From: a virus | Strand: one strand, 5' to 3' | Virus record (IMG/VR): IMGVR_UViG_3300018080_000100 | Length of the DNA stretch: 34,656 bases | In this document: in pieces, positions 1 through 34,656 of the stretch | Position numbering within the stretch: position 1 is the stretch's first letter | How the letters are laid out: each line of letters begins with the position of its first letter | Position numbers and translations under genes: made by a program | Notes under the pieces: generated by a model | The model's input: the letters and a program-made list of their open reading frames with translations, nothing else | What the model was told of the DNA's origin: nothing | Database searches by the model: none

Positions 1-671
1 TCCCAGTCCCGTCGGAACCGCTGCTTGATAATGACTCGGTTCCAATTGTTGGGGCCGGACGTGAAGCCGACGTCGGTAAAGCCGGGCTCGCCGGGCCTGC
101 AGCACTCTGGGTCGATAAGAGCCCAGAGGCGCAGGCTCACCAGTTCGGATATGTGACTCAGTGGATAGTCGCCGCTAGAACGGGAGTAGCCCATCTTGGT
201 GGCGATATGCCTACAGAATCGCGTCGTCCAGAACTTAGTAATGCGACAAGGGCATGCAGTACCGGCGAGTACGCGCAGCACGAAGCTGCCGCCAGGCTTG
301 CCATACTTGGTAGTGGCATGTTCATACGAGATGACCTGAATCGGCACCCACTCTTTCTCCTGCTGTAGGTGCCATACTGGTACGGGCACACCACTGCGCA
401 AGAGGTCGAGATTGCCGGCCAAGCGCCACGACATGTCCTTGATGTCATCATTGGTCAATGTCACCCCGGCCAGGTCGCGGACACTGTCCCATACCGCCTG
501 ACGCTTGACGCGTCGCAACGCTTTACAGATCGCCGTGACGAACTCCTCGAAGTGGTCACCGCACGGAGCAAATCCGCAGAACTCGGTGAGATCGTCGTTG
601 GTCATCTTGTCCCGTAGCTTGAGCACACGGGCCAAGTCGTACCGGCGGGATGCGACAGTGAAGTCGTTCAT
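1..671 (-). CDS. hypothetical protein, Cys-rich; 3' end truncated by window edge (at least 223 aa, begins MNDFTVASRRYDLARV)
   Basis: Manual reverse-complement translation from the ATG at 671 is open to position 1 with no stop. An AACGGAGG Shine-Dalgarno sits 8 nt upstream of the ATG. The ORF is absent from the track only because it lacks a stop inside the window. The upstream gene ends at 692. Confidence 0.7.
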   Translation of the reverse strand, partial: MNDFTVASRRYDLARVLKLRDKMTNDDLTEFCGFAPCGDHFEEFVTAICKALRRVKRQAVWDSVRDLAGVTLTNDDIKDMSWRLAGNLDLLRSGVPVPVWHLQQEKEWVPIQVISYEHATTKYGKPGGSFVLRVLAGTACPCRITKFWTTRFCRHIATKMGYSRSSGDYPLSHISELVSLRLWALIDPECCRPGEPGFTDVGFTSGPNNWNRVIIKQRFRRDW

Positions 672-691
672 TAGACAAGCCTCCGTTAGGC

Positions 692-1204
692 TTAGGAAGT
701 TCCGAGAGCCTTGCGCACGGGCTGCGCAGGCGCGTGTACCACGGGTGCGTCGACGTCCATCAGCGCCTCTAGCTCCGCATCCAGGTCCTCCTGCGTCATT
801 TCCCAGGCGCCAAGTCCGTGCTTCACCTCGAATAGTCGGCCATCGTTATGCTGGTAGTAGGACACCCACTCCACCGTGCCGTATGATCCAAGGATCGTGT
901 AATCGTCTGGTGATATCTGTGGAAGGTCCACGATCACCTCCATCATCGACATCAAGCGCTGCGGCGAGCCGCCACTGTTCAGGAAGCCCAGTATAGCTTC
1001 CAACACTGACTCGTCGCGCGACGGACACGCGTCGTCGAGTGTCAACGCCGTTTGCTCGATGGTGCGCTGGCCGGTCATCAACGAGATATGCGCTAACGTA
1101 GCGCCCATCTCTACGGGCTCTACCCGCAAGTGATAGCCGTCCAGCGCCAGCCTGTGCTCCTCTTTGAGCACATCAGCGGCCTGAATCACTTCGTCGTCAG
1201 ACAT
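692..1204 (-). CDS. hypothetical protein (about 171 aa, acidic C-terminal part)
   Basis: Track ORF 692..1234. The preferred start is the ATG at 1204 (MSDDEVIQ), which overlaps the stop of the upstream gene at 1197 and has an AGGAAG motif upstream. Amino-acid composition looks like a real protein. Confidence 0.6.
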   Translation of the reverse strand: MSDDEVIQAADVLKEEHRLALDGYHLRVEPVEMGATLAHISLMTGQRTIEQTALTLDDACPSRDESVLEAILGFLNSGGSPQRLMSMMEVIVDLPQISPDDYTILGSYGTVEWVSYYQHNDGRLFEVKHGLGAWEMTQEDLDAELEALMDVDAPVVHAPAQPVRKALGTS

Positions 1205-1670
1205 GCGCCGCTTTGGCTTCCTTGGCAGCCGCAATGATCGGGCGCGTGGAATCGGTCACTCGGTGGAGCCCGTCCCAGGCCTCCACGAGCGCGTCACCAG
1301 CGGAGGCCGTCAAGCTGCGGAACAGCGGCAGGAACTGCAGCAGCTCTGCCTGTGACAGCGTGTTCATGTCCAGCTTCATCTCGCCGGGCGTCGGGCCGTT
1401 CTGCGGGAACCGTACGATCACGAACGGCAACGACGGCAGGTTCATGGTGTCGTCTACGCCGGTCGCCTCTAACGCCTCCAACGTTGCCAGGACGTCACGG
1501 AAATGGCCATATGCGGCGCTCTGCCGCTGCAGCTCGATGTTGAGCTGGCCTACGCCAACGGCGTAGTCCTCTAACGTAGCCTGCTGCTGTTGCGCGGGCT
1601 GCTGCACAGGTTGCTGCACAGGCTGTTGCGGCGCCTGCGGCGCTGCCATCGGGTTCTGTGGTTGATCCAC
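1197..1670 (-). CDS. hypothetical protein with Pro/Gln-rich N-terminus (MAAPQAPQQPVQQPVQQPAQQQQA)
   Basis: This is the distal part of track ORF 1197..1883. The track's N-terminal 70 aa are Arg/Cys/Ser-rich and overlap ORF 1678..2091, so they are likely spurious. The likely start is GTG at 1670 (GAGGT SD 4 nt upstream) or ATG at 1649. Confidence 0.5.
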   Translation of the reverse strand: MDQPQNPMAAPQAPQQPVQQPVQQPAQQQQATLEDYAVGVGQLNIELQRQSAAYGHFRDVLATLEALEATGVDDTMNLPSLPFVIVRFPQNGPTPGEMKLDMNTLSQAELLQFLPLFRSLTASAGDALVEAWDGLHRVTDSTRPIIAAAKEAKAAHV

Positions 1671-1677
1671 GATTACC

Positions 1678-2091
1678 TCATTGAATACGTGCAGCGAAGC
1701 CGAGCCAGAAACGGAAGTCTCCGTCGACCTCCTGGATCGGGTCGCCGATGATGATGTGGGTGCGCAGCGCATTGGGCACTGCTTCAATGTAGCGCTGGAT
1801 TGCATCCATCGCACCGAGCATCGCCTTGACCGGATCTTGACTGGTCCGATAAGGCAACAACGGGATGCGAACAAGGTCGCCATCCCTGGTTAGGCTCCAC
1901 GCCAATGGGCCGTCTGGCCTCGAGAACTGTAGCGGCTCAGCGCGCGCTTTCCAAATCTCGTTCTCACCGCGGCGAAGCACCTGCTGGATTAGCGGGTTGC
2001 CCGTGTGCGGATCGGTGGGGAGCTCCTCCGCTTCAAGGAACGGAGTCATGTCGAATATTTGTGCAGTGTAGTCACGGGACATGTTTGCCAT
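1678..2091 (-). CDS. hypothetical protein (137 aa)
   Basis: Track ORF with protein-like composition. Its start overlaps the stop of the upstream gene (2072) by 20 nt. No recognisable motif. Confidence 0.55.
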   Translation of the reverse strand: MANMSRDYTAQIFDMTPFLEAEELPTDPHTGNPLIQQVLRRGENEIWKARAEPLQFSRPDGPLAWSLTRDGDLVRIPLLPYRTSQDPVKAMLGAMDAIQRYIEAVPNALRTHIIIGDPIQEVDGDFRFWLGFAARIQ

Positions 2092-2896
2092 CCAGTACGT
2101 CGAAGAGTGTTGGGTGGTTACGGATACGCGGTGCGGGCGCTTCGGGCGGTTCGCACCTGTAAGTTACACCGATCGGCTGTTGAGAAAAACCGCGCCGGGA
2201 CGCTGTTGAGCATTTTCCGCTCTCGTTGGCGTTGATGGCCAACCCCGTAGTGAACTTGCCCATCTTGTAGCCATGCTGATGGCACAGGGCGCCAAGCATC
2301 ACGTCGCCGCCGTTGTGTTCGAAGTCCTTCGGCGGCCAGTCATGCCGTTTCAGGATATCCGTCCGGATGCACCACCACCCGCCTGTGATGAACGAAATAC
2401 GGGCATGCTGCGGCACCGGCTTGCCATTGAACCACGGCTGATCCCTGATGTACTGCGCCTGATGCCCCCGAAGGTTCATCAGGTACGGCGCGCCCACCAT
2501 GGCATGATTCTGCATCTTGTCGTCAAGTATGCCGAACCACAGTTGCGGGTCTCGATTGCTGTCCAATAGCCACGAGTCATCGTCGAACCAGATGGTGTAC
2601 TTCGTATCGATGCCTGGGTGCCCGTCGTTCAACGTCGCATCTGGTGTACCGTGGAACATGCGCCGCATCAGCGGATACTTGTAGTACGGCTGCTCTCCAC
2701 GATACACGTCGGTGATCGGGACATATATGTGCCGGCGCAGCACAGTCTCAGTATCCCTGCAGACGTTGTTCAACCCGACACGCATGTCGAAGTAGTCGGC
2801 CCACCCCGCACGACCGAGCGACTCTAAGAGCCGCTCGGCCAAGTCGGGATGTTTGCCGTAGAACAGAGCACAAATTGTGAACTGCTTGTTTGCCAT
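2072..2896 (-). CDS. hypothetical protein with hhhhDDD motif (YTIWFDDDSWL); possible GT-A fold glycosyltransferase
   Basis: 274 aa track ORF. Its ATG overlaps the upstream stop as TAATG at 2894-2898. A DxD-like motif preceded by a hydrophobic beta-strand is typical of nucleotide-sugar glycosyltransferases. The assignment is tentative. Confidence 0.6.
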   Translation of the reverse strand: MANKQFTICALFYGKHPDLAERLLESLGRAGWADYFDMRVGLNNVCRDTETVLRRHIYVPITDVYRGEQPYYKYPLMRRMFHGTPDATLNDGHPGIDTKYTIWFDDDSWLLDSNRDPQLWFGILDDKMQNHAMVGAPYLMNLRGHQAQYIRDQPWFNGKPVPQHARISFITGGWWCIRTDILKRHDWPPKDFEHNGGDVMLGALCHQHGYKMGKFTTGLAINANESGKCSTASRRGFSQQPIGVTYRCEPPEAPAPRIRNHPTLFDVLDGKHVP

Positions 2897-3870
2897 TAGC
2901 GATTGACGCCTACACGGCCCTTGCGTTTCTTGGCTGCCTCTCGCTTCTTTTTGGCCGCAGCGCGCTTCTCACGTGCCTTGCGGTTGCGCTCCTCGTTGAG
3001 CGCGACGCTGTCGTCCTCAGGCTCCTCGCCCGATTCCGTGGCAGCGTCCTCCAGCTCGGCAGCGTTCTGCTCAGCCATTTCGGCCTGCGCAGCCATACGC
3101 GCCTCGATGTCTGCCTCGGTGCCCGCCAGGACCTGAGCCATGGCCGCAGCACGCGTCTGCATGCCTACGACCTGCTCCTTGGTCTCGCGCACGGCGGTGA
3201 GCAGCTTGTCGTTCAGCTTATCGGCCGGGATCTCGTGGATCGTCTTGTGCAGGTCGAAGTTGTCACCAGTCCACGCGTCGTCGTAGTTGGTATTGAACTT
3301 CATGGCCTGCGACTGCACATGCGTCAGACAGCCGCGTGCGGACTGAGGAACCTTGACCTTCGGCTTGTTGGTGCCGCGCTTGGTGCGCTCGCACAGATCA
3401 CGTACCTTGGCCCACAGCTCCTCTGCCGTCCACGCCTGTTCGAGGCACGCGGCAGCAAGCTGCATACGGGTATCGAGATCGCCCACGCCGGCAAGGTAAA
3501 CCAGATGCGACCAGCTCAGCATGTTGCCAGCTTCGCCCTGCATCTTGATGTATTCGGTGAACGCCTTCTTCGTGCCGAACGCCTTGCAGACGTTCATGGA
3601 GTTACGAAGCTGGGCGTCCGTCTTGAAGCCCAAGCCCACAGCGAGGCGCGTCAGCACCTTGTTGCCATAGAGCTCTTTCTTACTGGCGGCCTTCCTGTGG
3701 ACGGCAGCCACTTTCTGTCCCAAATCCCAGTACCACAAACTGCTGTCCTTCGTGCGCTGCTGGATGTAGGTATGCAGCTCCTTGAAGGCGGCCTTCTCGG
3801 CGTCGGTGTAGGTGGACTGGGCCTGCAGAGGAGTGTAGTCCTCTATCTTCGCAGGAAGCGTTGTACTCAT
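2896..3870 (-). CDS. hypothetical protein (324 aa), acidic/basic Lys-rich C-terminal tail
   Basis: Track ORF. An AGGAG SD sits 6 nt upstream of the ATG at 3870. The stop overlaps the next start as TAATG. Confidence 0.7.
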   Translation of the reverse strand: MSTTLPAKIEDYTPLQAQSTYTDAEKAAFKELHTYIQQRTKDSSLWYWDLGQKVAAVHRKAASKKELYGNKVLTRLAVGLGFKTDAQLRNSMNVCKAFGTKKAFTEYIKMQGEAGNMLSWSHLVYLAGVGDLDTRMQLAAACLEQAWTAEELWAKVRDLCERTKRGTNKPKVKVPQSARGCLTHVQSQAMKFNTNYDDAWTGDNFDLHKTIHEIPADKLNDKLLTAVRETKEQVVGMQTRAAAMAQVLAGTEADIEARMAAQAEMAEQNAAELEDAATESGEEPEDDSVALNEERNRKAREKRAAAKKKREAAKKRKGRVGVNR

Positions 3871-3878
3871 TTCAACTC

Positions 3879-4982
3879 CTAGAGCTGAACTCTCTTGGCG
3901 AGAACGTCGAACGCCGTGCGCTCTAACTTCTCGCGTATTTCAGGATATTGGCCATCGGCGTCACGCATCAGCATGATCACCACGTCGCGTACCTGGCGCT
4001 TGGCGATGTCGGCAGCTGTTACACTATTGGGTACGAACGTACCCTCAACTCCCATGAAAATCGCCTTCCGCAGCACGTCTTCTGCAAGACTCTTGTCGAT
4101 GTACTTGGTCAGCTTGGTTTGCATCCGCGTGCGCTTCGCCTTGTTCAGCTTATCGTCCGCGTTCAGCAAATCAAGTGGCTTAGCCATAACTTCGGCTGCT
4201 TGTTTGGCCACAAGCGCTGTGGACTCCCAGCTATGAAGCACGCCCGCGAGGGTCGAACCTAGTCGCTTGATGAAGTCTTTGCCGGAGTGCGCCAGATGGC
4301 GCAGCTTGTTCATACACCGTAACGTATGCCCTATCTGTAGGATGGTCGCTCCACGGACGCCACATTCACCGGCTTCGCTGTTGGAGAAATAGGCTCCTCC
4401 ATACAGCGGTCCGTCGTCGAGTTCGACGAGTGGTTCTTCCGTCAGGAACGTGACCGCCATGCGGCGGCCAACCAACAGTCCTTCATAGAACTGCATGGGC
4501 ACTTCGTGCGAGTCCATCATCTCCTTGACCGCCTCCAGTAGCTGGTGGTTGGGCAGGAGCTGATAGCGTGGGCCAACAATACCGTCGACAACGCCTGATT
4601 TATGGTTCTGGATTATGTCCCGGCCACAAAGGCCATCGGGAGCCCTGAAACGCAGCTCAAGGCAGTCATTGATGATCCCGATCGCTTGGTGTATCGAGGT
4701 CGCCGAATCGTATGCATTGGCGCTGCGGTGTACTCCGGCGATGTCCGCCGCGAGTGACCACAGGCCTTTGGATACGTGACTGCAGAGCTGCCTTATAGCC
4801 AGCGGAGAGAAAGCCGCGCCGTTCGCAAGCAGACGAAAATGTATGGAATCGCCGTCAAGCTTGACAGAATCGACGTGGCTTATCAGCGTCCGCGTGGTGT
4901 GCTGGTCAATGTCGCGCAGCAGCTCGATGAAGGCATCGAACTCGTGCGCTAGGAATTCATGTCTCTCTGGGATCGCCAGCAT
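3879..4982 (-). CDS. hypothetical protein (367 aa)
   Basis: Track ORF with protein-like composition. It is followed 8 nt later by the next gene. The 20 nt upstream intergenic region is a GATC-containing palindrome (TTTGATC-tcat-GATCAAA). Confidence 0.7.
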   Translation of the reverse strand: MLAIPERHEFLAHEFDAFIELLRDIDQHTTRTLISHVDSVKLDGDSIHFRLLANGAAFSPLAIRQLCSHVSKGLWSLAADIAGVHRSANAYDSATSIHQAIGIINDCLELRFRAPDGLCGRDIIQNHKSGVVDGIVGPRYQLLPNHQLLEAVKEMMDSHEVPMQFYEGLLVGRRMAVTFLTEEPLVELDDGPLYGGAYFSNSEAGECGVRGATILQIGHTLRCMNKLRHLAHSGKDFIKRLGSTLAGVLHSWESTALVAKQAAEVMAKPLDLLNADDKLNKAKRTRMQTKLTKYIDKSLAEDVLRKAIFMGVEGTFVPNSVTAADIAKRQVRDVVIMLMRDADGQYPEIREKLERTAFDVLAKRVQL

Positions 4983-5002
4983 TTTGATCTCATGATCAAA
5001 GT

Positions 5003-5485
5003 TTACCAGTCCTCTGCTGGGCCCAGTCTCTCGATGAAACTGTCGATAGGCTCCAGCAGGTAGTAACCGTCGCGTAGGCGCCAGAAGCGCCCGCTCGCGC
5101 CTACCGTGTAGGGTAGACGATCACCGTACGTGAACACGTGCAAGCCTCCGCGACCGCGCCACGGAAACACCATGCCCACGACCTGGACGTCCTCGTGGGG
5201 GTATAGATCCACGATCTCGTCCATCGCCATCATCAACGCTGACTTTGACGGCCAACGCAACATGGCAACTTCGAGGTCGTCCAGCGCCTTCGGTCCGAAC
5301 TTATGCGCCACCAACTGATACGGTATCGAAGTGTGTGCCACCAGTTGGTCAAAGGTCGTACACGACGCCGCGTCTGGGAGCGCGGCCTTGATTACGATGC
5401 GGCGCACTGCCTCGCGCTCGATCATCGCTGTCTCTCCCAGCTTGGACGCGTCCTCGCCGGGCATCAGGTCTTGCCAATCGGGCAT
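5003..5485 (-). CDS. hypothetical protein (160 aa or shorter)
   Basis: Track ORF. Its 5' part overlaps ORF 5349..5633 in another frame, so the true start may be internal (for example M at 5464 or 5425). Confidence 0.5.
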   Translation of the reverse strand: MPDWQDLMPGEDASKLGETAMIEREAVRRIVIKAALPDAASCTTFDQLVAHTSIPYQLVAHKFGPKALDDLEVAMLRWPSKSALMMAMDEIVDLYPHEDVQVVGMVFPWRGRGGLHVFTYGDRLPYTVGASGRFWRLRDGYYLLEPIDSFIERLGPAEDW

Positions 5486-5633
5486 TCTCGCTCCTTCTTG
5501 GTGTTACCGGCACAACCTCCACGGCCTTGTCGACGCTGGCGATATGATCCGCCCGCTCTTTGTCGACATAGACCGTCAGAGGATAGCCGTTGTCCTTCCT
5601 TGTGACCACGTACCAGGTCTCTTCTTTAGCCAT
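5349..5633 (-). CDS. small hypothetical protein (MAKEETWYVVTRKDNGYPLTVYVDKERADHIASVDKAVEVV...)
   Basis: The ATG at 5633 overlaps the stop of the RecA-like gene as TAATG. The first ~45 aa look protein-like. The Arg-rich tail overlaps 5003..5485 and may reflect a wrong frame or a frameshift. Confidence 0.4.
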   Translation of the reverse strand: MAKEETWYVVTRKDNGYPLTVYVDKERADHIASVDKAVEVVPVTPRRSENARLARPDARRGRVQAGRDSDDRARGSAPHRNQGRAPRRGVVYDL

Positions 5634-7045
5634 TACAGCTCTTCTGGATTCTCGACGGACGAGGTAGGCCACGCTGTGGGTGCCTCAGTCACTGGCTGTG
5701 GATACTGCTCGGGCGTCGGGCCGAGCGCCTCTTGCTCTTCTTGGAGCGACTTCAACTGGCTCACCGTCACGGCGATCGCATCAGCCTGGGCCTCGATATG
5801 CTCGTTGCCCGCCTGCTGCTTCATGTAGTCCACGCCAGGCTGGAAGTACGGCTGCTGCGTGATCTCGCACAGTTCGTACAGATCGGTCAGCACGTCAGGA
5901 CGCAACTCAAGCTGCATACCAAGATCGTGCGCAGGCATGGCATCGCTGGACGGCACGCCAAGGCGCTTAGACCAGTAGAGCTTGCCGGCGCTTCCGCCAG
6001 ACTTCTCGTGGATGTCGCAGACCTCACGCGCCCGCGGTACGAACGCCTTAGCCTTAGCCTGTGTCATGCCCTGACCGGACGCCAGGAACAGGATGCCAGC
6101 CTCCCACCATTCGAAGCGGCTGTGGAGCCTGTGGATGCCTGGGGCATCCTCCTGATACCACGTCTTGAACCGTACGTTGATGCGGATGTTGTCCGCGCCG
6201 TACGAGTTCTTGATCGTCTTGAGCATGACCGTGCCGGCCTTGTAGGTGGCGAAGTCCTTGATCTGGCCGATCTTGTCCATCTGGAGAATGGCAGCGCACT
6301 GGAACTTCAGTGCCCACCCGCCAGGGATGTTGTAGTCGATCTGGCCGGTGATCTTGTCTTCGGCGATCTTCATGTGGTTCACGCCCACGAAGGTTATCGG
6401 CCATCCGAGAAGCTTCTGTGGATAGGCGCGCATGAAGTCGGCAATGAGCTTGGCTTCCACCGGGAAGTGCATCCCAGCGTGGCCCTCCTTGTCGATATTG
6501 GCCAGCGTCTTCTCACTAGCCTTACCGGTCAACGAGTCGACGATCATGCAGAACGGATGCTTACGGCCGATATGCGCGTACTTCTCGCAATCCTTCTGCC
6601 ACTGGGCAGTGCCCATCAACGTCTTGCGCTGCCAGTCCTCGAGCGTAGCACAGTCCTCTACTTTGACGGCACCGGTGTCCCAGTTCAGCACAGCGTTGCG
6701 CATCTCAGGTGTGGGCTTCGTCTCAGCCTCGTTGAGTTGACCCAGACCACCGCACAAGCGATGCCAACGTAGCATCTCTATGGCGAGCGTGGACTTGTAG
6801 CAGCCCTGCGGGCCAACTACTTGATAGACGCAGCTCATGGGCAAGCCCGTGTTCTGCAGCAAATACCGGATGATGAACGCCGGCACGGGCAGCACTGTAA
6901 GCGTATCGTTGTGACCGACCAGCACGCCCTTCTTCAACAGCTTCTCCTGGACGGTTTCCATCGAACGCGCGAACACCTGGTCCACGGTGATCTCTTCGCC
7001 AGTGAGCTTGTTCTTGACTTCCGTCTTAGACTTACGTTTCGCCAT
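5633..7045 (-). CDS. RecA-superfamily P-loop ATPase, possible phage recombinase (UvsX/Sak4/RecA-like core plus ~150 aa C-terminal extension)
   Basis: It carries a deviant Walker A (VVGPQGCYKST) followed by a hhhhD Walker B (FCMIVDSL) at RecA-like spacing. An AGGA SD lies upstream of the ATG at 7045. It sits next to the replication genes. Confidence 0.6.
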   Translation of the reverse strand: MAKRKSKTEVKNKLTGEEITVDQVFARSMETVQEKLLKKGVLVGHNDTLTVLPVPAFIIRYLLQNTGLPMSCVYQVVGPQGCYKSTLAIEMLRWHRLCGGLGQLNEAETKPTPEMRNAVLNWDTGAVKVEDCATLEDWQRKTLMGTAQWQKDCEKYAHIGRKHPFCMIVDSLTGKASEKTLANIDKEGHAGMHFPVEAKLIADFMRAYPQKLLGWPITFVGVNHMKIAEDKITGQIDYNIPGGWALKFQCAAILQMDKIGQIKDFATYKAGTVMLKTIKNSYGADNIRINVRFKTWYQEDAPGIHRLHSRFEWWEAGILFLASGQGMTQAKAKAFVPRAREVCDIHEKSGGSAGKLYWSKRLGVPSSDAMPAHDLGMQLELRPDVLTDLYELCEITQQPYFQPGVDYMKQQAGNEHIEAQADAIAVTVSQLKSLQEEQEALGPTPEQYPQPVTEAPTAWPTSSVENPEEL

Positions 7046-7063
7046 GATAGATCCTATGAAAGA

Positions 7064-7094
7064 GGCCCCCGCCCGGGACGAACCCGGGCGGGGC
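7064..7094 (-). terminator. GC-rich hairpin (11 bp perfect stem GCCCCGCCCGGG / CCCGGGCGGGGC, loop ACGAA) followed on the minus strand by CTCTTTCAT
   Basis: It lies immediately downstream of the stop of gene 7111..8520 and upstream of the SD of the RecA-like gene. The T-tract is modest, so it may be an attenuator or partial terminator. Confidence 0.45.
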
Positions 7095-7110
7095 GGTGTT
7101 TACAAGCCTC

Positions 7111-8520
7111 TTAGCCGCCTTGCTGGGCGGCTGCGGCTGCAGCACGGTCACGAGCTCGCTGGAGCGCGTCCACTGTGGACTGCGCGCGATTCGTGTCGGC
7201 GTGCGTTGGCTGCGGATCAAAACCCTGGGCCTCGGGAGTAGGCTGAGGCGCAGTGGTTTCCTGTGGCGGCGCCTGCGCAGGCTCCGTGGGCGCAGTGCCC
7301 ATGGGGTTCCCAGCTGGCTGCTCCGCAGGCGGTTGGGCCTGCGGGGGCGGCTGCTGTGCAGGCGGCTGGACGGCCGGCATACCGGGATCCGGTTGTGTGG
7401 CCGTCGGTGCAGCGCCCATCGGGTTTCCACCCGCAGGCGCTTGTGGTTCGGTTGCCTGAGCCATCGGGTTTGTGTTCCCGACGCTCTGGAATGGCGTCGT
7501 GTTCGGCTGCGATTGCGCCATGGCCTGATCGCGAATGTGCTCCGGAATCGCTTCCGAGTACACATCGCTCAAGGCGTACATGATCGCCGAAGCCGGGATG
7601 CCAGCGCTACAGAGCATCTTCACCTGCTCTTCGATGGTGGGGATGCGGATGATCTCATCCCACGGCTTGACGTGAGCAGCGGCCACCTCGCGGACGAGGT
7701 CGGACGTCGGTGCAATACCGTTGTAGGTCGGCATGATCTCGACCTCGTAGGTGTTGTTTACCGGCGCATTACCGCCGCCAACAGCCATGTTGGCGCCCAT
7801 CTGGATCGGTGCCGCGTTCTGCGCCGCCTGATTCTGGGTGCCTGCTTGGTGGAACTGGACGAACATGCCGCCGTCAAGCGACACGATGTCGGGCCAGACC
7901 CAGTTACCGTTGGCGTCCTTCTCGCTCAACTTGTCGAGAAGCGCCTCGCCAGCGGACTGGCTCATCAACAGGACGACGGGCTGATGCTCCATCAGACACC
8001 CGCGTGGCGGGTTCTGTGGATTCGACTTATGCTCCATCAGGATGCCCTGCATGACGTAACCGTCCTTCGGGGCGTTGAGTGGAGCCGCGCGGCCAGTCGC
8101 TCCAAAGATGAGCGGGTTCCAGCTTGGGTCCCCTTGACCGCTCTTGACCGCCTGCGTGATCGACCGGTGCAGCATCCACACAGGGTTCTGCTGGTCGTCC
8201 GAGGTCTTGTCGAGAGGATCCTTCATGATGAAGGTGATCCCCGGAACGCCGAAACTGGATGCCATGTCGTAACGACGGATCCAGTCGCCGAAGTCTCTGT
8301 CCTCGTCACTCAGACGGAACGGATCCCAGGCTTGGGGGTTATCGGGGTCCTTGCCAGGAAACGGCCGAAATACGGTCCGTGTCCCGTTCCATGTGGGCCG
8401 GTAGATTTGACAACCGGCGTTCTCCTTCAGGATGTACATACCCTGAAGCCCACGTTGAGAAGCTTGTCCCTCTTGGGACATACGATAGCGGCCAGAAGCC
8501 GCCGCACCTTGGCGTGGCAT
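7111..8520 (-). CDS. hypothetical protein (469 aa) with C-terminal Pro/Gln/Ala-rich low-complexity region containing repeated GNPMG(A/T)APT units
   Basis: A GGAGG SD lies 6 nt upstream of the ATG at 8520. The antisense track ORF 7096..8583 is Arg-rich and rejected. The gene sits between the polymerase and the RecA-like gene, a position where phages often encode SSB or an annealing protein, but no diagnostic motif was seen. Confidence 0.65.
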   Translation of the reverse strand: MPRQGAAASGRYRMSQEGQASQRGLQGMYILKENAGCQIYRPTWNGTRTVFRPFPGKDPDNPQAWDPFRLSDEDRDFGDWIRRYDMASSFGVPGITFIMKDPLDKTSDDQQNPVWMLHRSITQAVKSGQGDPSWNPLIFGATGRAAPLNAPKDGYVMQGILMEHKSNPQNPPRGCLMEHQPVVLLMSQSAGEALLDKLSEKDANGNWVWPDIVSLDGGMFVQFHQAGTQNQAAQNAAPIQMGANMAVGGGNAPVNNTYEVEIMPTYNGIAPTSDLVREVAAAHVKPWDEIIRIPTIEEQVKMLCSAGIPASAIMYALSDVYSEAIPEHIRDQAMAQSQPNTTPFQSVGNTNPMAQATEPQAPAGGNPMGAAPTATQPDPGMPAVQPPAQQPPPQAQPPAEQPAGNPMGTAPTEPAQAPPQETTAPQPTPEAQGFDPQPTHADTNRAQSTVDALQRARDRAAAAAAQQGG

Positions 8521-8608
8521 GTTAATGCCTCCATGTTACGAAAGGTTACAAGTTACAAGTTATCGGTTGAAAGTTATGCCTGAATTATGGCACACTGGAG
8601 GTCGCGAT
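8521..8608 (-). promoter_or_regulatory. AT-richer intergenic region with tandem GTTACAA GTTACAA GTTATCGG and GTTGAAAGTTATG repeats; putative promoter/operator for gene 7111..8520
   Basis: It is one of the few non-coding gaps in the minus-strand block. Read on the minus strand it contains TTTCAA and CATAAT hexamers and the direct heptamer repeat (minus-strand sense TTGTAAC TTGTAAC). It ends with a GGAGG SD. Confidence 0.35.
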
Positions 8609-11600
8609 TCAAGCCCCTACCTTCTCGGTTTTTGGTGGCTTCCCGTACTTCCGATCGATGCCGATGGCATCGCATTCTTCCCACGATAACGTCACACCCC
8701 AGCGGGTGGCGACATCCTGATCGATGCCGAATCTGTAGACCGGGGAGTCGCTGAAAGGGACTCCGTCCAGGTCGCACGCGCGGAACGATACTGCGTCGAC
8801 CATGCACTCTGGCATGATTTCGTTGTATACCGTGTCCAAGCTGCGTATTGGAACCTCCAGGATGACAGCGTCATGGATCTGGAGTACGATCTTGTAACCA
8901 AGTTCCGCTTTACGCGGATGGTTGTATAGATAGAACAGCGCGGTACTGACCGCGTCGGCTACCATACTCTGGAACGGGAAGTTCAGGAACTGGCGCTCCA
9001 GCTCTCCCATCGCTCCACGATCGCTGGTGGTGATACACCGGCGATAACGTCCGAAACAGTTACGAATCCAACCAGGCTTCGCCACCCGGGCCCTCAACTG
9101 TTCTTGCAGTATTGGGATTCCCGGGTAGGTGGCGAAGATCGTATTGATAATCTGCTGAGCTTCAGCCTCGACGATGGGTGCGCCTTCTTCTTGGCACTGG
9201 CGCGCACAGGCTTCTGCTGTGCGGCCGTATCCCACGCCGAAGATGATGTTCTTAGCAGCCACACGCTTGCCCTTCTGTCCAATGCCTGCAAGGCCCGCTT
9301 TCGTGGGTTCACAGTCTAGTCGGAACGATTGAACAGCAATATTCGAGTGGATATCGTACTGGTTGGGGTCGTCATCCTCCAAATTGGCCCTCAGGCAGTG
9401 ATCAAGCATGGTTTTGTCGCGAGACATTACTGCCATACCCAACAACTCGGCGCCTTTATAATCCGCCTCTAGCAGAACGGTGGTTTCGCCGTAGTTGGGG
9501 TCAGTATTGCTCACGATAAACGAACGGATAGGCCATGTGTAACGCTCGCCCAGAATCTTGCGGTAGTCGTCTTCTCTTCGCTTGCTGATGTTCTGGAGTG
9601 GCGGCCTAGCCGATGATGCACGACCTGTTTCCTTCACTTGCTGGAAGGAACTACGCACACGCGAGTCATGGCAGGCATACTTTGCGATGCCTCCCCCGTA
9701 GATCCTCCGGCCAAGTTCGTCCAGTTGCAATTGGTTCTTAACCATTTTTGGCGGACGAAAGACCGATTTAAGGACCTGGTCGATCAAGCGCACATTCCGT
9801 AGTTGGCGTGCAAAAGCATGCTGTGCTCCGAGGATTCCACAGACTTCTTTATCGGTAGATGGTGCCCATTGGTCCTGCTCTCCGCGAGACTCCACCCATG
9901 CCCACGGCTTACCCTTGCCCGTCGTCTTGATGGGCTTGAGGTTCAGCGTGAGCGCGCCTTTCGGACGTACGCTGACGCGCTCGCCCGTTGTCTTGTCGCG
10001 CTTGGTGGAATACTTCTCGCCGAACAGGAACTCGACGCACTGTTGGCTGCTGCGCGGGTTGAAGCCCGGCCAGTTGATGTCCTGGCGCAGCTTCTCCAAG
10101 TGCTCGACGCTGATCGACTGGAAGAGGTCCGTTAGCGCATCCACGCGCTCCAGATCTATCTTCACCCCTTCCATACCCATCTCGCAGAAAGCCGGGAAGG
10201 CCATCATGGAGATGTGGAACGGGACCCAGCAGTCATTGCCGAAGCGGTCGCCATCGAGCAGCTTGCAGTGCACGTCCATGAGCTGACGCGTGTAGGCAGC
10301 GTCCTTGCCGCCATACGGGATGAGGATCTCGTCGGGACACTCGCCGTATCCTTCCAGCTCCTCATCCTTCATCTTGTGTTCGTGTAGGTAGTTACGCTTC
10401 CACTCCTGTAGCTTGACGTCCCAGCGATCTGCACCGCAGAGCCGTGTTGCCATGACCTCCAGCTTGAAATCACCGGTCTCGTTGTACGCGTGGTGCGCCA
10501 ACGCCACGTCGAAGCCGCCGGCGTAGTCACCGCCACGGATGTCCTCGACGTTCTCGGGCACACGGAATCGGTGCGCGATCTTCAAACCGTTGTATTCCAA
10601 CCACGGAAGGTCGGCGGAGAAGAAGCTTCCGCCGATCTGCACATCGTCACGATCGAGCAGCCTGTTAAGCTGGTTGATCGCTGACTGGATGCCGGGACGG
10701 AACGCGTGCGCGCCGCCCTGGTTGCGCAGAACGATGACGGCGGCGTATTCGCCGTGGTGGCTGATCTGGATGGTACGCAGGTACGAGCCGGGCTCGCCTG
10801 GGTGCTGTCCGTGCCACTCGCCGTCGACTCCGATCTTCTTGATCCCAGGCTGTGCCAGAATGTAGTCGACCAGCTCAGCCAGGTCACGCTCTTTGTAGAA
10901 CGTCTGGATCGTAATCGTTTCGTCGGAACTTGCCGTGAACTCTTCGCCGCGAATCAACTTCGTGAAGTTGCGGCATGTCGCCTCAAACTGCGGATACAGC
11001 TCAGTCGTCCTGAGCACTGCCGCCGGATGGACTACCGCCATTACCTTAGGCTTATGGATTATGGGCGCCTGGCCCGCCTCGTCCTGCAGCGGCACATCGA
11101 TCTCGATGTAGCGGCCGATCATGTTACTGACGGTATGGCCTGGGCCACATACGGCCTTGGTAGCTTCTGCTCCAAGGCACAGGATGTAGTCCGGCCGTAC
11201 CAGACGCAGCTCCTGATGCAGCAGCGGCAGGCAGTCTTTGATCCATGCCTGCGGCAGCGCCGAGCTGTTAGAACTGAACTGCTGCCAGCGCACGAGATTG
11301 GTGACATACCAGTCGTCCATCTCAGTGGTAGACAAGCCATGCCGCTCGAACGTCTCGCGCAGCTGGCATCCTGAGGGCCCAACGAAGTTGCGCCCTGCTG
11401 TTGTCTCCTCCATACCAGGCATCTTGCCAACGATCATCACGCGCGGCACATTGTGCTTCTGCACGTATTCGTCGTCGAGATACTTGGGACCATCAGCGGG
11501 ACCGCCCCACAGGTGGCCAGGCACGATGCGTACAGTCTCCTGCCGGCCCTTCAAATTGACGGGCAGGTCGAAGTCGTTGCTGTACAGGCACCGCAGGTAA

Positions 11601-11830
11601 AGGCACTGCAACATGAACCCGACGGATACGACACGTTTGTCCTTGCCGGTGCCCTCTGTCTGCACCGGATTGTCGTCACCGAGGGCACGTGCGTGCTCCA
11701 CGAAGTTCACGCCCGCAGGCGGCATACCCGGTGCTATCAACGGATACATCGCATAGCGCTGCGCGAACGAGTTGTTTGGGTCGCCCCGGAAGATCGCTTC
11801 CAGGTCGTCCACAGAAAGTTCAGGAATCAT
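8609..11830 (-). CDS. DNA polymerase, family A (Pol I-like) with N-terminal family-4 UDG-like domain and 3'-5' exonuclease domain (1073 aa)
   Basis: UDG family 4 motifs are present: GKMPGMEETTAGRNFVGPSGCQL and VVHPAAVL. An exonuclease motif IGVDGEW follows. Pol A motif B (KRVAAKNIIFGVGYG) and motif C (LQIHDAVILEV) are present. The ATG at 11830 overlaps the primase stop as ATGA. Confidence 0.9.
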   Translation of the reverse strand: MIPELSVDDLEAIFRGDPNNSFAQRYAMYPLIAPGMPPAGVNFVEHARALGDDNPVQTEGTGKDKRVVSVGFMLQCLYLRCLYSNDFDLPVNLKGRQETVRIVPGHLWGGPADGPKYLDDEYVQKHNVPRVMIVGKMPGMEETTAGRNFVGPSGCQLRETFERHGLSTTEMDDWYVTNLVRWQQFSSNSSALPQAWIKDCLPLLHQELRLVRPDYILCLGAEATKAVCGPGHTVSNMIGRYIEIDVPLQDEAGQAPIIHKPKVMAVVHPAAVLRTTELYPQFEATCRNFTKLIRGEEFTASSDETITIQTFYKERDLAELVDYILAQPGIKKIGVDGEWHGQHPGEPGSYLRTIQISHHGEYAAVIVLRNQGGAHAFRPGIQSAINQLNRLLDRDDVQIGGSFFSADLPWLEYNGLKIAHRFRVPENVEDIRGGDYAGGFDVALAHHAYNETGDFKLEVMATRLCGADRWDVKLQEWKRNYLHEHKMKDEELEGYGECPDEILIPYGGKDAAYTRQLMDVHCKLLDGDRFGNDCWVPFHISMMAFPAFCEMGMEGVKIDLERVDALTDLFQSISVEHLEKLRQDINWPGFNPRSSQQCVEFLFGEKYSTKRDKTTGERVSVRPKGALTLNLKPIKTTGKGKPWAWVESRGEQDQWAPSTDKEVCGILGAQHAFARQLRNVRLIDQVLKSVFRPPKMVKNQLQLDELGRRIYGGGIAKYACHDSRVRSSFQQVKETGRASSARPPLQNISKRREDDYRKILGERYTWPIRSFIVSNTDPNYGETTVLLEADYKGAELLGMAVMSRDKTMLDHCLRANLEDDDPNQYDIHSNIAVQSFRLDCEPTKAGLAGIGQKGKRVAAKNIIFGVGYGRTAEACARQCQEEGAPIVEAEAQQIINTIFATYPGIPILQEQLRARVAKPGWIRNCFGRYRRCITTSDRGAMGELERQFLNFPFQSMVADAVSTALFYLYNHPRKAELGYKIVLQIHDAVILEVPIRSLDTVYNEIMPECMVDAVSFRACDLDGVPFSDSPVYRFGIDQDVATRWGVTLSWEECDAIGIDRKYGKPPKTEKVGA

Positions 11831-12981
11831 AGATTGAGAAGGTCGACACCTGCTTGGGTGGCGCTCCAGTGAACAAGGTCCCAGAAATACTCCGAATCGA
11901 TTGACGCGGGATCCAATCCGTCAGGCAATCGCACGTTGACTACGCGTCCCTGCATATTGCAGTCGCGCTCCAACATGTCTTGTACTTTGACGGCCCGGTC
12001 TTGGGCATCGGCGTCAAGCACGATTACTGCAACTTGCCAGTTGCTACCGATCAGCATGCCCTGTGATGGTGCCATCGTCTTGCCGAGGATCGAAAGCGCC
12101 CCGTCGCCGATAGCCCACACGTCGGTTACGCCCTCTGCTACAAAGCAGAATGGTGACACCTTGGCGCGGTCAAACCCGTACAACATCAACCGCTTGTTAG
12201 TACGCGGACAGTTGTAATACTTGGGCTGTCCGGTCAATTTCCAGTCAGTATCGTACGGCGGGCGAGCCTGCCAGCTGACCATTGAGCCGTGCATGTAGAT
12301 CGGGATGATCAACTTGCCGGCCACTATAGGATTGGTCACAGACTCGTGGCAGAACGATACGTCGTACAGTTCGCCCAGCATCTGTGGATCCATGTGCCTG
12401 CTCAACAGGTACTGACACGCTTGATGCGACATTGGCAGCTCGTCGATGCGCTGGCAATAGCCAGGAAACTCTACGACACCTAGCGCCGTAGTCTCAGTAG
12501 TGCCCTGTCGTATCTTGATGCGCTCGCCATGCAGCTCGCGGCCGATGCCGCCGTACAGCATGTTGCGCAACGTCTTCTGATTCGTCGGATCCTCGAGACA
12601 GTTCTCGTTGTAGCACACTGCCATGCGCCAGAACCGGTCTGACGGATCGTGGCACGGCATGTCGGGGTCTAGGCCTACGCCCCAGCGATGGTTGATCCAC
12701 AGGCGATGGCGCGTGTCGACCGCATTGCGTTGAATGCAGAACGGGCAGCAGACACGGTAATACTCACCAGAGCTCAACGGCTTATAGCGGTTGTAGCCGT
12801 GCTCAAATACACAGCCGCCGCCGAACATAGCCTCGCCCTGCTTCGCGATGATCACGCTATCAAACCTACGCTGTAGGCGTTCATATAGCAGCGGATTGAG
12901 CACGGAGCCGGGACTGCCCGTCTCGTCGTACTGCTCCGCTACAACTTTATGCCGCCCTAGTGGGGCTCCTGTATCTGGCAT
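11827..12981 (-). CDS. DNA primase (zinc-ribbon plus TOPRIM domain, DnaG/T7-like)
   Basis: A Cys4 zinc ribbon (CCPFC...) sits in the N-terminal third. TOPRIM motifs are VAEGVTDVWAIGDG and VIVLDADAQD. Start and stop overlap the neighbouring genes (TGATG with the helicase, ATGA with the polymerase). Confidence 0.8.
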   Translation of the reverse strand: MPDTGAPLGRHKVVAEQYDETGSPGSVLNPLLYERLQRRFDSVIIAKQGEAMFGGGCVFEHGYNRYKPLSSGEYYRVCCPFCIQRNAVDTRHRLWINHRWGVGLDPDMPCHDPSDRFWRMAVCYNENCLEDPTNQKTLRNMLYGGIGRELHGERIKIRQGTTETTALGVVEFPGYCQRIDELPMSHQACQYLLSRHMDPQMLGELYDVSFCHESVTNPIVAGKLIIPIYMHGSMVSWQARPPYDTDWKLTGQPKYYNCPRTNKRLMLYGFDRAKVSPFCFVAEGVTDVWAIGDGALSILGKTMAPSQGMLIGSNWQVAVIVLDADAQDRAVKVQDMLERDCNMQGRVVNVRLPDGLDPASIDSEYFWDLVHWSATQAGVDLLNL

Positions 12982-14609
12982 CAGTCCACGTTTACGGTCT
13001 GGTGTTGTCTCGAGATATTCGAATGCACGCGCGCTAGGTCCGATCGCGGAGTCAGGCGGCGTGTTACTTCATCGACTTCAAAGTGTTTGGCGACGTCGAC
13101 CATGCGACATACCGCGCCGTCGATCTTGAGTATCGTAGGTGGGGGCGTCTCGCCGTGTCGTGTCTTGGTCGCGCCGAACTGACACACGTTATGCTCCTGG
13201 TCCTTGTTTCCGATCACGAACGCGTACCAGGCGTGGTCTGCAAATGCGGCACACCACTGTGTCTCCGAATGGTGTGGCATCTTGGCCGGTGGTCGGTTGG
13301 TCAGACTACTCTTTAGCTGGTGTGGTATCCAGACGCAGCAGTTGAGCGGCCCAGCAATCTCACGCTTCGCGCGGTTGACTAGGTTCTGCAGCTCCAACGT
13401 CATCTGGCCGCCGTCCATCTGGCCCTTCGTGGCCATCAGGTAGTTGGCGACGAGATCACCAGCCCAGTCGAGCACGACCATCTTGATTGGCATACCGCGG
13501 TCTTCCTGGATAGCGATCAGCTTCTGCTTGACCTCGGTGACATGGCCACGACCACCAACCTTCGGGTCGTTGAAGTCCACGAGCACCAGATGCTTGTCCA
13601 TCCACGGCCGGTTCTGCTCGATGCGCTCCAGCTCGCCTAGCTGCTCCTCGGGGTTACCCTGGCGCTGGTACATCCGCTGCTCGTACTCCTCCAGCCGGCC
13701 AACACGGCTCAGCTCAGTGTCGGAGGTCATGTCGCGCAGGCGGTCTTTGAGTATCCTGGCGCTGTACGAGACCGAGCGGACCTGCAGCATGCGGCGGCCG
13801 TCCTCGTAGCTTACGAAGACAACCAGGCCTGGATCACCGTCAGTACCACGGCGCGCCAGCTGACCCTGTAGCCGTGCGGTAGAGCACGCTAACTGCATAG
13901 ACAACGTGGTCTTGCCGCCACCGGTAGGTCCGATGATGACGTTGCAGTCACCAGGCTCGCTGCCGCCGCCCATGATATTGTCAACGAAGTCGACGCCAGT
14001 GGGCCACTTAGGGCGTGCCGTCTGTGCCCACGACGTAGGCACAGTAATACGCTCGTCCTCGGCCTTACCGATCGACTCGATGTCTTGGATACGCGCCTGC
14101 GCCTTCTCGACCAGCTTGGGGAGGTTGATGACGCGATGGCCGACAGCATTAGTGACTGCCCGCCGAAGCTCTTCCTCTGGTCCCCGATCGATCAGGATGG
14201 CGCGCAAGACCTTCTTGGCCTCGTGCGGCTCCTCGCAGCCAGGCGGGTTGGTCGTACGGTTGTACGCGAACGACAATAGATCCTGCGCGTTCTCCAGCAG
14301 CTGCGCGCCCGTCGTCGGGTCGGCGAGTGCCAGCGGATCGGTCTCGATCTTGCTGGCTACACGTGCGCTGATCGCTTCGAGCTTAGGCATCACGCCGTGC
14401 TCGTCGTAGAAAGCCTTCATCTCCGCCCAGATGTGCCGATAGGCAGTTTCACTGGGCTTAGACAACATGTCTGGATCCAGCTCTGCATAACACAGATTGA
14501 ATATCACCGGATCCCAGATGACATGCATCAGCAAAAGCTCTATGAAGCCAGGTCGGACCTCTAGCGGCTTATCCGCAACGGCCGTACCCATTTGTGCTGT
14601 CATTTCCAT
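12981..14609 (-). CDS. replicative DNA helicase, DnaB / T7 gp4-like (RecA-fold C-terminal domain)
   Basis: Walker A is IIGPTGGGKTTLSMQLA and Walker B-like is MVVLDWAGD. The track start (14630) is a TTG. The preferred start is the ATG at 14609 (MEMTAQ), which has an AAGGAA SD 6-7 nt upstream. Confidence 0.8.
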   Translation of the reverse strand: MEMTAQMGTAVADKPLEVRPGFIELLLMHVIWDPVIFNLCYAELDPDMLSKPSETAYRHIWAEMKAFYDEHGVMPKLEAISARVASKIETDPLALADPTTGAQLLENAQDLLSFAYNRTTNPPGCEEPHEAKKVLRAILIDRGPEEELRRAVTNAVGHRVINLPKLVEKAQARIQDIESIGKAEDERITVPTSWAQTARPKWPTGVDFVDNIMGGGSEPGDCNVIIGPTGGGKTTLSMQLACSTARLQGQLARRGTDGDPGLVVFVSYEDGRRMLQVRSVSYSARILKDRLRDMTSDTELSRVGRLEEYEQRMYQRQGNPEEQLGELERIEQNRPWMDKHLVLVDFNDPKVGGRGHVTEVKQKLIAIQEDRGMPIKMVVLDWAGDLVANYLMATKGQMDGGQMTLELQNLVNRAKREIAGPLNCCVWIPHQLKSSLTNRPPAKMPHHSETQWCAAFADHAWYAFVIGNKDQEHNVCQFGATKTRHGETPPPTILKIDGAVCRMVDVAKHFEVDEVTRRLTPRSDLARVHSNISRQHQTVNVD

Positions 14610-14619
14610 TGATCGTTCC

Positions 14620-15321
14620 TTAGGGGGCAAACATTAGGATGCCTGTAGCCTCGTCTTTCAGTACCTTCGGTATCATGGCACCCCACGTCCGGCTGTAGCC
14701 TATCGGGTCCATCAAGAACTGCGTCAAAGCAGCAGCCCTATGCGCACGCTCTGCCTCGTGCAACTGCTCCGAATGTGCAATGCAGTATCGGTACAGCGCG
14801 GGCAGCTCGTACATTTTGTTCATGAGAACAAAATTCCAAAGCTGCTGGTCCGTGTAGTCAGGGAAGGCGTTAGCTGCCTCGCCCACACAGCATTCGAACT
14901 CCAGCTGGTATGACTGCAGTGCTTGCAGCATGCTGTTGTCGGCACGCTTGTTGTAATCCAGGTAGCGCTTCAACGCCTTCGGACCCTTGAACGTCGTCGG
15001 GTTTGGTGCTACCGAAAGCGTCTCGTCCGCCGGCACGCTGTATCTGTACTGGACGTGGATGAACCGCTCGAAATTGCTGATGTCTGCCCGTATCAGCGTC
15101 CGTGCGAGGTCCATCCAGACAGGCGTAACATGCCGCGGGCGCGACATTGCCACTGACTGGCCGTCGACTTGCATCTCGCGCACTTGGCGCTCGCGCATAT
15201 TGGCCAAAGCCAGCCGATGCGCAGCAATGTACGTCGGGTCTTGTACTGTCGGCAGCTCTTCGGCCTCCTCAGGTGGAGGAGCCTGCATCTGCGCAGCACG
15301 TGGTGGATTAGAATCCGGCAC
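14620..15321 (-). CDS. hypothetical protein (about 233 aa)
   Basis: Track ORF. A GTG start at 15321 has a GAGGA SD 6 nt upstream. It overlaps the SF2 helicase stop by 14 nt. Confidence 0.55.
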   Translation of the reverse strand: MPDSNPPRAAQMQAPPPEEAEELPTVQDPTYIAAHRLALANMRERQVREMQVDGQSVAMSRPRHVTPVWMDLARTLIRADISNFERFIHVQYRYSVPADETLSVAPNPTTFKGPKALKRYLDYNKRADNSMLQALQSYQLEFECCVGEAANAFPDYTDQQLWNFVLMNKMYELPALYRYCIAHSEQLHEAERAHRAAALTQFLMDPIGYSRTWGAMIPKVLKDEATGILMFAP

Positions 15322-16849
15322 GTCTCGTCCTCATTCCTGGTTGCCAGACCTCGCCGTTAGCGAGCATCTGTGTCCATCCGCGTTTGTGGTATGCCCGCCG
15401 CCGATTCATGGTGCGGTTCTGGAACTTACTGTCCCAGATGTCGTTCAGATCGATCAGGATGCCAGCTTCCTTACCCGTCTTCGGGTCAACGCGGCATACA
15501 CGTCCCGGGATCTGTACATTGAAGGTATCGCTGTCACCGCCGTCGCCGCGGATCAGCACGTTCAACGAGTCGAAGCTGACGCCCGTGGACCACACGCCGG
15601 TGGCTATCACGCACATCAGTTCGCGGCGCTCGAATTGCTGTCCGAGCATCACACGCCGCTCTGGCGTCATCAGCTCTTCCGGCGTCAGCAATCCCTGGCG
15701 CACATAGCGCGCGTGCTTGACGCTATCCACAGCGCCTTCAGAGTAGCACAGTGACGCCTCGGGCATTAGCTGCCGCAGATTCAGCGCATGGTCGACTGTG
15801 TCCACCAGGATCAACACTTGCTGCTGATCCTGTAAGAACGAGCGCGCCGCCTCGACGATCACCTGGTTGCGCCACTGGTTGCGCCAGATGCCATTGCGCT
15901 TCTGTGCAACCAGCTGCTGCAGGTTCTCGATCGGGTTGATTCCGCCACAGTCGACATCGAGCCACTGGACGTAGACGTGCGACACCAGCCCGCACTCCTC
16001 TGCTTGCTGCTGCGTCATCTGGAAGATACGTGGACCGAAGATGCCCTCCATACGATGGTGGGCGTTGTCCAGACGCATATCCGGCGTGGCAGTGAAGCAG
16101 TAGTTACGCGAGCGCCAGTATTGGCCGAGACGCTCAGCGAGTCTGTCGGTCATCAGCTCGTGAGCCTCATCGGCCAACAAGATGTCGGCGTCGAAGTCCG
16201 AGTGGTGCAGGCTGTCCGCCGTATACACGGTGACGCGCCGATTCTTGTCCTTCTTACCGCCGCCGACCATACCTACGCTGGGAACCCAACGCGTCAGCAG
16301 ATTCTTGATACGCGTGACCACGTCCTTACGCTTCGTGACGATATCGATCTTCGCGTGTGGATACATGCACGCTACCATTGCCATCACATGCGTCTTACCG
16401 AAGGCCGGGGGCGCGTCGATGAGGCCGCAGTCGTGCATGTCGATCTGCGCGAGGCATTGATCCTGCATCGGTCGTAGCTCAAAGCGCTCGAAGATGCGGT
16501 CCCAGTTGGCCGTGTAGACCTTTTCGGGCTTAGGTTCGTCGTTGTCGACGAAGACCACCTGATAGCCCATTCCAACAAGCAGATCCCGTATTCTGGGATA
16601 GAAACCCTTCTGACAGACGAAACGGCCTTTCGTGTCGTACTGGAAGAGCCTACGCTGCTCGTGCGTGATGTTGTGGCGCCCGCCCGAGAATCGGTCATAG
16701 GAGCCAGCACCACCGTACTGAAACTTGTTGTGCGTGTAGAATAGCGGCTTTTCGAGGGTGCCGTAGTCGCCGGCTGGCAGCGGCCGAGTGCCGTCTGCGG
16801 ATACCTCTATGAAGGGGCCACCCTTCTTCACGATAGCCTGTTTACCCAT
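15308..16849 (-). CDS. superfamily 2 DEAH-box helicase (UvsW/RecG-like class of phage helicases)
   Basis: Motif I is APPAFGKTHV, motif II is LLADEAHEL and motif VI is QIPGRVCR. It is the first gene of the minus-strand replication block, with an intergenic region upstream. Confidence 0.8.
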   Translation of the reverse strand: MGKQAIVKKGGPFIEVSADGTRPLPAGDYGTLEKPLFYTHNKFQYGGAGSYDRFSGGRHNITHEQRRLFQYDTKGRFVCQKGFYPRIRDLLVGMGYQVVFVDNDEPKPEKVYTANWDRIFERFELRPMQDQCLAQIDMHDCGLIDAPPAFGKTHVMAMVACMYPHAKIDIVTKRKDVVTRIKNLLTRWVPSVGMVGGGKKDKNRRVTVYTADSLHHSDFDADILLADEAHELMTDRLAERLGQYWRSRNYCFTATPDMRLDNAHHRMEGIFGPRIFQMTQQQAEECGLVSHVYVQWLDVDCGGINPIENLQQLVAQKRNGIWRNQWRNQVIVEAARSFLQDQQQVLILVDTVDHALNLRQLMPEASLCYSEGAVDSVKHARYVRQGLLTPEELMTPERRVMLGQQFERRELMCVIATGVWSTGVSFDSLNVLIRGDGGDSDTFNVQIPGRVCRVDPKTGKEAGILIDLNDIWDSKFQNRTMNRRRAYHKRGWTQMLANGEVWQPGMRTRRAGF

Positions 16850-16869
16850 TTTTACCCGTAGTGCTGGTA

Positions 16870-16898
16870 TTGACAGCGGACGTACGGGGAGATAGGAT
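16870..16898 (+). promoter_or_regulatory. sigma70-like promoter: TTGACA - 17 nt - TAGGAT
   Basis: A perfect -35 hexamer at 16870-16875 and a 4/6 -10 hexamer at 16893-16898 sit on the plus strand inside an otherwise minus-strand block. It reads toward the intrinsic terminator at 16952-16987. Confidence 0.35.
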
Positions 16899-16904
16899 CA
16901 GACA

Positions 16905-16987
16905 ATTGAACCGCCTGACCGACCATATCCCCGTGTGGTCGCGAATCACTTGGAGCCCCGTTCCCGCGGGGCTCCTTTTTTGTTTGT
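16905..16987 (+). ncRNA. candidate small non-coding RNA (~80 nt), promoter-to-terminator unit
   Basis: It is bounded by the promoter above and by a canonical Rho-independent terminator. It contains no ATG. It did not fold as a tRNA cloverleaf when inspected by hand. Confidence 0.3.
16952..16987 (+). terminator. Rho-independent terminator: GGAGCCCCG-ttcccg-CGGGGCTCC followed by TTTTTTTGTTTG
   Basis: A 9 bp perfect GC-rich stem is followed by a 7-T run on the plus strand only. The minus strand has no T-run, so it is unidirectional. Confidence 0.7.
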
Positions 16988-17177
16988 ATGCCGGCGAGCG
17001 CCGGTCTTTCGACAACAAGAGCCGCATGACGCACACGCGTCACACGGCCGCAGCGCTGTCCAGTTTAGGCATCCTAGCTCTCCACAAGATGGCTGTCAAC
17101 GGCGGTCTTGGCGGTATGCACTGGTTCCTACATTTTGTACCGCGCACGGCTGGAATACACCATATATGCGGGTCAAA

Positions 17178-18212
17178 TCAGATCATGTTTGTTGCGATCT
17201 GGTGCAGCTCGTACGCTGCCTTCTCCGTCTGGTGATGGAAGAAGTCCGTCGGACGGAATAGCGGGCACTGCTGCTCAGGTGTCGCAGCGGATTCACGATA
17301 CAGCTCGCTCAGCCACGTGTGGCGGAGGAACGCGATAAACCGCTGCGAGCCCCGCAAATCAGCCATGACTGGATCGCCCTCGGGCGCGTTCGGATCGCCT
17401 AGGCCAAGCTTGCGGCCCCATGTCCTCCAGCAGAAATCCCACGGGGCCATGCCCACCAGGTCGCTGCCCTCGACAGGATGCGGCGCGCCAAGCTCATAGC
17501 GATAGCGCACCTTCTGCTCGGCTGCTCTGTTCTTCCAGCAGTTCAGCACGACCTTGCAGCGTTTGTGGTGCCGCCACGGTTCGCGTGTGCCGTACACGCC
17601 GGCCTGCGTTCGTGGGTTCAAGCCCAGCCACGCTTCCAGCTTGCCGAGACGATCTGGTGCGCACTGGTCTATGTACCAGCGCGGGTCCAGTATGTACGAC
17701 AGCAGTCCTGCCACCGACAGTTTGTTGAGTGACTGGATGAACGATAGCGGACGCCACGCAGGATGGCCACGCAGCAGCTGCAAGACATCCACCTCAACTT
17801 CTTCGCCGTGGAGCACACTCTTCGACAGTGCGACTGCCAGGGCATAGGAGCGATAGTCGGACTCGACGACTTCGTGGAAACCACCCAAGCTGGGCGCTCG
17901 TGTGAAATCCCGCATAGCCAACAACATAGCTTCGGGGTTACGGCGATGCTTTTCAATACGCCCGACCAATGGCGTGCATACCTGCACGCTTTGCAGCTTG
18001 TCTTTCTGTTTGAGGTCGTACAACTGCGTGATCAATCTGGCGTTAGCGCACGTGCCTACTAACTGCACGCTATCCGCGCGCGTGAAGGCAGCGCTCTCGA
18101 GAAACGCTTCTGGAGACTCGCCAGAGCATCGCGTGGCGTAGTCTCCGTCGGCATACCAGATCTTTCCGCAGTGCGTATGCAGTTTCATTGTCAATGTGTC
18201 GATCGCTCTCAT
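17178..18212 (-). CDS. hypothetical protein (344 aa)
   Basis: The ATG at 18212 overlaps the sbcC-like stop as ATGA, indicating translational coupling. Composition is protein-like. No recognisable motif. Confidence 0.65.
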   Translation of the reverse strand: MRAIDTLTMKLHTHCGKIWYADGDYATRCSGESPEAFLESAAFTRADSVQLVGTCANARLITQLYDLKQKDKLQSVQVCTPLVGRIEKHRRNPEAMLLAMRDFTRAPSLGGFHEVVESDYRSYALAVALSKSVLHGEEVEVDVLQLLRGHPAWRPLSFIQSLNKLSVAGLLSYILDPRWYIDQCAPDRLGKLEAWLGLNPRTQAGVYGTREPWRHHKRCKVVLNCWKNRAAEQKVRYRYELGAPHPVEGSDLVGMAPWDFCWRTWGRKLGLGDPNAPEGDPVMADLRGSQRFIAFLRHTWLSELYRESAATPEQQCPLFRPTDFFHHQTEKAAYELHQIATNMI

Positions 18213-20344
18213 GCAGCTGGCAGTTCGATTGTGTTGTCAAAATGGTGCGATATCCGCGGTTCGTGTGTAACGAACAGCACCTGCAGCCCGCGCTCATGCG
18301 ACAGGTCACGCAGGCGCTCCAGCGCACGCGGCAAGCTGTCGAGGTTGTGCTCGTCCAGGCCTGCTGTGGGCTCGTCCATAATCAGTACACCAACCTGACC
18401 CGCGAAGGTCGAATTGACGGTGATCCGAAATGCCATCGCAAGTACGATGCGCTCGCCGATCGATAGTCGTCGGTCGGGCTGCACCCGCACGCCGTCAAGG
18501 AACCTGGCTGTGAAACCTAGGCTCTCGTCCATCTCCACGCGGAAAGGCGCTTCGAACATGGAGAGCGCTTCGTTCACCTGTTCTAGCATCATTTCCACGT
18601 AGGTGTAGGACACCATCCGCGGCGCTTCGTTGCGATGAAACACGCTACGCACGTCGGTCAGGTGCTGCACTACCTCACGGGTCTTCTGTCCTTGAGCCAA
18701 CGTCTTGCGAACGTTCTCAATCTGCTCTTGGACAGCAACGCGCTTTGCGTGTGCAAGCGCACGCTCGCGTGTAAACTGCTCCAGTTGCCGTTGCTTGGCC
18801 AGTATATCGGCGTTGGCTGCTTGCGCCTCGTCATGCTGCGCCTTGGTGTGCCACGGCTGTAACGCGTTGTGGGCGTCCTGGGCCTGCTGCAGCGCCTCAG
18901 CGAGCTGCTTACACTCGCCTTCCAGTGAGGACAGCTGCAGGGCCTTACTGGTCTTCTCAGCTTGAACCTGCTGCAAAGCTTCCTGGAAATGCGAACGCTC
19001 GTTCAGCGTCTTTTGAACTTCCTCTTCGGAGGTCTCGGGCGGGCTACACGCTTCGATCGCCAGACGTCGTCCTTCCAGCTGACGCTGGTCAGACGCCTTG
19101 TGCTTCATCTGCACGATGTATGCAGAGTCAGCCCTGTCATACACGTCCCACGTGTCCCTCCGCAGCCGTAGCGGCGGCATCTGCGCCTGTATCGCCGCCA
19201 GCTCGTCCTCCAACTCGGCCTTGCGCTGGGCGCGCTCGTTCGCGCCGGGCATCTTCTGGCCGCATGTAGGACAGGTATCCGCCTGGCCCATGTCCAGCAG
19301 ATTGATACGAATATTACCACACGTATCTTCGAGGTACTTCAGCTGCTGCGCCTCCTCGTCGCTCAGGCGTGGCTCTGGTGGCTGCACCGGCGCGACTGTG
19401 TTCTCCCACGTAGCTTTGAACGTAGCTTCGTCACGCTCAAGTGCAGCCCGCGTGGCTGCAGCAGCATGGTGGGCTTTCCACTGATCGCGTGCCTCCTCGG
19501 CGTCTGCACAGTCCGGCGCAATCGCGGCTAGCCCAGCTTCAAGGTCGGCTATTGCGGCGTCCAAGTCACGTAGCGGTTCAGCCGCCGCTTTGGCTGCAGC
19601 CTCTTTGGCAGTGTACCGCCCCTGCAGCTCTTCGACGCGCGCCATCGCCTGGCGTTCGTCGTTGTACTGCTGGATCAACGTCTGGTTGGCATGCAGCTCA
19701 GTCTCCGGATGCTCTGGCAGCTCCAGCGCAGCAATGTTGGCGTCCGCACCGGCGATAGCCTCGTCGTGCGTAGCCGCTTGATCATTCAGCTCGTCCTCCG
19801 TCAGCAGCGACGTCGGAATCTCGATGGCGCTGACGAACTTACCCAGCTGCTCGTACACGCGCTCGGCGTGCGCCACGCCGAACAGTGCCGCCAAGGAAGC
19901 GGCCCGCTCTGCCGGCGGTTGGTCAAACATCTCGTCGATCTTGCGCTGGCGCACAAAGATGTAGTCGGCGATCTGCTTCTTGGTGGCGCCCAGTCTGCCC
20001 CACAGTTCGGAATTGATCTCGCCTACCGACGTCCACCGCGCATCGTCGATGGTCAGCAGATTGGTAGTACCCTGCAAAGCACGACGGACATGCATCCGCG
20101 CGCCGTAGTGTATCAACCAAGCTTCGACGAAGGCTTCTGCGTTACCTGGCGTACCCTGACGGATATCGTCGGCCTTCTTGCGCTCACCGCCGGCGTCGCC
20201 GATCAGTGCAAGCTGTATGGCGCGCAAGATGTTGGTCTTACCAGCGCCGTTCGGGCCAACGAGCATGTTGAGCCCAGGAGTCAGCTCGAGAGTTAGATCC
20301 TCGTGCTGGCAGAAATTCGCTAGGTGGAGTCGTTCTATGATCAT
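18209..20344 (-). CDS. SbcC / Rad50-like SMC-family ATPase (phage gp46-like recombination nuclease subunit)
   Basis: The N-terminal Walker A is LVGPNGAGKTNIL. A long coiled-coil carries a central CPTC zinc hook. The C-terminal signature and Walker B are GERIVLAMAF...LIMDEPTAGLD. Confidence 0.85.
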   Translation of the reverse strand: MIIERLHLANFCQHEDLTLELTPGLNMLVGPNGAGKTNILRAIQLALIGDAGGERKKADDIRQGTPGNAEAFVEAWLIHYGARMHVRRALQGTTNLLTIDDARWTSVGEINSELWGRLGATKKQIADYIFVRQRKIDEMFDQPPAERAASLAALFGVAHAERVYEQLGKFVSAIEIPTSLLTEDELNDQAATHDEAIAGADANIAALELPEHPETELHANQTLIQQYNDERQAMARVEELQGRYTAKEAAAKAAAEPLRDLDAAIADLEAGLAAIAPDCADAEEARDQWKAHHAAAATRAALERDEATFKATWENTVAPVQPPEPRLSDEEAQQLKYLEDTCGNIRINLLDMGQADTCPTCGQKMPGANERAQRKAELEDELAAIQAQMPPLRLRRDTWDVYDRADSAYIVQMKHKASDQRQLEGRRLAIEACSPPETSEEEVQKTLNERSHFQEALQQVQAEKTSKALQLSSLEGECKQLAEALQQAQDAHNALQPWHTKAQHDEAQAANADILAKQRQLEQFTRERALAHAKRVAVQEQIENVRKTLAQGQKTREVVQHLTDVRSVFHRNEAPRMVSYTYVEMMLEQVNEALSMFEAPFRVEMDESLGFTARFLDGVRVQPDRRLSIGERIVLAMAFRITVNSTFAGQVGVLIMDEPTAGLDEHNLDSLPRALERLRDLSHERGLQVLFVTHEPRISHHFDNTIELPAA

Positions 20345-21100
20345 TTACTTTCCATTGCGCTGGCGTGCGCGGGTTGTGTCTACTTTCCTGCTGGCACGCG
20401 TTTCGTCATGGTCAAGTTCGAATATGTCGAGGGCGCCGCGGATCTCGGACCAGATCTTCTGCAGCTGCCCGTGGGAGCCACAGCCGGCGATTTGGTCCTC
20501 GAACAGCGCTACATCGTCTTCCAGCTTCTTGAGCTTCTTGCCGACGGGGTCTTCGCGGATGAGCGCCGTCAGTTGGCGCTTGCAGTGATCCCGCATTATG
20601 TTTGTCGCAGTGCCGGGATAGCGGTCGAAGGTGCCCTCGTCCTCGTCCTCGTCCTCGTTGCTGTGGTAGCGCCGATAGTTGTTGCGGCGATTGACATGGC
20701 TTTGCTGCATGTCGGCCGATGGCAGGTCGGCGCGCTTACGCCCCTGCATCTTCTCGACTACGCCACCTTCCAATTCGCGGATCGCTGTATCGAGCTTGTC
20801 GCGCTCTTCACGCAGGTCTTCCAGATCGACCATCATGTTTTCGACGCCAAAGTGCTCCTCGATGAGCCTCTGGGCCTCTACTACCAAGTCGCGTTTCCAA
20901 GTCGGCTTTTCGGCCTGAATCTGGTCGCGCAATTCCTGGGCACGGCTATCCAGCCGGTCCCGAAAGTGTTGCTTCTCGCTTACTGTCAGTCCCATAAAGT
21001 CGGTCTTTGTATATTCGAAGTAATTCTGTTTGGATGTCACGTGTTCCTGCCAAGCTGACGGCGTCTTCGCAGACGGCTGTAGGCTCAGCGTAGAACTCAC
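20345..21100 (-). CDS. hypothetical acidic protein (EDEDEDE stretch, coiled-coil character) between the sbcD-like and sbcC-like genes
   Basis: Track ORF. The start is uncertain (ATG at 21100 or 20995). The 5' end overlaps the 3' end of the sbcD-like gene. Confidence 0.5.
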   Translation of the reverse strand: MSSTLSLQPSAKTPSAWQEHVTSKQNYFEYTKTDFMGLTVSEKQHFRDRLDSRAQELRDQIQAEKPTWKRDLVVEAQRLIEEHFGVENMMVDLEDLREERDKLDTAIRELEGGVVEKMQGRKRADLPSADMQQSHVNRRNNYRRYHSNEDEDEDEGTFDRYPGTATNIMRDHCKRQLTALIREDPVGKKLKKLEDDVALFEDQIAGCGSHGQLQKIWSEIRGALDIFELDHDETRASRKVDTTRARQRNGK

Positions 21101-22085
21101 GGATGCAGCCGGCTAGGCCGTCGTTCAGCACTACCTGAACGCGCCGCGCCGTATCGACTGCAACCTGCGCACTCTCCACAGGTACCGCCTTGAGGAACAG
21201 GTGCGCATCGCCTGTGACACGCGCCTCTATCCGCTCTCTGGCCTCCGGAACATCTTCCCTGTACCAGACACGGATTATGTTCGCAGACACGGACGCCGGA
21301 ACGCCCACCTTCGGTATCCTCGCAGGATGCTGCCGCCAGCTGTCAATGAAAGCGTCCAGGTCTTCCTGGTCATTGATTCTGGCTTCGTAGTAGCCGCGTG
21401 TATGCAGCTGCACAGCCTCGGCCGTCAGATCGTCGTTCAGTATGAAAACGTTCTTTGTATGCGGCTCGCCGATATTCTGCATGCAGATCGATCCAGGCGA
21501 GATGATGCGCTGTTGTCCGCGCGTCTCGTCGATCGTCACATGGAAATCGCCGGTGAGGATGCAACGTGGAGACTTGGCCCAATGGAACCATGCGTCTCCG
21601 CGATCTTCGCCCATGAAGTCCATCCACACCTGGTGTGTGGCTAGGATATCGACGCCTTCCGGAACTGCCTCCAGCGCGGCGCGTACTTCATTGGGTGACT
21701 TGTAGTCCAGTCCGTAGATCCGGAGTCCAGTGCCTGGTATTTCCACCAGCTGCTCGTTGATATGCAGCGGATGTAGATGTAAGGCATGCAACAACGGCGG
21801 TGTTGACCGCTCGTGCTGGCCCTGCACGTACAGTACCTTGCGACCCTGCTGCTGGAACGTATCCAACGCCGAGCGCATCGTCTGCAGCGCATCCGATTGC
21901 TGTAGCTTCTGCTCGAATAGGTCGCCGAGCAGGATCACGTACGGAACATCATACGTATCCGCTATCTCGCAGATCTGTTTGATGCTCCACGCCGTATCCC
22001 CGCATAGGGTGTCCCGGCGGCTCCAAACACGGTCGTGTTTGCGCACATGCCAGTCTCCAGTTGCGAGCGCAATCGGCTTAGCCAT
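20946..22085 (-). CDS. SbcD / Mre11-like metallophosphoesterase nuclease (phage gp47-like)
   Basis: Phosphoesterase motifs are present in order: GDWH, LLGDLFE, GQHE, TGDFH. A CAGGAGATCAAAATT SD/spacer precedes the ATG at 22085. Confidence 0.85.
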   Translation of the reverse strand: MAKPIALATGDWHVRKHDRVWSRRDTLCGDTAWSIKQICEIADTYDVPYVILLGDLFEQKLQQSDALQTMRSALDTFQQQGRKVLYVQGQHERSTPPLLHALHLHPLHINEQLVEIPGTGLRIYGLDYKSPNEVRAALEAVPEGVDILATHQVWMDFMGEDRGDAWFHWAKSPRCILTGDFHVTIDETRGQQRIISPGSICMQNIGEPHTKNVFILNDDLTAEAVQLHTRGYYEARINDQEDLDAFIDSWRQHPARIPKVGVPASVSANIIRVWYREDVPEARERIEARVTGDAHLFLKAVPVESAQVAVDTARRVQVVLNDGLAGCIREFYAEPTAVCEDAVSLAGTRDIQTELLRIYKDRLYGTDSKREATLSGPAG

Positions 22086-22467
22086 AATTTTGATCTCCTG
22101 AACAAAGTTCGGGGTCGAGTGTCATCATGAAATGGTAGAAGGCCTCCGGGGGCAGCACCGGGTCATCGAAGTCGATGACATCCGGATCGCGCACCCGAAA
22201 CAGATTTCCGTGCTGGTCCATGACCATTACGCTAGCAGTGCCTTCAACCAGGAGCGTCTTCATGCTGAGCAGGAAGGCGTCACCTACGGGCACCAACGCA
22301 CGTGCCTTAGCCATGATAACATCGACAGGTAGCGATTCCCAGAAGCCCGAACCGTACAGTACGCGTTCGTATTGTGGCGTCTGGAGCATGTCCATCAGGA
22401 GCAGCATCGCCCGGCAATCCACTGCCAAGGCGTCCTCGTACATTTGCTTGAAATGCTCTTGTCCCAT
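22078..22467 (-). CDS. hypothetical protein (129 aa)
   Basis: Track ORF. It is the first gene of the minus-strand unit, directly abutting the divergent csrA promoter region. It overlaps the sbcD-like start by 8 nt. Confidence 0.55.
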   Translation of the reverse strand: MGQEHFKQMYEDALAVDCRAMLLLMDMLQTPQYERVLYGSGFWESLPVDVIMAKARALVPVGDAFLLSMKTLLVEGTASVMVMDQHGNLFRVRDPDVIDFDDPVLPPEAFYHFMMTLDPELCSGDQNYG

Positions 22468-22469
22468 GG

Positions 22470-22498
22470 TTGCCTCGTTTGGGCGAAAAGGGTATACT
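22470..22498 (+). promoter_or_regulatory. sigma70-like promoter for csrA: TTGCCT - 17 nt - TATACT
   Basis: Hexamers lie at 22470-22475 and 22493-22498. They are followed by a ~30 nt leader carrying the AAGGAAGGAG SD. Confidence 0.4.
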
Positions 22499-22527
22499 TA
22501 AAGTATCACCATCAAGGAAGGAGACTG

Positions 22528-22707
22528 ATGATGCTGGTTCTTTCTCGCAAGACCGGTCAAAGAATACTGATCGGTGACGACATCACTGTTACGCTAGTAC
22601 GCGTCGACGGTGACACGGTGCGTATCGGTATCGAGGCGCCTGAGACTGTGCGGATTCTCCGCGAAGAGCTCAAAAAGAAGCAACCTCGACAACCTGTAGC
22701 GCATTAG
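22528..22707 (+). CDS. csrA: carbon storage regulator CsrA/RsmA family RNA-binding protein (59 aa)
   Basis: The sequence MMLVLSRKTGQRILIGDDITVTLVRVDGDTVRIGIEAPETVRILREELKK aligns residue-for-residue with E. coli CsrA ([47 protein letters not shown]). An AAGGAAGGAG SD lies 5 nt upstream. The longer track ORF start (22372) is rejected. It is the only clear plus-strand gene in 32 kb. Confidence 0.9.
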   Translation: MMLVLSRKTGQRILIGDDITVTLVRVDGDTVRIGIEAPETVRILREELKKKQPRQPVAH

Positions 22708-22996
22708 CGATATCCGCAAAGAGTCGCTTCTTAGCGCATACTGCCAGCTTATGGGCCTGGGACACGCTCACGCAACGCACTGATTCGCGCTGCCCTGCTG
22801 CCTGTCCACGGCCCGAGGCTGGCCAGTAGTCCGCCAGGTGTTTATCGCCGTACTTGAAACGCCAATGCTGGTCGTTGTCGCTCAGCGTGACAGTGATCTG
22901 CTCGAAGGCAAGCTCGCTCTGGAGCATTTCCAGTTCAGCTGTTGCTGACTGGAGCCGCTGTTTGCGGATCTGCTTCTTCTTGCTCATCTGCTGCAC
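22670..22996 (-). CDS. hypothetical protein (108 aa), doubtful
   Basis: Track ORF convergent with csrA, overlapping its 3' end by 38 nt and the HldE-like stop by ~60 nt. No SD was checked. Its composition is Gln/Lys-rich. Confidence 0.3.
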   Translation of the reverse strand: MQQMSKKKQIRKQRLQSATAELEMLQSELAFEQITVTLSDNDQHWRFKYGDKHLADYWPASGRGQAAGQRESVRCVSVSQAHKLAVCAKKRLFADIANALQVVEVASF

Positions 22997-24428
22997 AGGC
23001 TTTCGCGCGGATGTCGGTCGCGTGCGTATCGAACTCGAGCGTCGTCGTCATGATACGGCCGCCGACCTCCTCCATCGTCAGCGCTTCTGGAATCCGATCG
23101 GTCTTGCCGGCGTGCTCGGGGCCCTTGAACAGGACCGTCGGTACCAGATTGTGGATAAGTGACTTGGGTGTGTCTTCGTCGAACTTGATGATCGCATCGA
23201 CGCACGGTAGCGCTGCCAAACTCGCGGCACGCGTGGCGTAGTCGTTGATCGGCTTGCTCTTGATGCGGGCGGCCGACTCGTCCGAATTCAACATGACGAG
23301 TAGGAAATCGCACTCTTTGCGCGCCTGCTCCAGCATGGAGACATGCCCAGGATGCATCAGATCGAAAACACCGTTGGCTACGCCGAAGTCGCCGCCGCTG
23401 ACCATCATGGATGCGCGCAGCAGCATAGCAAAAGGCAGCTCTATCTTCTTGAGCTGATTGCCAGATACAATGGTCAGCCGCCTGTGTATCTGGTGCAGTG
23501 ACACCGCGGATGCGCCAGGGCGCTCTACCTGTATCGCTGCGGCCGTTGCTGCAAAGTGCAACATGGGCATCAAAGACATATCGGCAGCGACGCCATAGGT
23601 GAACGCTGCAGCAACAGTGTCGCCAGCACCGCACGAGTCGACCGCTAGTGCTGGCACAGCTGGCATCTCGGACGGCGTCTCGTTCGGGCGCACTATGAGC
23701 ATACCGGCAGCGCCACGCGTCACGATGCAATGCACAGCGTGCAGTTCCTTGCAGACCGCCATAGCCGCCGAGCGTACGTCAGCAATCCGCGGGTCGGCGA
23801 CTGCCGCAAGCACCTCATGCTCATTGGGCGTAATGATATGCGCACCACGATAGTGAAGCATATGCTTCGGCGTCGGGTCTACGACCACCGGTACTTTGTG
23901 TGCGCGCGCATACTCGAAGATGACCTGGAGCGTACGCTCCGTGCAAATACCTTTGTCGTAGTCGGACACAAGGATCGCAAGTGGTTTCGCGTCGTCGACA
24001 CACTTCATGAACATGTCGACCACCTTGTCCTCGACATTGGCCTTCGGGCGTGCGTCTATGTCGAAGCGAGCTACCAGACTGTCAGCTGCGTACACGCGGT
24101 GTTTGCAGGGCGTTTGGTAGTTCTTATCCGTGGCTACATACCGCGTCAGCAGCTCCGGTAGTTCCATGTTCAAGAAGTTCCGGCCGGCGGTGTCATCGCC
24201 TACGACGCTTACGAACGCCGTGGGCATCGCCATATGTACGAGATTGGCCATCGCGTTGGCGGCACCGCCCAAGCCAAGGAAGGGCGTACCAGGTGGCACG
24301 TCTATGACGGGAACTGCAGCGGTTTGGTCAAGCTGCTTCACCGTTCCCATGTAGTAGTGGTCCATAAGCACAGGTCCGACTACGACCACGCGGTCGCCTT
24401 CATCCTGTGCTGGGTGATTCGTCGTCAA
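22935..24428 (-). CDS. bifunctional PfkB-family sugar kinase / cytidylyltransferase-like nucleotidyltransferase (HldE/RfaE-like, D-beta-D-heptose 7-phosphate kinase / heptose 1-phosphate adenylyltransferase architecture)
   Basis: The N-terminal ribokinase-like domain has a GAGD anion-hole motif (DSCGAGDTVAAAF). The C-terminal domain carries the (T/H)xGH nucleotidyltransferase motif (GVFDLMHPGHVSMLEQARK). The start is TTG at 24428 with a GGAGAG SD 6 nt upstream. Confidence 0.8.
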   Translation of the reverse strand: MTTNHPAQDEGDRVVVVGPVLMDHYYMGTVKQLDQTAAVPVIDVPPGTPFLGLGGAANAMANLVHMAMPTAFVSVVGDDTAGRNFLNMELPELLTRYVATDKNYQTPCKHRVYAADSLVARFDIDARPKANVEDKVVDMFMKCVDDAKPLAILVSDYDKGICTERTLQVIFEYARAHKVPVVVDPTPKHMLHYRGAHIITPNEHEVLAAVADPRIADVRSAAMAVCKELHAVHCIVTRGAAGMLIVRPNETPSEMPAVPALAVDSCGAGDTVAAAFTYGVAADMSLMPMLHFAATAAAIQVERPGASAVSLHQIHRRLTIVSGNQLKKIELPFAMLLRASMMVSGGDFGVANGVFDLMHPGHVSMLEQARKECDFLLVMLNSDESAARIKSKPINDYATRAASLAALPCVDAIIKFDEDTPKSLIHNLVPTVLFKGPEHAGKTDRIPEALTMEEVGGRIMTTTLEFDTHATDIRAKACAADEQEEADPQTAAPVSNS

Positions 24429-24627
24429 TACTGCTCTCCGCTGTGACTGAGTCTGGATCTAGTGATACACGTCGCAGCCCACTGACTGCCACGGGCTTTG
24501 ATGTGCATGTAGGGCAAATACGGTTACCAGCATGTTGCGACGCAAACGTCGTGCCACAGCGCAAACAGCGCCGCGGCTTAGCTGCTAATCTGTCATCCGC
24601 CCTGGGTTTTGCCATTTGTGGCTCCAA
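24400..24627 (-). CDS. small zinc-ribbon protein (CLRCG...CPTC), 75 aa
   Basis: A CxxC-18-CxxC arrangement is present. The start abuts the stop of the upstream gene at 24628. It overlaps the HldE-like start by 29 nt. Confidence 0.5.
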   Translation of the reverse strand: MEPQMAKPRADDRLAAKPRRCLRCGTTFASQHAGNRICPTCTSKPVAVSGLRRVSLDPDSVTAESSIDDESPSTG

Positions 24628-25299
24628 TCAGACCGTGCTCGGCACCAACCTGACGACCTTGTACGTGCCATCAGGATACGGAAACACGAAGTCTTCGTCC
24701 AGACGTTTGCACGGCGGCAGTGATGGATTTGGCACAGTGGGGTGCACACCCTCCTGAAGGATAAGAAAAGCGTCGATGTAGGCGCCGCCGTCCGCTGGTG
24801 CCGCGTTTACGATCGCAATCGCGGCTACTGCTCCGTCGGCAAATGTGTGGTACCAGCCTCCAGCAATATCGCCGGGCGCCGCTACGTTACTCTCGAACCC
24901 GAGGCCTCGTCCAAGGATATCCGTGTACGTGGCCATCTCGGCTTGCGGCACGACCAACCGGGCCGTGTCGTAGCCTATGCGTTCGTAGAGCACACCATCT
25001 GCTAACAGAGGCACAAGCTTCTTGAGGCTTGCGCGAGCCAGATTGCGATCGAAGAACGCCTCCATGCACGCCACCTCGCTACCTTTGGGCATCTCTGCCG
25101 TAGCGGGCGGGGCTGTGGCCGACAACGGTGTCGTCAGCTCTTCGTCAAAACTAGTGATGAACGTCTCGAAGTCTTCCTGACTCGTATGATCGATCACTCG
25201 TAACAGCGCCAGCTGGTCGTCAGCTGACAGCTTATGCTTGTCGGTGAGCGCGAGTATGCGCTCAGCAGGAGTTAGATTTGACACGTTTGAAGTATCCAA
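24628..25299 (-). CDS. hypothetical protein (about 223 aa)
   Basis: Track ORF. The track start is TTG and the exact start is unresolved. Composition is protein-like. Confidence 0.5.
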   Translation of the reverse strand: MDTSNVSNLTPAERILALTDKHKLSADDQLALLRVIDHTSQEDFETFITSFDEELTTPLSATAPPATAEMPKGSEVACMEAFFDRNLARASLKKLVPLLADGVLYERIGYDTARLVVPQAEMATYTDILGRGLGFESNVAAPGDIAGGWYHTFADGAVAAIAIVNAAPADGGAYIDAFLILQEGVHPTVPNPSLPPCKRLDEDFVFPYPDGTYKVVRLVPSTV

Positions 25300-26092
25300 A
25301 TGGGAGTCTGAATCGCTTGCACCGGATGCTATTCAGGAACGTGGCCATGACAGCCGGGTCGCTCCGAAGCCATCCGGGCGGATATTTGAAAATACCTCCG
25401 ATCAGCTTTGCGATCGTGAAGTCGCGCGGACGCTTGACGACCCGGAACGAGTCGCCGAGGTCTGCGTTCCAACCTGCTGGCATTACTGCCACGCAGCTGT
25501 GCATTCGCAGCCACCGGCCGCAGCTACCGTCCTTTGCCGTGGCCTTATAGACCAGCGGAGACAACGTGTACCAGTAGAAGCCGCCAAGGGCGTCCTTCAT
25601 GTACTTGTCGCGGAACTGCTTCGGAAACCAGCGCTCCGTCATGAACACTTCGTCAAGGCTGGTGGTCAGCCCACCATCCGCGTCGAAGTAAATGTCCCGA
25701 TGCTCCGTGCAGGTGTGCCGGTAGGTCACCAGCGTCGCCTTCCTGCGGCGTACCAGGTCACTCACCTTAGTGTAGATACTGCTGACACGCCTGGAGAAGC
25801 ACCAAGGACAGATGATTAGATTACACGTGGTTGTCCACGGGTCGACGTGGACGCAGCACACCGGGCAGTTGTGCGCGAAGACGAGCTTGCTGGTGCTGAT
25901 CTGCGCCCATTCATGCCGCGCAAGCTCTGCGCAGCGCATACGCCAGATCCCTCGCGCCTCCTGCAGCTTCGGTATGAGCCCATAGGGATAGGGCTTAACC
26001 TCGCCTACGATCGGCGCGACGGTTGAAAGATATTCACACAGCATCCGCGGGGATTCTGATGGAATACTCAGCTTGGCATCAATCGTCCTCAT
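25262..26092 (-). CDS. hypothetical Cys/His-rich protein (276 aa; multiple CPxC, CxxC pairs)
   Basis: Track ORF with the ATG at 26092. It overlaps the upstream stop by 14 nt. It is a possible zinc-binding protein. Confidence 0.6.
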   Translation of the reverse strand: MRTIDAKLSIPSESPRMLCEYLSTVAPIVGEVKPYPYGLIPKLQEARGIWRMRCAELARHEWAQISTSKLVFAHNCPVCCVHVDPWTTTCNLIICPWCFSRRVSSIYTKVSDLVRRRKATLVTYRHTCTEHRDIYFDADGGLTTSLDEVFMTERWFPKQFRDKYMKDALGGFYWYTLSPLVYKATAKDGSCGRWLRMHSCVAVMPAGWNADLGDSFRVVKRPRDFTIAKLIGGIFKYPPGWLRSDPAVMATFLNSIRCKRFRLPFGYFKRVKSNSC

Positions 26093-26423
26093 CCACGTCG
26101 TCCGTGACCTCTGGTGCGCCCGTTAAGAACGGTCGGATTACGATATCGTCGAGTTCGTCTACCGCGTGGCGCACCTCCGCAAGTGAACCGCCTGCGAAAA
26201 CTACTTCACGCGCATCGTGATCCCAGGCCAGATAAACCTCTTCGCCTGGGCAGTTGAGATCTTCGCAAAGCCTATCGATTTGCTCGAGAGACATCACCGT
26301 GATCTCTGCCATTTGCACGACCCCGTCTAGCAGGATCGGCCCCGTCTCCTCCAACGCCCGCTGGAGCATCCTAAGTCCGGTTAGGATGTGTGCTAGGCCT
26401 TGGTCATCCACCTCCAGTAACAT
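26079..26423 (-). CDS. hypothetical protein with acidic C-terminus (114 aa)
   Basis: The preferred start is the ATG at 26423 (MLLEVDDQG), with a GGAGGA SD 6 nt upstream. The track start is at 26456. Confidence 0.6.
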   Translation of the reverse strand: MLLEVDDQGLAHILTGLRMLQRALEETGPILLDGVVQMAEITVMSLEQIDRLCEDLNCPGEEVYLAWDHDAREVVFAGGSLAEVRHAVDELDDIVIRPFLTGAPEVTDDVDEDD

Positions 26424-26616
26424 TGGTATCCTCCAATGGACGCGCCCTGTCAACACCCTTCAGGGACAGCCTGAAGAAGCGTAAGAGTTCGCTGTCCTCC
26501 AAATGTCCCTTCCAGTACGCGTCCTTTATCCAGTTGCGTAGCTGTTCAGCGGGAATGTCGTCCAGCCAGTTAACAAATTGTTCCATCGACGCCGCGCGTG
26601 CGGGATCTATTGGCAT
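26404..26616 (-). CDS. small hypothetical protein (70 aa)
   Basis: An AAGGAG SD lies 7 nt upstream of the ATG at 26616. It is the first gene after the terminator at 26632-26663. Confidence 0.45.
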   Translation of the reverse strand: MPIDPARAASMEQFVNWLDDIPAEQLRNWIKDAYWKGHLEDSELLRFFRLSLKGVDRARPLEDTNVTGGG

Positions 26617-26631
26617 GTGTGGCTCCTTAGC

Positions 26632-26663
26632 AAAAAACCCCGGGCGCCCGAAGGCGCCCAGGG
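26632..26663 (-). terminator. Rho-independent terminator (minus strand): CCCTGGGCGCC-ttcg-GGCGCCCGGGG followed by TTTTTT
   Basis: The plus strand reads AAAAAA CCCCGGGCGCC cgaa GGCGCCCAGGG. A 7+3 bp GC stem with a 4-nt loop is followed by a 6-T run in the minus sense. It lies immediately downstream of the stop of gene 26677..27381. Confidence 0.7.
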
Positions 26664-26676
26664 CCCATGAGTTCCG

Positions 26677-27381
26677 CTACGCCTCGATCAGCGCGGCCGT
26701 ACGTCTCTCGACGGCTTCGTCGATCATCCGCTTAGCGCTTACCAACGCCGCAGCAGCCTCGATGGGCGCCGTCTGTTGCAACGACGTTGCCGTACCGAGC
26801 ATGCGCTCGCCGTGCGCGATGATCTCGCCGGTCGTCAAACCGGACAGGTCGACCACGTTGACATCACTGCTGGGTGCGACGATGCGATCGTCTACCGTCG
26901 GCGACGCGCTCGCGGGAGTCGCTTCGGGCGCGTCGTCGCGGATCGGCTTGATCCGTCGTGGCACGGGCTGGCGGGCGGCCCAGCTCTTGGACCTGTGCGA
27001 CTCTACCAGCTCCGGGTCGTGGCCTGCGGCGATGCAGGCGTCCATCGCCTCGGTGTGCGTACCGCGATGCAGATGCTTCAGCCACCACTGGCGCAACCAG
27101 CGCGAAGCGGCCGTCAGGCGCGGGTCGTCGAGACCGTTGGCCTTGCCGTTCTTCTTCGCGTTGCGCGTCTTTGTCAGTTTGCTACGCGCTGCGCGCAGCT
27201 TGCCGGCTTTGTTCAGCAGCCAACGCACAGCGTGTGACCGCTTCAACAGATACTCCTCGTCCTCGTTCTCGAAGCCGTGCTTCTGCAGGTAGGCGACCGC
27301 TGTCGGATGCTCGTCGTCGGGGTGAGCCAACCAGAACTTCTCCAACGCGATCGTCAAAGGCTGCTTTTCCTTACGTGCCAT
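26677..27381 (-). CDS. hypothetical protein (234 aa), basic Lys/Arg-rich middle region
   Basis: The start is refined to the ATG at 27381 (MARKEKQPLT), with a GGAGGTG SD 4 nt upstream. The track start is 27432. Confidence 0.65.
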   Translation of the reverse strand: MARKEKQPLTIALEKFWLAHPDDEHPTAVAYLQKHGFENEDEEYLLKRSHAVRWLLNKAGKLRAARSKLTKTRNAKKNGKANGLDDPRLTAASRWLRQWWLKHLHRGTHTEAMDACIAAGHDPELVESHRSKSWAARQPVPRRIKPIRDDAPEATPASASPTVDDRIVAPSSDVNVVDLSGLTTGEIIAHGERMLGTATSLQQTAPIEAAAALVSAKRMIDEAVERRTAALIEA

Positions 27382-27436
27382 GAGACACCTCCATAGGAAA
27401 AAGGTTACGGCGCTGCGCATAGGCAGCACCACGTGT

Positions 27437-27733
27437 TCACCAGTGATACTGGCGAAGGAAATCGCAGATCGGGCCGTCGGCGTCGATCCGCACGAAATCT
27501 ATCTCGTGGCTGTGCGCCACAGACAGTATGTGTCCCACCGAGGGACTGAAGCCAAAGTCGTTAAGGGTCTCTAGGATGCCGTCGCCGAAATCGTCCGGTA
27601 CACCAACCCAGAAACCCTCAGGGTATTCCTCTACACCTAGATCTGCACACTGGCCTAGCGCATTCGCGTCTTCGGCAGTGATATGACAGGTGTTGATCGT
27701 CCAGAGTCGACGAATATCTAGCGGTTCGGTCAT
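27437..27733 (-). CDS. hypothetical acidic protein (98 aa)
   Basis: The ATG at 27733 overlaps the stop of the pilin-like gene as ATGA. Confidence 0.5.
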   Translation of the reverse strand: MTEPLDIRRLWTINTCHITAEDANALGQCADLGVEEYPEGFWVGVPDDFGDGILETLNDFGFSPSVGHILSVAHSHEIDFVRIDADGPICDFLRQYHW

Positions 27734-28155
27734 TGCATTAGCTCCCGTACCGCATCTTCGTCGCGCGAATCGACGTCGATCTCAGTCACTGTGCCGTTCG
27801 CAATGTCGTTCGACATCACGGACAAGAGGCGCCCCCTGGGAGCTACATTGCCTTCATACTGTATAATTCCCTGAATTTGCGCTGCCTTGAGGCGTACTTT
27901 GCGCACCTGCGCTACAAGCGAAAGACAATCAGCGTCAGCCGCCTTCACATAGAAATGGTGCCGACTATCGATGACACCTTCCCACTGAGCCTTGGCTGCG
28001 ACATACTGTAAGCGCGTTACCGGACCGAACACTTCCTCGGTACGCGTAGTGTGTCCGACAGAGAACTTGCCGATCGCGCCGACGAGCAGCGAAGCCAATA
28101 TCCCCACGATCGCGATGACTACTAGTAGCTCTACAACGGTAAACGCTCGACGCAT
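27730..28155 (-). CDS. prepilin-type N-terminal cleavage/methylation domain protein (type IV pilin / pseudopilin-like), 141 aa
   Basis: The N-terminus MRRAFTVVELLVVIAIVGILASLLVGA matches the class III signal peptide / N-methylation motif ([G/A]F-T-hh-E-hhhhhhh...). An AAGGAGG SD lies 7 nt upstream. Confidence 0.75.
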   Translation of the reverse strand: MRRAFTVVELLVVIAIVGILASLLVGAIGKFSVGHTTRTEEVFGPVTRLQYVAAKAQWEGVIDSRHHFYVKAADADCLSLVAQVRKVRLKAAQIQGIIQYEGNVAPRGRLLSVMSNDIANGTVTEIDVDSRDEDAVRELMQ

Positions 28156-28282
28156 TTGGAGCCTCCTTTTTGCTCATGAGATCAAGATTGAAACTACCCA
28201 GCCTGCCTATCCTCGCTGAAGCCCGTGGAATCTCGAGACAGCGAGGTGTGGTTGAGTGTACTTGTAACCTGTTGTCCGACAA

Positions 28283-28361
28283 GGACTTAGGTCAACACCC
28301 CTCGAATGGCGGTTAGCTCTTAGAAAATGTATATCTAAGTCCTCATTACATTCGGACTTAG
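28283..28361. repeat. three copies of the octamer GGACTTAG: direct copies at 28283-28290 and 28354-28361, and an inverted copy (CTAAGTCC) at 28335-28342
   Basis: Seen directly in the 290 nt AT-richer non-coding region between the membrane-protein gene and the pilin-like operon. It is a candidate operator/promoter region for the pilin-like operon. Confidence 0.4.
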
Positions 28362-28446
28362 AAACCCGCCTCGGCCGGATATTCTATCCGTCCTTCTCCG
28401 GGGTGGTAGTTTTGAAGACTATTTGGGGGTATCGGAGAAATAGGTA

Positions 28447-28983
28447 TCAGTGTCCTGCCTTAGCACTAGCAATTACCAGACAGACAGCTCCAGCTGTCGC
28501 CATGATACCCGTCACCCAAAAGCCCATGCACCAGGCTACCTGGCTGGGGTAAACGACAATGTTTGGCGGTAGCGTGACCTCCACGCCCTCGCTGTCATCG
28601 TCCAGGAGCGTCTCTCGTAGTTTCATCAGTTGGTTGGACACCGTCAAGGGGTCCGCGTCGGTTGGGAACGCGCGCAACTCGTCCAGCGCTGACTTCACAT
28701 TGTTGTGCCAGAAGGTCACATCACAATCAGGGGTATACCACAATACGTGTGAGCGCCCTGTCGTGCAGCCGCGCCGGTTCATTCCTTCGAGCGCCGCCGT
28801 CAGCTCTGTCTTGGCCATCTCGATCGAGTTGGCATCCGCGGCGCGCTTCAGTCGCCCGCCAACATCTTGATCGAATCCGATCTCCATGACAAAGCGTGTG
28901 ACTACCATGGCTAGCAGTGGTACGCACAGTACGCACCCACCAATGAACCATCCACCAGCTCCGCTACTCCGTCTGTAACTCAT
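28447..28983 (-). CDS. predicted membrane protein with N- and C-terminal hydrophobic helices
   Basis: Hydrophobic stretches are WFIGGCVLCVPLLAMVV and FWVTGIMATAGAVCLVIA. The preferred start is the ATG at 28983, with an AGGAAGGA motif upstream. The track start is 29025. Confidence 0.6.
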   Translation of the reverse strand: MSYRRSSGAGGWFIGGCVLCVPLLAMVVTRFVMEIGFDQDVGGRLKRAADANSIEMAKTELTAALEGMNRRGCTTGRSHVLWYTPDCDVTFWHNNVKSALDELRAFPTDADPLTVSNQLMKLRETLLDDDSEGVEVTLPPNIVVYPSQVAWCMGFWVTGIMATAGAVCLVIASAKAGH

Positions 28984-29362
28984 CGTGTATCCATCCTTCC
29001 TGTACGGACCAGATGATCCGTTCAATGTTCAAATCGTCGGCCAGCAGGACCGGCGACGGACTGTGTTCTTTGGGACGAAGGCCGCGCGCACGACAACGTG
29101 CGATCGCCTTCGGTTCTAGGTTCTGAAACTTGTATAGGTAGTCCATCGCGTCTGCGTGGTGTCGAAACACGTGCCAGCCGGATAGATACCATGTCTTAGA
29201 TGTGCCGTCGCGTACGCGCTTCTTCGCGGCGACCATCCACTTGTTCACAGGCATGACCTTTGAACCGGCCAGGCCATGGAACAACGTCTTGATATTGCCA
29301 TCGACGATGTCGACTATCTTGTAGACGACCTCGCCTGGTGCGGCGCTAACCCGATTGGTCAT
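28964..29362 (-). CDS. hypothetical protein (132 aa)
   Basis: Track ORF. It overlaps the ndk stop by 17 nt and the next gene start by 20 nt. Confidence 0.5.
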   Translation of the reverse strand: MTNRVSAAPGEVVYKIVDIVDGNIKTLFHGLAGSKVMPVNKWMVAAKKRVRDGTSKTWYLSGWHVFRHHADAMDYLYKFQNLEPKAIARCRARGLRPKEHSPSPVLLADDLNIERIIWSVQEGWIHDELQTE

Positions 29363-29774
29363 AGAACCCGGGGAAGAAGATACGTATCTCGCGCTCCGCC
29401 TCTGGCGCGCTGTCGCTGCCGTGGATGACGTTCCGGCGATAGTTCTCGCCGTAGTCTCCGCGGATGGTGCCGGGTAGCTTCTGCGGCTTGGGCGCTAGCG
29501 GCGCACCTATCAGCTCGCGCACGACCGCAATGGCATTCTCATGCCGGTGGTCAACGACCATCACCCAGCACAGTCCGCTGACCATGAAGTCGATCAGTCC
29601 GTCGATCCACGTCTCATGGGCGAACTTCTGGTAGAGATCATTGGCCTGCCGTCGCGTCATGAGGATCAGCTCGCCCTTAATGAAGAAGCAGCCGCGGTCG
29701 CGTAGCTTCGTCATAAGGATCCCGTCGATATTCCTCTCGACCGCGTCCGGCTTGATGATTACGAGGGTTTCCAT
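29346..29774 (-). CDS. ndk: nucleoside diphosphate kinase
   Basis: It has IIKPDAV at the N-terminus, GTIRGDY, and the active-site NVIHGSDS motif. Its length of 142 aa is typical. A CAGGAGAACAAAAT SD/spacer precedes the start. Confidence 0.9.
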   Translation of the reverse strand: METLVIIKPDAVERNIDGILMTKLRDRGCFFIKGELILMTRRQANDLYQKFAHETWIDGLIDFMVSGLCWVMVVDHRHENAIAVVRELIGAPLAPKPQKLPGTIRGDYGENYRRNVIHGSDSAPEAEREIRIFFPGFYDQSG

Positions 29775-29804
29775 ATTTTGTTCTCCTGATCAAAATTGGC
29801 CGCG

Positions 29805-30053
29805 TCAGCCTTTACGGGTTCCCGCTGCTCTGCCGCGCCTGATCGGTGATTGTTTCAATCCGATGGTGCGTACGATCGCAGGGCAGAACTCTTCGTCCGC
29901 CCCGATCTGTGCGCGTGGGCGCACACATCGCCGACAAAAGAACGCACCATTGGCGAGCTTGCACGCAGGTGCGCCGCAGTTGCTGCAGACCTTATCGGCA
30001 AACGCTTCCGCAATCAGTTGTTTGGTACTGGCATCCGGTTCCAGTCCTTGCAT
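29805..30053 (-). CDS. small zinc-ribbon protein (CSNCG...CRRC), 82 aa
   Basis: The start is refined to the ATG at 30053 (MQGLEPD), with an AAGGAG SD upstream. The track's upstream extension is Arg/Ser-rich and untrusted. Confidence 0.55.
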   Translation of the reverse strand: MQGLEPDASTKQLIAEAFADKVCSNCGAPACKLANGAFFCRRCVRPRAQIGADEEFCPAIVRTIGLKQSPIRRGRAAGTRKG

Positions 30054-30065
30054 TGTGGCTCTCCT

Positions 30066-30163
30066 TAGTTGGACGAAAAAGCCCCGGGCTGTACTTGTCC
30101 AGCTTGAGCGTAACCGCGACAGTGTTGCCGAGTTCGCTGATTGCTGTCGAAGCAGCCCGGGGC
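30066..30163 (-). terminator. 11 bp GC stem (GCCCCGGGCTG / CAGCCCGGGGC) closing a ~70 nt loop, followed on the minus strand by TTTTT; possible terminator or structured RNA element
   Basis: It sits in the 220 nt non-coding gap between 30274 (upstream stop) and 30053 (next start). The long loop is atypical for a simple terminator. Confidence 0.35.
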
Positions 30164-30273
30164 GTCCGCAGCCAGCATTAACTCCCGTCTCTGCCGGCCT
30201 TAGTTTGTAGGGAAGCGGAGCGTTCATTGCATTTGGTGGGCGTAGCGCCCCGCCTCCCTCAGGAAGTCGTCCG

Positions 30274-30705
30274 TTAGGACGGCTTGGGTTTCTTCTTGGG
30301 CAGAGGCGTTAGCGCCCTGACGAGCGCGGAGCCTTCTGTCCCGTATTCTTCTCGGACGGCCGCCAGCAGCTGCCCGTTAGATTCGACAAGATCCTGACGA
30401 AACTTCTCGACATCCAGCCCGCGCACGCTGTCGATCCAGTAGTCTTCAAGCTCGCACTTGAATACTTCTCGGAACTTCTTACACTTTTGCATGCGCGCGA
30501 CGCCGAGCCTTAGTACCTTTTCCTTTACGCCTGGCAGGAGCTCGGGTCTTCTTGGATCGGCCGGCTGCTTTTTTGGCCTTCCGCGCTTCTTCTTTGTCCC
30601 GGGCTCGCAAGACTTTTGCGTAGTTCGCTTGGCTGTACTCGTCGAACTCCGGGAACTCGTGCGTCGGTTGCCAGTCTTTCTTGTCGTCTGATCGGAGCTT
30701 GCCAT
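30274..30705 (-). CDS. hypothetical protein; the 5' half overlaps the gene 30479..31558 in another frame (real gene may be 30274..30492)
   Basis: Track ORF. The N-terminal part is extremely basic with an AT-hook-like KKKRGRPKK. The C-terminal 73 aa (from MQKCKKF) look like an ordinary small protein. Confidence 0.35.
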   Translation of the reverse strand: MASSDQTTRKTGNRRTSSRSSTSTAKRTTQKSCEPGTKKKRGRPKKQPADPRRPELLPGVKEKVLRLGVARMQKCKKFREVFKCELEDYWIDSVRGLDVEKFRQDLVESNGQLLAAVREEYGTEGSALVRALTPLPKKKPKPS

Positions 30706-31558
30706 TTCGAATCCTTATCTCCGCGTCCATAAAATTACAGAAGCGGGCTTGAGTATCACTGTAGCCTCCACTCTTGTAGAAGGCCTTCCGTGATCGTGCT
30801 TCGCGTGCCTTCCATTTCTGCTTCAGCTCCCGGAACGCCGGGTGCTGCCGGTAGGAATGCTTGCCGAAGACAAACACGAAATACTTGATCGTCTCTAGAA
30901 ACGTCCAGCAGACAGAGTACCGCGAGTAGTATCTGTCGTTGGACTCGTAGCTGAGAGATCCTATATACTCCCGCACAAGCTGGCGCATCGCCCACGTGGC
31001 GTGGGAGATGTCCTGGCACTTGACGGCAGCATTCTTGGCTCGCGTTGCCGCAGCCTTGCGCGCCCGCAAAACACCCTTCGGATTGTAACGAACCTCTTTG
31101 ATACGCGCATGCCAGTTCCCGCCGCGCACCTGGAGCGAGCAGCCCTCTGCGGCCCAGTCGAAGCCGCCTTCGCGCGCCGGATCGTAGTCGAGCTTGCAGC
31201 GCACTGCCCCCAGCTTCTTAGCCAGGGCCAGCACTTCGAGGTTGTCGTCACCATCGTAGAACTGGTCATCCAGCGGCGACACGCGCAGACGCGTTCTTCG
31301 CACGTACGAGCCACGCTCGTACGTTCCCTGCGATTCCCGCACCACACGTGTCAGCCGCGGATCCGACGGCGGATAGCGGACGTCCAGCGCCGCTTGACAG
31401 TCCGTCAACGTCTCTCCAAAGATGACGTCGTGAATGTCATACTCCAACGCTGTCTCTTCGTCCTTGAATGACCGCCAATAGTCAGGGTTGTCTTTGTCAC
31501 GGACGATTCCGACGCATGTCTCGTCTTCGTCGTAATAGCCCATACAGCTAGTTGACAC
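30479..31558 (-). CDS. hypothetical protein (359 aa) with Lys/Arg-rich C-terminal tail
   Basis: Track ORF with protein-like composition. The N-terminus is acidic (YYDEDETC). The tail ARKAKKAAGRSKKTRAPARRKGKGTKARRRAHAKV suggests nucleic-acid binding. Confidence 0.65.
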   Translation of the reverse strand: MSTSCMGYYDEDETCVGIVRDKDNPDYWRSFKDEETALEYDIHDVIFGETLTDCQAALDVRYPPSDPRLTRVVRESQGTYERGSYVRRTRLRVSPLDDQFYDGDDNLEVLALAKKLGAVRCKLDYDPAREGGFDWAAEGCSLQVRGGNWHARIKEVRYNPKGVLRARKAAATRAKNAAVKCQDISHATWAMRQLVREYIGSLSYESNDRYYSRYSVCWTFLETIKYFVFVFGKHSYRQHPAFRELKQKWKAREARSRKAFYKSGGYSDTQARFCNFMDAEIRIRNGKLRSDDKKDWQPTHEFPEFDEYSQANYAKVLRARDKEEARKAKKAAGRSKKTRAPARRKGKGTKARRRAHAKV

Positions 31559-32198
31559 CCAGCAGCTTGATGCCGTCGGCGAGCTGTCCGTCGAGCATCT
31601 CGACCAAGGCCTTGCCGTCGTCGCTGGCCATCAGGCGCTGCTCGGCCACTGCGGCCTTCGCACGGCGCTCCAAGGACGGCAGGTCAGCGAGCTTGCGCCG
31701 CTGCTCGAGCCAGTCCTTCTTGTTGGCCGCTTGCGCCTTCTCTGCCGCCTTGACTTCGGCGAGCGCTGCCTTGACGGCCGCGGACATCCGAATGGTCTGC
31801 TTGACCGTCCAGTTGATGCGCGGCTTCTCGCCGGTGATGCACAGATGGCAGTCCACCTCGCCTTGGCCGCTGCGGGCCTTCTCGCGATGACCGCCGCACT
31901 GCGTATCGACCTGCAGGCACTTGACCTTGAGCTCTTCCGCAGCGCGCGTGAGCTGCGCAGCCGCCGTCTGGAAGTGCTGGGCCGCGGCTTCGTTCAGCAC
32001 GCCGTCACGCGCCAGCACCGTCTCGTTTACCGCGTCGGTAAGCTGTTTGTCGGCCTTCTTGCACCTGTTGATCTCGCCTTTCAGGTGCTCTTCGGCACGG
32101 GACATCAGAATCGCAGCGACGTCGTCCTTATCCAGGTTGACTGCCACTTGGACTAGCTCTGCGGACACGGGTAGGTTCTCTTTGTTGGCTTCCGCCAT
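31548..32198 (-). CDS. hypothetical coiled-coil protein with CxxxC...CxxC pair (217 aa)
   Basis: The start is refined to the ATG at 32198 (MAEANKENL), with an AGGAG SD 8 nt upstream. The track start 32276 gives an unlikely Ser/Thr/Gly leader. Confidence 0.6.
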   Translation of the reverse strand: MAEANKENLPVSAELVQVAVNLDKDDVAAILMSRAEEHLKGEINRCKKADKQLTDAVNETVLARDGVLNEAAAQHFQTAAAQLTRAAEELKVKCLQVDTQCGGHREKARSGQGEVDCHLCITGEKPRINWTVKQTIRMSAAVKAALAEVKAAEKAQAANKKDWLEQRRKLADLPSLERRAKAAVAEQRLMASDDGKALVEMLDGQLADGIKLLGVN

Positions 32199-32202
32199 TA
32201 TC

Positions 32203-32514
32203 TCAACTCCTGCGGTGGTTGTCGTAGCGCTTGCGCCAGAATTCCCACCATACCTCAGACTCAGTAACAAAATCATAGGGGTTCATAGCCGCAGCGATGC
32301 CGCGCGGCCCTACAACGATGACCTGATAGCCACCGCTAACCCTGATCGCCCGATCCGACACGACCACGTACTCCGTGGCTGCCGGCGTTGGCGTGAAGCG
32401 AAAGTATACTACGTCGCCTAGGCGCAGCACATGTCCATCGTGAGTCCTTACATCATCGTTCGGCAGTTTCGTCAGTTCGACGTCCGGACAGTGATTGATC
32501 TGGTACTCGGACAT
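32203..32514 (-). CDS. hypothetical protein (103 aa)
   Basis: It is the first gene of the minus-strand transcription unit that leaves the divergent AT-rich region at 32515-32629. Confidence 0.55.
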   Translation of the reverse strand: MSEYQINHCPDVELTKLPNDDVRTHDGHVLRLGDVVYFRFTPTPAATEYVVVSDRAIRVSGGYQVIVVGPRGIAAAMNPYDFVTESEVWWEFWRKRYDNHRRS

Positions 32515-32629
32515 GGGTTCCTCCTAAATTTTAGAAATGCACCTTTGCGATCCCACGCAAATATGGTAGACTTTTAATATCGTGCAAGTGTGGCACGACG
32601 TCAGTTTCCAGTTCAGCATAGGAATCGTA
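32515..32629. promoter_or_regulatory. divergent promoter region (strand switch), locally AT-rich: TAAATTTTAGAAATG...TATGGTAGACTTTTAATATCG
   Basis: It is the only place where coding switches from minus to plus. It holds several TATAAT-like hexamers (TATGGT, TTTAAT, TAATAT) and a visible drop in GC. Confidence 0.4.
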
Positions 32630-33766
32630 ATGGCCAAGAAGACTTCTGCTGCGGCCCTGAGAGAGCTCAAGACGCTTGAGCGCTACTCTAAACTCAGTCT
32701 GGACGACAAGATCCGTCAAATCCGTGACGCGGAGACGAAGCTGGATCGCGAGCGCAGTAAGCACCGCGAAACCAAGCGTAAACTCCGGCAGGCGGAGACC
32801 GATCTTACCATCAACGAAGAGAAGCTCGGTACTGTCCTGTGTATGCAGGACCACCTGGCTGATCGCAAAATCCCCGCCGCGAAGAAGCGCCGCGGGAAAG
32901 GCCAAGCCTCGGCAATCATCTGTTGCAATGATTGGCATGCCGAGCAGCAGGTTGCGCCCTCGCTGGTCAACGGACTCAACGAGTTCACCAAAGCGATTGC
33001 CAAGCGGCGCATCAAGCGCACATGGGAGCAAGCAGTATACTTGATCGAATTCGCTCGAAAGATCAGCAAGATCGACGAGGTCATCCTGTGGGCAGGTGGT
33101 GACCTCATGAACGGCATGATCCACGAGGAATATCAGCAGACCAACTGGGCTGGGCCGACAGACGCGGCCATTTTCGTACAGCAACAGCTGGTCGACGGTA
33201 TTAAGTACCTTCTCAAGAACACGAAGTGCAAGAATCTGCGCTTCCTGGCGAACCACGGCAACCACGGCCGTGCCACCGAGAAGAAGCGCATCCACACGCA
33301 GTGGTCGCACTCGTGGGAGTACCTCATCTACAACAACGTGGCCCAGGCGTTCGTTGGCGACAAGCGAGTCTCGTCGTTTATTGCCGACGGGCCGCTGCTC
33401 AACACGGACATCCAAGGGCACCTGTGTCGGTTCTCGCACGGTGACACCTTGAAGTTCCACGGCGGGCAGGCTGGGCTCATGGGGCCTGCCAACAGGGCGT
33501 TGCATCAATGGAACGCGCATGGCCGCGCGGAATTGACCGTGATCGGCCATTTCCACCAGTTTCTCACAAAGCCCGGCTTCGTTGCCTGCGGTAGCCTGAT
33601 CGGCTACGATCCGTATGCAGCAGCTATCCGAGCGGAGGCCGAAGCGCCTACCCAGACACTGATCGTCATGGACGCCGAGCACGGCAACATCATGACTACC
33701 CGGATCTTTTGTGAGGACAAGCCTAATGCGAATTCGCACTGGAGCACCCCCCAGTTCTGCGGCTAA
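32630..33766 (+). CDS. calcineurin-like metallophosphoesterase with N-terminal coiled-coil (378 aa)
   Basis: The start is refined to the ATG at 32630 (MAKKTSAA). The motifs follow the canonical order: CCNDWH (DxH), AGGDLMNG (GDxxD), LANHGNHG (GNH), and VIGHFH (GHxH). Confidence 0.75.
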   Translation: MAKKTSAAALRELKTLERYSKLSLDDKIRQIRDAETKLDRERSKHRETKRKLRQAETDLTINEEKLGTVLCMQDHLADRKIPAAKKRRGKGQASAIICCNDWHAEQQVAPSLVNGLNEFTKAIAKRRIKRTWEQAVYLIEFARKISKIDEVILWAGGDLMNGMIHEEYQQTNWAGPTDAAIFVQQQLVDGIKYLLKNTKCKNLRFLANHGNHGRATEKKRIHTQWSHSWEYLIYNNVAQAFVGDKRVSSFIADGPLLNTDIQGHLCRFSHGDTLKFHGGQAGLMGPANRALHQWNAHGRAELTVIGHFHQFLTKPGFVACGSLIGYDPYAAAIRAEAEAPTQTLIVMDAEHGNIMTTRIFCEDKPNANSHWSTPQFCG

Positions 33767-34328
33767 ACACATCTACCTGGACATGGACGGCGTGATGTGC
33801 AACGTGCACAAAGCGGTGCTGGCCATGCATGGGCGGATGGACCTGCTCGATAGGATCACCAGTCATGACATGGAAGAAGCCATGGGCATGTCCTTCCAGC
33901 AGATCTGGGGTCCTGTCGTTAAGGCAGGCTACGAGTTTTGGTACGACCTCGAGCCGTATCCGTGGACGTTCGAACTGTGGGCGTGGGCCCACGAAGTAGG
34001 CAGCGAGATCGGCATACTGAGCCGCCCGCTGATGTTCGAGTTCTTGGATGCGCATGAGGTCGGCTACTGCCTCCAAGGCAAAATGGCATGGCTGCGCAAA
34101 TACTTCGGCCGTGACTTCTACGACTTCATATTCACGACCGGCAAGGGCGCAGTATCACAGCCCGGCGTCATCCTCGTGGACGACGACGCGCGCTACGAAG
34201 ACGATTTCAACGCCCGCGGCGGGCGCCAGATCGTCTTCCCACAGCCCTACAATCGATTTGCCGCCCAGTGCGTAGACCCTATGGACTGCGTACGGGCGCA
34301 ATTTCAACGAATCGAGGACCAAACATGA
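33726..34328 (+). CDS. HAD-superfamily 5'(3')-deoxyribonucleotidase-like phosphatase
   Basis: The N-terminal HIYLDMDGVMCNV matches the HAD motif I (hhhDxDG[TV]) of NT5C-type nucleotidases. ILVDDD lies near the C-terminus. An ATG at 33726 has a GAGGA SD 8 nt upstream. It overlaps the preceding gene by 41 nt. Confidence 0.7.
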   Translation: MRIRTGAPPSSAAKHIYLDMDGVMCNVHKAVLAMHGRMDLLDRITSHDMEEAMGMSFQQIWGPVVKAGYEFWYDLEPYPWTFELWAWAHEVGSEIGILSRPLMFEFLDAHEVGYCLQGKMAWLRKYFGRDFYDFIFTTGKGAVSQPGVILVDDDARYEDDFNARGGRQIVFPQPYNRFAAQCVDPMDCVRAQFQRIEDQT

Positions 34329-34656
34329 AGATTGCGGTTTGCGGCCATGGCCGCTGCGGCAAAGACACCGTCTCCAACTGGTTCGATTACAGCACATCCC
34401 TGTGCTATCATGAAAGCACCAGCCAGGCGGCCGCCGCGCTGTGTTTCTCGCAATTACGCGAGAAATACGGCTATATCACCGTGGAAGAGGCGTTCGACGA
34501 TCGCCACAACCACCGGGAAGAGTGGGCCCAAATAATTTGGGCGCACAACGAGCCTGACGGTTTGACCCTGTATCGTGGTATGCTGGATACCAGCGACATC
34601 CTGAATGGCATCCGCCGTGCCGGCGAGTTGCAAGCATTGCTGGCACACCAGATGCT
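34325..34656 (+). CDS. P-loop kinase, deoxynucleoside monophosphate kinase-like (T4 gp1-like), 3' end truncated by window edge
   Basis: The open frame from the ATG at 34325 (overlapping the upstream TGA as ATGA) to the window end was translated by hand. It reads MKIAVCGHGRCGKDTVSNWFDY..., comparable with the T4 dNMP kinase N-terminus MKLIFLSGVKRSGKDTTADFI. It is not in the ORF track because it has no stop inside the window. Confidence 0.6.
   Translation, partial: MKIAVCGHGRCGKDTVSNWFDYSTSLCYHESTSQAAAALCFSQLREKYGYITVEEAFDDRHNHREEWAQIIWAHNEPDGLTLYRGMLDTSDILNGIRRAGELQALLAHQM

Follow-up and report, generated by a model that had tools for sequence, protein, structure and literature searches.

A putative antisense RNA gene back-to-back with the first gene of a jumbo-phage replication operon

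Background

Control of replication genes by antisense RNAs that refold an mRNA leader is textbook material for small Gram-positive plasmids. One of these plasmids, pSK41, is a staphylococcal RepA_N plasmid. Its counter-transcribed RNAI measures about 83 nt and has an unstructured 5' tail as well as two stem-loops with a short spacer between them. This antisense RNA is complementary to a part of the rep leader that lies upstream of, not over, the translation-initiation region (PMC5703833). Binding of this RNA induces a stem-loop that sequesters the ribosome binding site (RBS), and transcription is not terminated (PMC5703833). In the pT181 leader, a pre-emptor is combined with the 5' arm of stem-loop IV and with a 3' arm that bears the RBS; the 87-nt countertranscript sequesters the pre-emptor (PMC5703833). 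The same three-element logic of pT181 RNAI/repC, which is shared by pIP501 RNAIII/repR, is predicted for the phage leader described below.

Two antisense RNAs of phages, sar (about 69 nt) and OOP (about 77 nt), each have their own promoter and terminator and reside inside an oppositely transcribed operon. The ant ribosome site is covered by sar, while OOP overlaps the 3' end of cII and acts through RNase III decay. These small RNAs, from the P22 sar/ant and lambda OOP/cII systems, are phage-encoded and act in cis (PMC5415839). Other antisense RNAs are directed against the leader of a replication gene and act away from the RBS, as in R1 CopA/CopT (PMC5415839) and IncB/IncI-alpha RNAI (PMC3834814). 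R1 uses a leader peptide and translational coupling, and IncB/IncI-alpha RNAI blocks an activator pseudoknot. Small RNAs can also remodel structures that sequester an SD sequence within a single mRNA. Such a change takes place in rpoS upon DsrA binding (PMC2831331), and SD sequestration in the bsrG mRNA lengthens from 4 to 8 bp when SR4 binds elsewhere on it (PMC3834814).

Results and discussion

A predicted sRNA gene upstream of the helicase

The DNA analysed here, referred to as the window, is a stretch of 34,656 nt from IMG/VR virus record IMGVR_UViG_3300018080_000100. A first-pass annotation of this sequence had drawn attention to a gap of about 330 nt flanking an SF2 helicase gene. The gap indeed extends over 16850-17177, up to the stop codon of a 344-aa ORF (Table 1). 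The helicase is followed by a 233-aa ORF, a DnaB-like helicase, a primase and PolA-UDG, and the stops and starts of these five genes overlap or abut. The gap sits within a replication module.

Table 1. Coordinates of the features in and around the gap
Feature	Position	Strand	Description
Inter-gene gap	16850-17177		Between helicase start (ATG 16849, minus) and stop of 344-aa ORF (17178)
SF2 helicase, 513 aa	15308..16849	minus	Heads five-gene run
Promoter P(+)	16870..16898	plus	-35 TTGACA 16870-16875, 17-nt spacer, -10 TAGGAT 16893-16898
Predicted sRNA, about 75-82 nt	16905..16983	plus	5' tail, stem-loop 1, linker GCGAAUCAC, terminator
Stem-loop 1	16921..16940	plus	GACCAUAU / CCCC / GUGUGGUC
Intrinsic terminator	16952..16986	plus	10-bp stem 16952-16961 with 16966-16975, loop UCCC, tail U6GUUUG
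Small hairpin	16992..17004		CCGGC/GAGC/GCCGG, 5 bp, 4-nt loop
13-pair hairpin	17020..17049	minus	5' end of predicted P(-) transcript, followed by CUUGUUGUCG
Promoter P(-)	17071..17099	minus	TTGACA-17-TAGGAT, predicted start site ~17064
Leader arm 1 (putative pre-emptor, G-rich)	16910..16934	minus	ACGGGGAUAUGGUCGGUCAGGCGGU; exact antisense of sRNA ~+6 to +30
Leader arm 2 (C-rich, putative anti-SD/anti-TIR)	16884..16906	minus	AUUGUCUGAUCCUAUCUCCCCGU; antisense of P(+) -10 and spacer
Arm 3 (helicase translation-initiation region)	16836..16869	minus	SD UACGGG 16860..16855, AUG 16849..16847, first codons
ORF, 124 aa	16861-17235	plus	
ORF, 108 aa	16935-17261	plus	

The plus-strand hexamers and 17-nt spacer that had been noted in this gap are confirmed at 16870-16898. 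Oriented away from the helicase, this candidate promoter, P(+), starts at a distance of 20 nt from the helicase ATG. It has the features of sigma-70-type promoters, namely a TTGACA-like -35 element, a spacer of 17 ± 1 nt and a TAnnnT -10 element with A-11 and T-7. When the whole window is scanned, the only two promoter matches at 10 of 12 positions both fall in the gap, as do the two top-ranked terminator-like hairpins. The pattern TTGAC-N18-TANNNT is present twice on the two strands of the 34.6 kb, against 0.42 expected occurrences, and both times in the gap.

Downstream of P(+), a hairpin of the form GGAGCCCCGT/tccc/GCGGGGCTCC at 16952-16975 contains ten base pairs, eight of them G-C, and continues into TTTTTTGTTTG at 16976-16986. 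A GC-rich hairpin is thus followed by a U-run on the transcribed strand, as in intrinsic terminators. The hairpin is unidirectional, as originally described, because the reverse strand carries no U-run after the stem; its stem has ten pairs rather than the nine first reported, and its T-run six T rather than seven. With the 5' end of the sRNA (~16905) placed from the position of the -10 element, the predicted transcript 16905-16986 folds with -34.3 kcal/mol (z = -5.2). Stem-loop 1, which lies inside the sRNA, was overlooked in the first-pass annotation.

The gap also contains parts of two plus-strand ORFs (Table 1). Both were rejected as genes, as they cross the terminator and extend into sequence that is absent from relatives. 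Comparison of homologues revealed no conserved ORF within the predicted sRNA, and loop indels are not multiples of three. ARAGORN, which detects cloverleaf structures, found no tRNA or tmRNA in the 34.6-kb window.

Conservation of the predicted sRNA unit

The unit of promoter, body and terminator recurs in about 20 distinct jumbo-phage loci from metagenomes. It occupies the same position there, in an intercistronic leader and 15-29 nt away from the helicase ATG. Helicase identity across the loci that carry it ranges from 76% down to about 47%. Loci without the sRNA (L012 and L082-L085) lack the entire module. Among 21 aligned homologues, the TTGAC of the -35 element and the T, A and final T of the -10 element are invariant and the spacer is 17-18 nt long; TTGAC and TAnnnT are fixed while the remaining sequence diverges. 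Every homologue has a GC hairpin, of differing sequence, that is followed by a T-run. A C-rich apical loop also recurs throughout the family.

A single MAFFT alignment of the 21 copies proved too diverged for column-wise covariation beyond the promoter, and RNAalifold by itself set the terminator stems out of register. Covariation was therefore assessed from two subgroups, a covariance model and per-locus folding. For stem-loop 1 and the terminator combined, 83% of cells are paired, compared to 30-52% when the structure is slid along the alignment. Double changes affect nine of the 18 pairs, with 23 double-change cells versus 10.4 in shuffled alignments (0/500 shuffles). Four of the eight pairs in stem-loop 1 have changes on both sides (85.7% of cells paired), as do five of the ten terminator pairs. 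Many U-G pairs are present on the plus strand in these two elements, and those of stem-loop 1 are specific to that strand.

A covariance model built from 12 homologues matches 16903-16981 on the plus strand with 85.6 bits. This is its sole match in the window, and homologues on which it was not trained are recovered at the syntenic site. The claim that a short non-coding unit resides on the plus strand is thus supported by conservation of promoter, body and terminator at the same place in some 20 divergent loci, and it gains further backing from the invariant sigma-70 key positions and the compensatory changes in both hairpins. From the conserved signals alone, we infer that the sRNA is transcribed. 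The predicted gene is back-to-back with the first gene of a jumbo-phage DNA-replication operon.

Database searches

No ctRNA family of Rfam was found by cmscan of 16000-18000 and 16800-17200 (E <= 10 and E <= 1). The best Rfam match is RF02871 ncS54, a Burkholderia sRNA, at 16899-16982 on the plus strand (25.5 bits, E ~1e-3). Membership of that family was rejected, as the gathering score is 43 and the alignment consists almost wholly of the terminator hairpin and U-run, with the 36-nt body left as an unaligned insertion. Matches to BjrC1505, RAGATH-25 and istR are likewise sub-threshold and terminator-driven.

Comparison with the DNA of deposited phages in near and distant modes gave no match. 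The best protein-mode match among these phages is Verrucomicrobia phage P8625 with 24% identity, so there is no cultured relative. A single-protein scan of IMG/VR returned nothing, and the exact terminator sequence was not found in this database. The sRNA core CCCCGTNNNGTCGCGAAT occurs there in 33 loci, all of which are chance matches according to the covariance model (best 18.6 bits). A scan of GTDB genomes for the helicase family returned only a 23% match in a Bacillales MAG and thus gives no clue to a host or prophage.

A candidate convergent promoter for the helicase operon

The minus strand of the gap carries a second promoter candidate, P(-), which was overlooked in the first-pass annotation and whose hexamers are identical to those of P(+). 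The two promoters face each other with start sites about 160 bp apart. Transcription from P(-) would yield a 215-nt leader that includes the antisense of the sRNA gene, and would then enter the helicase operon. This convergent promoter makes the antisense relation between the sRNA and the helicase concrete. The predicted sRNA (16905-16983) falls within the P(-) leader (17064 to 16850), 55-135 nt upstream of the AUG. Equivalent promoters are located just past the sRNA terminator in relatives L011/L053/L054, L018 and L005. In other relatives, the nearest minus-strand promoter-like site is about 650-680 nt upstream of the helicase.

A predicted switch in the helicase leader

Arm 2 of the leader is predicted to pair either with arm 1 or with the ribosome site of the helicase. 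In the former arrangement (state 1), the two arms form a hairpin (16934..16884) whose apex is about 3 nt from the start site of the sRNA. In the sRNA-bound model (state 2), CCCGUA (16888..16883) pairs with UACGGG, and UGUCAA, the antisense of the -35 element, resides in the loop. The hairpin of arms 1 and 2 is predicted on the minus strand in all 19 loci examined, and it is more stable than the plus-strand reading in 16 of these.

Pairing between arms was compared for cognate and non-cognate partners in a permutation test that counts related loci as independent, so that its significance could be inflated. The spacer antisense pairs with its own SD at -10.7 versus -8.2 kcal/mol (p = 1e-4), and arm 1 pairs with its own spacer antisense at -16.1 versus -13.0 (p = 5e-5), compared to p = 0.66 for a control duplex of arm 1 and the SD. 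At least eight different partner pairs exist, for example CCCGUA/UACGGG, CUCCGU/ACGGAG, CCCAGC/GCUGGG and UCCUGCA/UGCAGGA. Together, the predicted pairings and this co-evolution point to mutually exclusive leader structures and to a ctRNA target that includes the pre-emptor.

The core helix of state 2 is 79.5% paired, with double changes in six of 12 pairs, and for the structure as a whole 69% is paired, as against 35-44% after sliding. The outermost helix in the window (GUCUG/CAGGC) is not conserved (helix 1, 45%). State 1 scores weakly above controls in fixed alignment columns (61% versus 36-50%) because the length of its inner stem varies.

When the part of the leader complementary to the sRNA is blocked, the mean predicted accessibility of the SD-AUG region decreases from 0.46 to 0.37 (Wilcoxon p = 0.016). 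For the window itself, the unpaired probability of positions -14 to +3 drops from 0.68 to 0.31. On average, the sRNA has a modest predicted thermodynamic effect on SD accessibility; in the unconstrained MFE structure of about half of the loci, the C-rich arm covers the ribosome site from the outset, so that the sRNA changes nothing in this calculation. The UACGGG of the induced hairpin in the window is followed by UAAAAAUG. Because this is an A-run and not a U-run, the element is not of the attenuator subtype.

Proposed mechanism

Among the functions suggested in the first-pass annotation, antisense control of the flanking helicase fits best and has the backing of the comparative evidence, and a host-targeting riboregulator role for the sRNA is not needed. 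We consider it somewhat probable, from conserved sequence features and folding models, that the gap represents a conserved gene for a cis-antisense sRNA, or countertranscript, of about 80 nt that regulates the helicase leader by refolding. Transcription of the sRNA would start at a sigma-70-type promoter pointing away from the helicase start codon and stop at an intrinsic terminator. The helicase operon mRNA in this genome would originate from P(-) (17099..17071) and cross the sRNA gene in antisense, so that its leader would carry a G-rich arm, a C-rich arm and the SD/start region.

The ribosome site would be open when the C-rich segment lies on the G-rich segment, and closed when the C-rich segment lies on the SD region. 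Since the sRNA is a perfect complement of the G-rich arm, its binding should release the C-rich arm, which could then close the ribosome site. Removal of the pre-emptor in this manner would allow segment 2 to fold onto the ribosome site, and helicase translation would fall. Expression of the downstream DnaB-like helicase, primase and polymerase would probably fall too, through the stop/start overlaps and possible polarity. Given the A-run after the induced hairpin of the window, regulation should act at the level of translation, as it does in pSK41. In the seven of 19 relatives with U4-U6 after the induced hairpin, this hairpin could also terminate transcription, as in pT181. The pairing of the sRNA with the leader, and the direction and size of its effect, are those that the folding models predict.

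Alternative explanations

A real sRNA might instead act mainly through RNase III cutting of a long duplex in the style of OOP-cII, through interference between convergent promoters, or both, in which case the leader hairpin would be an RNase III site or an mRNA stabiliser. RNase III sites of phages such as T7 and lambda are long hairpins that resemble the leader hairpin, which is about 22 bp long and imperfect. A duplex of about 80 bp between sRNA and leader exists by construction, the promoters converge with identical hexamers and nearby start sites, and OOP/cII provides a precedent (PMC5415839). Nevertheless, we regard this explanation as rather unlikely. It accounts neither for the co-evolution of the C-rich arm with the helicase SD (p = 1e-4) nor for the start of the sRNA at the hairpin apex, and most relatives lack a nearby convergent promoter. 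RNase III cutting or interference and leader refolding are not mutually exclusive. More doubtful still is a chiefly trans-acting sRNA, whose C-rich loop, an anti-SD mimic, and 5' tail would pair with ribosome-binding regions of host, phage or helicase mRNAs. Hfq-dependent sRNAs have terminators that resemble the one with U6 found here, and the recurrence of C-rich apical loops would suit such a role. The 5' tail also co-varies with helicase codons ~4-7 (cognate -12.2 versus -10.2, p = 0.0016), and the region of stem-loop 1 co-varies weakly with the SD (p = 0.034). However, both the C-rich loop and the complementarity of the tail are to be expected as by-products when arm 1 mimics the translation-initiation region, as it does in the three-arm design. 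Moreover, the sRNA is seen only beside the helicase, and the IMG/VR scan with its core returned chance matches only. A first duplex scan against the helicase translation-initiation region gave inconsistent z-scores, and simple anti-SD action of the sRNA body on the helicase was rejected as the main mechanism on the same grounds.

It is very improbable that there is no functional sRNA and that the conserved sequence serves as a structured cis-element in the helicase mRNA or as a DNA element such as an origin or a protein-binding palindrome, with plus-strand signals that are incidental or that stop stray antisense transcription. The leader structures on the minus strand are themselves conserved and co-evolving, and an origin might be expected inside a replication module. 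Yet an RNA structure on the opposite strand would not preserve an exact TTGAC-N18-TAnnnT with invariant A-11 and T-7, the T-run lies directly 3' of the plus-strand GC hairpin in every locus, and the U-G pairs of stem-loop 1 and the terminator become A-C mismatches on the minus strand. A replication origin was rejected as a candidate for the gap, where no AT-rich or skew anomaly, repeat arrays or iterons, or DnaA-box-like clusters were seen.

Relationship to known countertranscripts

As a leader-refolding countertranscript, the predicted sRNA most resembles pSK41 RNAI in its size, its layout of two hairpins and its location ~55-135 nt upstream of the AUG. The induced hairpin of the window also carries the SD and precedes an A-run. 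The sRNA has no sequence or Rfam relationship to RNAI, its target appears to be an SF2 helicase heading a phage replication operon rather than a plasmid Rep initiator, and the anti-SD arm doubles as the spacer and -10 element of the sRNA promoter. U-runs after the induced hairpin give some relatives a likeness to the pT181 attenuator, whereas the A-run in the window's own group makes termination unlikely. In addition, the induced hairpin has a large loop or inner stem, in contrast to compact terminators.

Like sar and OOP, the sRNA is small, phage-encoded and cis-antisense, with its own predicted promoter and terminator. Unlike these RNAs, it overlaps neither an RBS nor a coding region and would act by leader refolding. 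Its predicted 5' end is 55 nt from the AUG, and the SD (16855-16860) is outside the transcript. Like the R1 and IncB/IncI-alpha RNAs, it is antisense to a replication-gene leader and would act away from the RBS; neither a leader ORF nor a pseudoknot was found in the helicase leader. Its binding would remodel an intramolecular SD-sequestering structure, as in DsrA/rpoS and bsrG/SR4. DsrA binds an anti-SD arm and activates, whereas this sRNA would bind the anti-anti-SD arm and should repress.

The literature searched contained no description of antisense leader-refolding control of a large-phage replication operon. It is a real possibility, if not a probable one, that a whole lineage of uncultivated jumbo phages controls its replication operon by a plasmid-style countertranscript that senses gene dosage, with one stretch of DNA serving as sRNA promoter on one strand and as anti-SD arm of an mRNA switch on the other. 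The promoter spacer would therefore co-evolve with the helicase ribosome-binding site, placing sequence that is usually deemed nearly free under dual constraint. If so, genome copy number or the timing of replication may be under plasmid-like regulation in these phages. This would be a hint of a plasmid-like or carrier-state way of life, or of a timed shutdown of the early genes for replication. The approximately 20 natural variants already hold compensatory 'mutants' in all three arms, making this a compact, sequence-defined and testable example. For annotators of metagenomic jumbo phages, the unit is a recognisable non-coding gene that marks the start of the replication operon.

Other hairpins in the gap

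A second hairpin reported downstream of the terminator does exist, at 16992-17004, but forms as five pairs with a 4-nt loop rather than six pairs with a 2-nt loop. Relatives lack this portion of the gap, so the hairpin is not conserved; it could be a back-up stop for read-through of the sRNA. The 13-pair hairpin downstream of P(-) (17049..17020), which was overlooked previously, might either stabilise the 5' end or act as a leaky terminator.

Transcription signals in the intergenic gap

The gap between the SF2 helicase start and the stop of the 344-aa ORF carries, on the plus strand, the predicted promoter P(+) of a small RNA (sRNA) and a terminator hairpin. The first-pass annotation had described this promoter, and its hexamers and 17-nt spacer are present as reported, as is the opposite orientation of the surrounding genes (every long ORF of the window is on the minus strand). 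The GC hairpin and T-run that it called an intrinsic terminator are also there, although the stem has ten pairs and the run six T rather than seven. Its second hairpin exists at 16992-17004, with a shorter stem (5 bp) and a 4-nt loop. Not recognized at that stage was P(-), a minus-strand promoter that faces P(+).

Whole-window scans yielded just two 10/12 promoter matches in 34.6 kb, and both these and the top two terminator-like hairpins lie inside the gap. The pattern TTGAC-N18-TANNNT likewise occurs twice on the two strands of the window, both times in the gap, where 0.42 occurrences are expected for the window. These promoter and terminator signals are not background. For the predicted transcript (16905-16986), the computed fold has two hairpins (-34.3 kcal/mol, z = -5.2).

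Among the terminator-like sites of the window, the hairpin after P(-) ranks first. It could serve as a 5' stabilizer or leaky attenuator, or it could mark where a second small RNA of ~55 nt ends. A small hairpin also directly follows P(-) in L011, a locus encoding a helicase relative (such loci carry L numbers below).

Features of the window
Feature	Position	Strand
DUF1016 nuclease-like protein	2896-3870	-
RecA-like protein (weak match)	5633-7045	-
Fusion of UDG-superfamily, 3'-5' exonuclease and family-A polymerase domains (one ORF, 1073 aa)	8609-11830	-
ACATTTTGT motif, second copy	14811-14819	+
SF2 helicase, 513 aa	15308-16849	-
Intergenic gap, 328 nt	16850-17177	
P(+), TTGACA	16870-16875	+
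P(+), TAGGAT	16893-16898	+
Leader hairpin (predicted)	16934..16884	-
Leader hairpin 5' arm, ACGGGGAUAUGGUCGGUCAGGCGGU	antisense of sRNA ~+6 to +30	-
Leader hairpin 3' arm, AUUGUCUGAUCCUAUCUCCCCGU	antisense of P(+) -10 and spacer	-
GC-rich terminator hairpin, then TTTTTTGTTTG	16952-16975	+
13-pair hairpin, then CUUGUUGUCG, at start of predicted P(-) transcript	17049..17020 (region 17020-17064)	-
P(-), hexamers and spacing identical to P(+)	17099..17071	-
ACATTTTGT motif, gap copy	17130-17138	+
344-aa ORF	17178-18212	-
HldE-like bifunctional PfkB kinase/cytidylyltransferase	22935-24428	-
Protein with type IV pilin-like N-terminal methylation motif	27730-28155	-
Nucleoside diphosphate kinase	29346-29774	-

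Conservation of the sRNA unit

The DNA upstream of the helicase was read in ~85 fetched loci encoding helicase relatives. A unit of the same make-up and orientation occurs at ~20 distinct loci, with helicase identities from 76% to ~47%. Its promoter (TTGACA or TTGACC, a 17-18 nt spacer and TAnnnT) starts at a distance of 15-29 nt from the ATG of the helicase and is directed away from it. The body of 64-98 nt includes a stem-loop whose apical loop is C-rich, and the 3' end is a GC hairpin of locus-specific sequence followed by a T-run. For most relatives, the intergenic gap (97-172 nt) consists entirely of this unit. Mean column identity in a 21-sequence alignment is only 54%; no variation is seen in T-T-G-A-C of the -35 element or in the T, A and final T of the -10 element, the positions on which sigma-70 depends most.

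When the structure of the window's fold is applied to the 12 most alignable copies, 83% of positions are paired, versus 30-52% with slid partners. Both sides have changed in 9 of the 18 pairs, and the 23 double-change cells (10.4 in shuffles) were reached by 0 of 500 shuffles. Pairs in the sRNA are often U-G, which are A-C mismatches on the opposite strand. A covariance-model search, which the first-pass annotation had recommended, was carried out with a model from these copies. It finds a single copy in the window (16903-16981, plus strand, 85.6 bits) and untrained homologues at the syntenic site in L016/L058, L024 and L018. One weak match (L029 1137-1211, minus strand; 14.4 bits, E 0.25), off the expected position in a locus with a partial helicase match, is probably noise.

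The sRNA region contains no conserved ORF, and its loop indels are not multiples of three. ARAGORN found nothing in the window, and scanning IMG/VR for the sRNA core turned up no copy elsewhere than beside this helicase. The best Rfam match was a sub-threshold hit to ncS54 (25.5 bits versus 43) driven by the terminator, and membership in that family was rejected. The whole unit is absent from L012 and L082-L085. Upstream of two helicases with 36-37% identity (L070, L071) are a divergent promoter-like CTTGTCA-17-TACACT and a GC hairpin; this site is similar to the window's unit and at most a candidate homologue of its sRNA gene.

We conclude with high confidence that this is a genuine non-coding transcription unit, conserved and present in single copy, with transcription inferred from these signals, and a real sRNA gene is very probable. 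The original observation is confirmed, and its proposal of a small antisense RNA beside the helicase is supported and made more specific.

A proposed three-arm switch in the helicase leader

Messages from P(-) would start near 17064 with a predicted leader of 215 nt, which would read the entire sRNA gene in antisense before reaching the helicase. On the minus strand the sRNA terminator lacks a following U-run and is thus unidirectional. Gene-direction promoters also lie just past the sRNA terminator in L011/L053/L054, L018 and L005. In other relatives they lie ~650-680 nt upstream of the helicase, and the sRNA antisense is therefore intercistronic. The motif ACATTTTGT has two copies in the window (0.06 expected), with the gap copy ~30 nt beyond the P(-) -35 element. 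Its counterpart CATTTTGT(A/G) lies past P(-)-type promoters upstream of the helicase in L005, L011, L012, L082 and L084, including relatives that lack the sRNA, and may be a regulator site.

Folding of the leader predicts a long hairpin between a G-rich 5' arm and a C-rich 3' arm, with its apex ~3 nt from where the sRNA is predicted to begin. All 19 loci examined are predicted to form an equivalent hairpin, and in 16 it is more stable as minus-strand RNA than as the plus-strand reading of the same DNA (sign test, p ~0.004), owing to G-U pairs. When the sRNA-complementary leader is blocked during folding, the C-rich arm pairs instead with the helicase Shine-Dalgarno (SD) region in nearly every locus, and the -35 antisense (U/GGUCAA) falls in the loop of this SD-closing fold. 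The sequences of C-rich arm and SD partner vary by locus: CCCGUA/UACGGG in the window's group, CUCCGU/ACGGAG (L007, L010), CCCUG/CAGGG (L015), CCCAGC/GCUGGG (L016), UCCUGCA/UGCAGGA (L017), CCCUUG/CAAGGG (L018), ACUGCU/AGCAGU (L086) and CCUGUGU/ACAUAGG (L019).

Permutation of cognate and non-cognate duplex energies indicates that these arms co-evolve. Cognate spacer antisense and SD segments average -10.7 versus -8.2 kcal/mol (p = 1e-4), and cognate 5' arm and spacer antisense -16.1 versus -13.0 kcal/mol (p = 5e-5), while the control pairing of the two G-rich segments gives p = 0.66. The outcome is unchanged with 16 non-redundant representatives. Eleven loci were also aligned in the minus orientation. 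Pairing in this alignment reaches 79.5% for the core of the SD-sequestering helix, where 6 of 12 pairs have changed on both sides, and 69% for the whole structure, compared with 35-44% for slid partners. The competing hairpin has an outer stem that interchanges GC, GU and AU at each position; its inner stem varies in length, so that the hairpin does poorly when scored in fixed columns (61% overall, against 36-50%).

Predicted effect and alternative explanations

The predicted sRNA is a perfect complement of the G-rich arm. Without it, this arm would occupy the C-rich anti-SD arm and leave the ribosome site open. Since the sRNA matches the very arm that otherwise holds the anti-SD arm, its binding should shift the latter onto the ribosome site and lower helicase translation. 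The flanking phage-type replication module is ordered SbcD-like phosphoesterase, SbcC-like ATPase, 344-aa ORF, gap, SF2 helicase, 233-aa ORF, DnaB-like helicase, primase and a family-A polymerase with a fused uracil-DNA glycosylase domain. From helicase to polymerase, the stops and starts of the five genes overlap or abut, which places the helicase at the head of an operon. Coupling or polarity may pass the effect to the DnaB-like helicase, primase and polymerase genes, and the element might sense dosage.

With the sRNA-complementary leader blocked, positions -14 to +3 are predicted to be unpaired less often: the probability falls from 0.68 to 0.31 in the window, from 0.74 to 0.31 in L081 and from 0.38 to 0.10 in L013, and the family mean drops from 0.46 to 0.37 (Wilcoxon p = 0.016). 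About half of the loci are already closed in their equilibrium fold, so that any effect there would need to be kinetic (co-transcriptional), and this is a real weakness of the switch model. An A-run follows the SD arm in the window's group, which implies a translational effect only. In 7 of 19 loci (L010, L015, L016, L017, L018, L024, L086), U4-U6 directly follows the SD arm within the last 12 nt before the AUG, giving an attenuator-like, terminator-like structure that is absent from the A-run group.

Among rival explanations, the ~80-bp duplex may be degraded by RNase III, or the two convergent promoters may interfere with each other; either could add to the effect or dominate it. Both leave the spacer-SD co-evolution unexplained. 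The sRNA 5' tail co-varies with helicase codons ~4-7 (p = 0.0016) and its loop region weakly with the SD (p = 0.034), as expected if the G-rich arm mimics a translation-initiation region; this leaves room for direct pairing too. A purely trans-acting sRNA is a further rival reading, as is a region with no sRNA that serves only as a cis-element or origin. The latter has against it the invariance of the TTGAC and TAnnnT positions and the plus-strand placement of both T-runs and U-G pairs, and a search for repeats and compositional anomaly found none. On balance, we lean slightly towards the specific switch mechanism.

Relationship to known systems and phage lineage

Plasmid countertranscript RNAs (ctRNAs) follow the same regulatory logic as the window's element (PMC5703833). 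The 87-nt RNAI of pT181 binds the repC leader. A pre-emptor (the leader arm that holds off the RBS-closing arm) otherwise occupies the 5' arm of stem-loop IV, which after binding pairs with the RBS-bearing 3' arm and causes termination (PMC5703833). RNAI of pSK41 has its binding site ~100 nt ahead of the initiation region; its binding induces a stem-loop that sequesters the RBS, and no termination follows (PMC5703833). The window's element is like it in size, layout, position and predicted outcome. In contrast, phage P22 sar covers the RBS and lambda OOP overlaps a 3' coding end and acts via RNase III decay (PMC5415839), while R1 CopA acts through a leader peptide and IncB RNAI through a pseudoknot (PMC5415839, PMC3834814). 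The sRNA has no homology to Rfam ctRNA families; thus, it would work like a ctRNA yet falls outside any described RNA family. We regard the element as a new example, unrelated in sequence, of a known type of regulation in an unusual setting.

The source is an uncultivated jumbo-phage lineage. An identical helicase protein is carried by a 226.5-kb metagenomic contig, and relatives, many of them in IMG/VR, reside on contigs of up to ~228 kb. DNA-level comparison found no similar deposited phage, the best protein match in a cultured phage is 24% identical, and the helicase family is absent from GTDB genomes. The gene upstream of the helicase varies, encoding 344 aa in the window and 150-200 aa in other relatives. 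Two independent assemblies (L002, JGI 3300028895; L003, Logan SRR6963491) match the window at 100% identity across the gap, and their contigs end <=2 nt apart (window ~17117-17119), ~20 nt upstream of the P(-) -35 element, which suggests a strain-variable junction. Helicase relatives P0021, P0060 and P0064 are 650-820 aa long with Hint/intein Pfam domains, and the downstream DnaB-like gene of L083 (3726-4524) has homing-endonuclease/Hint domains; inteins thus seem to have spread into the lineage's replication genes.

Follow-up and report, generated by a model that had tools for sequence, protein, structure and literature searches.

A csrA gene held in inverted orientation beside sbcD in a lineage of jumbo phages

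Genomic Context

The window, meaning the whole stretch of 34,656 nucleotides that was analyzed, belongs to an uncultured phage with a contig of ~226.5 kb that was present in several samples. PHROG matches in the window were obtained for PolA, a primase, a DnaB-like helicase and UvsX-like and SbcCD-like proteins, and a csrA gene was found flanked by phage replication/recombination genes (Table 1). The protein genes from ~692 to 32514 are all encoded on the minus strand with the exception of csrA. The original prediction had placed csrA alone on the plus strand of a 32 kb minus-strand block; it is indeed the sole protein gene there on the plus strand but not the sole unit, a candidate sRNA with a promoter plus terminator having been predicted on the same strand. 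The two immediate neighbors, orf105 and orf129, gave no Pfam or PHROG match.

No close cultured relatives were identified by megablast of 6 kb, and the PolA of the phage is only about 25% identical to those of T5-like and SP-10 phages. Its relatives are IMG/VR viral genomes of 150–230 kb, found with an alignment-based SbcD scan, single-protein SbcD and Ndk queries having given none.

Table 1. Positions of csrA, its neighbors and the associated predicted elements in the window.
Feature	Position	Strand	Evidence or remark
Candidate sRNA with promoter plus terminator	16870–16985	+	Promoter/terminator scan
Putative main-strand unit, HldE-like -> orf105 -> antisense csrA -> orf129 -> sbcD -> sbcC -> orf344	17020..26653	-	Terminator scans
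SbcD/gp47-like nuclease subunit	20946..22085	-	Metallophos_2 match; 42 homologs
orf129, divergent neighbor	22078..22467	-	63 nt start to start with csrA
sbcD initiation hairpin UUGUUC-AGGA-GAUCAA	22090..22105	-	GGA of the Shine-Dalgarno sequence (SD) in tetraloop; candidate CsrA operator
Predicted sigma70-type promoter TTGCCT-17-TATACT	22470..22498	+	9/12 match; conserved position in relatives
csrA leader, about 26 nt	22505..22530	+	SD AAGGAAGGAG, two GGA
csrA alternative start	ATG 22528	+	59-aa product
csrA CDS	22531..22707	+	58 aa plus stop; Pfam PF02599, alignment, AF2 model
csrA/orf105 3'-to-3' overlap	22670..22707	both	38 nt
orf105, convergent neighbor	22670..22987	-	Kept in relatives, 33–64% identity
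ndk initiation hairpin UUGAUC-AGGA-GAACAA	29778..29793	-	GGA in loop

The csrA Gene and Its Product

The predicted homology to CsrA along the whole length of the protein was borne out by the Pfam profile PF02599, which gave a score of 82.3 bits (E 2.4e-23), the cut-off being 27, and aligned at positions 1–50 of 53 with residues 2–51 of the 59-aa version. The PHROGs match, 'CsrA-like regulator' (E 3.9e-17), agrees with this. Residues 1–50 align without gaps to RsmE/CsrA sequences from the PDB, and M1, L2, V3, L4, S5, R6, R31, R44, and E46, which are invariant in an alignment of 40 homologs, are all present. The residues of strands beta1 and beta5 which, following mutagenesis of E. coli CsrA, we take to be the RNA contacts (L2, L4, R6, R/K7, V40, V/I42, R44, and I/L47) are likewise retained in the alignment. 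A structural check had been proposed for the dimer; with AF2 the monomer was modeled (pLDDT 79.7), and the CsrA fold, a beta-strand core with a short C-terminal helix, was recovered. All 15 top PDB matches of the model are CsrA, RsmA or RsmE structures, the best at about TM 0.68 and rmsd 1.4 A, and the range is TM 0.64–0.69 and rmsd 1.3–1.9 A over 44–45 residues except for the NMR entry 1y00 (TM 0.52, rmsd 3.1). Confidence is lower for the elements at the two termini, which is expected for a strand-swapped dimer modeled as a monomer.

Two neighboring ATGs occur, one at 22528 and one at 22531; the reading frame ends with a stop codon at 22705–22707. The 59-aa open reading frame of the original prediction exists, but the start is likely to be 22531 with a product of 58 aa, because every homolog opens with MLVLSRK, because a public annotation of the same phage uses this codon (an identical 58-aa CsrA, P0001, is called on the 226.5 kb contig), because relatives have a single ATG and because the SD spacing is 7 nt. 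The C-terminal tail is short, most homologs having 61–80 aa. Among the phage loci csrA has a dN/dS of 0.1–0.3, indicating purifying selection, and the family-invariant residues and a strong SD were kept in 17 of 17 distinct csrA loci. At the level of sequence and modeled fold, the gene can be confirmed as a true and intact member of the CsrA family carried by a phage.

Planctomycetota account for 27 of the 30 best genomic CsrA matches and also for the named top protein matches. Identity reaches about 70% with their genomic copies (residues 1–47) and 76% with a Thermoguttaceae protein match, and over the dimer core it lies at 60–76%. CsrA is prevalent in this phylum (PMC13443453). On the similarity of CsrA alone, the host of the phage lineage is probably a member of the Planctomycetota. 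Comparison with host paralogs thus pointed to Planctomycetota as the source of the nearest cellular CsrAs; the phage CsrAs are about as similar to these as to one another, and a protein of such small size does not allow a decision on their monophyly.

Promoter and Leader

The predicted csrA promoter has its -35 hexamer TTGCCT at 22470–75 and its -10 hexamer TATACT at 22493–98, separated by a 17-nt spacer, and transcription would start near 22505. Part of the -35 hexamer does double duty, since on the opposite strand it belongs to the ribosome-binding site of orf129. This promoter had been described as near-consensus, and it is present and conserved, but its score of 9/12 taken alone is at chance level: such matches numbered 6 and 5 in the two halves of the window, compared with 5.7 and 6.6 expected, and a lone match of this quality is not above chance. 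Support for the promoter comes instead from its position and its conservation in relatives, a sigma70-like promoter being found 29–40 nt before the csrA ATG in 14 of 17 distinct loci. Against random 100-mers this position gave a Fisher p of about 4e-11 (17 loci), and against the upstream regions of main-strand genes a Mann-Whitney p of 1.5e-7 was obtained, both values being generous as the loci are related. Other units in the phage lineage also bear sigma70-like promoters, so the promoter alone is no mark of early expression of csrA.

The very strong SD of the original prediction was confirmed as AAGGAAGGAG at 22514–22523, with a spacing of 7 nt to 22531. It holds GGA at 22516–18 and 22520–22, and these motifs had been taken to make autoregulation plausible. 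Any SD contains GGA. The double motif is present in only three of 17 distinct csrA leaders, and no conserved GGA hairpin was found among the leaders of relatives. A possible weak hairpin in the window, pairing CAUCA (22510–14) with UGAUG (22526–30) and exposing both GGA in its loop, was not significant (z = -0.76). Autoregulation through the leader GGA would therefore be weakly supported by the two motifs.

Overlap and Antisense Nesting

The neighbors of csrA had been called convergent, which holds for orf105 while orf129 is divergent. An overlap of the csrA 3' end with the convergent neighbor, by 4–66 nt, was found in 14 of 17 distinct csrA-positive loci. Between 21800 and 23300 neither terminator-like sites nor a sigma70-like minus-strand promoter was predicted. 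Since the ends of csrA and orf105 overlap, a terminator has no room on either strand, and transcription of the putative main operon would have to continue antisense through csrA. On the main-strand mRNA the antisense of csrA forms a gap of 202 nt between orf105 and orf129. Terminator-like sites at 26653–26638 and 17049–17020 bracket the unit which would be transcribed in this manner.

Conservation Across the Phage Lineage

Of 52 SbcD-anchored loci (40 distinct), 29 were found to contain csrA (21 distinct). In every one of these 29 the gene lies on the strand opposite to sbcD and within about 1 kb of it, upstream of sbcD in the csrA-positive relatives, and the inverted arrangement persists even in relatives whose SbcD is only 26–31% identical. 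Within the csrA-positive clade of the SbcD tree, about five members without csrA occur at scattered places. Repeated loss in close relatives indicates that the gene is dispensable, and the distribution argues for vertical inheritance within the jumbo-phage lineage, with an ancient residence and losses. In the csrA-less loci L036, L039/L040, and L045, orf105 and orf129 abut or overlap.

A lambdoid moron, in the concept of Hendrix and Juhala, is an extra gene with its own promoter and an opposite orientation. The original prediction of csrA as a moron is in keeping with its inverted insertion between two genes that adjoin each other in csrA-less relatives, with its own (predicted) promoter and with its atypical composition, GC3 being 0.54 compared with 0.60–0.81 for most neighbors. 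Unlike such morons, csrA has no predicted terminator, overlaps its neighbor and is lineage-wide and probably ancient, and its carrier is not known to be temperate. Because the same inverted site is occupied across relatives with 26–31% SbcD identity, csrA is probably not a recent add-on; as judged from these loci its backwards placement is conserved across the phage lineage, which speaks against a recent moron.

GGA Motifs at Other Initiation Regions

It had been predicted that several genes share a GGA-containing initiation region. This was observed for sbcD and ndk but for only these two, the sbcD copy carrying one extra T. Both form a hairpin with an AGGA tetraloop, and with -3.1 and -3.5 kcal/mol they are weak alone. 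The hairpin family has five members in the window, and in three of them the loop reads AUGA or UCAU and GGA is absent. The sbcD hairpin was found to be kept with compensatory stem changes in the csrA-positive loci L031, L032, L053, and L041, and to be missing from csrA-positive L044; the sbcD start in other csrA-positive clades is a plain SD. Among the csrA-less loci, L040 has an AUGG loop, L036 is without the hairpin, and L045, whose sbcD start could not be placed, gave no match in a scan for the hairpin family.

In the AT-rich csrA-positive branch the start of a zinc-finger gene has the form GCCAC-ANGGAG-GUGGC, which by our reading would fit the published Rsm consensus (A/U)CANGGANG(U/A). 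This element includes a full SD, AAGGAGGUG, and its conservation is therefore explicable without CsrA. A generic scan, noisy in nature, gave no excess of GGA-loop hairpins at gene starts in csrA-positive compared with csrA-negative loci. The AGGA hairpin motif had 55 matches collection-wide, which by a rough estimate is about the chance number, and only those in known relatives are relevant. The shared GGA start regions may thus be regarded as a weakly supported CsrA signal.

Comparison with Known Systems

The carriage of csrA by phages is already known, at least 80 phage records in GenBank having an annotated copy, and the novelty attached to it in the original prediction was overstated. Phage csrA genes were surveyed in GenBank and IMG/VR in 2020 and 2021 (PMC7366521; PMC8450108), and phage CsrA has been proposed to manipulate the host (PMC8450108). 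The one functional test of a phage csrA known so far is a knock-down, reported in 2025, which resulted in smaller plaques (PMC11879866). RsmQ, which is encoded on a plasmid, takes control of translation in its host (PMC9928087), and CsrA copies on mobile elements are able to cross-talk with the Csr/Rsm regulon of the host (PMC9928087; PMC7366521). What is notable here is the conserved inverted placement in a jumbo-phage lineage.

As in bacterial CsrA/RsmA/RsmE, the product of the window gene is a one-domain protein of ~60 aa, and it is of the MLVLSRK type seen in Planctomycetota and Bacillota. It differs from them in being phage-encoded, in its very short C-terminal tail and in its predicted transcription antisense inside an operon instead of from a locus on the chromosome, with no sRNA-sponge or FliW antagonist identified nearby. 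Known phage copies include the RsmM type of temperate Pseudomonas phages such as phi297 and F116, PTXU04_00028, and others from phages of Vibrio, Burkholderia, and Providencia; identity to the copies in GenBank phages does not exceed 50%. Their carriers are tailed phages of 40–66 kb, many of them temperate, whereas the present one is a jumbo phage of ~226 kb. In phi297 csrA is near RecT and a nuclease, comparable to its position near recombination genes here, but that gene encodes 123 aa and is co-oriented in an early operon while the window gene is inverted and encodes 58 aa. Other IMG/VR carriers have csrA in mixed orientation, whereas in the window lineage it is always inverted beside sbcD, promoter-equipped and terminator-less. 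RsmQ of pQBR103 and CsrT of Legionella ICEs are also CsrA copies on mobile elements, but these elements persist in the cell and tune long-term host behavior, while the window gene lies in the replication/recombination module of a large phage that appears to be of the lytic type.

Possible Role of Phage CsrA

The reading that we prefer, to which we give a probability of roughly 0.55, is that csrA encodes a functional GGA-binding translational regulator which is used during infection and gated by convergent transcription. What we infer under this heading is the timing of csrA, its RNA targets and the direction of regulation. The mRNA would start at the gene's own host-type sigma70 promoter and be short and monocistronic, with a ~26-nt leader and a very strong SD, and its product would be a small dimeric protein binding GGA motifs at ribosome-binding sites. 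The gene would be nested antisense in a long replication/recombination operon (HldE-like, orf105, orf129, sbcD, sbcC), and as there is no csrA terminator and the ends overlap, transcription of csrA and of the operon should collide and yield RNAs that are fully complementary. The two would be mutually exclusive, with csrA on when the operon is quiet, most plausibly just after DNA entry, and later read-through of the operon would occlude the csrA promoter. As a close mimic of the CsrA of the host lineage, the protein would most likely add to or override host CsrA. It would then re-program the translation of GGA-bearing host mRNAs, such as those of metabolism, motility, and defense genes, and a few initiation regions of the phage itself may be further targets.

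T4 RegA is a small phage translational repressor acting at mRNA initiation regions, with which the window protein shares no homology and at most a functional analogy. A doubtful though arguable alternative is that CsrA is a comparable phage-directed repressor of sbcD, ndk and, in the AT-rich branch, the zinc-finger gene, acting on candidate operators through the loop GGA, so that the nuclease and nucleotide-metabolism proteins would be made at a set time or kept in check. The linkage of csrA to sbcD over very deep divergence speaks for this, since regulators often adjoin their targets, as do the C-G closure of the AGGA tetraloops at sbcD and ndk, the compensatory changes in four csrA-positive loci, the altered loop or missing hairpin in the csrA-less L040 and L036 and the fit of the zinc-finger start to the Rsm consensus by our reading. 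However, the hairpin family exists independently of CsrA, three of its five members being without GGA, the hairpins are weak, other csrA-positive clades have a plain SD at sbcD and L044 has no hairpin, the zinc-finger element also holds its full SD, and no excess of GGA loops accompanies csrA, the numbers being too small for statistics. Still less likely, in our estimation, is a combined timing circuit, built by the jumbo-phage lineage from a domesticated global regulator of the host, in which antisense csrA, driven by host RNAP, and the operon would exclude each other while CsrA repressed sbcD and ndk through AGGA-loop operators and, in the AT-rich branch, the zinc-finger gene through a perfect CANGGANG hairpin.

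The remaining alternatives place the function elsewhere than in direct regulation of mRNAs by the protein or deny it altogether. It is decidedly improbable that phage CsrA serves as a decoy or antagonist, titrating host sponge sRNAs (as the original prediction had also considered) or FliW or forming mixed dimers with host CsrA and so shifting host CsrA activity: the identity to Planctomycetota CsrAs over the dimer core makes mixed dimers conceivable, and the short tail touches the part of the protein used by FliW in Bacillus-type CsrA (PMC13443453), but a pure decoy would have no need of the RNA-binding residues, all of which are kept. The window proteins that were scanned, from 34.6 kb of a genome of about 226 kb, gave no FliW-like Pfam match, and no fliW lies beside csrA in two Planctomycetota loci examined. 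The window also has no Rfam family at gathering score and no intergenic A(N)GGA cluster resembling a sponge sRNA, the densest clusters being inside coding regions, and we know of no sponge RNA for Planctomycetota. That selection maintains a cis-acting module, the convergent promoter and antisense transcript serving as an attenuator or RNase III site that splits the operon between orf105 and orf129 with the protein secondary, we consider very unlikely; the terminator-less antisense overlap is conserved in most loci and csrA-less relatives couple orf105 and orf129, yet purifying selection acts on the coding sequence, every invariant residue and the strong SD are intact in all 17 distinct loci, and a purely cis element would not preserve a CsrA protein over such depth. 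The lower GC3 of csrA could suggest a silent relic or a mis-binned bacterial gene that is unexpressed in the phage, but this has next to no probability, given that the open reading frame is intact and under purifying selection across 21 distinct phage loci, that promoter and SD are conserved, and that phage genes surround it on contigs of 150–230 kb.

If csrA is indeed a regulator used during infection, it would be a stable component of the core module for replication and recombination and not a sporadic gene of lysogenic conversion. The locus offers candidate RNA targets in the csrA leader and in the sbcD and ndk hairpins, and the conserved antisense nesting is a case provided by nature in which to test how convergent transcription times genes. 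Should the timing circuit prove to be true, CsrA would have been made into an autogenous translational switch in the manner of RegA instead of a host-takeover moron. If the protein works as we propose, large phages of the Planctomycetota, a poorly studied phylum, would hold a post-transcriptional master regulator in their core module.

Identity of the csrA Gene Product

The plus-strand ORF has two adjacent ATG codons (22528 and 22531) and ends at 22707. Its 59-aa translation scored 82.3 bits (E 2.4e-23) against the Pfam CsrA profile (PF02599), above the cut-off of 27 bits, and covered profile positions 1–50 of 53. PHROG families titled "CsrA-like regulator" also matched the product, and PDB sequences of RsmE, RsmA and CsrA aligned with it without gaps (E about 1e-12). 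All columns found to be invariant in an alignment with 40 homologues (M1, L2, V3, L4, S5, R6, R11, I14, G15, T21, V23, V30, R31, G33, I34, A36, P37, R44, and E46) are conserved in the protein. The best 15 PDB matches of its AlphaFold2 model (pLDDT 79.7) were CsrA, RsmA or RsmE chains (TM about 0.68, rmsd 1.4 Å). These searches, together with the gene map, confirm the original prediction of a plus-strand CsrA gene amid a minus-strand block, and its family identity is essentially certain. The predicted 59-aa product from the ATG at 22528 is less well placed, a start at 22531 (58 aa) being more likely, as homologues all begin MLVLSRK, the public gene call for the same phage uses 22531 and relatives have a single ATG. 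The product is under purifying selection, with dN/dS of 0.1–0.3 for alignable pairs.

Carrier Phage and Likely Host

The window is a phage replication and recombination module encoding a family-A polymerase, a primase, a DnaB-like helicase, a second helicase, a UvsX-like recombinase, SbcC/SbcD-like nuclease subunits and Ndk. Apart from csrA, the protein-coding genes between about 0.7 kb and 32.5 kb all run on the minus strand, with plus-strand genes found again from 32582. The polymerase possesses an N-terminal uracil-DNA-glycosylase-superfamily domain (residues 129–278) before its 3'-5' exonuclease and polymerase domains. The HldE-like gene encodes a bifunctional protein with PfkB sugar kinase and cytidylyltransferase-like domains, the pairing seen in heptose-7-P kinase/heptose-1-P adenylyltransferase. 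Such a sugar-nucleotide enzyme is unusual for a phage replication module, and the gene is kept beside the csrA/sbcD region in most relatives.

An identical CsrA protein was found in several samples, on 11 contigs in all; of those read out, the longest measures 226,517 bp. No close relative of the window was found among 50,697 GenBank phage records, and its PolA shares only about 25% identity with those of T5-like and SP-10 phages. Planctomycetota accounted for 27 of the 30 best genomic CsrA matches, for about 50 of the best 80 and for each of the four named bacterial proteins that ranked highest in the CsrA protein search; the nearest cellular CsrAs are overwhelmingly from this phylum. The carrier is a lineage of uncultured jumbo phages, probably of Planctomycetota. 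A pilin-like protein of 141 aa with a prepilin-type N-terminal methylation motif, which fits this host only loosely, is encoded next to a DUF5983 protein gene and is preceded by a non-coding gap of 291 nt.

Conservation of the Inverted Gene

Diverged relatives were gathered from public assemblies and IMG/VR using the SbcD-like protein as anchor (52 loci, 40 distinct). The CsrA HMM detected csrA in 29 of these (21 distinct), and all 29 copies are found upstream of sbcD, no more than about 1 kb away and on the opposite strand, a placement which persists where SbcD is only 26–31% identical to that of the window. In other csrA-carrying IMG/VR phages the orientation relative to neighbors is mixed. 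A neighbor-joining tree of SbcD placed most csrA-positive loci in one large clade, with L047 and L054 on a neighboring branch. Loci lacking csrA (L036, L039/L040, L045, L046, and L068) are dispersed within that clade, and in its csrA-less members orf105 and orf129, which flank csrA elsewhere, directly adjoin or overlap each other. The simplest reading is that csrA was ancestral and that a unit of about 200 nt was cleanly lost several times; judged from this distribution, csrA is no recent addition to the lineage.

In one branch (L048) csrA is followed on the same strand by another inverted gene, whose 208-aa product has no family match, and the pair forms a two-gene antisense unit. In two distant relatives (L069 and L075) the inverted csrA and sbcD are separated by a gene for a 245-aa protein bearing a sigma-70 region-4 domain, suggesting that part of the lineage encodes its own sigma factor.

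Promoter and Antisense Arrangement

The near-consensus promoter and Shine-Dalgarno (SD) sequence predicted for csrA were found (see the table). Sigma70 matches of 9/12 are not rare in the window (6 and 5 sites in its two halves vs. 5.7 and 6.6 expected), and as a caveat the −35 hexamer overlaps the orf129 ribosome-binding site on the opposite strand. Of 17 distinct csrA loci, 14 have a promoter-like element whose −10 hexamer ends 29–40 nt before the ATG and whose sequence varies by locus (for example TTGATT-17-TATATT, TTGAAA-17-TAGAGT, TTGAAG-16-TACAAT, and TTGGAC-17-TATAAT). Scores exceeded those of random 100-mers of the same loci (combined p about 4e-11) and of main-strand gene upstreams (mean 6.24 vs. 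5.26, Mann-Whitney p 1.5e-7), p values which are generous because the loci are related to one another; the constancy of position is the stronger argument. All loci have a short leader with a strong SD. It is well supported by this comparative evidence that csrA is functional and independently transcribed.

Both neighbors had been described as convergent, which holds for orf105 (38-nt overlap with csrA); orf129 is divergent. Among the 17 distinct loci, 14 show an overlap of 4–66 nt between the 3' end of csrA and its convergent neighbor. No terminator was predicted around csrA, and no sigma70-like minus-strand promoter was found between orf105 and orf129, although the phage may use unrecognized promoters. 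A single operon of about 9.6 kb (HldE-like, orf105, orf129, sbcD, sbcC, orf344) would thus be transcribed antisense across csrA, and its transcript and that of csrA would consequently interfere with each other.

The helicase gene and orf344 are separated by a gap of 330 nt, in which two identical 10/12 promoters lie face to face, with a strong terminator after the plus-strand copy. Transcription from that copy would be expected to yield an sRNA of about 80 nt, running antisense to the 5' UTR of the helicase/primase/PolA operon. The same gap in the relative L031 has an antisense promoter, TTGACA-17-TAGTAT.

Coordinates of features in the window and in related loci
Feature	Position	Strand	Details
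csrA promoter (predicted)	22470-22498	+	TTGCCT-17-TATACT, sigma70 match 9/12
csrA SD	22514-22523	+	AAGGAAGGAG
Closest main-strand terminator-like sites	26653-26638; 17049-17020	-
Helicase–orf344 gap	16850-17178
Opposed promoters	16870-16898; 17099-17071	+; -	TTGACA-17-TAGGAT
Terminator	16952-16985	+	GGAGCCCCG...CGGGGCUCC and U run
TTGWTC-N4-GAWCAA hairpins	4984-4999; 14816-14831; 22090-22105; 28170-28185; 29778-29793	-
Family-A DNA polymerase	8609-11830	-
HldE-like	22935-24428	-
DUF5983 protein	27437-27733	-
Pilin-like protein	27730-28155	-
Non-coding gap	28156-28446
Zinc-finger hairpin in relatives	L057/L063 ~1716; L064/L066 ~1752; L069 3637; L075 942		GCCAC-A(A/U/G)GGAG-GUGGC, conserved
Second inverted gene	L048 4107-4733
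Sigma-70 region-4 protein	L069 4218-4955; L075 4191-4913
Adenine methyltransferase	L031 4583-5605

Possible Targets of CsrA

We favor a host-directed role in which the protein mimics CsrA and convergent transcription gates its expression (probability roughly 0.55). A circuit directed at operators of the phage itself ranks below it and is rather unlikely; it would draw on the start regions of sbcD and ndk, which are near-identical and contain GGA as originally described (UUCAGGAGAUCAAAAUUAUG and AUCAGGAGAACAAAAUAUG). Both carry a TTGWTC-N4-GAWCAA hairpin, a family with five copies in the window vs. 0.13 expected, four of them immediately before an ATG. These two have AGGA tetraloops and so resemble the geometry of high-affinity CsrA ligands from SELEX and NMR work, whereas the loops of the other three are AUGA or UCAU. 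The AGGA hairpins are weak alone (−3.1 and −3.5 kcal/mol). At sbcD the hairpin is kept with compensatory stem changes in four csrA-positive loci (L031, L032, L053, and L041); its loop is AUGG in csrA-less L040, and it is missing from L036 and from csrA-positive L044. L045 has no assignable sbcD start, and a scan for the hairpin family found no copy there. No conserved GGA hairpin was found in the csrA leaders, and no sponge-like RNA within the window.

The hairpins may act as operators in RNA or as palindromes in DNA. Their stems contain GATC, and in L031 a gene for a D12-class adenine methyltransferase, absent from the window, is inserted between orf216 and sbcC. One hairpin precedes an in-frame ATG at 14814 (minus strand) within gene 14620..15288, which suggests an internal translation start giving a 64-aa C-terminal product. 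In an AT-rich csrA-positive branch, a small zinc-finger gene (homologue of 24400..24627 in the window) has a GUG start 5 nt after a GC-rich hairpin which matches the Rsm consensus but also includes a full SD. The sbcD, ndk and zinc-finger elements are best regarded as leads, not as evidence of CsrA regulation.

Comparison with Known Mobile csrA Genes

Phage-borne csrA is of a kind already known. At least 80 GenBank phage records, mostly of Pseudomonas and Vibrio phages (40–66 kb among the matches listed), carry a csrA annotation, and the products share 50% identity or less with that of the window. Sobrero and Valverde reported 30 csrA-positive phages among 2,517 (PMC7366521), and Campa et al. 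surveyed GenBank and IMG/VR and proposed CRISPR-Cas suppression as a role for phage csrA (PMC8450108). Knock-down of a phage csrA results in smaller plaques (Adler et al., PMC11879866), and plasmid-borne RsmQ is a precedent for a mobile CsrA able to take over host translation (PMC9928087). In phi297, csrA is co-oriented within an early operon, in contrast to the inverted gene described here. What appears to be new is the carrier, an uncultured jumbo-phage lineage probably infecting Planctomycetota, along with the lineage-wide, fixed, inverted and terminator-less placement of csrA beside sbcD and its conserved host-type promoter.

What the first reader, a model, noticed from the sequence alone, without database searches (positions are those of the whole stretch)
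22935..24428. HldE-like bifunctional sugar kinase / nucleotidyltransferase encoded inside a phage replication region
The domain order matches HldE/RfaE, the ADP-heptose biosynthesis enzyme: a PfkB carbohydrate kinase with a GAGD motif fused to a cytidylyltransferase-like HxGH domain. This is unexpected next to phage replication genes. A DxD-motif putative glycosyltransferase (2072-2896) lies in the same block. One possibility is synthesis of a nucleotide-activated sugar for glycosylating phage DNA, as anti-restriction hypermodification. Another is modification of a virion protein, or remodelling of host LPS or surface for superinfection exclusion. ADP-heptose is also an innate-immune and signalling metabolite. 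A heptose or other NDP-sugar pathway of this type in a lytic-phage replication module is not a standard described module.
Basis: partly seen in the sequence, partly recalled or inferred. Interest (0 to 1): 0.75.

Follow-up and report, generated by a model that had tools for sequence, protein, structure and literature searches.

The report
Divergent phage ADP-heptose synthase (HldE-like)
An uncultured large bacteriophage carries, inside its DNA-replication operon, a diverged copy of the bacterial enzyme that makes the activated sugar ADP-heptose, probably to feed a phage-encoded glycosylation system whose target (perhaps the phage DNA) is unknown.

Summary
ORF 22935-24428 (minus strand, 497 aa) is a PfkB sugar kinase fused to an HxGH nucleotidyltransferase. 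HldE, HldA and HldC are the best matches for both domains, and the catalytic motifs are intact. It scores at half the NCBIfam HldE cut-off.

It belongs to a metagenome-only, derived subfamily. Several HldE-invariant motifs are replaced by new residues that are themselves conserved (SPEAPVP to DQTAPVP, STT to TH(T/A)T, a 2-residue loop deletion).

The gene is a syntenic member of the replication operon of an uncultured lineage of 100-230 kb phages. It lies just upstream of SbcD in 25 of 47 related loci. More distant members keep orthodox HldE motifs. In relatives lacking it, the slot holds a GT2-like plus an RGP/GT75-like gene, and one relative has all three in a row.

No GmhA, GmhB, HldD or GT9 gene was found in the regions examined.

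Best reading: donor-sugar supply for phage-directed glycosylation. DNA is favoured as the target but unproven. Heptosyl-5hmC made by other phage enzymes is a published precedent, so this is a new variant of a known kind. Interest 0.55.

The parts
22935..24428 (-). HldE-like bifunctional gene (497 aa): sugar-phosphate C1-kinase fused to a sugar-1-phosphate nucleotidyltransferase. Derived phage subfamily.
23478..24395 (-). N-terminal PfkB / HldE domain-I-like kinase domain (residues ~12-317). GG (54-55), N58, K109, R111, R121, D123, SDY (155-157), D184-P185, N202, E205 and GAGD (267-270) are retained. The lid motif is changed to LDQTAAVP.
   Evidence: TIGR02198 rfaE_dom_I E=9.9e-65, 219 bits, cut-off 345. 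HldA 4e84 E=5.7e-28. Residue tables.
23001..23396 (-). C-terminal cytidylyltransferase-like / HldE domain-II-like nucleotidyltransferase domain (residues ~345-476). N352-G353, FD..HPGH (355-362), NSD (381-383), K390, R400, EDTP (418-421) and KG (435-436) are retained. There is a 2-residue deletion after K390, and xSTT is changed to THAT.
   Evidence: TIGR02199 rfaE_dom_II E=4.3e-35, 121 bits, cut-off 181.5. HldC 5x9q E=5.6e-20. BpHldC substrate motifs from PMC7993394. Motif table.
24400..24627 (-). Small Zn-ribbon protein (75 aa) immediately upstream. It overlaps the HldE-like start by 29 nt and is syntenic in most close relatives.
   Evidence: (weak zinc-ribbon Pfam hits)
22670..22996 (-). 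Conserved 108-aa protein of unknown function immediately downstream. It overlaps the HldE-like 3' end by 62 nt and is 48-62% identical across the sub-clade, so it is at least as conserved as the enzyme.
20946..22085 (-). SbcD/Mre11-like metallophosphoesterase. It is the anchor of the conserved synteny: the HldE-like slot lies just upstream of it throughout the lineage.
2072..2896 (-). GT-A-fold glycosyltransferase (274 aa) with an invariant FDDD motif. It is a core gene of the wider phage lineage. It is a candidate user of an activated sugar; its acceptor is unknown.
33711..34328 (+). NT5C-type HAD phosphatase. It is most simply a 5'(3')-deoxyribonucleotidase. It is the only phage-encoded HAD phosphatase seen that could substitute for the missing GmhB step. 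It is not HldE-specific, since it also occurs in HldE-lacking relatives.
   Evidence: PF06941 E=1.6e-9. Distribution.

Best explanation
The gene encodes a catalytically competent, phage-adapted descendant of bacterial HldE.

Inferred mechanism:
- The PfkB domain phosphorylates the anomeric C1 of a phosphosugar. [quoted passage not shown]
- A phosphatase removes the distal phosphate. This would be host GmhB or a phage HAD enzyme, because none is dedicated in the phage.
- The HxGH domain transfers AMP, or possibly another NMP, onto the sugar-1-phosphate. The product is a nucleotide-activated sugar, canonically ADP-heptose.

The gene is transcribed with the replication genes. It supplies donor sugar for phage-encoded glycosyltransferases:
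- the lineage-wide GT-A at 2072-2896;
- in relatives, a sub-clade-specific GT4-type GT-B, or adjacent GT2-like and GT75/RGP-like enzymes.

The favoured acceptor is phage DNA, as anti-restriction hypermodification.

What is shown: the domain architecture, intact catalytic motifs, deep conservation and fixed synteny in the replication operon, and the alternative glyco-genes in the same slot.

What is inferred: the identity of the sugar and nucleotide, dependence on host GmhA and GmhB, which GT uses the product, and the acceptor.
For: Enzyme type:
- Both domains match the heptose-specific enzymes best (HldE NF008454 E=2.7e-78; HldA 4e84; HldC 5x9q).
- Ribokinase is far behind (87 vs 219 bits).
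- Catalytic and ATP-binding motifs are invariant across a clade that is only 36-60% identical.
- All five docking-predicted heptose-1-P-binding positions of BpHldC have counterparts (PMC7993394; alignment).

Selection and ancestry:
- The gene sits between the Zn-ribbon/223-aa/276-aa genes and the 108-aa/SbcD genes in every close relative.
- A full-length two-domain homologue lies upstream of SbcD in 25 of 47 loci, including relatives whose SbcD is only 25-35% identical.
- The distant copies keep canonical HldE motifs (RISPEAPVPV, FTNGCFD, LKGxxRP, xSTT), so the ancestor was an orthodox HldE.
- No phage copy nests inside the cellular cluster.
- The phage type is absent from 185,579 GTDB species genomes.

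Operon:
- The start has a good SD sequence.
- The coding sequences overlap on both sides.
- There is no convincing terminator between ~26.6 kb and 20 kb.

Link to glycosylation:
- In HldE-lacking relatives the same slot holds a GT2-like gene (PF13704, weak) and an RGP/GT75-like gene (PF03214, E=3.4e-15), with a sulfotransferase-like gene next to them.
- In L152 the order is HldE-like, GT2, RGP, then SbcD.
- A confident GT-A is encoded in the same gene string.
- A GT4-type GT-B is present on all five derived-type HldE+ contigs long enough to show both loci.

Precedent:
- Phage BGCs make heptosyl-5hmC DNA using their own kinase, phosphatase and cytidylyltransferase-family enzymes (10.1101/2023.12.21.572611).
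- RB69 and DLP3 make UDP-arabinose with the same isomerase, C1-kinase, HAD phosphatase, nucleotidyltransferase logic (PMC13326640).
Against: - The protein scores at about half the curated HldE cut-offs.
- 56 of 119 columns conserved in cellular HldE are not retained in this sub-clade, and many are replaced by new residues conserved within it. The sugar and/or nucleotide specificity may have shifted.
- No GmhA, GmhB, HldD or GT9 heptosyltransferase was found in the window, in L207, in ~71 kb of a 153-kb relative, or in any lineage locus.
- No ThyA-type hydroxymethylase or hydroxylase, 5mYOX/TET or C5-methyltransferase was recognised. Only an ordinary-looking ThyX lies ~1.8 kb beyond the window's left edge. 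There is therefore no known route to a glycosylatable base.
- The GT-A is not HldE-specific. Known ADP-heptose transferases are GT-B enzymes, not GT-A.
- The GT-B could not be shown in the window's own genome. Its co-occurrence with HldE could simply reflect shared ancestry of the sub-clade.
- Fold matches of both GTs are generic.
- Less than a third of the 226-kb genome was seen.
Confidence: 0.45

Rival explanations
1. Auxiliary metabolic gene acting on the host envelope. The enzyme boosts or redirects the host's own ADP-heptose pool. This could sustain or remodel LPS core or other heptose-containing surface glycans during infection. It could also sequester heptose and reduce receptor display (superinfection exclusion). 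Host heptosyltransferases would use the product.
For: - HldE is an LPS-core enzyme, and the nearest cellular relatives are ordinary bacterial HldE at 31-36% identity.
- The phage encodes no GmhA or GmhB, so it must plug into an existing host heptose pathway.
- HldE and domain-II-like genes are listed as AMGs in viromes and cyanophages.
- The sequestration idea is discussed in 10.1101/2023.12.21.572611.
Against: - The gene is embedded, with overlapping reading frames, in the replication operon rather than in a host-interaction or lysogeny module.
- It has been inherited with that module over deep divergence and has evolved away from cellular HldE.
- In relatives, soluble phage glycosyltransferases occupy the slot instead.
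- No membrane-associated Gtr-type or GT9 genes were found.
- A host that already has HldE would gain little from a divergent second copy.
Confidence: 0.17
2. Glycosylation of phage (virion) or host proteins. The activated heptose is used by phage GTs to heptosylate capsid, tail or other proteins. This would be analogous to bacterial autotransporter heptosyltransferases that use ADP-heptose, or to glycosylated mycobacteriophage virions (both recalled from my own knowledge, not tested here).
For: - In relatives the sub-clade-specific GT-B lies directly after a very highly conserved ~660-aa protein (61-76% identity) and other large conserved proteins. These could be virion components.
- GT-A and GT4 folds are compatible with protein or small-molecule acceptors.
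- No base-hydroxylating enzyme was found that would prepare DNA for glycosylation.
Against: - The ~660-aa protein has no detectable similarity to portal or capsid families, so a structural context is unproven.
- The HldE-like gene and the GT-A are in the replication/recombination gene string, not next to the terminase or recognisable structural genes.
Confidence: 0.18
3. Neofunctionalised enzyme with a different substrate pair. The derived subfamily no longer makes ADP-heptose. It activates another sugar or ribosyl compound, or uses another NTP. Examples would be a different NDP-sugar, or a nucleotide/NAD-related salvage reaction that exploits the PfkB kinase plus HxGH adenylyltransferase chemistry.
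For: - Coordinated changes occur at positions invariant in cellular HldE and in the orthodox phage copies, and the new residues are themselves conserved: D18 to P, SPE to DQT, DPK to DP(V/T), a 2-residue deletion in the KG loop, KGG to KGP, STT to TH(T/A)T.
- All three HldE models score below their cut-offs.
- PF01467 also covers NMN, FMN and pantetheine-phosphate adenylyltransferases and CTP-dependent enzymes (one search lists such weaker hits).
Against: - HldE-specific models still beat every alternative by a wide margin in both domains.
- Most putative phosphosugar-binding residues (K109, R111, R121, D123, D23, SDY) and all five predicted heptose-1-P contacts are retained.
- The syntenic orthodox copies in sister phages argue for continuity of function.
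Confidence: 0.15

Closest known systems
[quoted passage not shown]
   Same: - Same two-domain order and length.
- Best match for both domains.
- Catalytic GAGD Asp, GG motif, HxGH motif and most conserved Arg/Lys/Asp residues are retained.
- Predicted heptose-1-P contacts are retained.
   Different: - 31-36% identity.
- Scores about half the curated cut-offs.
- The hallmark RxSPEAPVP lid motif, DPK, the KG loop, KGG and STT motifs are altered across the sub-clade.
- Encoded in a phage replication operon without GmhA, GmhB, HldD or GT9 neighbours.
- Absent from cellular genomes.
Phage 'contig 53' heptosyl-5hmC DNA hypermodification cluster (HAD/APH-like bifunctional enzyme + cytidylyltransferase + GT-B DNA glycosyltransferase; bioRxiv 10.1101/2023.12.21.572611)
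   Same: - Phage-encoded kinase plus cytidylyltransferase-superfamily nucleotidyltransferase that activate a heptose for a phage GT.
- The GT-B found in this sub-clade's relatives has the same PDB neighbours (BshA, MshA, Pgl enzymes) as that paper's GT-B DNA GTs.
   Different: - The kinase there is APH-like and fused to a HAD phosphatase. Here it is PfkB-type and fused to the nucleotidyltransferase, with no dedicated phosphatase.
- That cluster sits next to a C5-methyltransferase and a 5mYOX that create 5hmC. No such enzymes were found here.
- DNA as acceptor is unproven here.
AfhE-type UDP-arabinose pathway of phages RB69, DLP3 and HY126 (PMC13326640)
   Same: - Same pathway logic: sugar-phosphate isomerase, then C1 kinase, then HAD phosphatase, then nucleotidyltransferase.
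- The kinase and nucleotidyltransferase are fused in one protein.
- The product feeds DNA glycosyltransferases.
   Different: - Different folds (NTP_transferase N-domain plus APH-like kinase C-domain) and the opposite domain order.
- The sugar is a pentose.
- It is accompanied by a ThyA-homologue 5hodCMP synthase, an isomerase and a HAD phosphatase, none of which were found here.
Cyanophage and other phage 'HldE domain II-like' nucleotidyltransferases (PHROG 7878)
   Same: The C-terminal domain matches phrog_7878 (E=2.8e-21). Many T4-like cyanophages carry such a ~130-150 aa protein, annotated as bifunctional HldE.
   Different: - Those are single-domain proteins lacking the kinase.
- Only two full-length matches (~30% identity) exist among 50,697 GenBank phage records. 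One of those two is a bacterial chromosome record.

Membership tests
HldE (bifunctional heptose kinase/adenylyltransferase) | PfkB kinase domain followed by a cytidylyltransferase-like domain in one ~475-500 aa polypeptide | tested here: met
   Pfam PF00294 (residues 51-308) plus PF01467 (residues 350-475). The NF008454 alignment spans residues 12-473.
HldE (bifunctional heptose kinase/adenylyltransferase) | Score at or above the curated NCBIfam equivalog cut-offs (NF008454, TIGR02198, TIGR02199) | tested here: not met
   264 vs 521 bits; 219 vs 345; 121 vs 181.5
HldE (bifunctional heptose kinase/adenylyltransferase) | Kinase catalytic machinery: GG dipeptide, NxxE, DxxGAGD with the catalytic Asp | tested here: met
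   G54-G55, N202/E205, D264 and G267-A-G-D270 are invariant or nearly so in the clade.
HldE (bifunctional heptose kinase/adenylyltransferase) | HldE/HldA hallmark N-terminal motifs GDxMLD and RxSPEAPVP (lid strand) | tested here: not met
   The window has GPVLMD and QLDQTAAVP, and the sub-clade consensus is GPVIxD / RLDQTAPVP. Distant syntenic phage copies (L141, L144, L149, L151) do keep RISPEAPVPV.
HldE (bifunctional heptose kinase/adenylyltransferase) | Nucleotidyltransferase motifs: NGxFDxxHxGH, NSD, KG, ExTP, KGG, xSTT | tested here: inconclusive
   Present: NG-FD-HPGH, NSD, K390, EDTP, KG. Altered: 2-residue deletion after K390, KGG to KGP, STT to HAT. All five docking-predicted heptose-1-P contact residues of BpHldC have counterparts.
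HldE (bifunctional heptose kinase/adenylyltransferase) | Operates with GmhA isomerase, GmhB phosphatase, HldD epimerase and ADP-heptose-dependent heptosyltransferases | tested here: not met
   phmmer with the E. coli GmhA, GmhB, HldD, WaaC, WaaF and WaaU proteins found none in the window or in any lineage locus. Only part of each genome was available, and the host could supply them.
HldE (bifunctional heptose kinase/adenylyltransferase) | Enzymatic conversion of heptose-7-P to heptose-1,7-bisP, and of heptose-1-P plus ATP to ADP-heptose | not testable with these tools
   Requires biochemistry or delta-hldE complementation.
Phage DNA sugar-hypermodification gene cluster | Enzyme that creates a glycosylatable base (ThyA-homologue hydroxymethylase/hydroxylase, or C5-MT plus 5mYOX/TET) | tested here: not met
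   No ThyA homologue in any fetched locus. No such Pfam hit among ~40 window ORFs. Only a ThyX ~1.8 kb beyond the window. The search was limited in sensitivity and in genome coverage.
Phage DNA sugar-hypermodification gene cluster | A glycosyltransferase that acts on DNA | tested here: inconclusive
   A GT-A (window) and a GT4-type GT-B (relatives) are confidently glycosyltransferases. Their fold neighbours are generic, so the acceptor cannot be inferred.
Phage DNA sugar-hypermodification gene cluster | Phage-encoded sugar-nucleotide biosynthesis enzymes co-located with DNA metabolism genes | tested here: met
   The HldE-like gene is in the replication operon. Relatives have alternative GT2/RGP cassettes in the same slot.
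AfhE-type bifunctional arabinose-5-P kinase / UDP-arabinose pyrophosphorylase | NTP_transferase-fold N-domain plus APH-like kinase C-domain | tested here: not met
   The domains here are PfkB and the HxGH cytidylyltransferase-like fold, in the opposite order (vs PMC13326640).

The most novel reading that the evidence does not exclude
The derived HldE subfamily has shifted specificity and makes a nucleotide-activated sugar other than ADP-heptose, or heptose on a different nucleotide. Together with the lineage's GT-A (and, in relatives, the GT4-type GT-B, GT75-like enzymes and sulfotransferases), this sugar builds a previously undescribed hypermodification of phage DNA. The modification would not start from the known ThyA-homologue or 5mYOX routes: possibly a heptosylated or sulfated glycan on a base, installed by enzymes of the replication module of an entire uncultured family of large phages.
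Probability: 0.12. Interest if true: 0.85.

Novelty: new variant of a known kind. Interest (0 to 1): 0.55.

Why it matters
If the enzyme feeds a phage glycosyltransferase, this lineage would add an HldE-type route to the growing list of ways phages make their own activated sugars for hypermodification. Its contigs are 100-230 kb, come from many metagenomes, and have no cultured relative.

It would also show that the slot next to SbcD is a swappable glyco-cassette (HldE, or GT2 plus GT75, or sulfotransferase). That would be a compact natural experiment in glycan diversification under pressure from host defences.

Practically, the derived subfamily offers a set of sequence changes at HldE-invariant positions that could reveal the determinants of sugar and nucleotide specificity in an antibiotic-target enzyme family. 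The gene set is small enough to test by heterologous reconstitution in E. coli.

If it only tops up host ADP-heptose, it is an ordinary auxiliary metabolic gene in an unusual location.

Tried and rejected
- DNA similarity to GenBank phages: none. PolA and helicase protein searches show only ~21-26% identity to isolated phages, so no named phage group could be assigned.
- The single-protein IMG/VR scan found nothing. It needed the clade alignment.
- Two contig look-ups failed because my longest-ORF starts did not match the called genes.
- Host inference failed: no tRNAs and no phage-type HldE in GTDB genomes.
- GT-A as a dedicated partner: rejected, because the family is lineage-wide and present in HldE-lacking genomes.
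- NT5C HAD phosphatase as a dedicated GmhB substitute: not supported, because it also occurs in HldE-lacking relatives.
- NAD or nucleoside-salvage reading of the PfkB plus HxGH fusion: considered, and given low weight because HldE-specific models dominate and the substrate-contact residues are kept.
- GT-B as partner in the window's own phage: could not be shown.
- The ~660-aa, ~520-aa and other proteins beside the GT-B gave no PDB, Pfam or PHROG assignment.
- Search for JGT-like similarity of the GT-A in AFDB: the library was unavailable. PDB and BFVD hits were generic.
- The NJ tree is star-like with long branches. It does not resolve whether all phage copies are monophyletic.
- The promoter/terminator scan was not above chance.
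- The minus-strand ORF 32531-33772 (413 aa) was rejected as probably spurious. I judged this from its translation, and because the plus-strand ORF 32582-33766 gets a weak metallophosphoesterase hit (E=0.004) and lines up in position, strand and size with a called 383-aa gene in relatives.
Full report
**1. Observation**

The ORF at 22935-24428 is real and lies on the minus strand. It is 497 aa with a TTG start. A GGAGA Shine-Dalgarno sequence sits 6 nt upstream. Public gene calls give the identical 497-aa product (P0001).

Pfam finds PfkB (residues 51-308, E=4e-35) followed by CTP_transf_like (350-475, E=5e-15).

Among NCBIfam models the best is HldE (NF008454, E=2.7e-78, aligned over residues 12-473). 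The two HldE domain models follow, and ribokinase is far behind at 87 bits. All three HldE models score well below their curated cut-offs: 264/521, 219/345 and 121/181.5 bits. Against the PDB the best sequence matches are the heptose kinase HldA (4e84, E=5.7e-28) and the heptose-1-P adenylyltransferase HldC (5x9q, E=5.6e-20).

**2. Context in the window**

The surrounding minus-strand gene string is a replication/recombination module:
- UDG-PolA fusion (8609-11830)
- primase (11827-12981)
- DnaB-like helicase (12981-14630)
- ResIII helicase (15308-16849)
- SbcC (18209-20344)
- SbcD-like protein (20946-22085)
- RecA-like protein (5633-7045)
- NDK (29346-29774)
- an NT5C-type HAD nucleotidase on the plus strand (33711-34328)

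The HldE-like coding sequence overlaps the upstream Zn-ribbon ORF by 29 nt and the downstream 108-aa ORF by 62 nt. No convincing terminator lies between about 26.6 kb and 20 kb, so the gene is inside the operon.

There is no nucleotide match to any GenBank phage. PolA is only about 25% identical to PolA of isolated phages.

**3. Relatives**

A search of 5.8 billion proteins finds a metagenome-only clade (P0001-P0016, 37-100% identity) on contigs up to 226 kb. Ordinary bacterial HldE follows at 31-36% identity.

In IMG/VR the clade sits on 57-195 kb viral contigs. One relative (153 kb) carries a terminase large subunit and an NAD-dependent ligase.

Gene order is fixed across the clade: 276-aa, 223-aa, Zn-ribbon, HldE-like, 108-aa, (CsrA on the opposite strand), 129-aa, SbcD, SbcC, 344-aa, helicase.

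I then used the SbcD-like neighbour as a probe. Of 47 syntenic loci, 25 carry a full-length two-domain HldE-like gene just upstream of SbcD. This includes loci whose SbcD is only 25-35% identical to the window's. The phage type is absent from 185,579 GTDB species genomes. In a distance tree no phage copy nests within the cellular cluster.

The gene is therefore an old, vertically inherited but dispensable component of this lineage's replication module.

**4. A derived subfamily**

Of 119 alignment columns that are at least 93% conserved in cellular HldE, 63 are retained in the window's clade. The retained columns include essentially all catalytic and ATP-binding residues. These other positions are replaced by new residues that are themselves conserved within the clade:
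- D18 to P
- RxSPEAPVP to R/Q-L-DQTA(P/A)VP
- DPK to DP(V/T/A)
- D182 to H
- a 2-residue deletion in the LKGxxRP loop
- KGG to KGP
- GxSTT to D-x-H-(T/A)-T

The more distant syntenic phage copies (L141, L144, L149, L151, L152, L172) keep the orthodox motifs. So the ancestor in this phage lineage was a canonical HldE, and the window's sub-clade has moved to a new constrained state in both domains.

The five heptose-1-P contact positions predicted for B. pseudomallei HldC (TNG, NSD, KG, ExTP, KGG; PMC7993394) all have counterparts in the window protein. The putative phosphosugar-binding K/R/D residues of domain I are also kept.

My reading is that both chemistries are preserved, and that specificity is either unchanged or shifted modestly. 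This cannot be settled in silico.

**5. Partners**

Local searches with E. coli GmhA, GmhB, HldD, WaaC, WaaF and WaaU found no homologue in any of these: the window, the near-identical strain L207, about 71 kb of the 153-kb relative, or any lineage locus. Several unrelated viral contigs do carry such genes beside their own HldE-like genes.

Its family occurs on 159 IMG/VR contigs, including HldE-lacking genomes. It is therefore lineage-wide rather than a dedicated partner.

A second enzyme lies about 15 kb beyond the GT-A in relatives. It is a GT4-type GT-B (pLDDT 92; top hits BshA, MshA, PimA, WaaG, PglA; no GT9 enzyme among the top 50). Its close family (32-66% identity) is small, and it is found on all five derived-type HldE+ contigs long enough to show both loci. 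I could not find it on the window's own contig.

**6. The slot is a glyco-cassette**

In six HldE-lacking loci the position just upstream of SbcD holds three genes:
- a GT2-like gene (PF13704, weak)
- an RGP/GT75-like gene (PF03214, E=3.4e-15)
- a sulfotransferase-like gene (weak)

In L152 (a 229-kb contig) the order is HldE-like, GT2, RGP, then SbcD. In L142-L144 the HldE-like gene is next to the sulfotransferase-like gene. In L172 it is followed by ThyX.

This is the strongest comparative evidence that the HldE-like gene serves a phage-directed glycosylation, rather than general host metabolism.

**7. Literature**

No paper on the function of a phage-encoded full-length HldE was found. Two studies give close precedents.
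- RB69 and DLP3 make UDP-arabinose by the same logic (isomerase, C1-kinase, HAD phosphatase, nucleotidyltransferase), with a bifunctional enzyme of different folds. They use it to arabinosylate 5-hydroxycytosine in DNA (PMC13326640).
- A phage cluster encoding a HAD/APH-like enzyme, a cytidylyltransferase and a GT-B produces mono- and di-heptosyl-5hmC on DNA in E. coli (bioRxiv 10.1101/2023.12.21.572611).

Heptosylated phage DNA and phage-encoded heptose activation are therefore known in principle. An HldE-type fused enzyme in this role has not been characterised.

**8. What argues against the DNA reading**

No ThyA-type hydroxymethylase or hydroxylase, 5mYOX/TET or C5-methyltransferase was recognised. 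The only thymidylate-synthase-type gene is an ordinary-looking ThyX. It lies 1.8 kb beyond the window's left edge in strain L207, which is 99.9% identical to the window. A sulfotransferase and a peptide deformylase sit beside it.

Both GT folds are generic. In relatives the GT-B sits beside large, highly conserved proteins of unknown function that might be virion components. Less than a third of the genome was visible.

**9. Verdict**

Layered confidence:
- A functional sugar-phosphate C1-kinase / sugar-1-P nucleotidyltransferase of HldE ancestry: about 0.8.
- The product is ADP-heptose itself: about 0.5.
- The product feeds phage-encoded glycosyltransferases: about 0.6.
- The acceptor is phage DNA: about 0.3-0.35.

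The rival readings are protein glycosylation, host-envelope AMG and shifted substrate, each at about 0.15-0.18.

It is a new variant of a known kind and moderately interesting (0.55). It has a clear and inexpensive experimental route to resolution.

Noticed in passing
window 22531-22707 (+): A CsrA (carbon storage regulator) homologue (PF02599, E=1.3e-22; 58 aa) is encoded antisense to the long minus-strand gene run, between the 108-aa and 129-aa ORFs. A CsrA gene sits next to SbcD in many relatives, including distant ones, so a phage-encoded post-transcriptional regulator is a conserved feature of this lineage.
   Followed up: partly
window 8609-11830 (-); L207:135-4288: The family-A DNA polymerase carries an N-terminal UDG-superfamily domain (PF03167, E=7e-21). 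In strain L207 (99.9% identical) the polymerase gene is split by an inserted HNH endonuclease gene (L207:3208-3915) that is absent from the window. This is a strain-level homing-endonuclease polymorphism.
   Followed up: partly
L207:13037-15569 (about 0.1-2.7 kb beyond the window's left edge): The same phage encodes a sulfotransferase (PF00685), a peptide deformylase (PF01327) and a ThyX (PF02511) just downstream of the GT-A gene. ThyX lies within 1-6 kb of the GT-A in many relatives and is immediately adjacent in L071.
   Followed up: partly
L150, L156-L159, L168 (~6.2-9.7 kb); L152:7026-8951: Relatives carry a cassette directly upstream of SbcD: a sulfotransferase-like gene, a GT2-like gene and an RGP/GT75-like gene (the UDP-arabinopyranose mutase / reversibly glycosylated polypeptide family). 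Among 50,697 GenBank phage records the RGP-like protein matched only one uncultured 595-kb phage record.
   Followed up: partly
L193:15322-16344; L141:6185-7273; L148:4607-5902; L153:4014-5291: A protein with weak deoxyhypusine-synthase / ArgZ-type Rossmann similarity recurs. It lies close upstream of the orthodox HldE-like gene in L141, L148 and L153, and about 5 kb from the GT-B in the 153-kb relative (5e-63 between L193 and L141). Its function is unknown.
   Followed up: partly
L193:7942-9954 and homologues in L188, L192, L199: A ~660-aa protein directly upstream of the GT-B is unusually conserved (61-76% identity). It has a CxxC...CxxC zinc-finger insertion and a Gly/Pro-rich C-terminal region. 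It has no PDB, Pfam or PHROG match, so whether it is a virion protein is unknown.
   Followed up: partly
window 27730-28155 (-): A 141-aa protein has a prepilin-type N-terminal methylation motif (PF07963, E=6.6e-5). This is a type IV pilin-like protein encoded by the phage.
   Followed up: no
window 29346-29774 (-), 33711-34328 (+), 32582-33766 (+): Nucleotide-pool genes: NDK (E=3.5e-34), an NT5C-type deoxyribonucleotidase (E=1.6e-9) and a metallophosphoesterase-like protein (weak). Relatives also have a faint dNMP-kinase hit next to the NT5C gene. The 413-aa minus-strand ORF 32531-33772 is probably a spurious antisense ORF of the 394-aa plus-strand gene.
   Followed up: partly
window 7096-8583 (+) and 7111-8520 (-): Two long ORFs (495 and 469 aa) overlap almost completely on opposite strands. 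The minus-strand one, with a Pro/Gln/Ala-rich C-terminus, matches the gene called in strain L207 and is probably the real gene. Its function is unknown.
   Followed up: no
window 2896-3870 (-): A DUF1016_N (YhcG-like) protein is encoded immediately upstream of the GT-A gene, sharing one base (2896) with its start. The two are adjacent in strain L207 as well.
   Followed up: no
L019-L044 (IMG/VR loci unrelated to this lineage): Other viral contigs carry HldE-like genes together with GmhA, GmhB, HldD-like epimerases and GT9-like heptosyltransferases. One giant-virus MAG (L016) has a full-length HldE-like gene. More complete heptose pathways therefore exist in other viruses, or in contaminating cellular fragments.
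   Followed up: no

Follow-up and report, generated by a model that had tools for sequence, protein, structure and literature searches.

The window analyzed here, the whole stretch of 34,656 nucleotides of viral DNA, contains a gene for a 141-aa protein with a pilin-like start, preceded by a noncoding leader and followed by a gene for a DUF5983 protein (Table 1). A sequence-only reading of this DNA had proposed a phage-encoded type IV pilin or pseudopilin heading a small operon behind operator-like repeats, and each item that it described is present in the sequence where it had placed it. The element that carries the gene is very probably a phage, as had been assumed. The start of the DUF5983 gene overlaps the stop of the pilin-like gene through an ATGA, and more genes on the same strand lie beyond it, so that describing the pilin-like gene as the head of an operon is reasonable. 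Its Shine-Dalgarno sequence was said to be the strongest in the window, and AAGGAGG does indeed precede a start codon at this one place only (AAGGAGG-N6-ATG). Terminator-like hairpins of the kind found 3' of the DUF5983 gene are no more numerous than expected from shuffled sequence. The upstream neighbor (28447-29025) is a predicted membrane protein. Genes for pilus, T2SS, prepilin peptidase (peptidase A24), ATPase or platform components were not found in the window, and PADLOC gave no match for the pilin-like gene or seven neighbors.

Table 1 Coordinates of the pilin-like gene, its leader and neighboring elements in the window
Feature	Position	Strand	Basis or remark
Terminator-like hairpin, then TTTTT	27407..27432	minus	3' of DUF5983 gene; consensus match only
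Downstream gene, 98-aa DUF5983 protein	27437..27733	minus	Pfam PF19419, 46.3 bits
Pilin-like gene (141 aa)	27730..28155	minus	ORF; prepilin signal and hydrophobic helix, then OB-fold domain
OB-fold domain, residues ~37-125	27781..28047	minus	AB5-toxin B-subunit shape in AF2 model
α1N-like hydrophobic helix, residues 5-31	28063..28143	minus	AF2 helix 7-31; PDB pilin N-termini match
Predicted leader peptide MRRA	28144..28155	minus	TIGR02532 HMM alignment and PDB pilins
Shine-Dalgarno AAGGAGG	28162..28168	minus	6 nt upstream of ATG of the 141-aa ORF
Palindrome TTGATCTCATGAGCAA	28170..28185	minus	One copy of family motif TTGWTC-N4-GAWCAA
Octamer GGACTTAG copies	28283-28290, 28354-28361, 28335-28342	plus, plus, minus	In leader
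Third octamer copy, CTAAGTCC on coding strand	28283..28290	minus	Core TAAGT alone conserved in relatives
Hairpin H3	28297..28312	minus	Weaker here than in relatives, where it is of CCCC..GGGG type
Hairpin H2, inverted GGACTTAG pair	28334..28362	minus	9-bp stem, 11-nt conserved "loop" GAAUGUAAUGA
Hairpin H1, GC-rich	28373..28393	minus	Directly after upstream gene; both-sided change at 6/9 pairs across relatives

A small family at one syntenic site

Full-length homologs with 28-43% identity fill the same slot in the related contigs L011, L012, L014, L016, L017 and L022, and the 141-aa ORF is therefore a real gene. The family has approximately seven members. All occupy a single syntenic position in uncultured phage contigs related to this one, the largest of ~226 kb (ENA ERZ27256796 k141_2629452), where the order runs from NDK through the leader, the pilin-like gene and the DUF5983 gene to HldE-like and SbcCD genes. 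The pairing with the DUF5983 gene recurs in L011, L012, L016 and L022. Contig L020 keeps the leader and downstream genes and lacks the pilin-like gene, which consequently appears to be accessory. Outside this site, a word-indexed search of 5.8 billion proteins returned only the identical protein, a profile search brought one more family member, and neither a protein scan of viral contigs nor 50,697 phage records gave a match. For the DUF5983 protein the PDB offered no informative relative, and an alignment search recovered a single viral locus, which is distant and lacks a pilin-like gene; the literature mentions DUF5983 only as lying 3' of CbtA toxins in prophages of enterobacteria.

The prepilin motif itself is decaying within the family. 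TIGR02532 is matched at E<=0.01 by three of the seven members. The leader, Phe or Leu at +1 and Glu at +5 are all in register in the query and in members P0002, P0008 and P0025, whereas P0003 and P0005 lack Gly/Ala at -1 and Glu5 and the L022 protein has partly lost the motif; the hydrophobic helix and the OB domain are retained in the decayed members. What the family conserves is an OB domain together with a membrane anchor, and some lineages dispense with the peptidase motif.

Structured leader and shared palindrome

The noncoding region upstream of the pilin-like gene, given earlier as ~290 nt, measures 291 nt (28156-28446), with the end of the upstream gene at 28447. As had been described, it holds three copies of GGACTTAG, two direct and one inverted, with 11 nt between the arms of the inverted pair. 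The three copies cluster within 79 nt, and the window contains four against 0.63 expected, a count reached in 1 of 100 shuffles. These copies had been taken for operator sites. Relatives do not preserve the octamer sequence, the outcome that the sequence-only reading itself had named as refuting that interpretation; what they preserve is a hairpin, H2, with compensatory arm changes and a conserved loop. H2 occurs once per locus in five diverged phages, with the arms CTAAGTCC, CTTAGTCC, ATTAGTCC, AAGAGTAC and ATCAGTCT and the loop consensus RARYGNARYGA. In the query the complementarity of the octamer pair extends to a stem of 9 bp, and the so-called loop is laid out as G-A/G-A flanks, two inner pairs and a GNA triloop. 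In the five-sequence alignment H2 is 100% paired, with compensatory change on both sides at 7 of 11 pairs; L012 has a single G.U pair on the coding strand.

Across the five sequences, a small sample, the covariation score of the whole leader structure was reached by none of 500 shuffles, and pairing stood at 90.7% compared with 33-45% in slid controls; the fold of the single sequence has a z-score of just -2.05. H3 scores as terminator-like in L014. Rfam 15 contributed nothing at gathering score in the window and nothing at E<=10 in 28100-28500, and a sigma-70 promoter scan of the leader was without a match.

Given the compensating substitutions in the arms of H2 and the conservation of its loop, an RNA-level structure is a more likely role for the inverted GGACTTAG pair than a sequence-specific operator. 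The caveat is that co-evolving palindromic operators would show covarying arms too. That the three copies are half-sites for a dedicated DNA-binding regulator of the operon is unlikely, in our estimation, even though their clustering and excess, the inverted layout kept in relatives (which co-evolving regulators would likewise preserve) and the invariant TAAGT core of the third copy (alignment columns T125-T129) would fit with it. An arm that varies between relatives around an 11-nt spacer that is conserved is the reverse of a typical operator, and the G-A/G-A flanks, conserved yet asymmetric, suit an RNA stem-loop, as do the G.U pair and the compensation at the inner pairs. A pairing of the third copy with the 3' arm of H2 (16 nt, 81%) was also considered; by eye, relatives keep only 5-6 of 8 positions. 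Since this alternative pairing is not maintained, a switch between two leader structures is unsupported.

The palindrome TTGWTC-N4-GAWCAA is a better operator candidate than GGACTTAG. It has conserved half-sites, a variable center and several copies per genome, with five in the window versus 0.13 expected, and it recurs in the equivalent position in L011, L012, L014, L016, L020 and L022 and also before NDK in relatives. The leader hairpin and this palindrome represent candidate regulatory elements in an otherwise uncharacterized phage group.

A prepilin-type start on an OB-fold protein

The 141-aa protein starts with MRRAFTVVELLVVIAIVGILASLL, in which a class III (prepilin) signal had been recognized. 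Both profile searches agree, with PF07963 (N_methyl) at 22.8 bits over a gathering cut-off of 21.2 and TIGR02532 at 25.3 bits over 16.3. The signal reads MRRA, the cleavage site and FTVVELLVVIAIVGILASLL, and thus comprises a short basic leader, a cleavage site, Phe at +1, Glu at +5 and a hydrophobic helix of ~25 residues. Prepilin peptidase would probably cleave after Ala4 (RRA/FTVVE), leaving the Glu at mature position 5 within the α1N-like helix.

The pilin likeness is confined to this end of the protein. In a profile search against the PDB, pilin N-termini align with residues 2-33 only. The named pilin and pseudopilin families (GspG/H/I/J/K, PilA, ComG, FimU and others) all fall far below their cut-offs and match the N-terminus alone; GspH is the strongest of them in NCBIfam, yet its alignment with residues 3-60 yields 26 bits where 80 are required. 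Matches in PHROGs are likewise N-terminal, among them a weak "pilin" family. Likeness to cellular pilin-like proteins is secure for approximately 30-35 residues from the N-terminus and suggestive as far as residue ~65.

Residue -1 of the signal is Ala rather than Gly, and this points to the host. Of the best 80 genome loci for the motif [VI]E[LM][LI]VVIAI, nearly all belong to Planctomycetota, Verrucomicrobiota or Lentisphaerota, and in a sample of 91 PVC prepilin-type motifs, skewed towards relatives of the query, residue -1 is Ala in 37 and Gly in 42. The N-termini closest to that of the 141-aa protein are those of planctomycetal N_methyl plus DUF1559 (SBP_bac_10) proteins, which begin almost identically with xRRAFTLVELLVVIAIIGIL and often have Ala at -1. 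Genomes of the Planctomycetales carry at least 41 such genes each (PMC8567305). The resemblance points to a probable PVC host of Planctomycetota/Verrucomicrobiota type. The phage-encoded 141-aa protein is much shorter than the planctomycetal proteins, and PF07596 (SBP_bac_10) does not match it at E<=1.

Beyond the helix, the globular part that was expected to resemble pilins is modeled as something different. The AF2 model, built from the seven family sequences only, has a pLDDT of 85 and combines an OB-fold domain of ~100 residues and its central helix, in agreement with solved AB5 B subunits, with a C-terminal helix at residues 130-140; the single-sequence AlphaFold model (pLDDT 45.9) is usable for the N-terminal helix alone. 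The pilin fold, an α1 of ~50 residues packed through its C-terminal half against a four- to five-stranded antiparallel sheet, is not present in the AF2 model. The best structural matches of the modeled domain are the sugar-binding B subunits of AB5 toxins (pertussis toxin S5, SubB/PltB/ArtB, LT/CT B and Stx B), CcmE (8ce8_E) is among the Foldseek matches of the modeled protein, and BFVD gave generic OB folds only. Because sequence identity to the toxin B subunits is just 8-13%, the resemblance may be analogy within a very common fold. A nucleic-acid-binding OB fold of ComEA/SSB type was set aside: the domain has a pI of 5.1-6.3 in five of seven members, and SSB-type matches score below those to toxin B subunits.

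The identification as a pilin or pseudopilin therefore holds for the N-terminal helix and fails for the globular part. A genuine phage minor pilin or pseudopilin, processed by PilD and joining or poisoning a pilus or T2SS fiber as a pilin-fold subunit, would account for the class III signal above thresholds and the weak GspH match, and has precedents in phage FimU and PilA (PMC12952977); given the modeled OB fold, we consider it improbable. The toxin likeness invites another explanation, in which a phage-borne AB5-like toxin has the protein as its B subunit and the product of the overlapping downstream gene as the partner of that subunit. AB5 B subunits are the top structural matches, and the ATGA overlap recalls ctxAB. 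However, AB5 B subunits have a Sec signal where the 141-aa protein has a class III signal and membrane-anchoring helix, the 98-aa partner has neither an enzyme domain nor a signal peptide, sequence identity is low with no profile match to toxins (the PDB profile search found pilin N-termini only), and the likely hosts are environmental PVC bacteria. With both A subunit and Sec signal absent, an AB5 toxin operon was rejected as extremely improbable.

Possible action on host type IV filaments

With a start like that of a pilus subunit and a toxin-B-like fold, the 141-aa protein is unlikely to be a true pilin and is probably an envelope protein that mimics the host. Our preferred reading, to which we assign a probability of roughly 40%, is an accessory phage envelope protein that acts on the type IV filament machinery of the host, expressed behind the GGACTTAG hairpin as a conserved and likely RNA-level leader structure. 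The most likely function would be that of a membrane-anchored periplasmic protein engaging or blocking this machinery. In such a scenario, the gene would be transcribed with the structured 291-nt leader in front, translation would start from the strongest ribosome-binding site of the window, and the protein would enter the cytoplasmic membrane N-in/C-out, where host prepilin peptidase probably cuts after Ala4. The mature α1N-type helix with its Glu5 would be able to dock in the assembly platform of a host type IV filament, either a pilus or a T2SS-like system, and the α1C/β-sheet head needed for normal subunit packing would be missing. Because the docking helix would come without a pilin head, the protein would most likely cap or poison the filament machinery or be displayed at the tip as a binding module. 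The surface of the infected cell would be altered, for example so that other phages are excluded, and superinfection exclusion is thus a possible outcome.

That phages interfere with type IV pili, as the sequence-only reading supposed, is established: FimU-like pilins of prophages block pilus-tip phages, and phage-encoded pilus components act against pilus-dependent phages (PMC12952977). Virulent phages also carry PilA-like genes, some of only 60 residues, and some of the phage PilA-like proteins are the N-terminal helix alone (PMC12952977). The 141-aa protein resembles P-FimU of F10-like Pseudomonas prophages and the PilA-like proteins of Xylella prophages and virulent phages in being phage-encoded with a prepilin-type N-terminus (PMC12952977), and its position and accessory nature would suit a surface-modifying or exclusion role. 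In those systems, though, the likeness to host FimU or PilA is full-length and pilin folds are predicted, whereas here ~30 pilin-like residues precede an OB-fold head and a PVC host is probable.

It is quite plausible, short of even odds, that the protein is instead a generic bitopic membrane protein, its N-terminus an anchor of pilin ancestry or a host-style sorting signal and its periplasmic OB domain serving a role that has nothing to do with pili or T2SS, for instance envelope glycan or protein binding, envelope remodeling or lysis timing. PVC genomes carry the prepilin signal on many non-pilin proteins (PMC8567305), about a hundred of them, and for this reason the signal may be a mere sorting or anchoring device. 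The loss of Gly/Ala-1 and Glu5 from P0003 and P0005, with partial decay in L022 while helix and OB domain stay, argues that the family is conserved for something other than an interaction with prepilin peptidase or the pilus machinery. The upstream neighbor is also a predicted membrane protein, and the overall topology, an N-terminal TM anchor followed by a periplasmic OB fold, is that of CcmE; this likeness is architectural only, as the 141-aa protein has no haem-binding motif or sequence similarity to CcmE. Against a generic anchor, leader, +1 residue and Glu5 are held in register in four members, a charged Glu in a plain TM anchor would be unusual unless selected, and pilus-directed phage proteins have precedents (PMC12952977).

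Our preferred reading, action on type IV filaments, can be extended into a more elaborate hybrid that we regard as distinctly doubtful in its entirety. A host prepilin signal and α1N would be fused directly to a toxin-B-like OB-fold lectin domain in uncultured giant phages of PVC bacteria, and the product would be processed by the host peptidase and loaded onto type IV filaments or jam them, which would give viruses a new means of rewiring or shutting down pili or secretion. Its expression would be governed by an undescribed structured RNA leader (tandem G-A hairpin with a GNA triloop) and the phage-family palindrome, possibly tied to the CsrA that the phage encodes at 22531-22707.

The description of phage pilus components as anti-phage defenses is recent and so far limited to Pseudomonas-type systems with true pilin folds. 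The 141-aa protein widens this theme to an uncultured giant-phage lineage with probable PVC hosts, in which an OB fold of toxin-B type replaces the pilin head. If the protein undergoes processing and does encounter the machinery for pili or secretion, it would represent a new design of viral interference with type IV filaments. In PVC bacteria, prepilin signals have multiplied enormously and are little understood, and under the same condition the phage protein would provide a handle on the role of this sorting signal in Planctomycetes.

Non-pilin domains grafted onto pilins are a widespread arrangement, known as modular pilins (PMC8179133). In modular pilins, PilB and PilC of Streptococcus sanguinis among them, as in the 141-aa protein, a class III signal (IPR012902/N_methyl) and α1N bear a non-pilin module, which in modular pilins is often a lectin or adhesin (PMC8179133). 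The modular pilins retain a small pilin module in full, whereas in the model of the 141-aa protein the helix leads to the OB domain with none between them.

A prepilin-type N-terminus on a conserved accessory gene

The pilin-like protein is best filed as a phage-encoded protein imitating the entry signal that type IV filament subunits carry. Its N-terminus scores above threshold against both curated models of the prepilin cleavage/methylation motif, Pfam N_methyl (22.8 bits; gathering score 21.2) and TIGR02532 (25.3 bits; cut-off 16.3), and the first ~30 residues of solved pilins, among them those of Geobacter (PilA-N), Myxococcus (PilA) and Neisseria (PilE), align with it. The class III prepilin signal noticed in the sequence-only reading is thereby upheld. 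The strong Shine-Dalgarno (SD) sequence reported there is AAGGAGG-N6-ATG, the sole such ribosome-binding site in the window, and the ~290-nt upstream gap with two direct octamers and one inverted octamer at 11-nt spacing lies where it had been placed, so the description was accurate. The start codon of the DUF5983 gene overlaps the pilin-like stop codon by ATGA, and the two genes are translationally coupled. In enterobacterial prophages the DUF5983 domain is found downstream of CbtA toxins (PMC10790755; bioRxiv 10.64898/2026.06.09.728211). Distant DUF5983 homologues in two other viral contigs (L018 and L023) are preceded by a small zinc-finger-like gene.

HMMER, run exhaustively against 1.84 billion representatives, returned few full-length relatives (P0002, P0003, P0005, P0008 and P0025; 28-43% identity), and a further full-length member is encoded at the related phage locus L022. 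All relatives occupy a common slot, reading ligase, NT5C, NDK, two small genes, a long leader and the pilin-like gene, followed on the 3' side by (DUF5983), HldE-like and SbcCD genes. Full-length relatives in one syntenic slot of related phage contigs indicate that the pilin-like ORF is a genuine gene and a conserved one. The gene is accessory as well, since at locus L020 the leader passes directly into the following genes and the pilin-like gene is absent. Comparison of L020 (1-440) with L012 (9850-10730) reveals a clean presence/absence polymorphism: L020 has the leader, palindrome and SD, then directly an 84-aa gene and DUF5983. An extra 76-78-aa gene separates the pilin-like gene from DUF5983 in L012 and L022.

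Among cellular sequences, the nearest N-termini are those of pilin-like proteins, likewise reading RRAFTLVE, and of N_methyl+DUF1559 proteins. When genomes were scanned for [VI]E[LM][LI]VVIAI, nearly all of the 80 best loci were from Planctomycetota, Verrucomicrobiota and Lentisphaerota. The -1 residue was Gly in 42, Ala in 37 and Ser in 5 of the scanned loci, a sample biased towards relatives of the query; an Ala in this position is thus ordinary among such hosts. By its sequence the N-terminus is of the Planctomycetota/Verrucomicrobiota (PVC) type, and a PVC bacterium is the probable host. Genomes of Planctomycetales encode at least 41 genes with the prepilin motif, and Tuwongella about 100 (PMC8567305).

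Predicted fold and possible mode of action

AlphaFold modeling with the seven-sequence family alignment (pLDDT 85, pTM 0.67; globular part mostly >90) placed helices at residues 7-31, 77-89 and 130-140 and strands at 37-52, 57-62, 66-71, 93-101, 107-117 and 122-124, a predicted OB-fold head. The best structural match was pertussis toxin S5 (score 12.2; 84 residues, 2.2 Å), followed by SubB and PltB (10.7), the protein-glutaminase pro-domain (9.5), ArtB (9.3), LT-IIb B (9.2), SilF (~9), CTB/LTB (8.6), Stx2B (8.3) and SSB-type OB folds (6-8). Identity to the toxin B subunits is 8-13%, so the likeness is claimed for shape and not for homology. In five of seven members the OB domain has a pI of 5.1-6.3, and this mostly acidic character argues against nucleic-acid binding.

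The proposal that the protein is a pilin or pseudopilin is unlikely: it carries the N-terminal motif, but neither its predicted fold nor its family scores are those of pilins. Pilin N-termini are the sole matches of the family sequence profile in the PDB. The protein differs from AB5 B subunits in sequence, signal and partner gene, and falls outside the DUF1559 proteins. Modular pilins (PMC8179133) are similar, but possess a pilin module that is missing here.

Pilin biogenesis is well established and provides the basis for a possible sequence of events in the uncultured host, from which we infer the function. The protein would insert into the membrane N-in/C-out, host prepilin peptidase would cleave after Ala4, and the mature α1N helix with Glu5 could engage a type IV filament platform. 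Pilin-like packing would be impossible because there is no α1C/β-sheet head. The most likely consequence, to which we assign a probability of roughly 40%, would be that a host pilus or T2SS-like fiber is capped or poisoned, or that a binding module is shown at the fiber tip.

The prepilin motif is unevenly retained across the family. It is canonical in P0002 (KRG|FTLIE) and P0008 (RPG|FSAVE) and near-canonical in the query (RRA|FTVVE), P0025 (RNA|LTLIE) and L022 (NR|LTLME); in P0003 and P0005 the hydrophobic helix is all that remains, the small residue at -1 and Glu+5 having both disappeared, and TIGR02532 detects three of seven members at E<=0.01. This decay favors the main competing possibility, which we consider almost as probable: the N-terminus, taken over from the host, would serve just for membrane anchoring or sorting, and the OB domain would act on something else in the envelope. 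Capping or tip display would fit a role in exclusion or surface takeover, as demonstrated for prophage FimU mimics (PMC12952977). Phage pilus mimics are already known; the unusual points here are the protein's architecture and its probable origin in a phage of PVC bacteria.

Leader hairpins and a recurrent palindrome

Octamer GGACTTAG occurs four times in the window (0.63 expected). The two inverted copies are part of longer, 9-bp arms that lie 11 nt apart and make up a predicted hairpin, H2. Octamers had been taken for operator sites; their sequence differs among relatives, and it is the inverted repeat that is conserved, one H2-type hairpin being present per locus in five diverged phages, each followed 3' by TATA(C/G)A.

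H2-type hairpins in the window (L001) and four related phage loci
Locus	5' arm	Loop	3' arm
L001	TCTAAGTCC	GAATGTAATGA	GGACTTAGA
L011	TCTTAGTCC	GAATGTAATGA	GGACTAAGA
L014	ATATTAGTCC	GAATGAAATGA	GGACTAATAT
L016	TAAGAGTAC	GAACGTAGTGA	GTACTCTTA
L012	CAGTCT	AAGCGAAGCGA	AGACTG

The H2 helix is 100% paired in the five-sequence alignment, with both-sided changes in 7 of 11 pairs. For the whole leader structure, the observed covariation score was reached by 0 of 500 shuffles, and pairing fell from 90.7% to 33-45% in slid controls. Within the "11-nt loop" are two inner co-varying pairs (AT/AT, GC/GC, AC/GT); a conserved G-A/G-A that is not complementary flanks them, a GNA triloop closes them, and the L012 hairpin contains a G.U pair on the coding strand. 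In this comparison of five sequences the arms may be co-evolving palindromic operators; an RNA stem-loop is favored by the conservation of the loop and of the asymmetry together with the variability of the arms. Rfam had no match to the leader, and its elements are undescribed. Small ORFs inserted in the leaders of L011 and L022 indicate that insertions are tolerated.

A better operator candidate than the octamer is the palindrome TTGWTC-N4-GAWCAA, present in five copies in the window (0.13 expected), one of which, TTGATCTCATGAGCAA, lies immediately 5' of the pilin-like SD. Most copies are 1-25 nt 5' of a start codon, among them the copies at the pilin-like, NDK and SbcD-like genes, and the sequence is kept at syntenic positions in related phages. 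In the NDK and SbcD-like copies the variable center is AGGA, the SD itself. We consider the palindrome a candidate operator or ribosome-binding-site hairpin of the phage family. The CsrA gene, the sole confidently assigned plus-strand gene, adjoins one copy; a connection between CsrA and the palindrome is speculation.

Features of the window and palindrome positions in related phage loci
Feature	Position	Strand	Details
DNA polymerase A (PolA)	8609-11830	-	1073 aa; N-terminal uracil-DNA-glycosylase (UDG)-superfamily and 3'-5' exonuclease domains
CsrA homologue	22531-22707	+	58 aa; Pfam PF02599, 82 bits
HldE-like bifunctional sugar kinase/nucleotidyltransferase	22935-24428	-	PfkB + CTP_transf_like; conserved in related phages
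DUF5983 (YeeW-like) gene	27437-27733	-	coupled to pilin-like gene
Pilin-like gene	27730-28155	-	141-aa ORF; N-terminus MRRAFTVVELLVVIAIVGILASLL
Leader	28156-28446	-	291-nt gap 5' of pilin-like gene
Octamer copies in leader	28283, 28354, 28335	+, +, -	
CCCC..GGGG hairpin	28297-28312		3' of H2
GC-rich hairpin	28373-28393		5' of H2
Upstream neighbor	28447-29025	-	178-192 aa; hydrophobic segments at both ends
Palindrome, window	4984-4999, 14816-14831, 22090-22105, 28170-28185, 29778-29793		
Palindrome, relatives	L011:575, L012:66/8276/9972, L014:9974, L016:1267/9967, L020:141, L022:307		

Genomic setting and neighboring genes

Every window gene except that for CsrA is on the minus strand, and together these genes make up a block for replication and nucleotide metabolism comprising PolA fused to UDG and 3'-5' exonuclease, primase, a DnaB-like helicase, SbcC-like, SbcD-like and RecA-like proteins, NDK and the HldE-like kinase/adenylyltransferase; most remaining window ORFs had no family assignment. 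The identical query protein is encoded by 17 contigs from metagenomes, which reach lengths of about 226 kb, and a related contig is present in IMG/VR. Among 50,697 isolated phage records the pilin-like protein had no match and the best PolA match was <=26% identical. The source looks like an uncultured giant-phage lineage, represented by a window without structural genes.

The HldE-like gene hints at phage-directed nucleotide-sugar (ADP-heptose-type) synthesis. The upstream neighbor is predicted to be another envelope protein; its middle domain, GGRLKRAAD...SNQLMKLRETL, is conserved in L012 and L014. Between this membrane-protein gene and the leader hairpins, L014 (9336-9425) and L012 (~9626-9700) have ORFs for ~29-aa hydrophobic peptides that are absent in the window.
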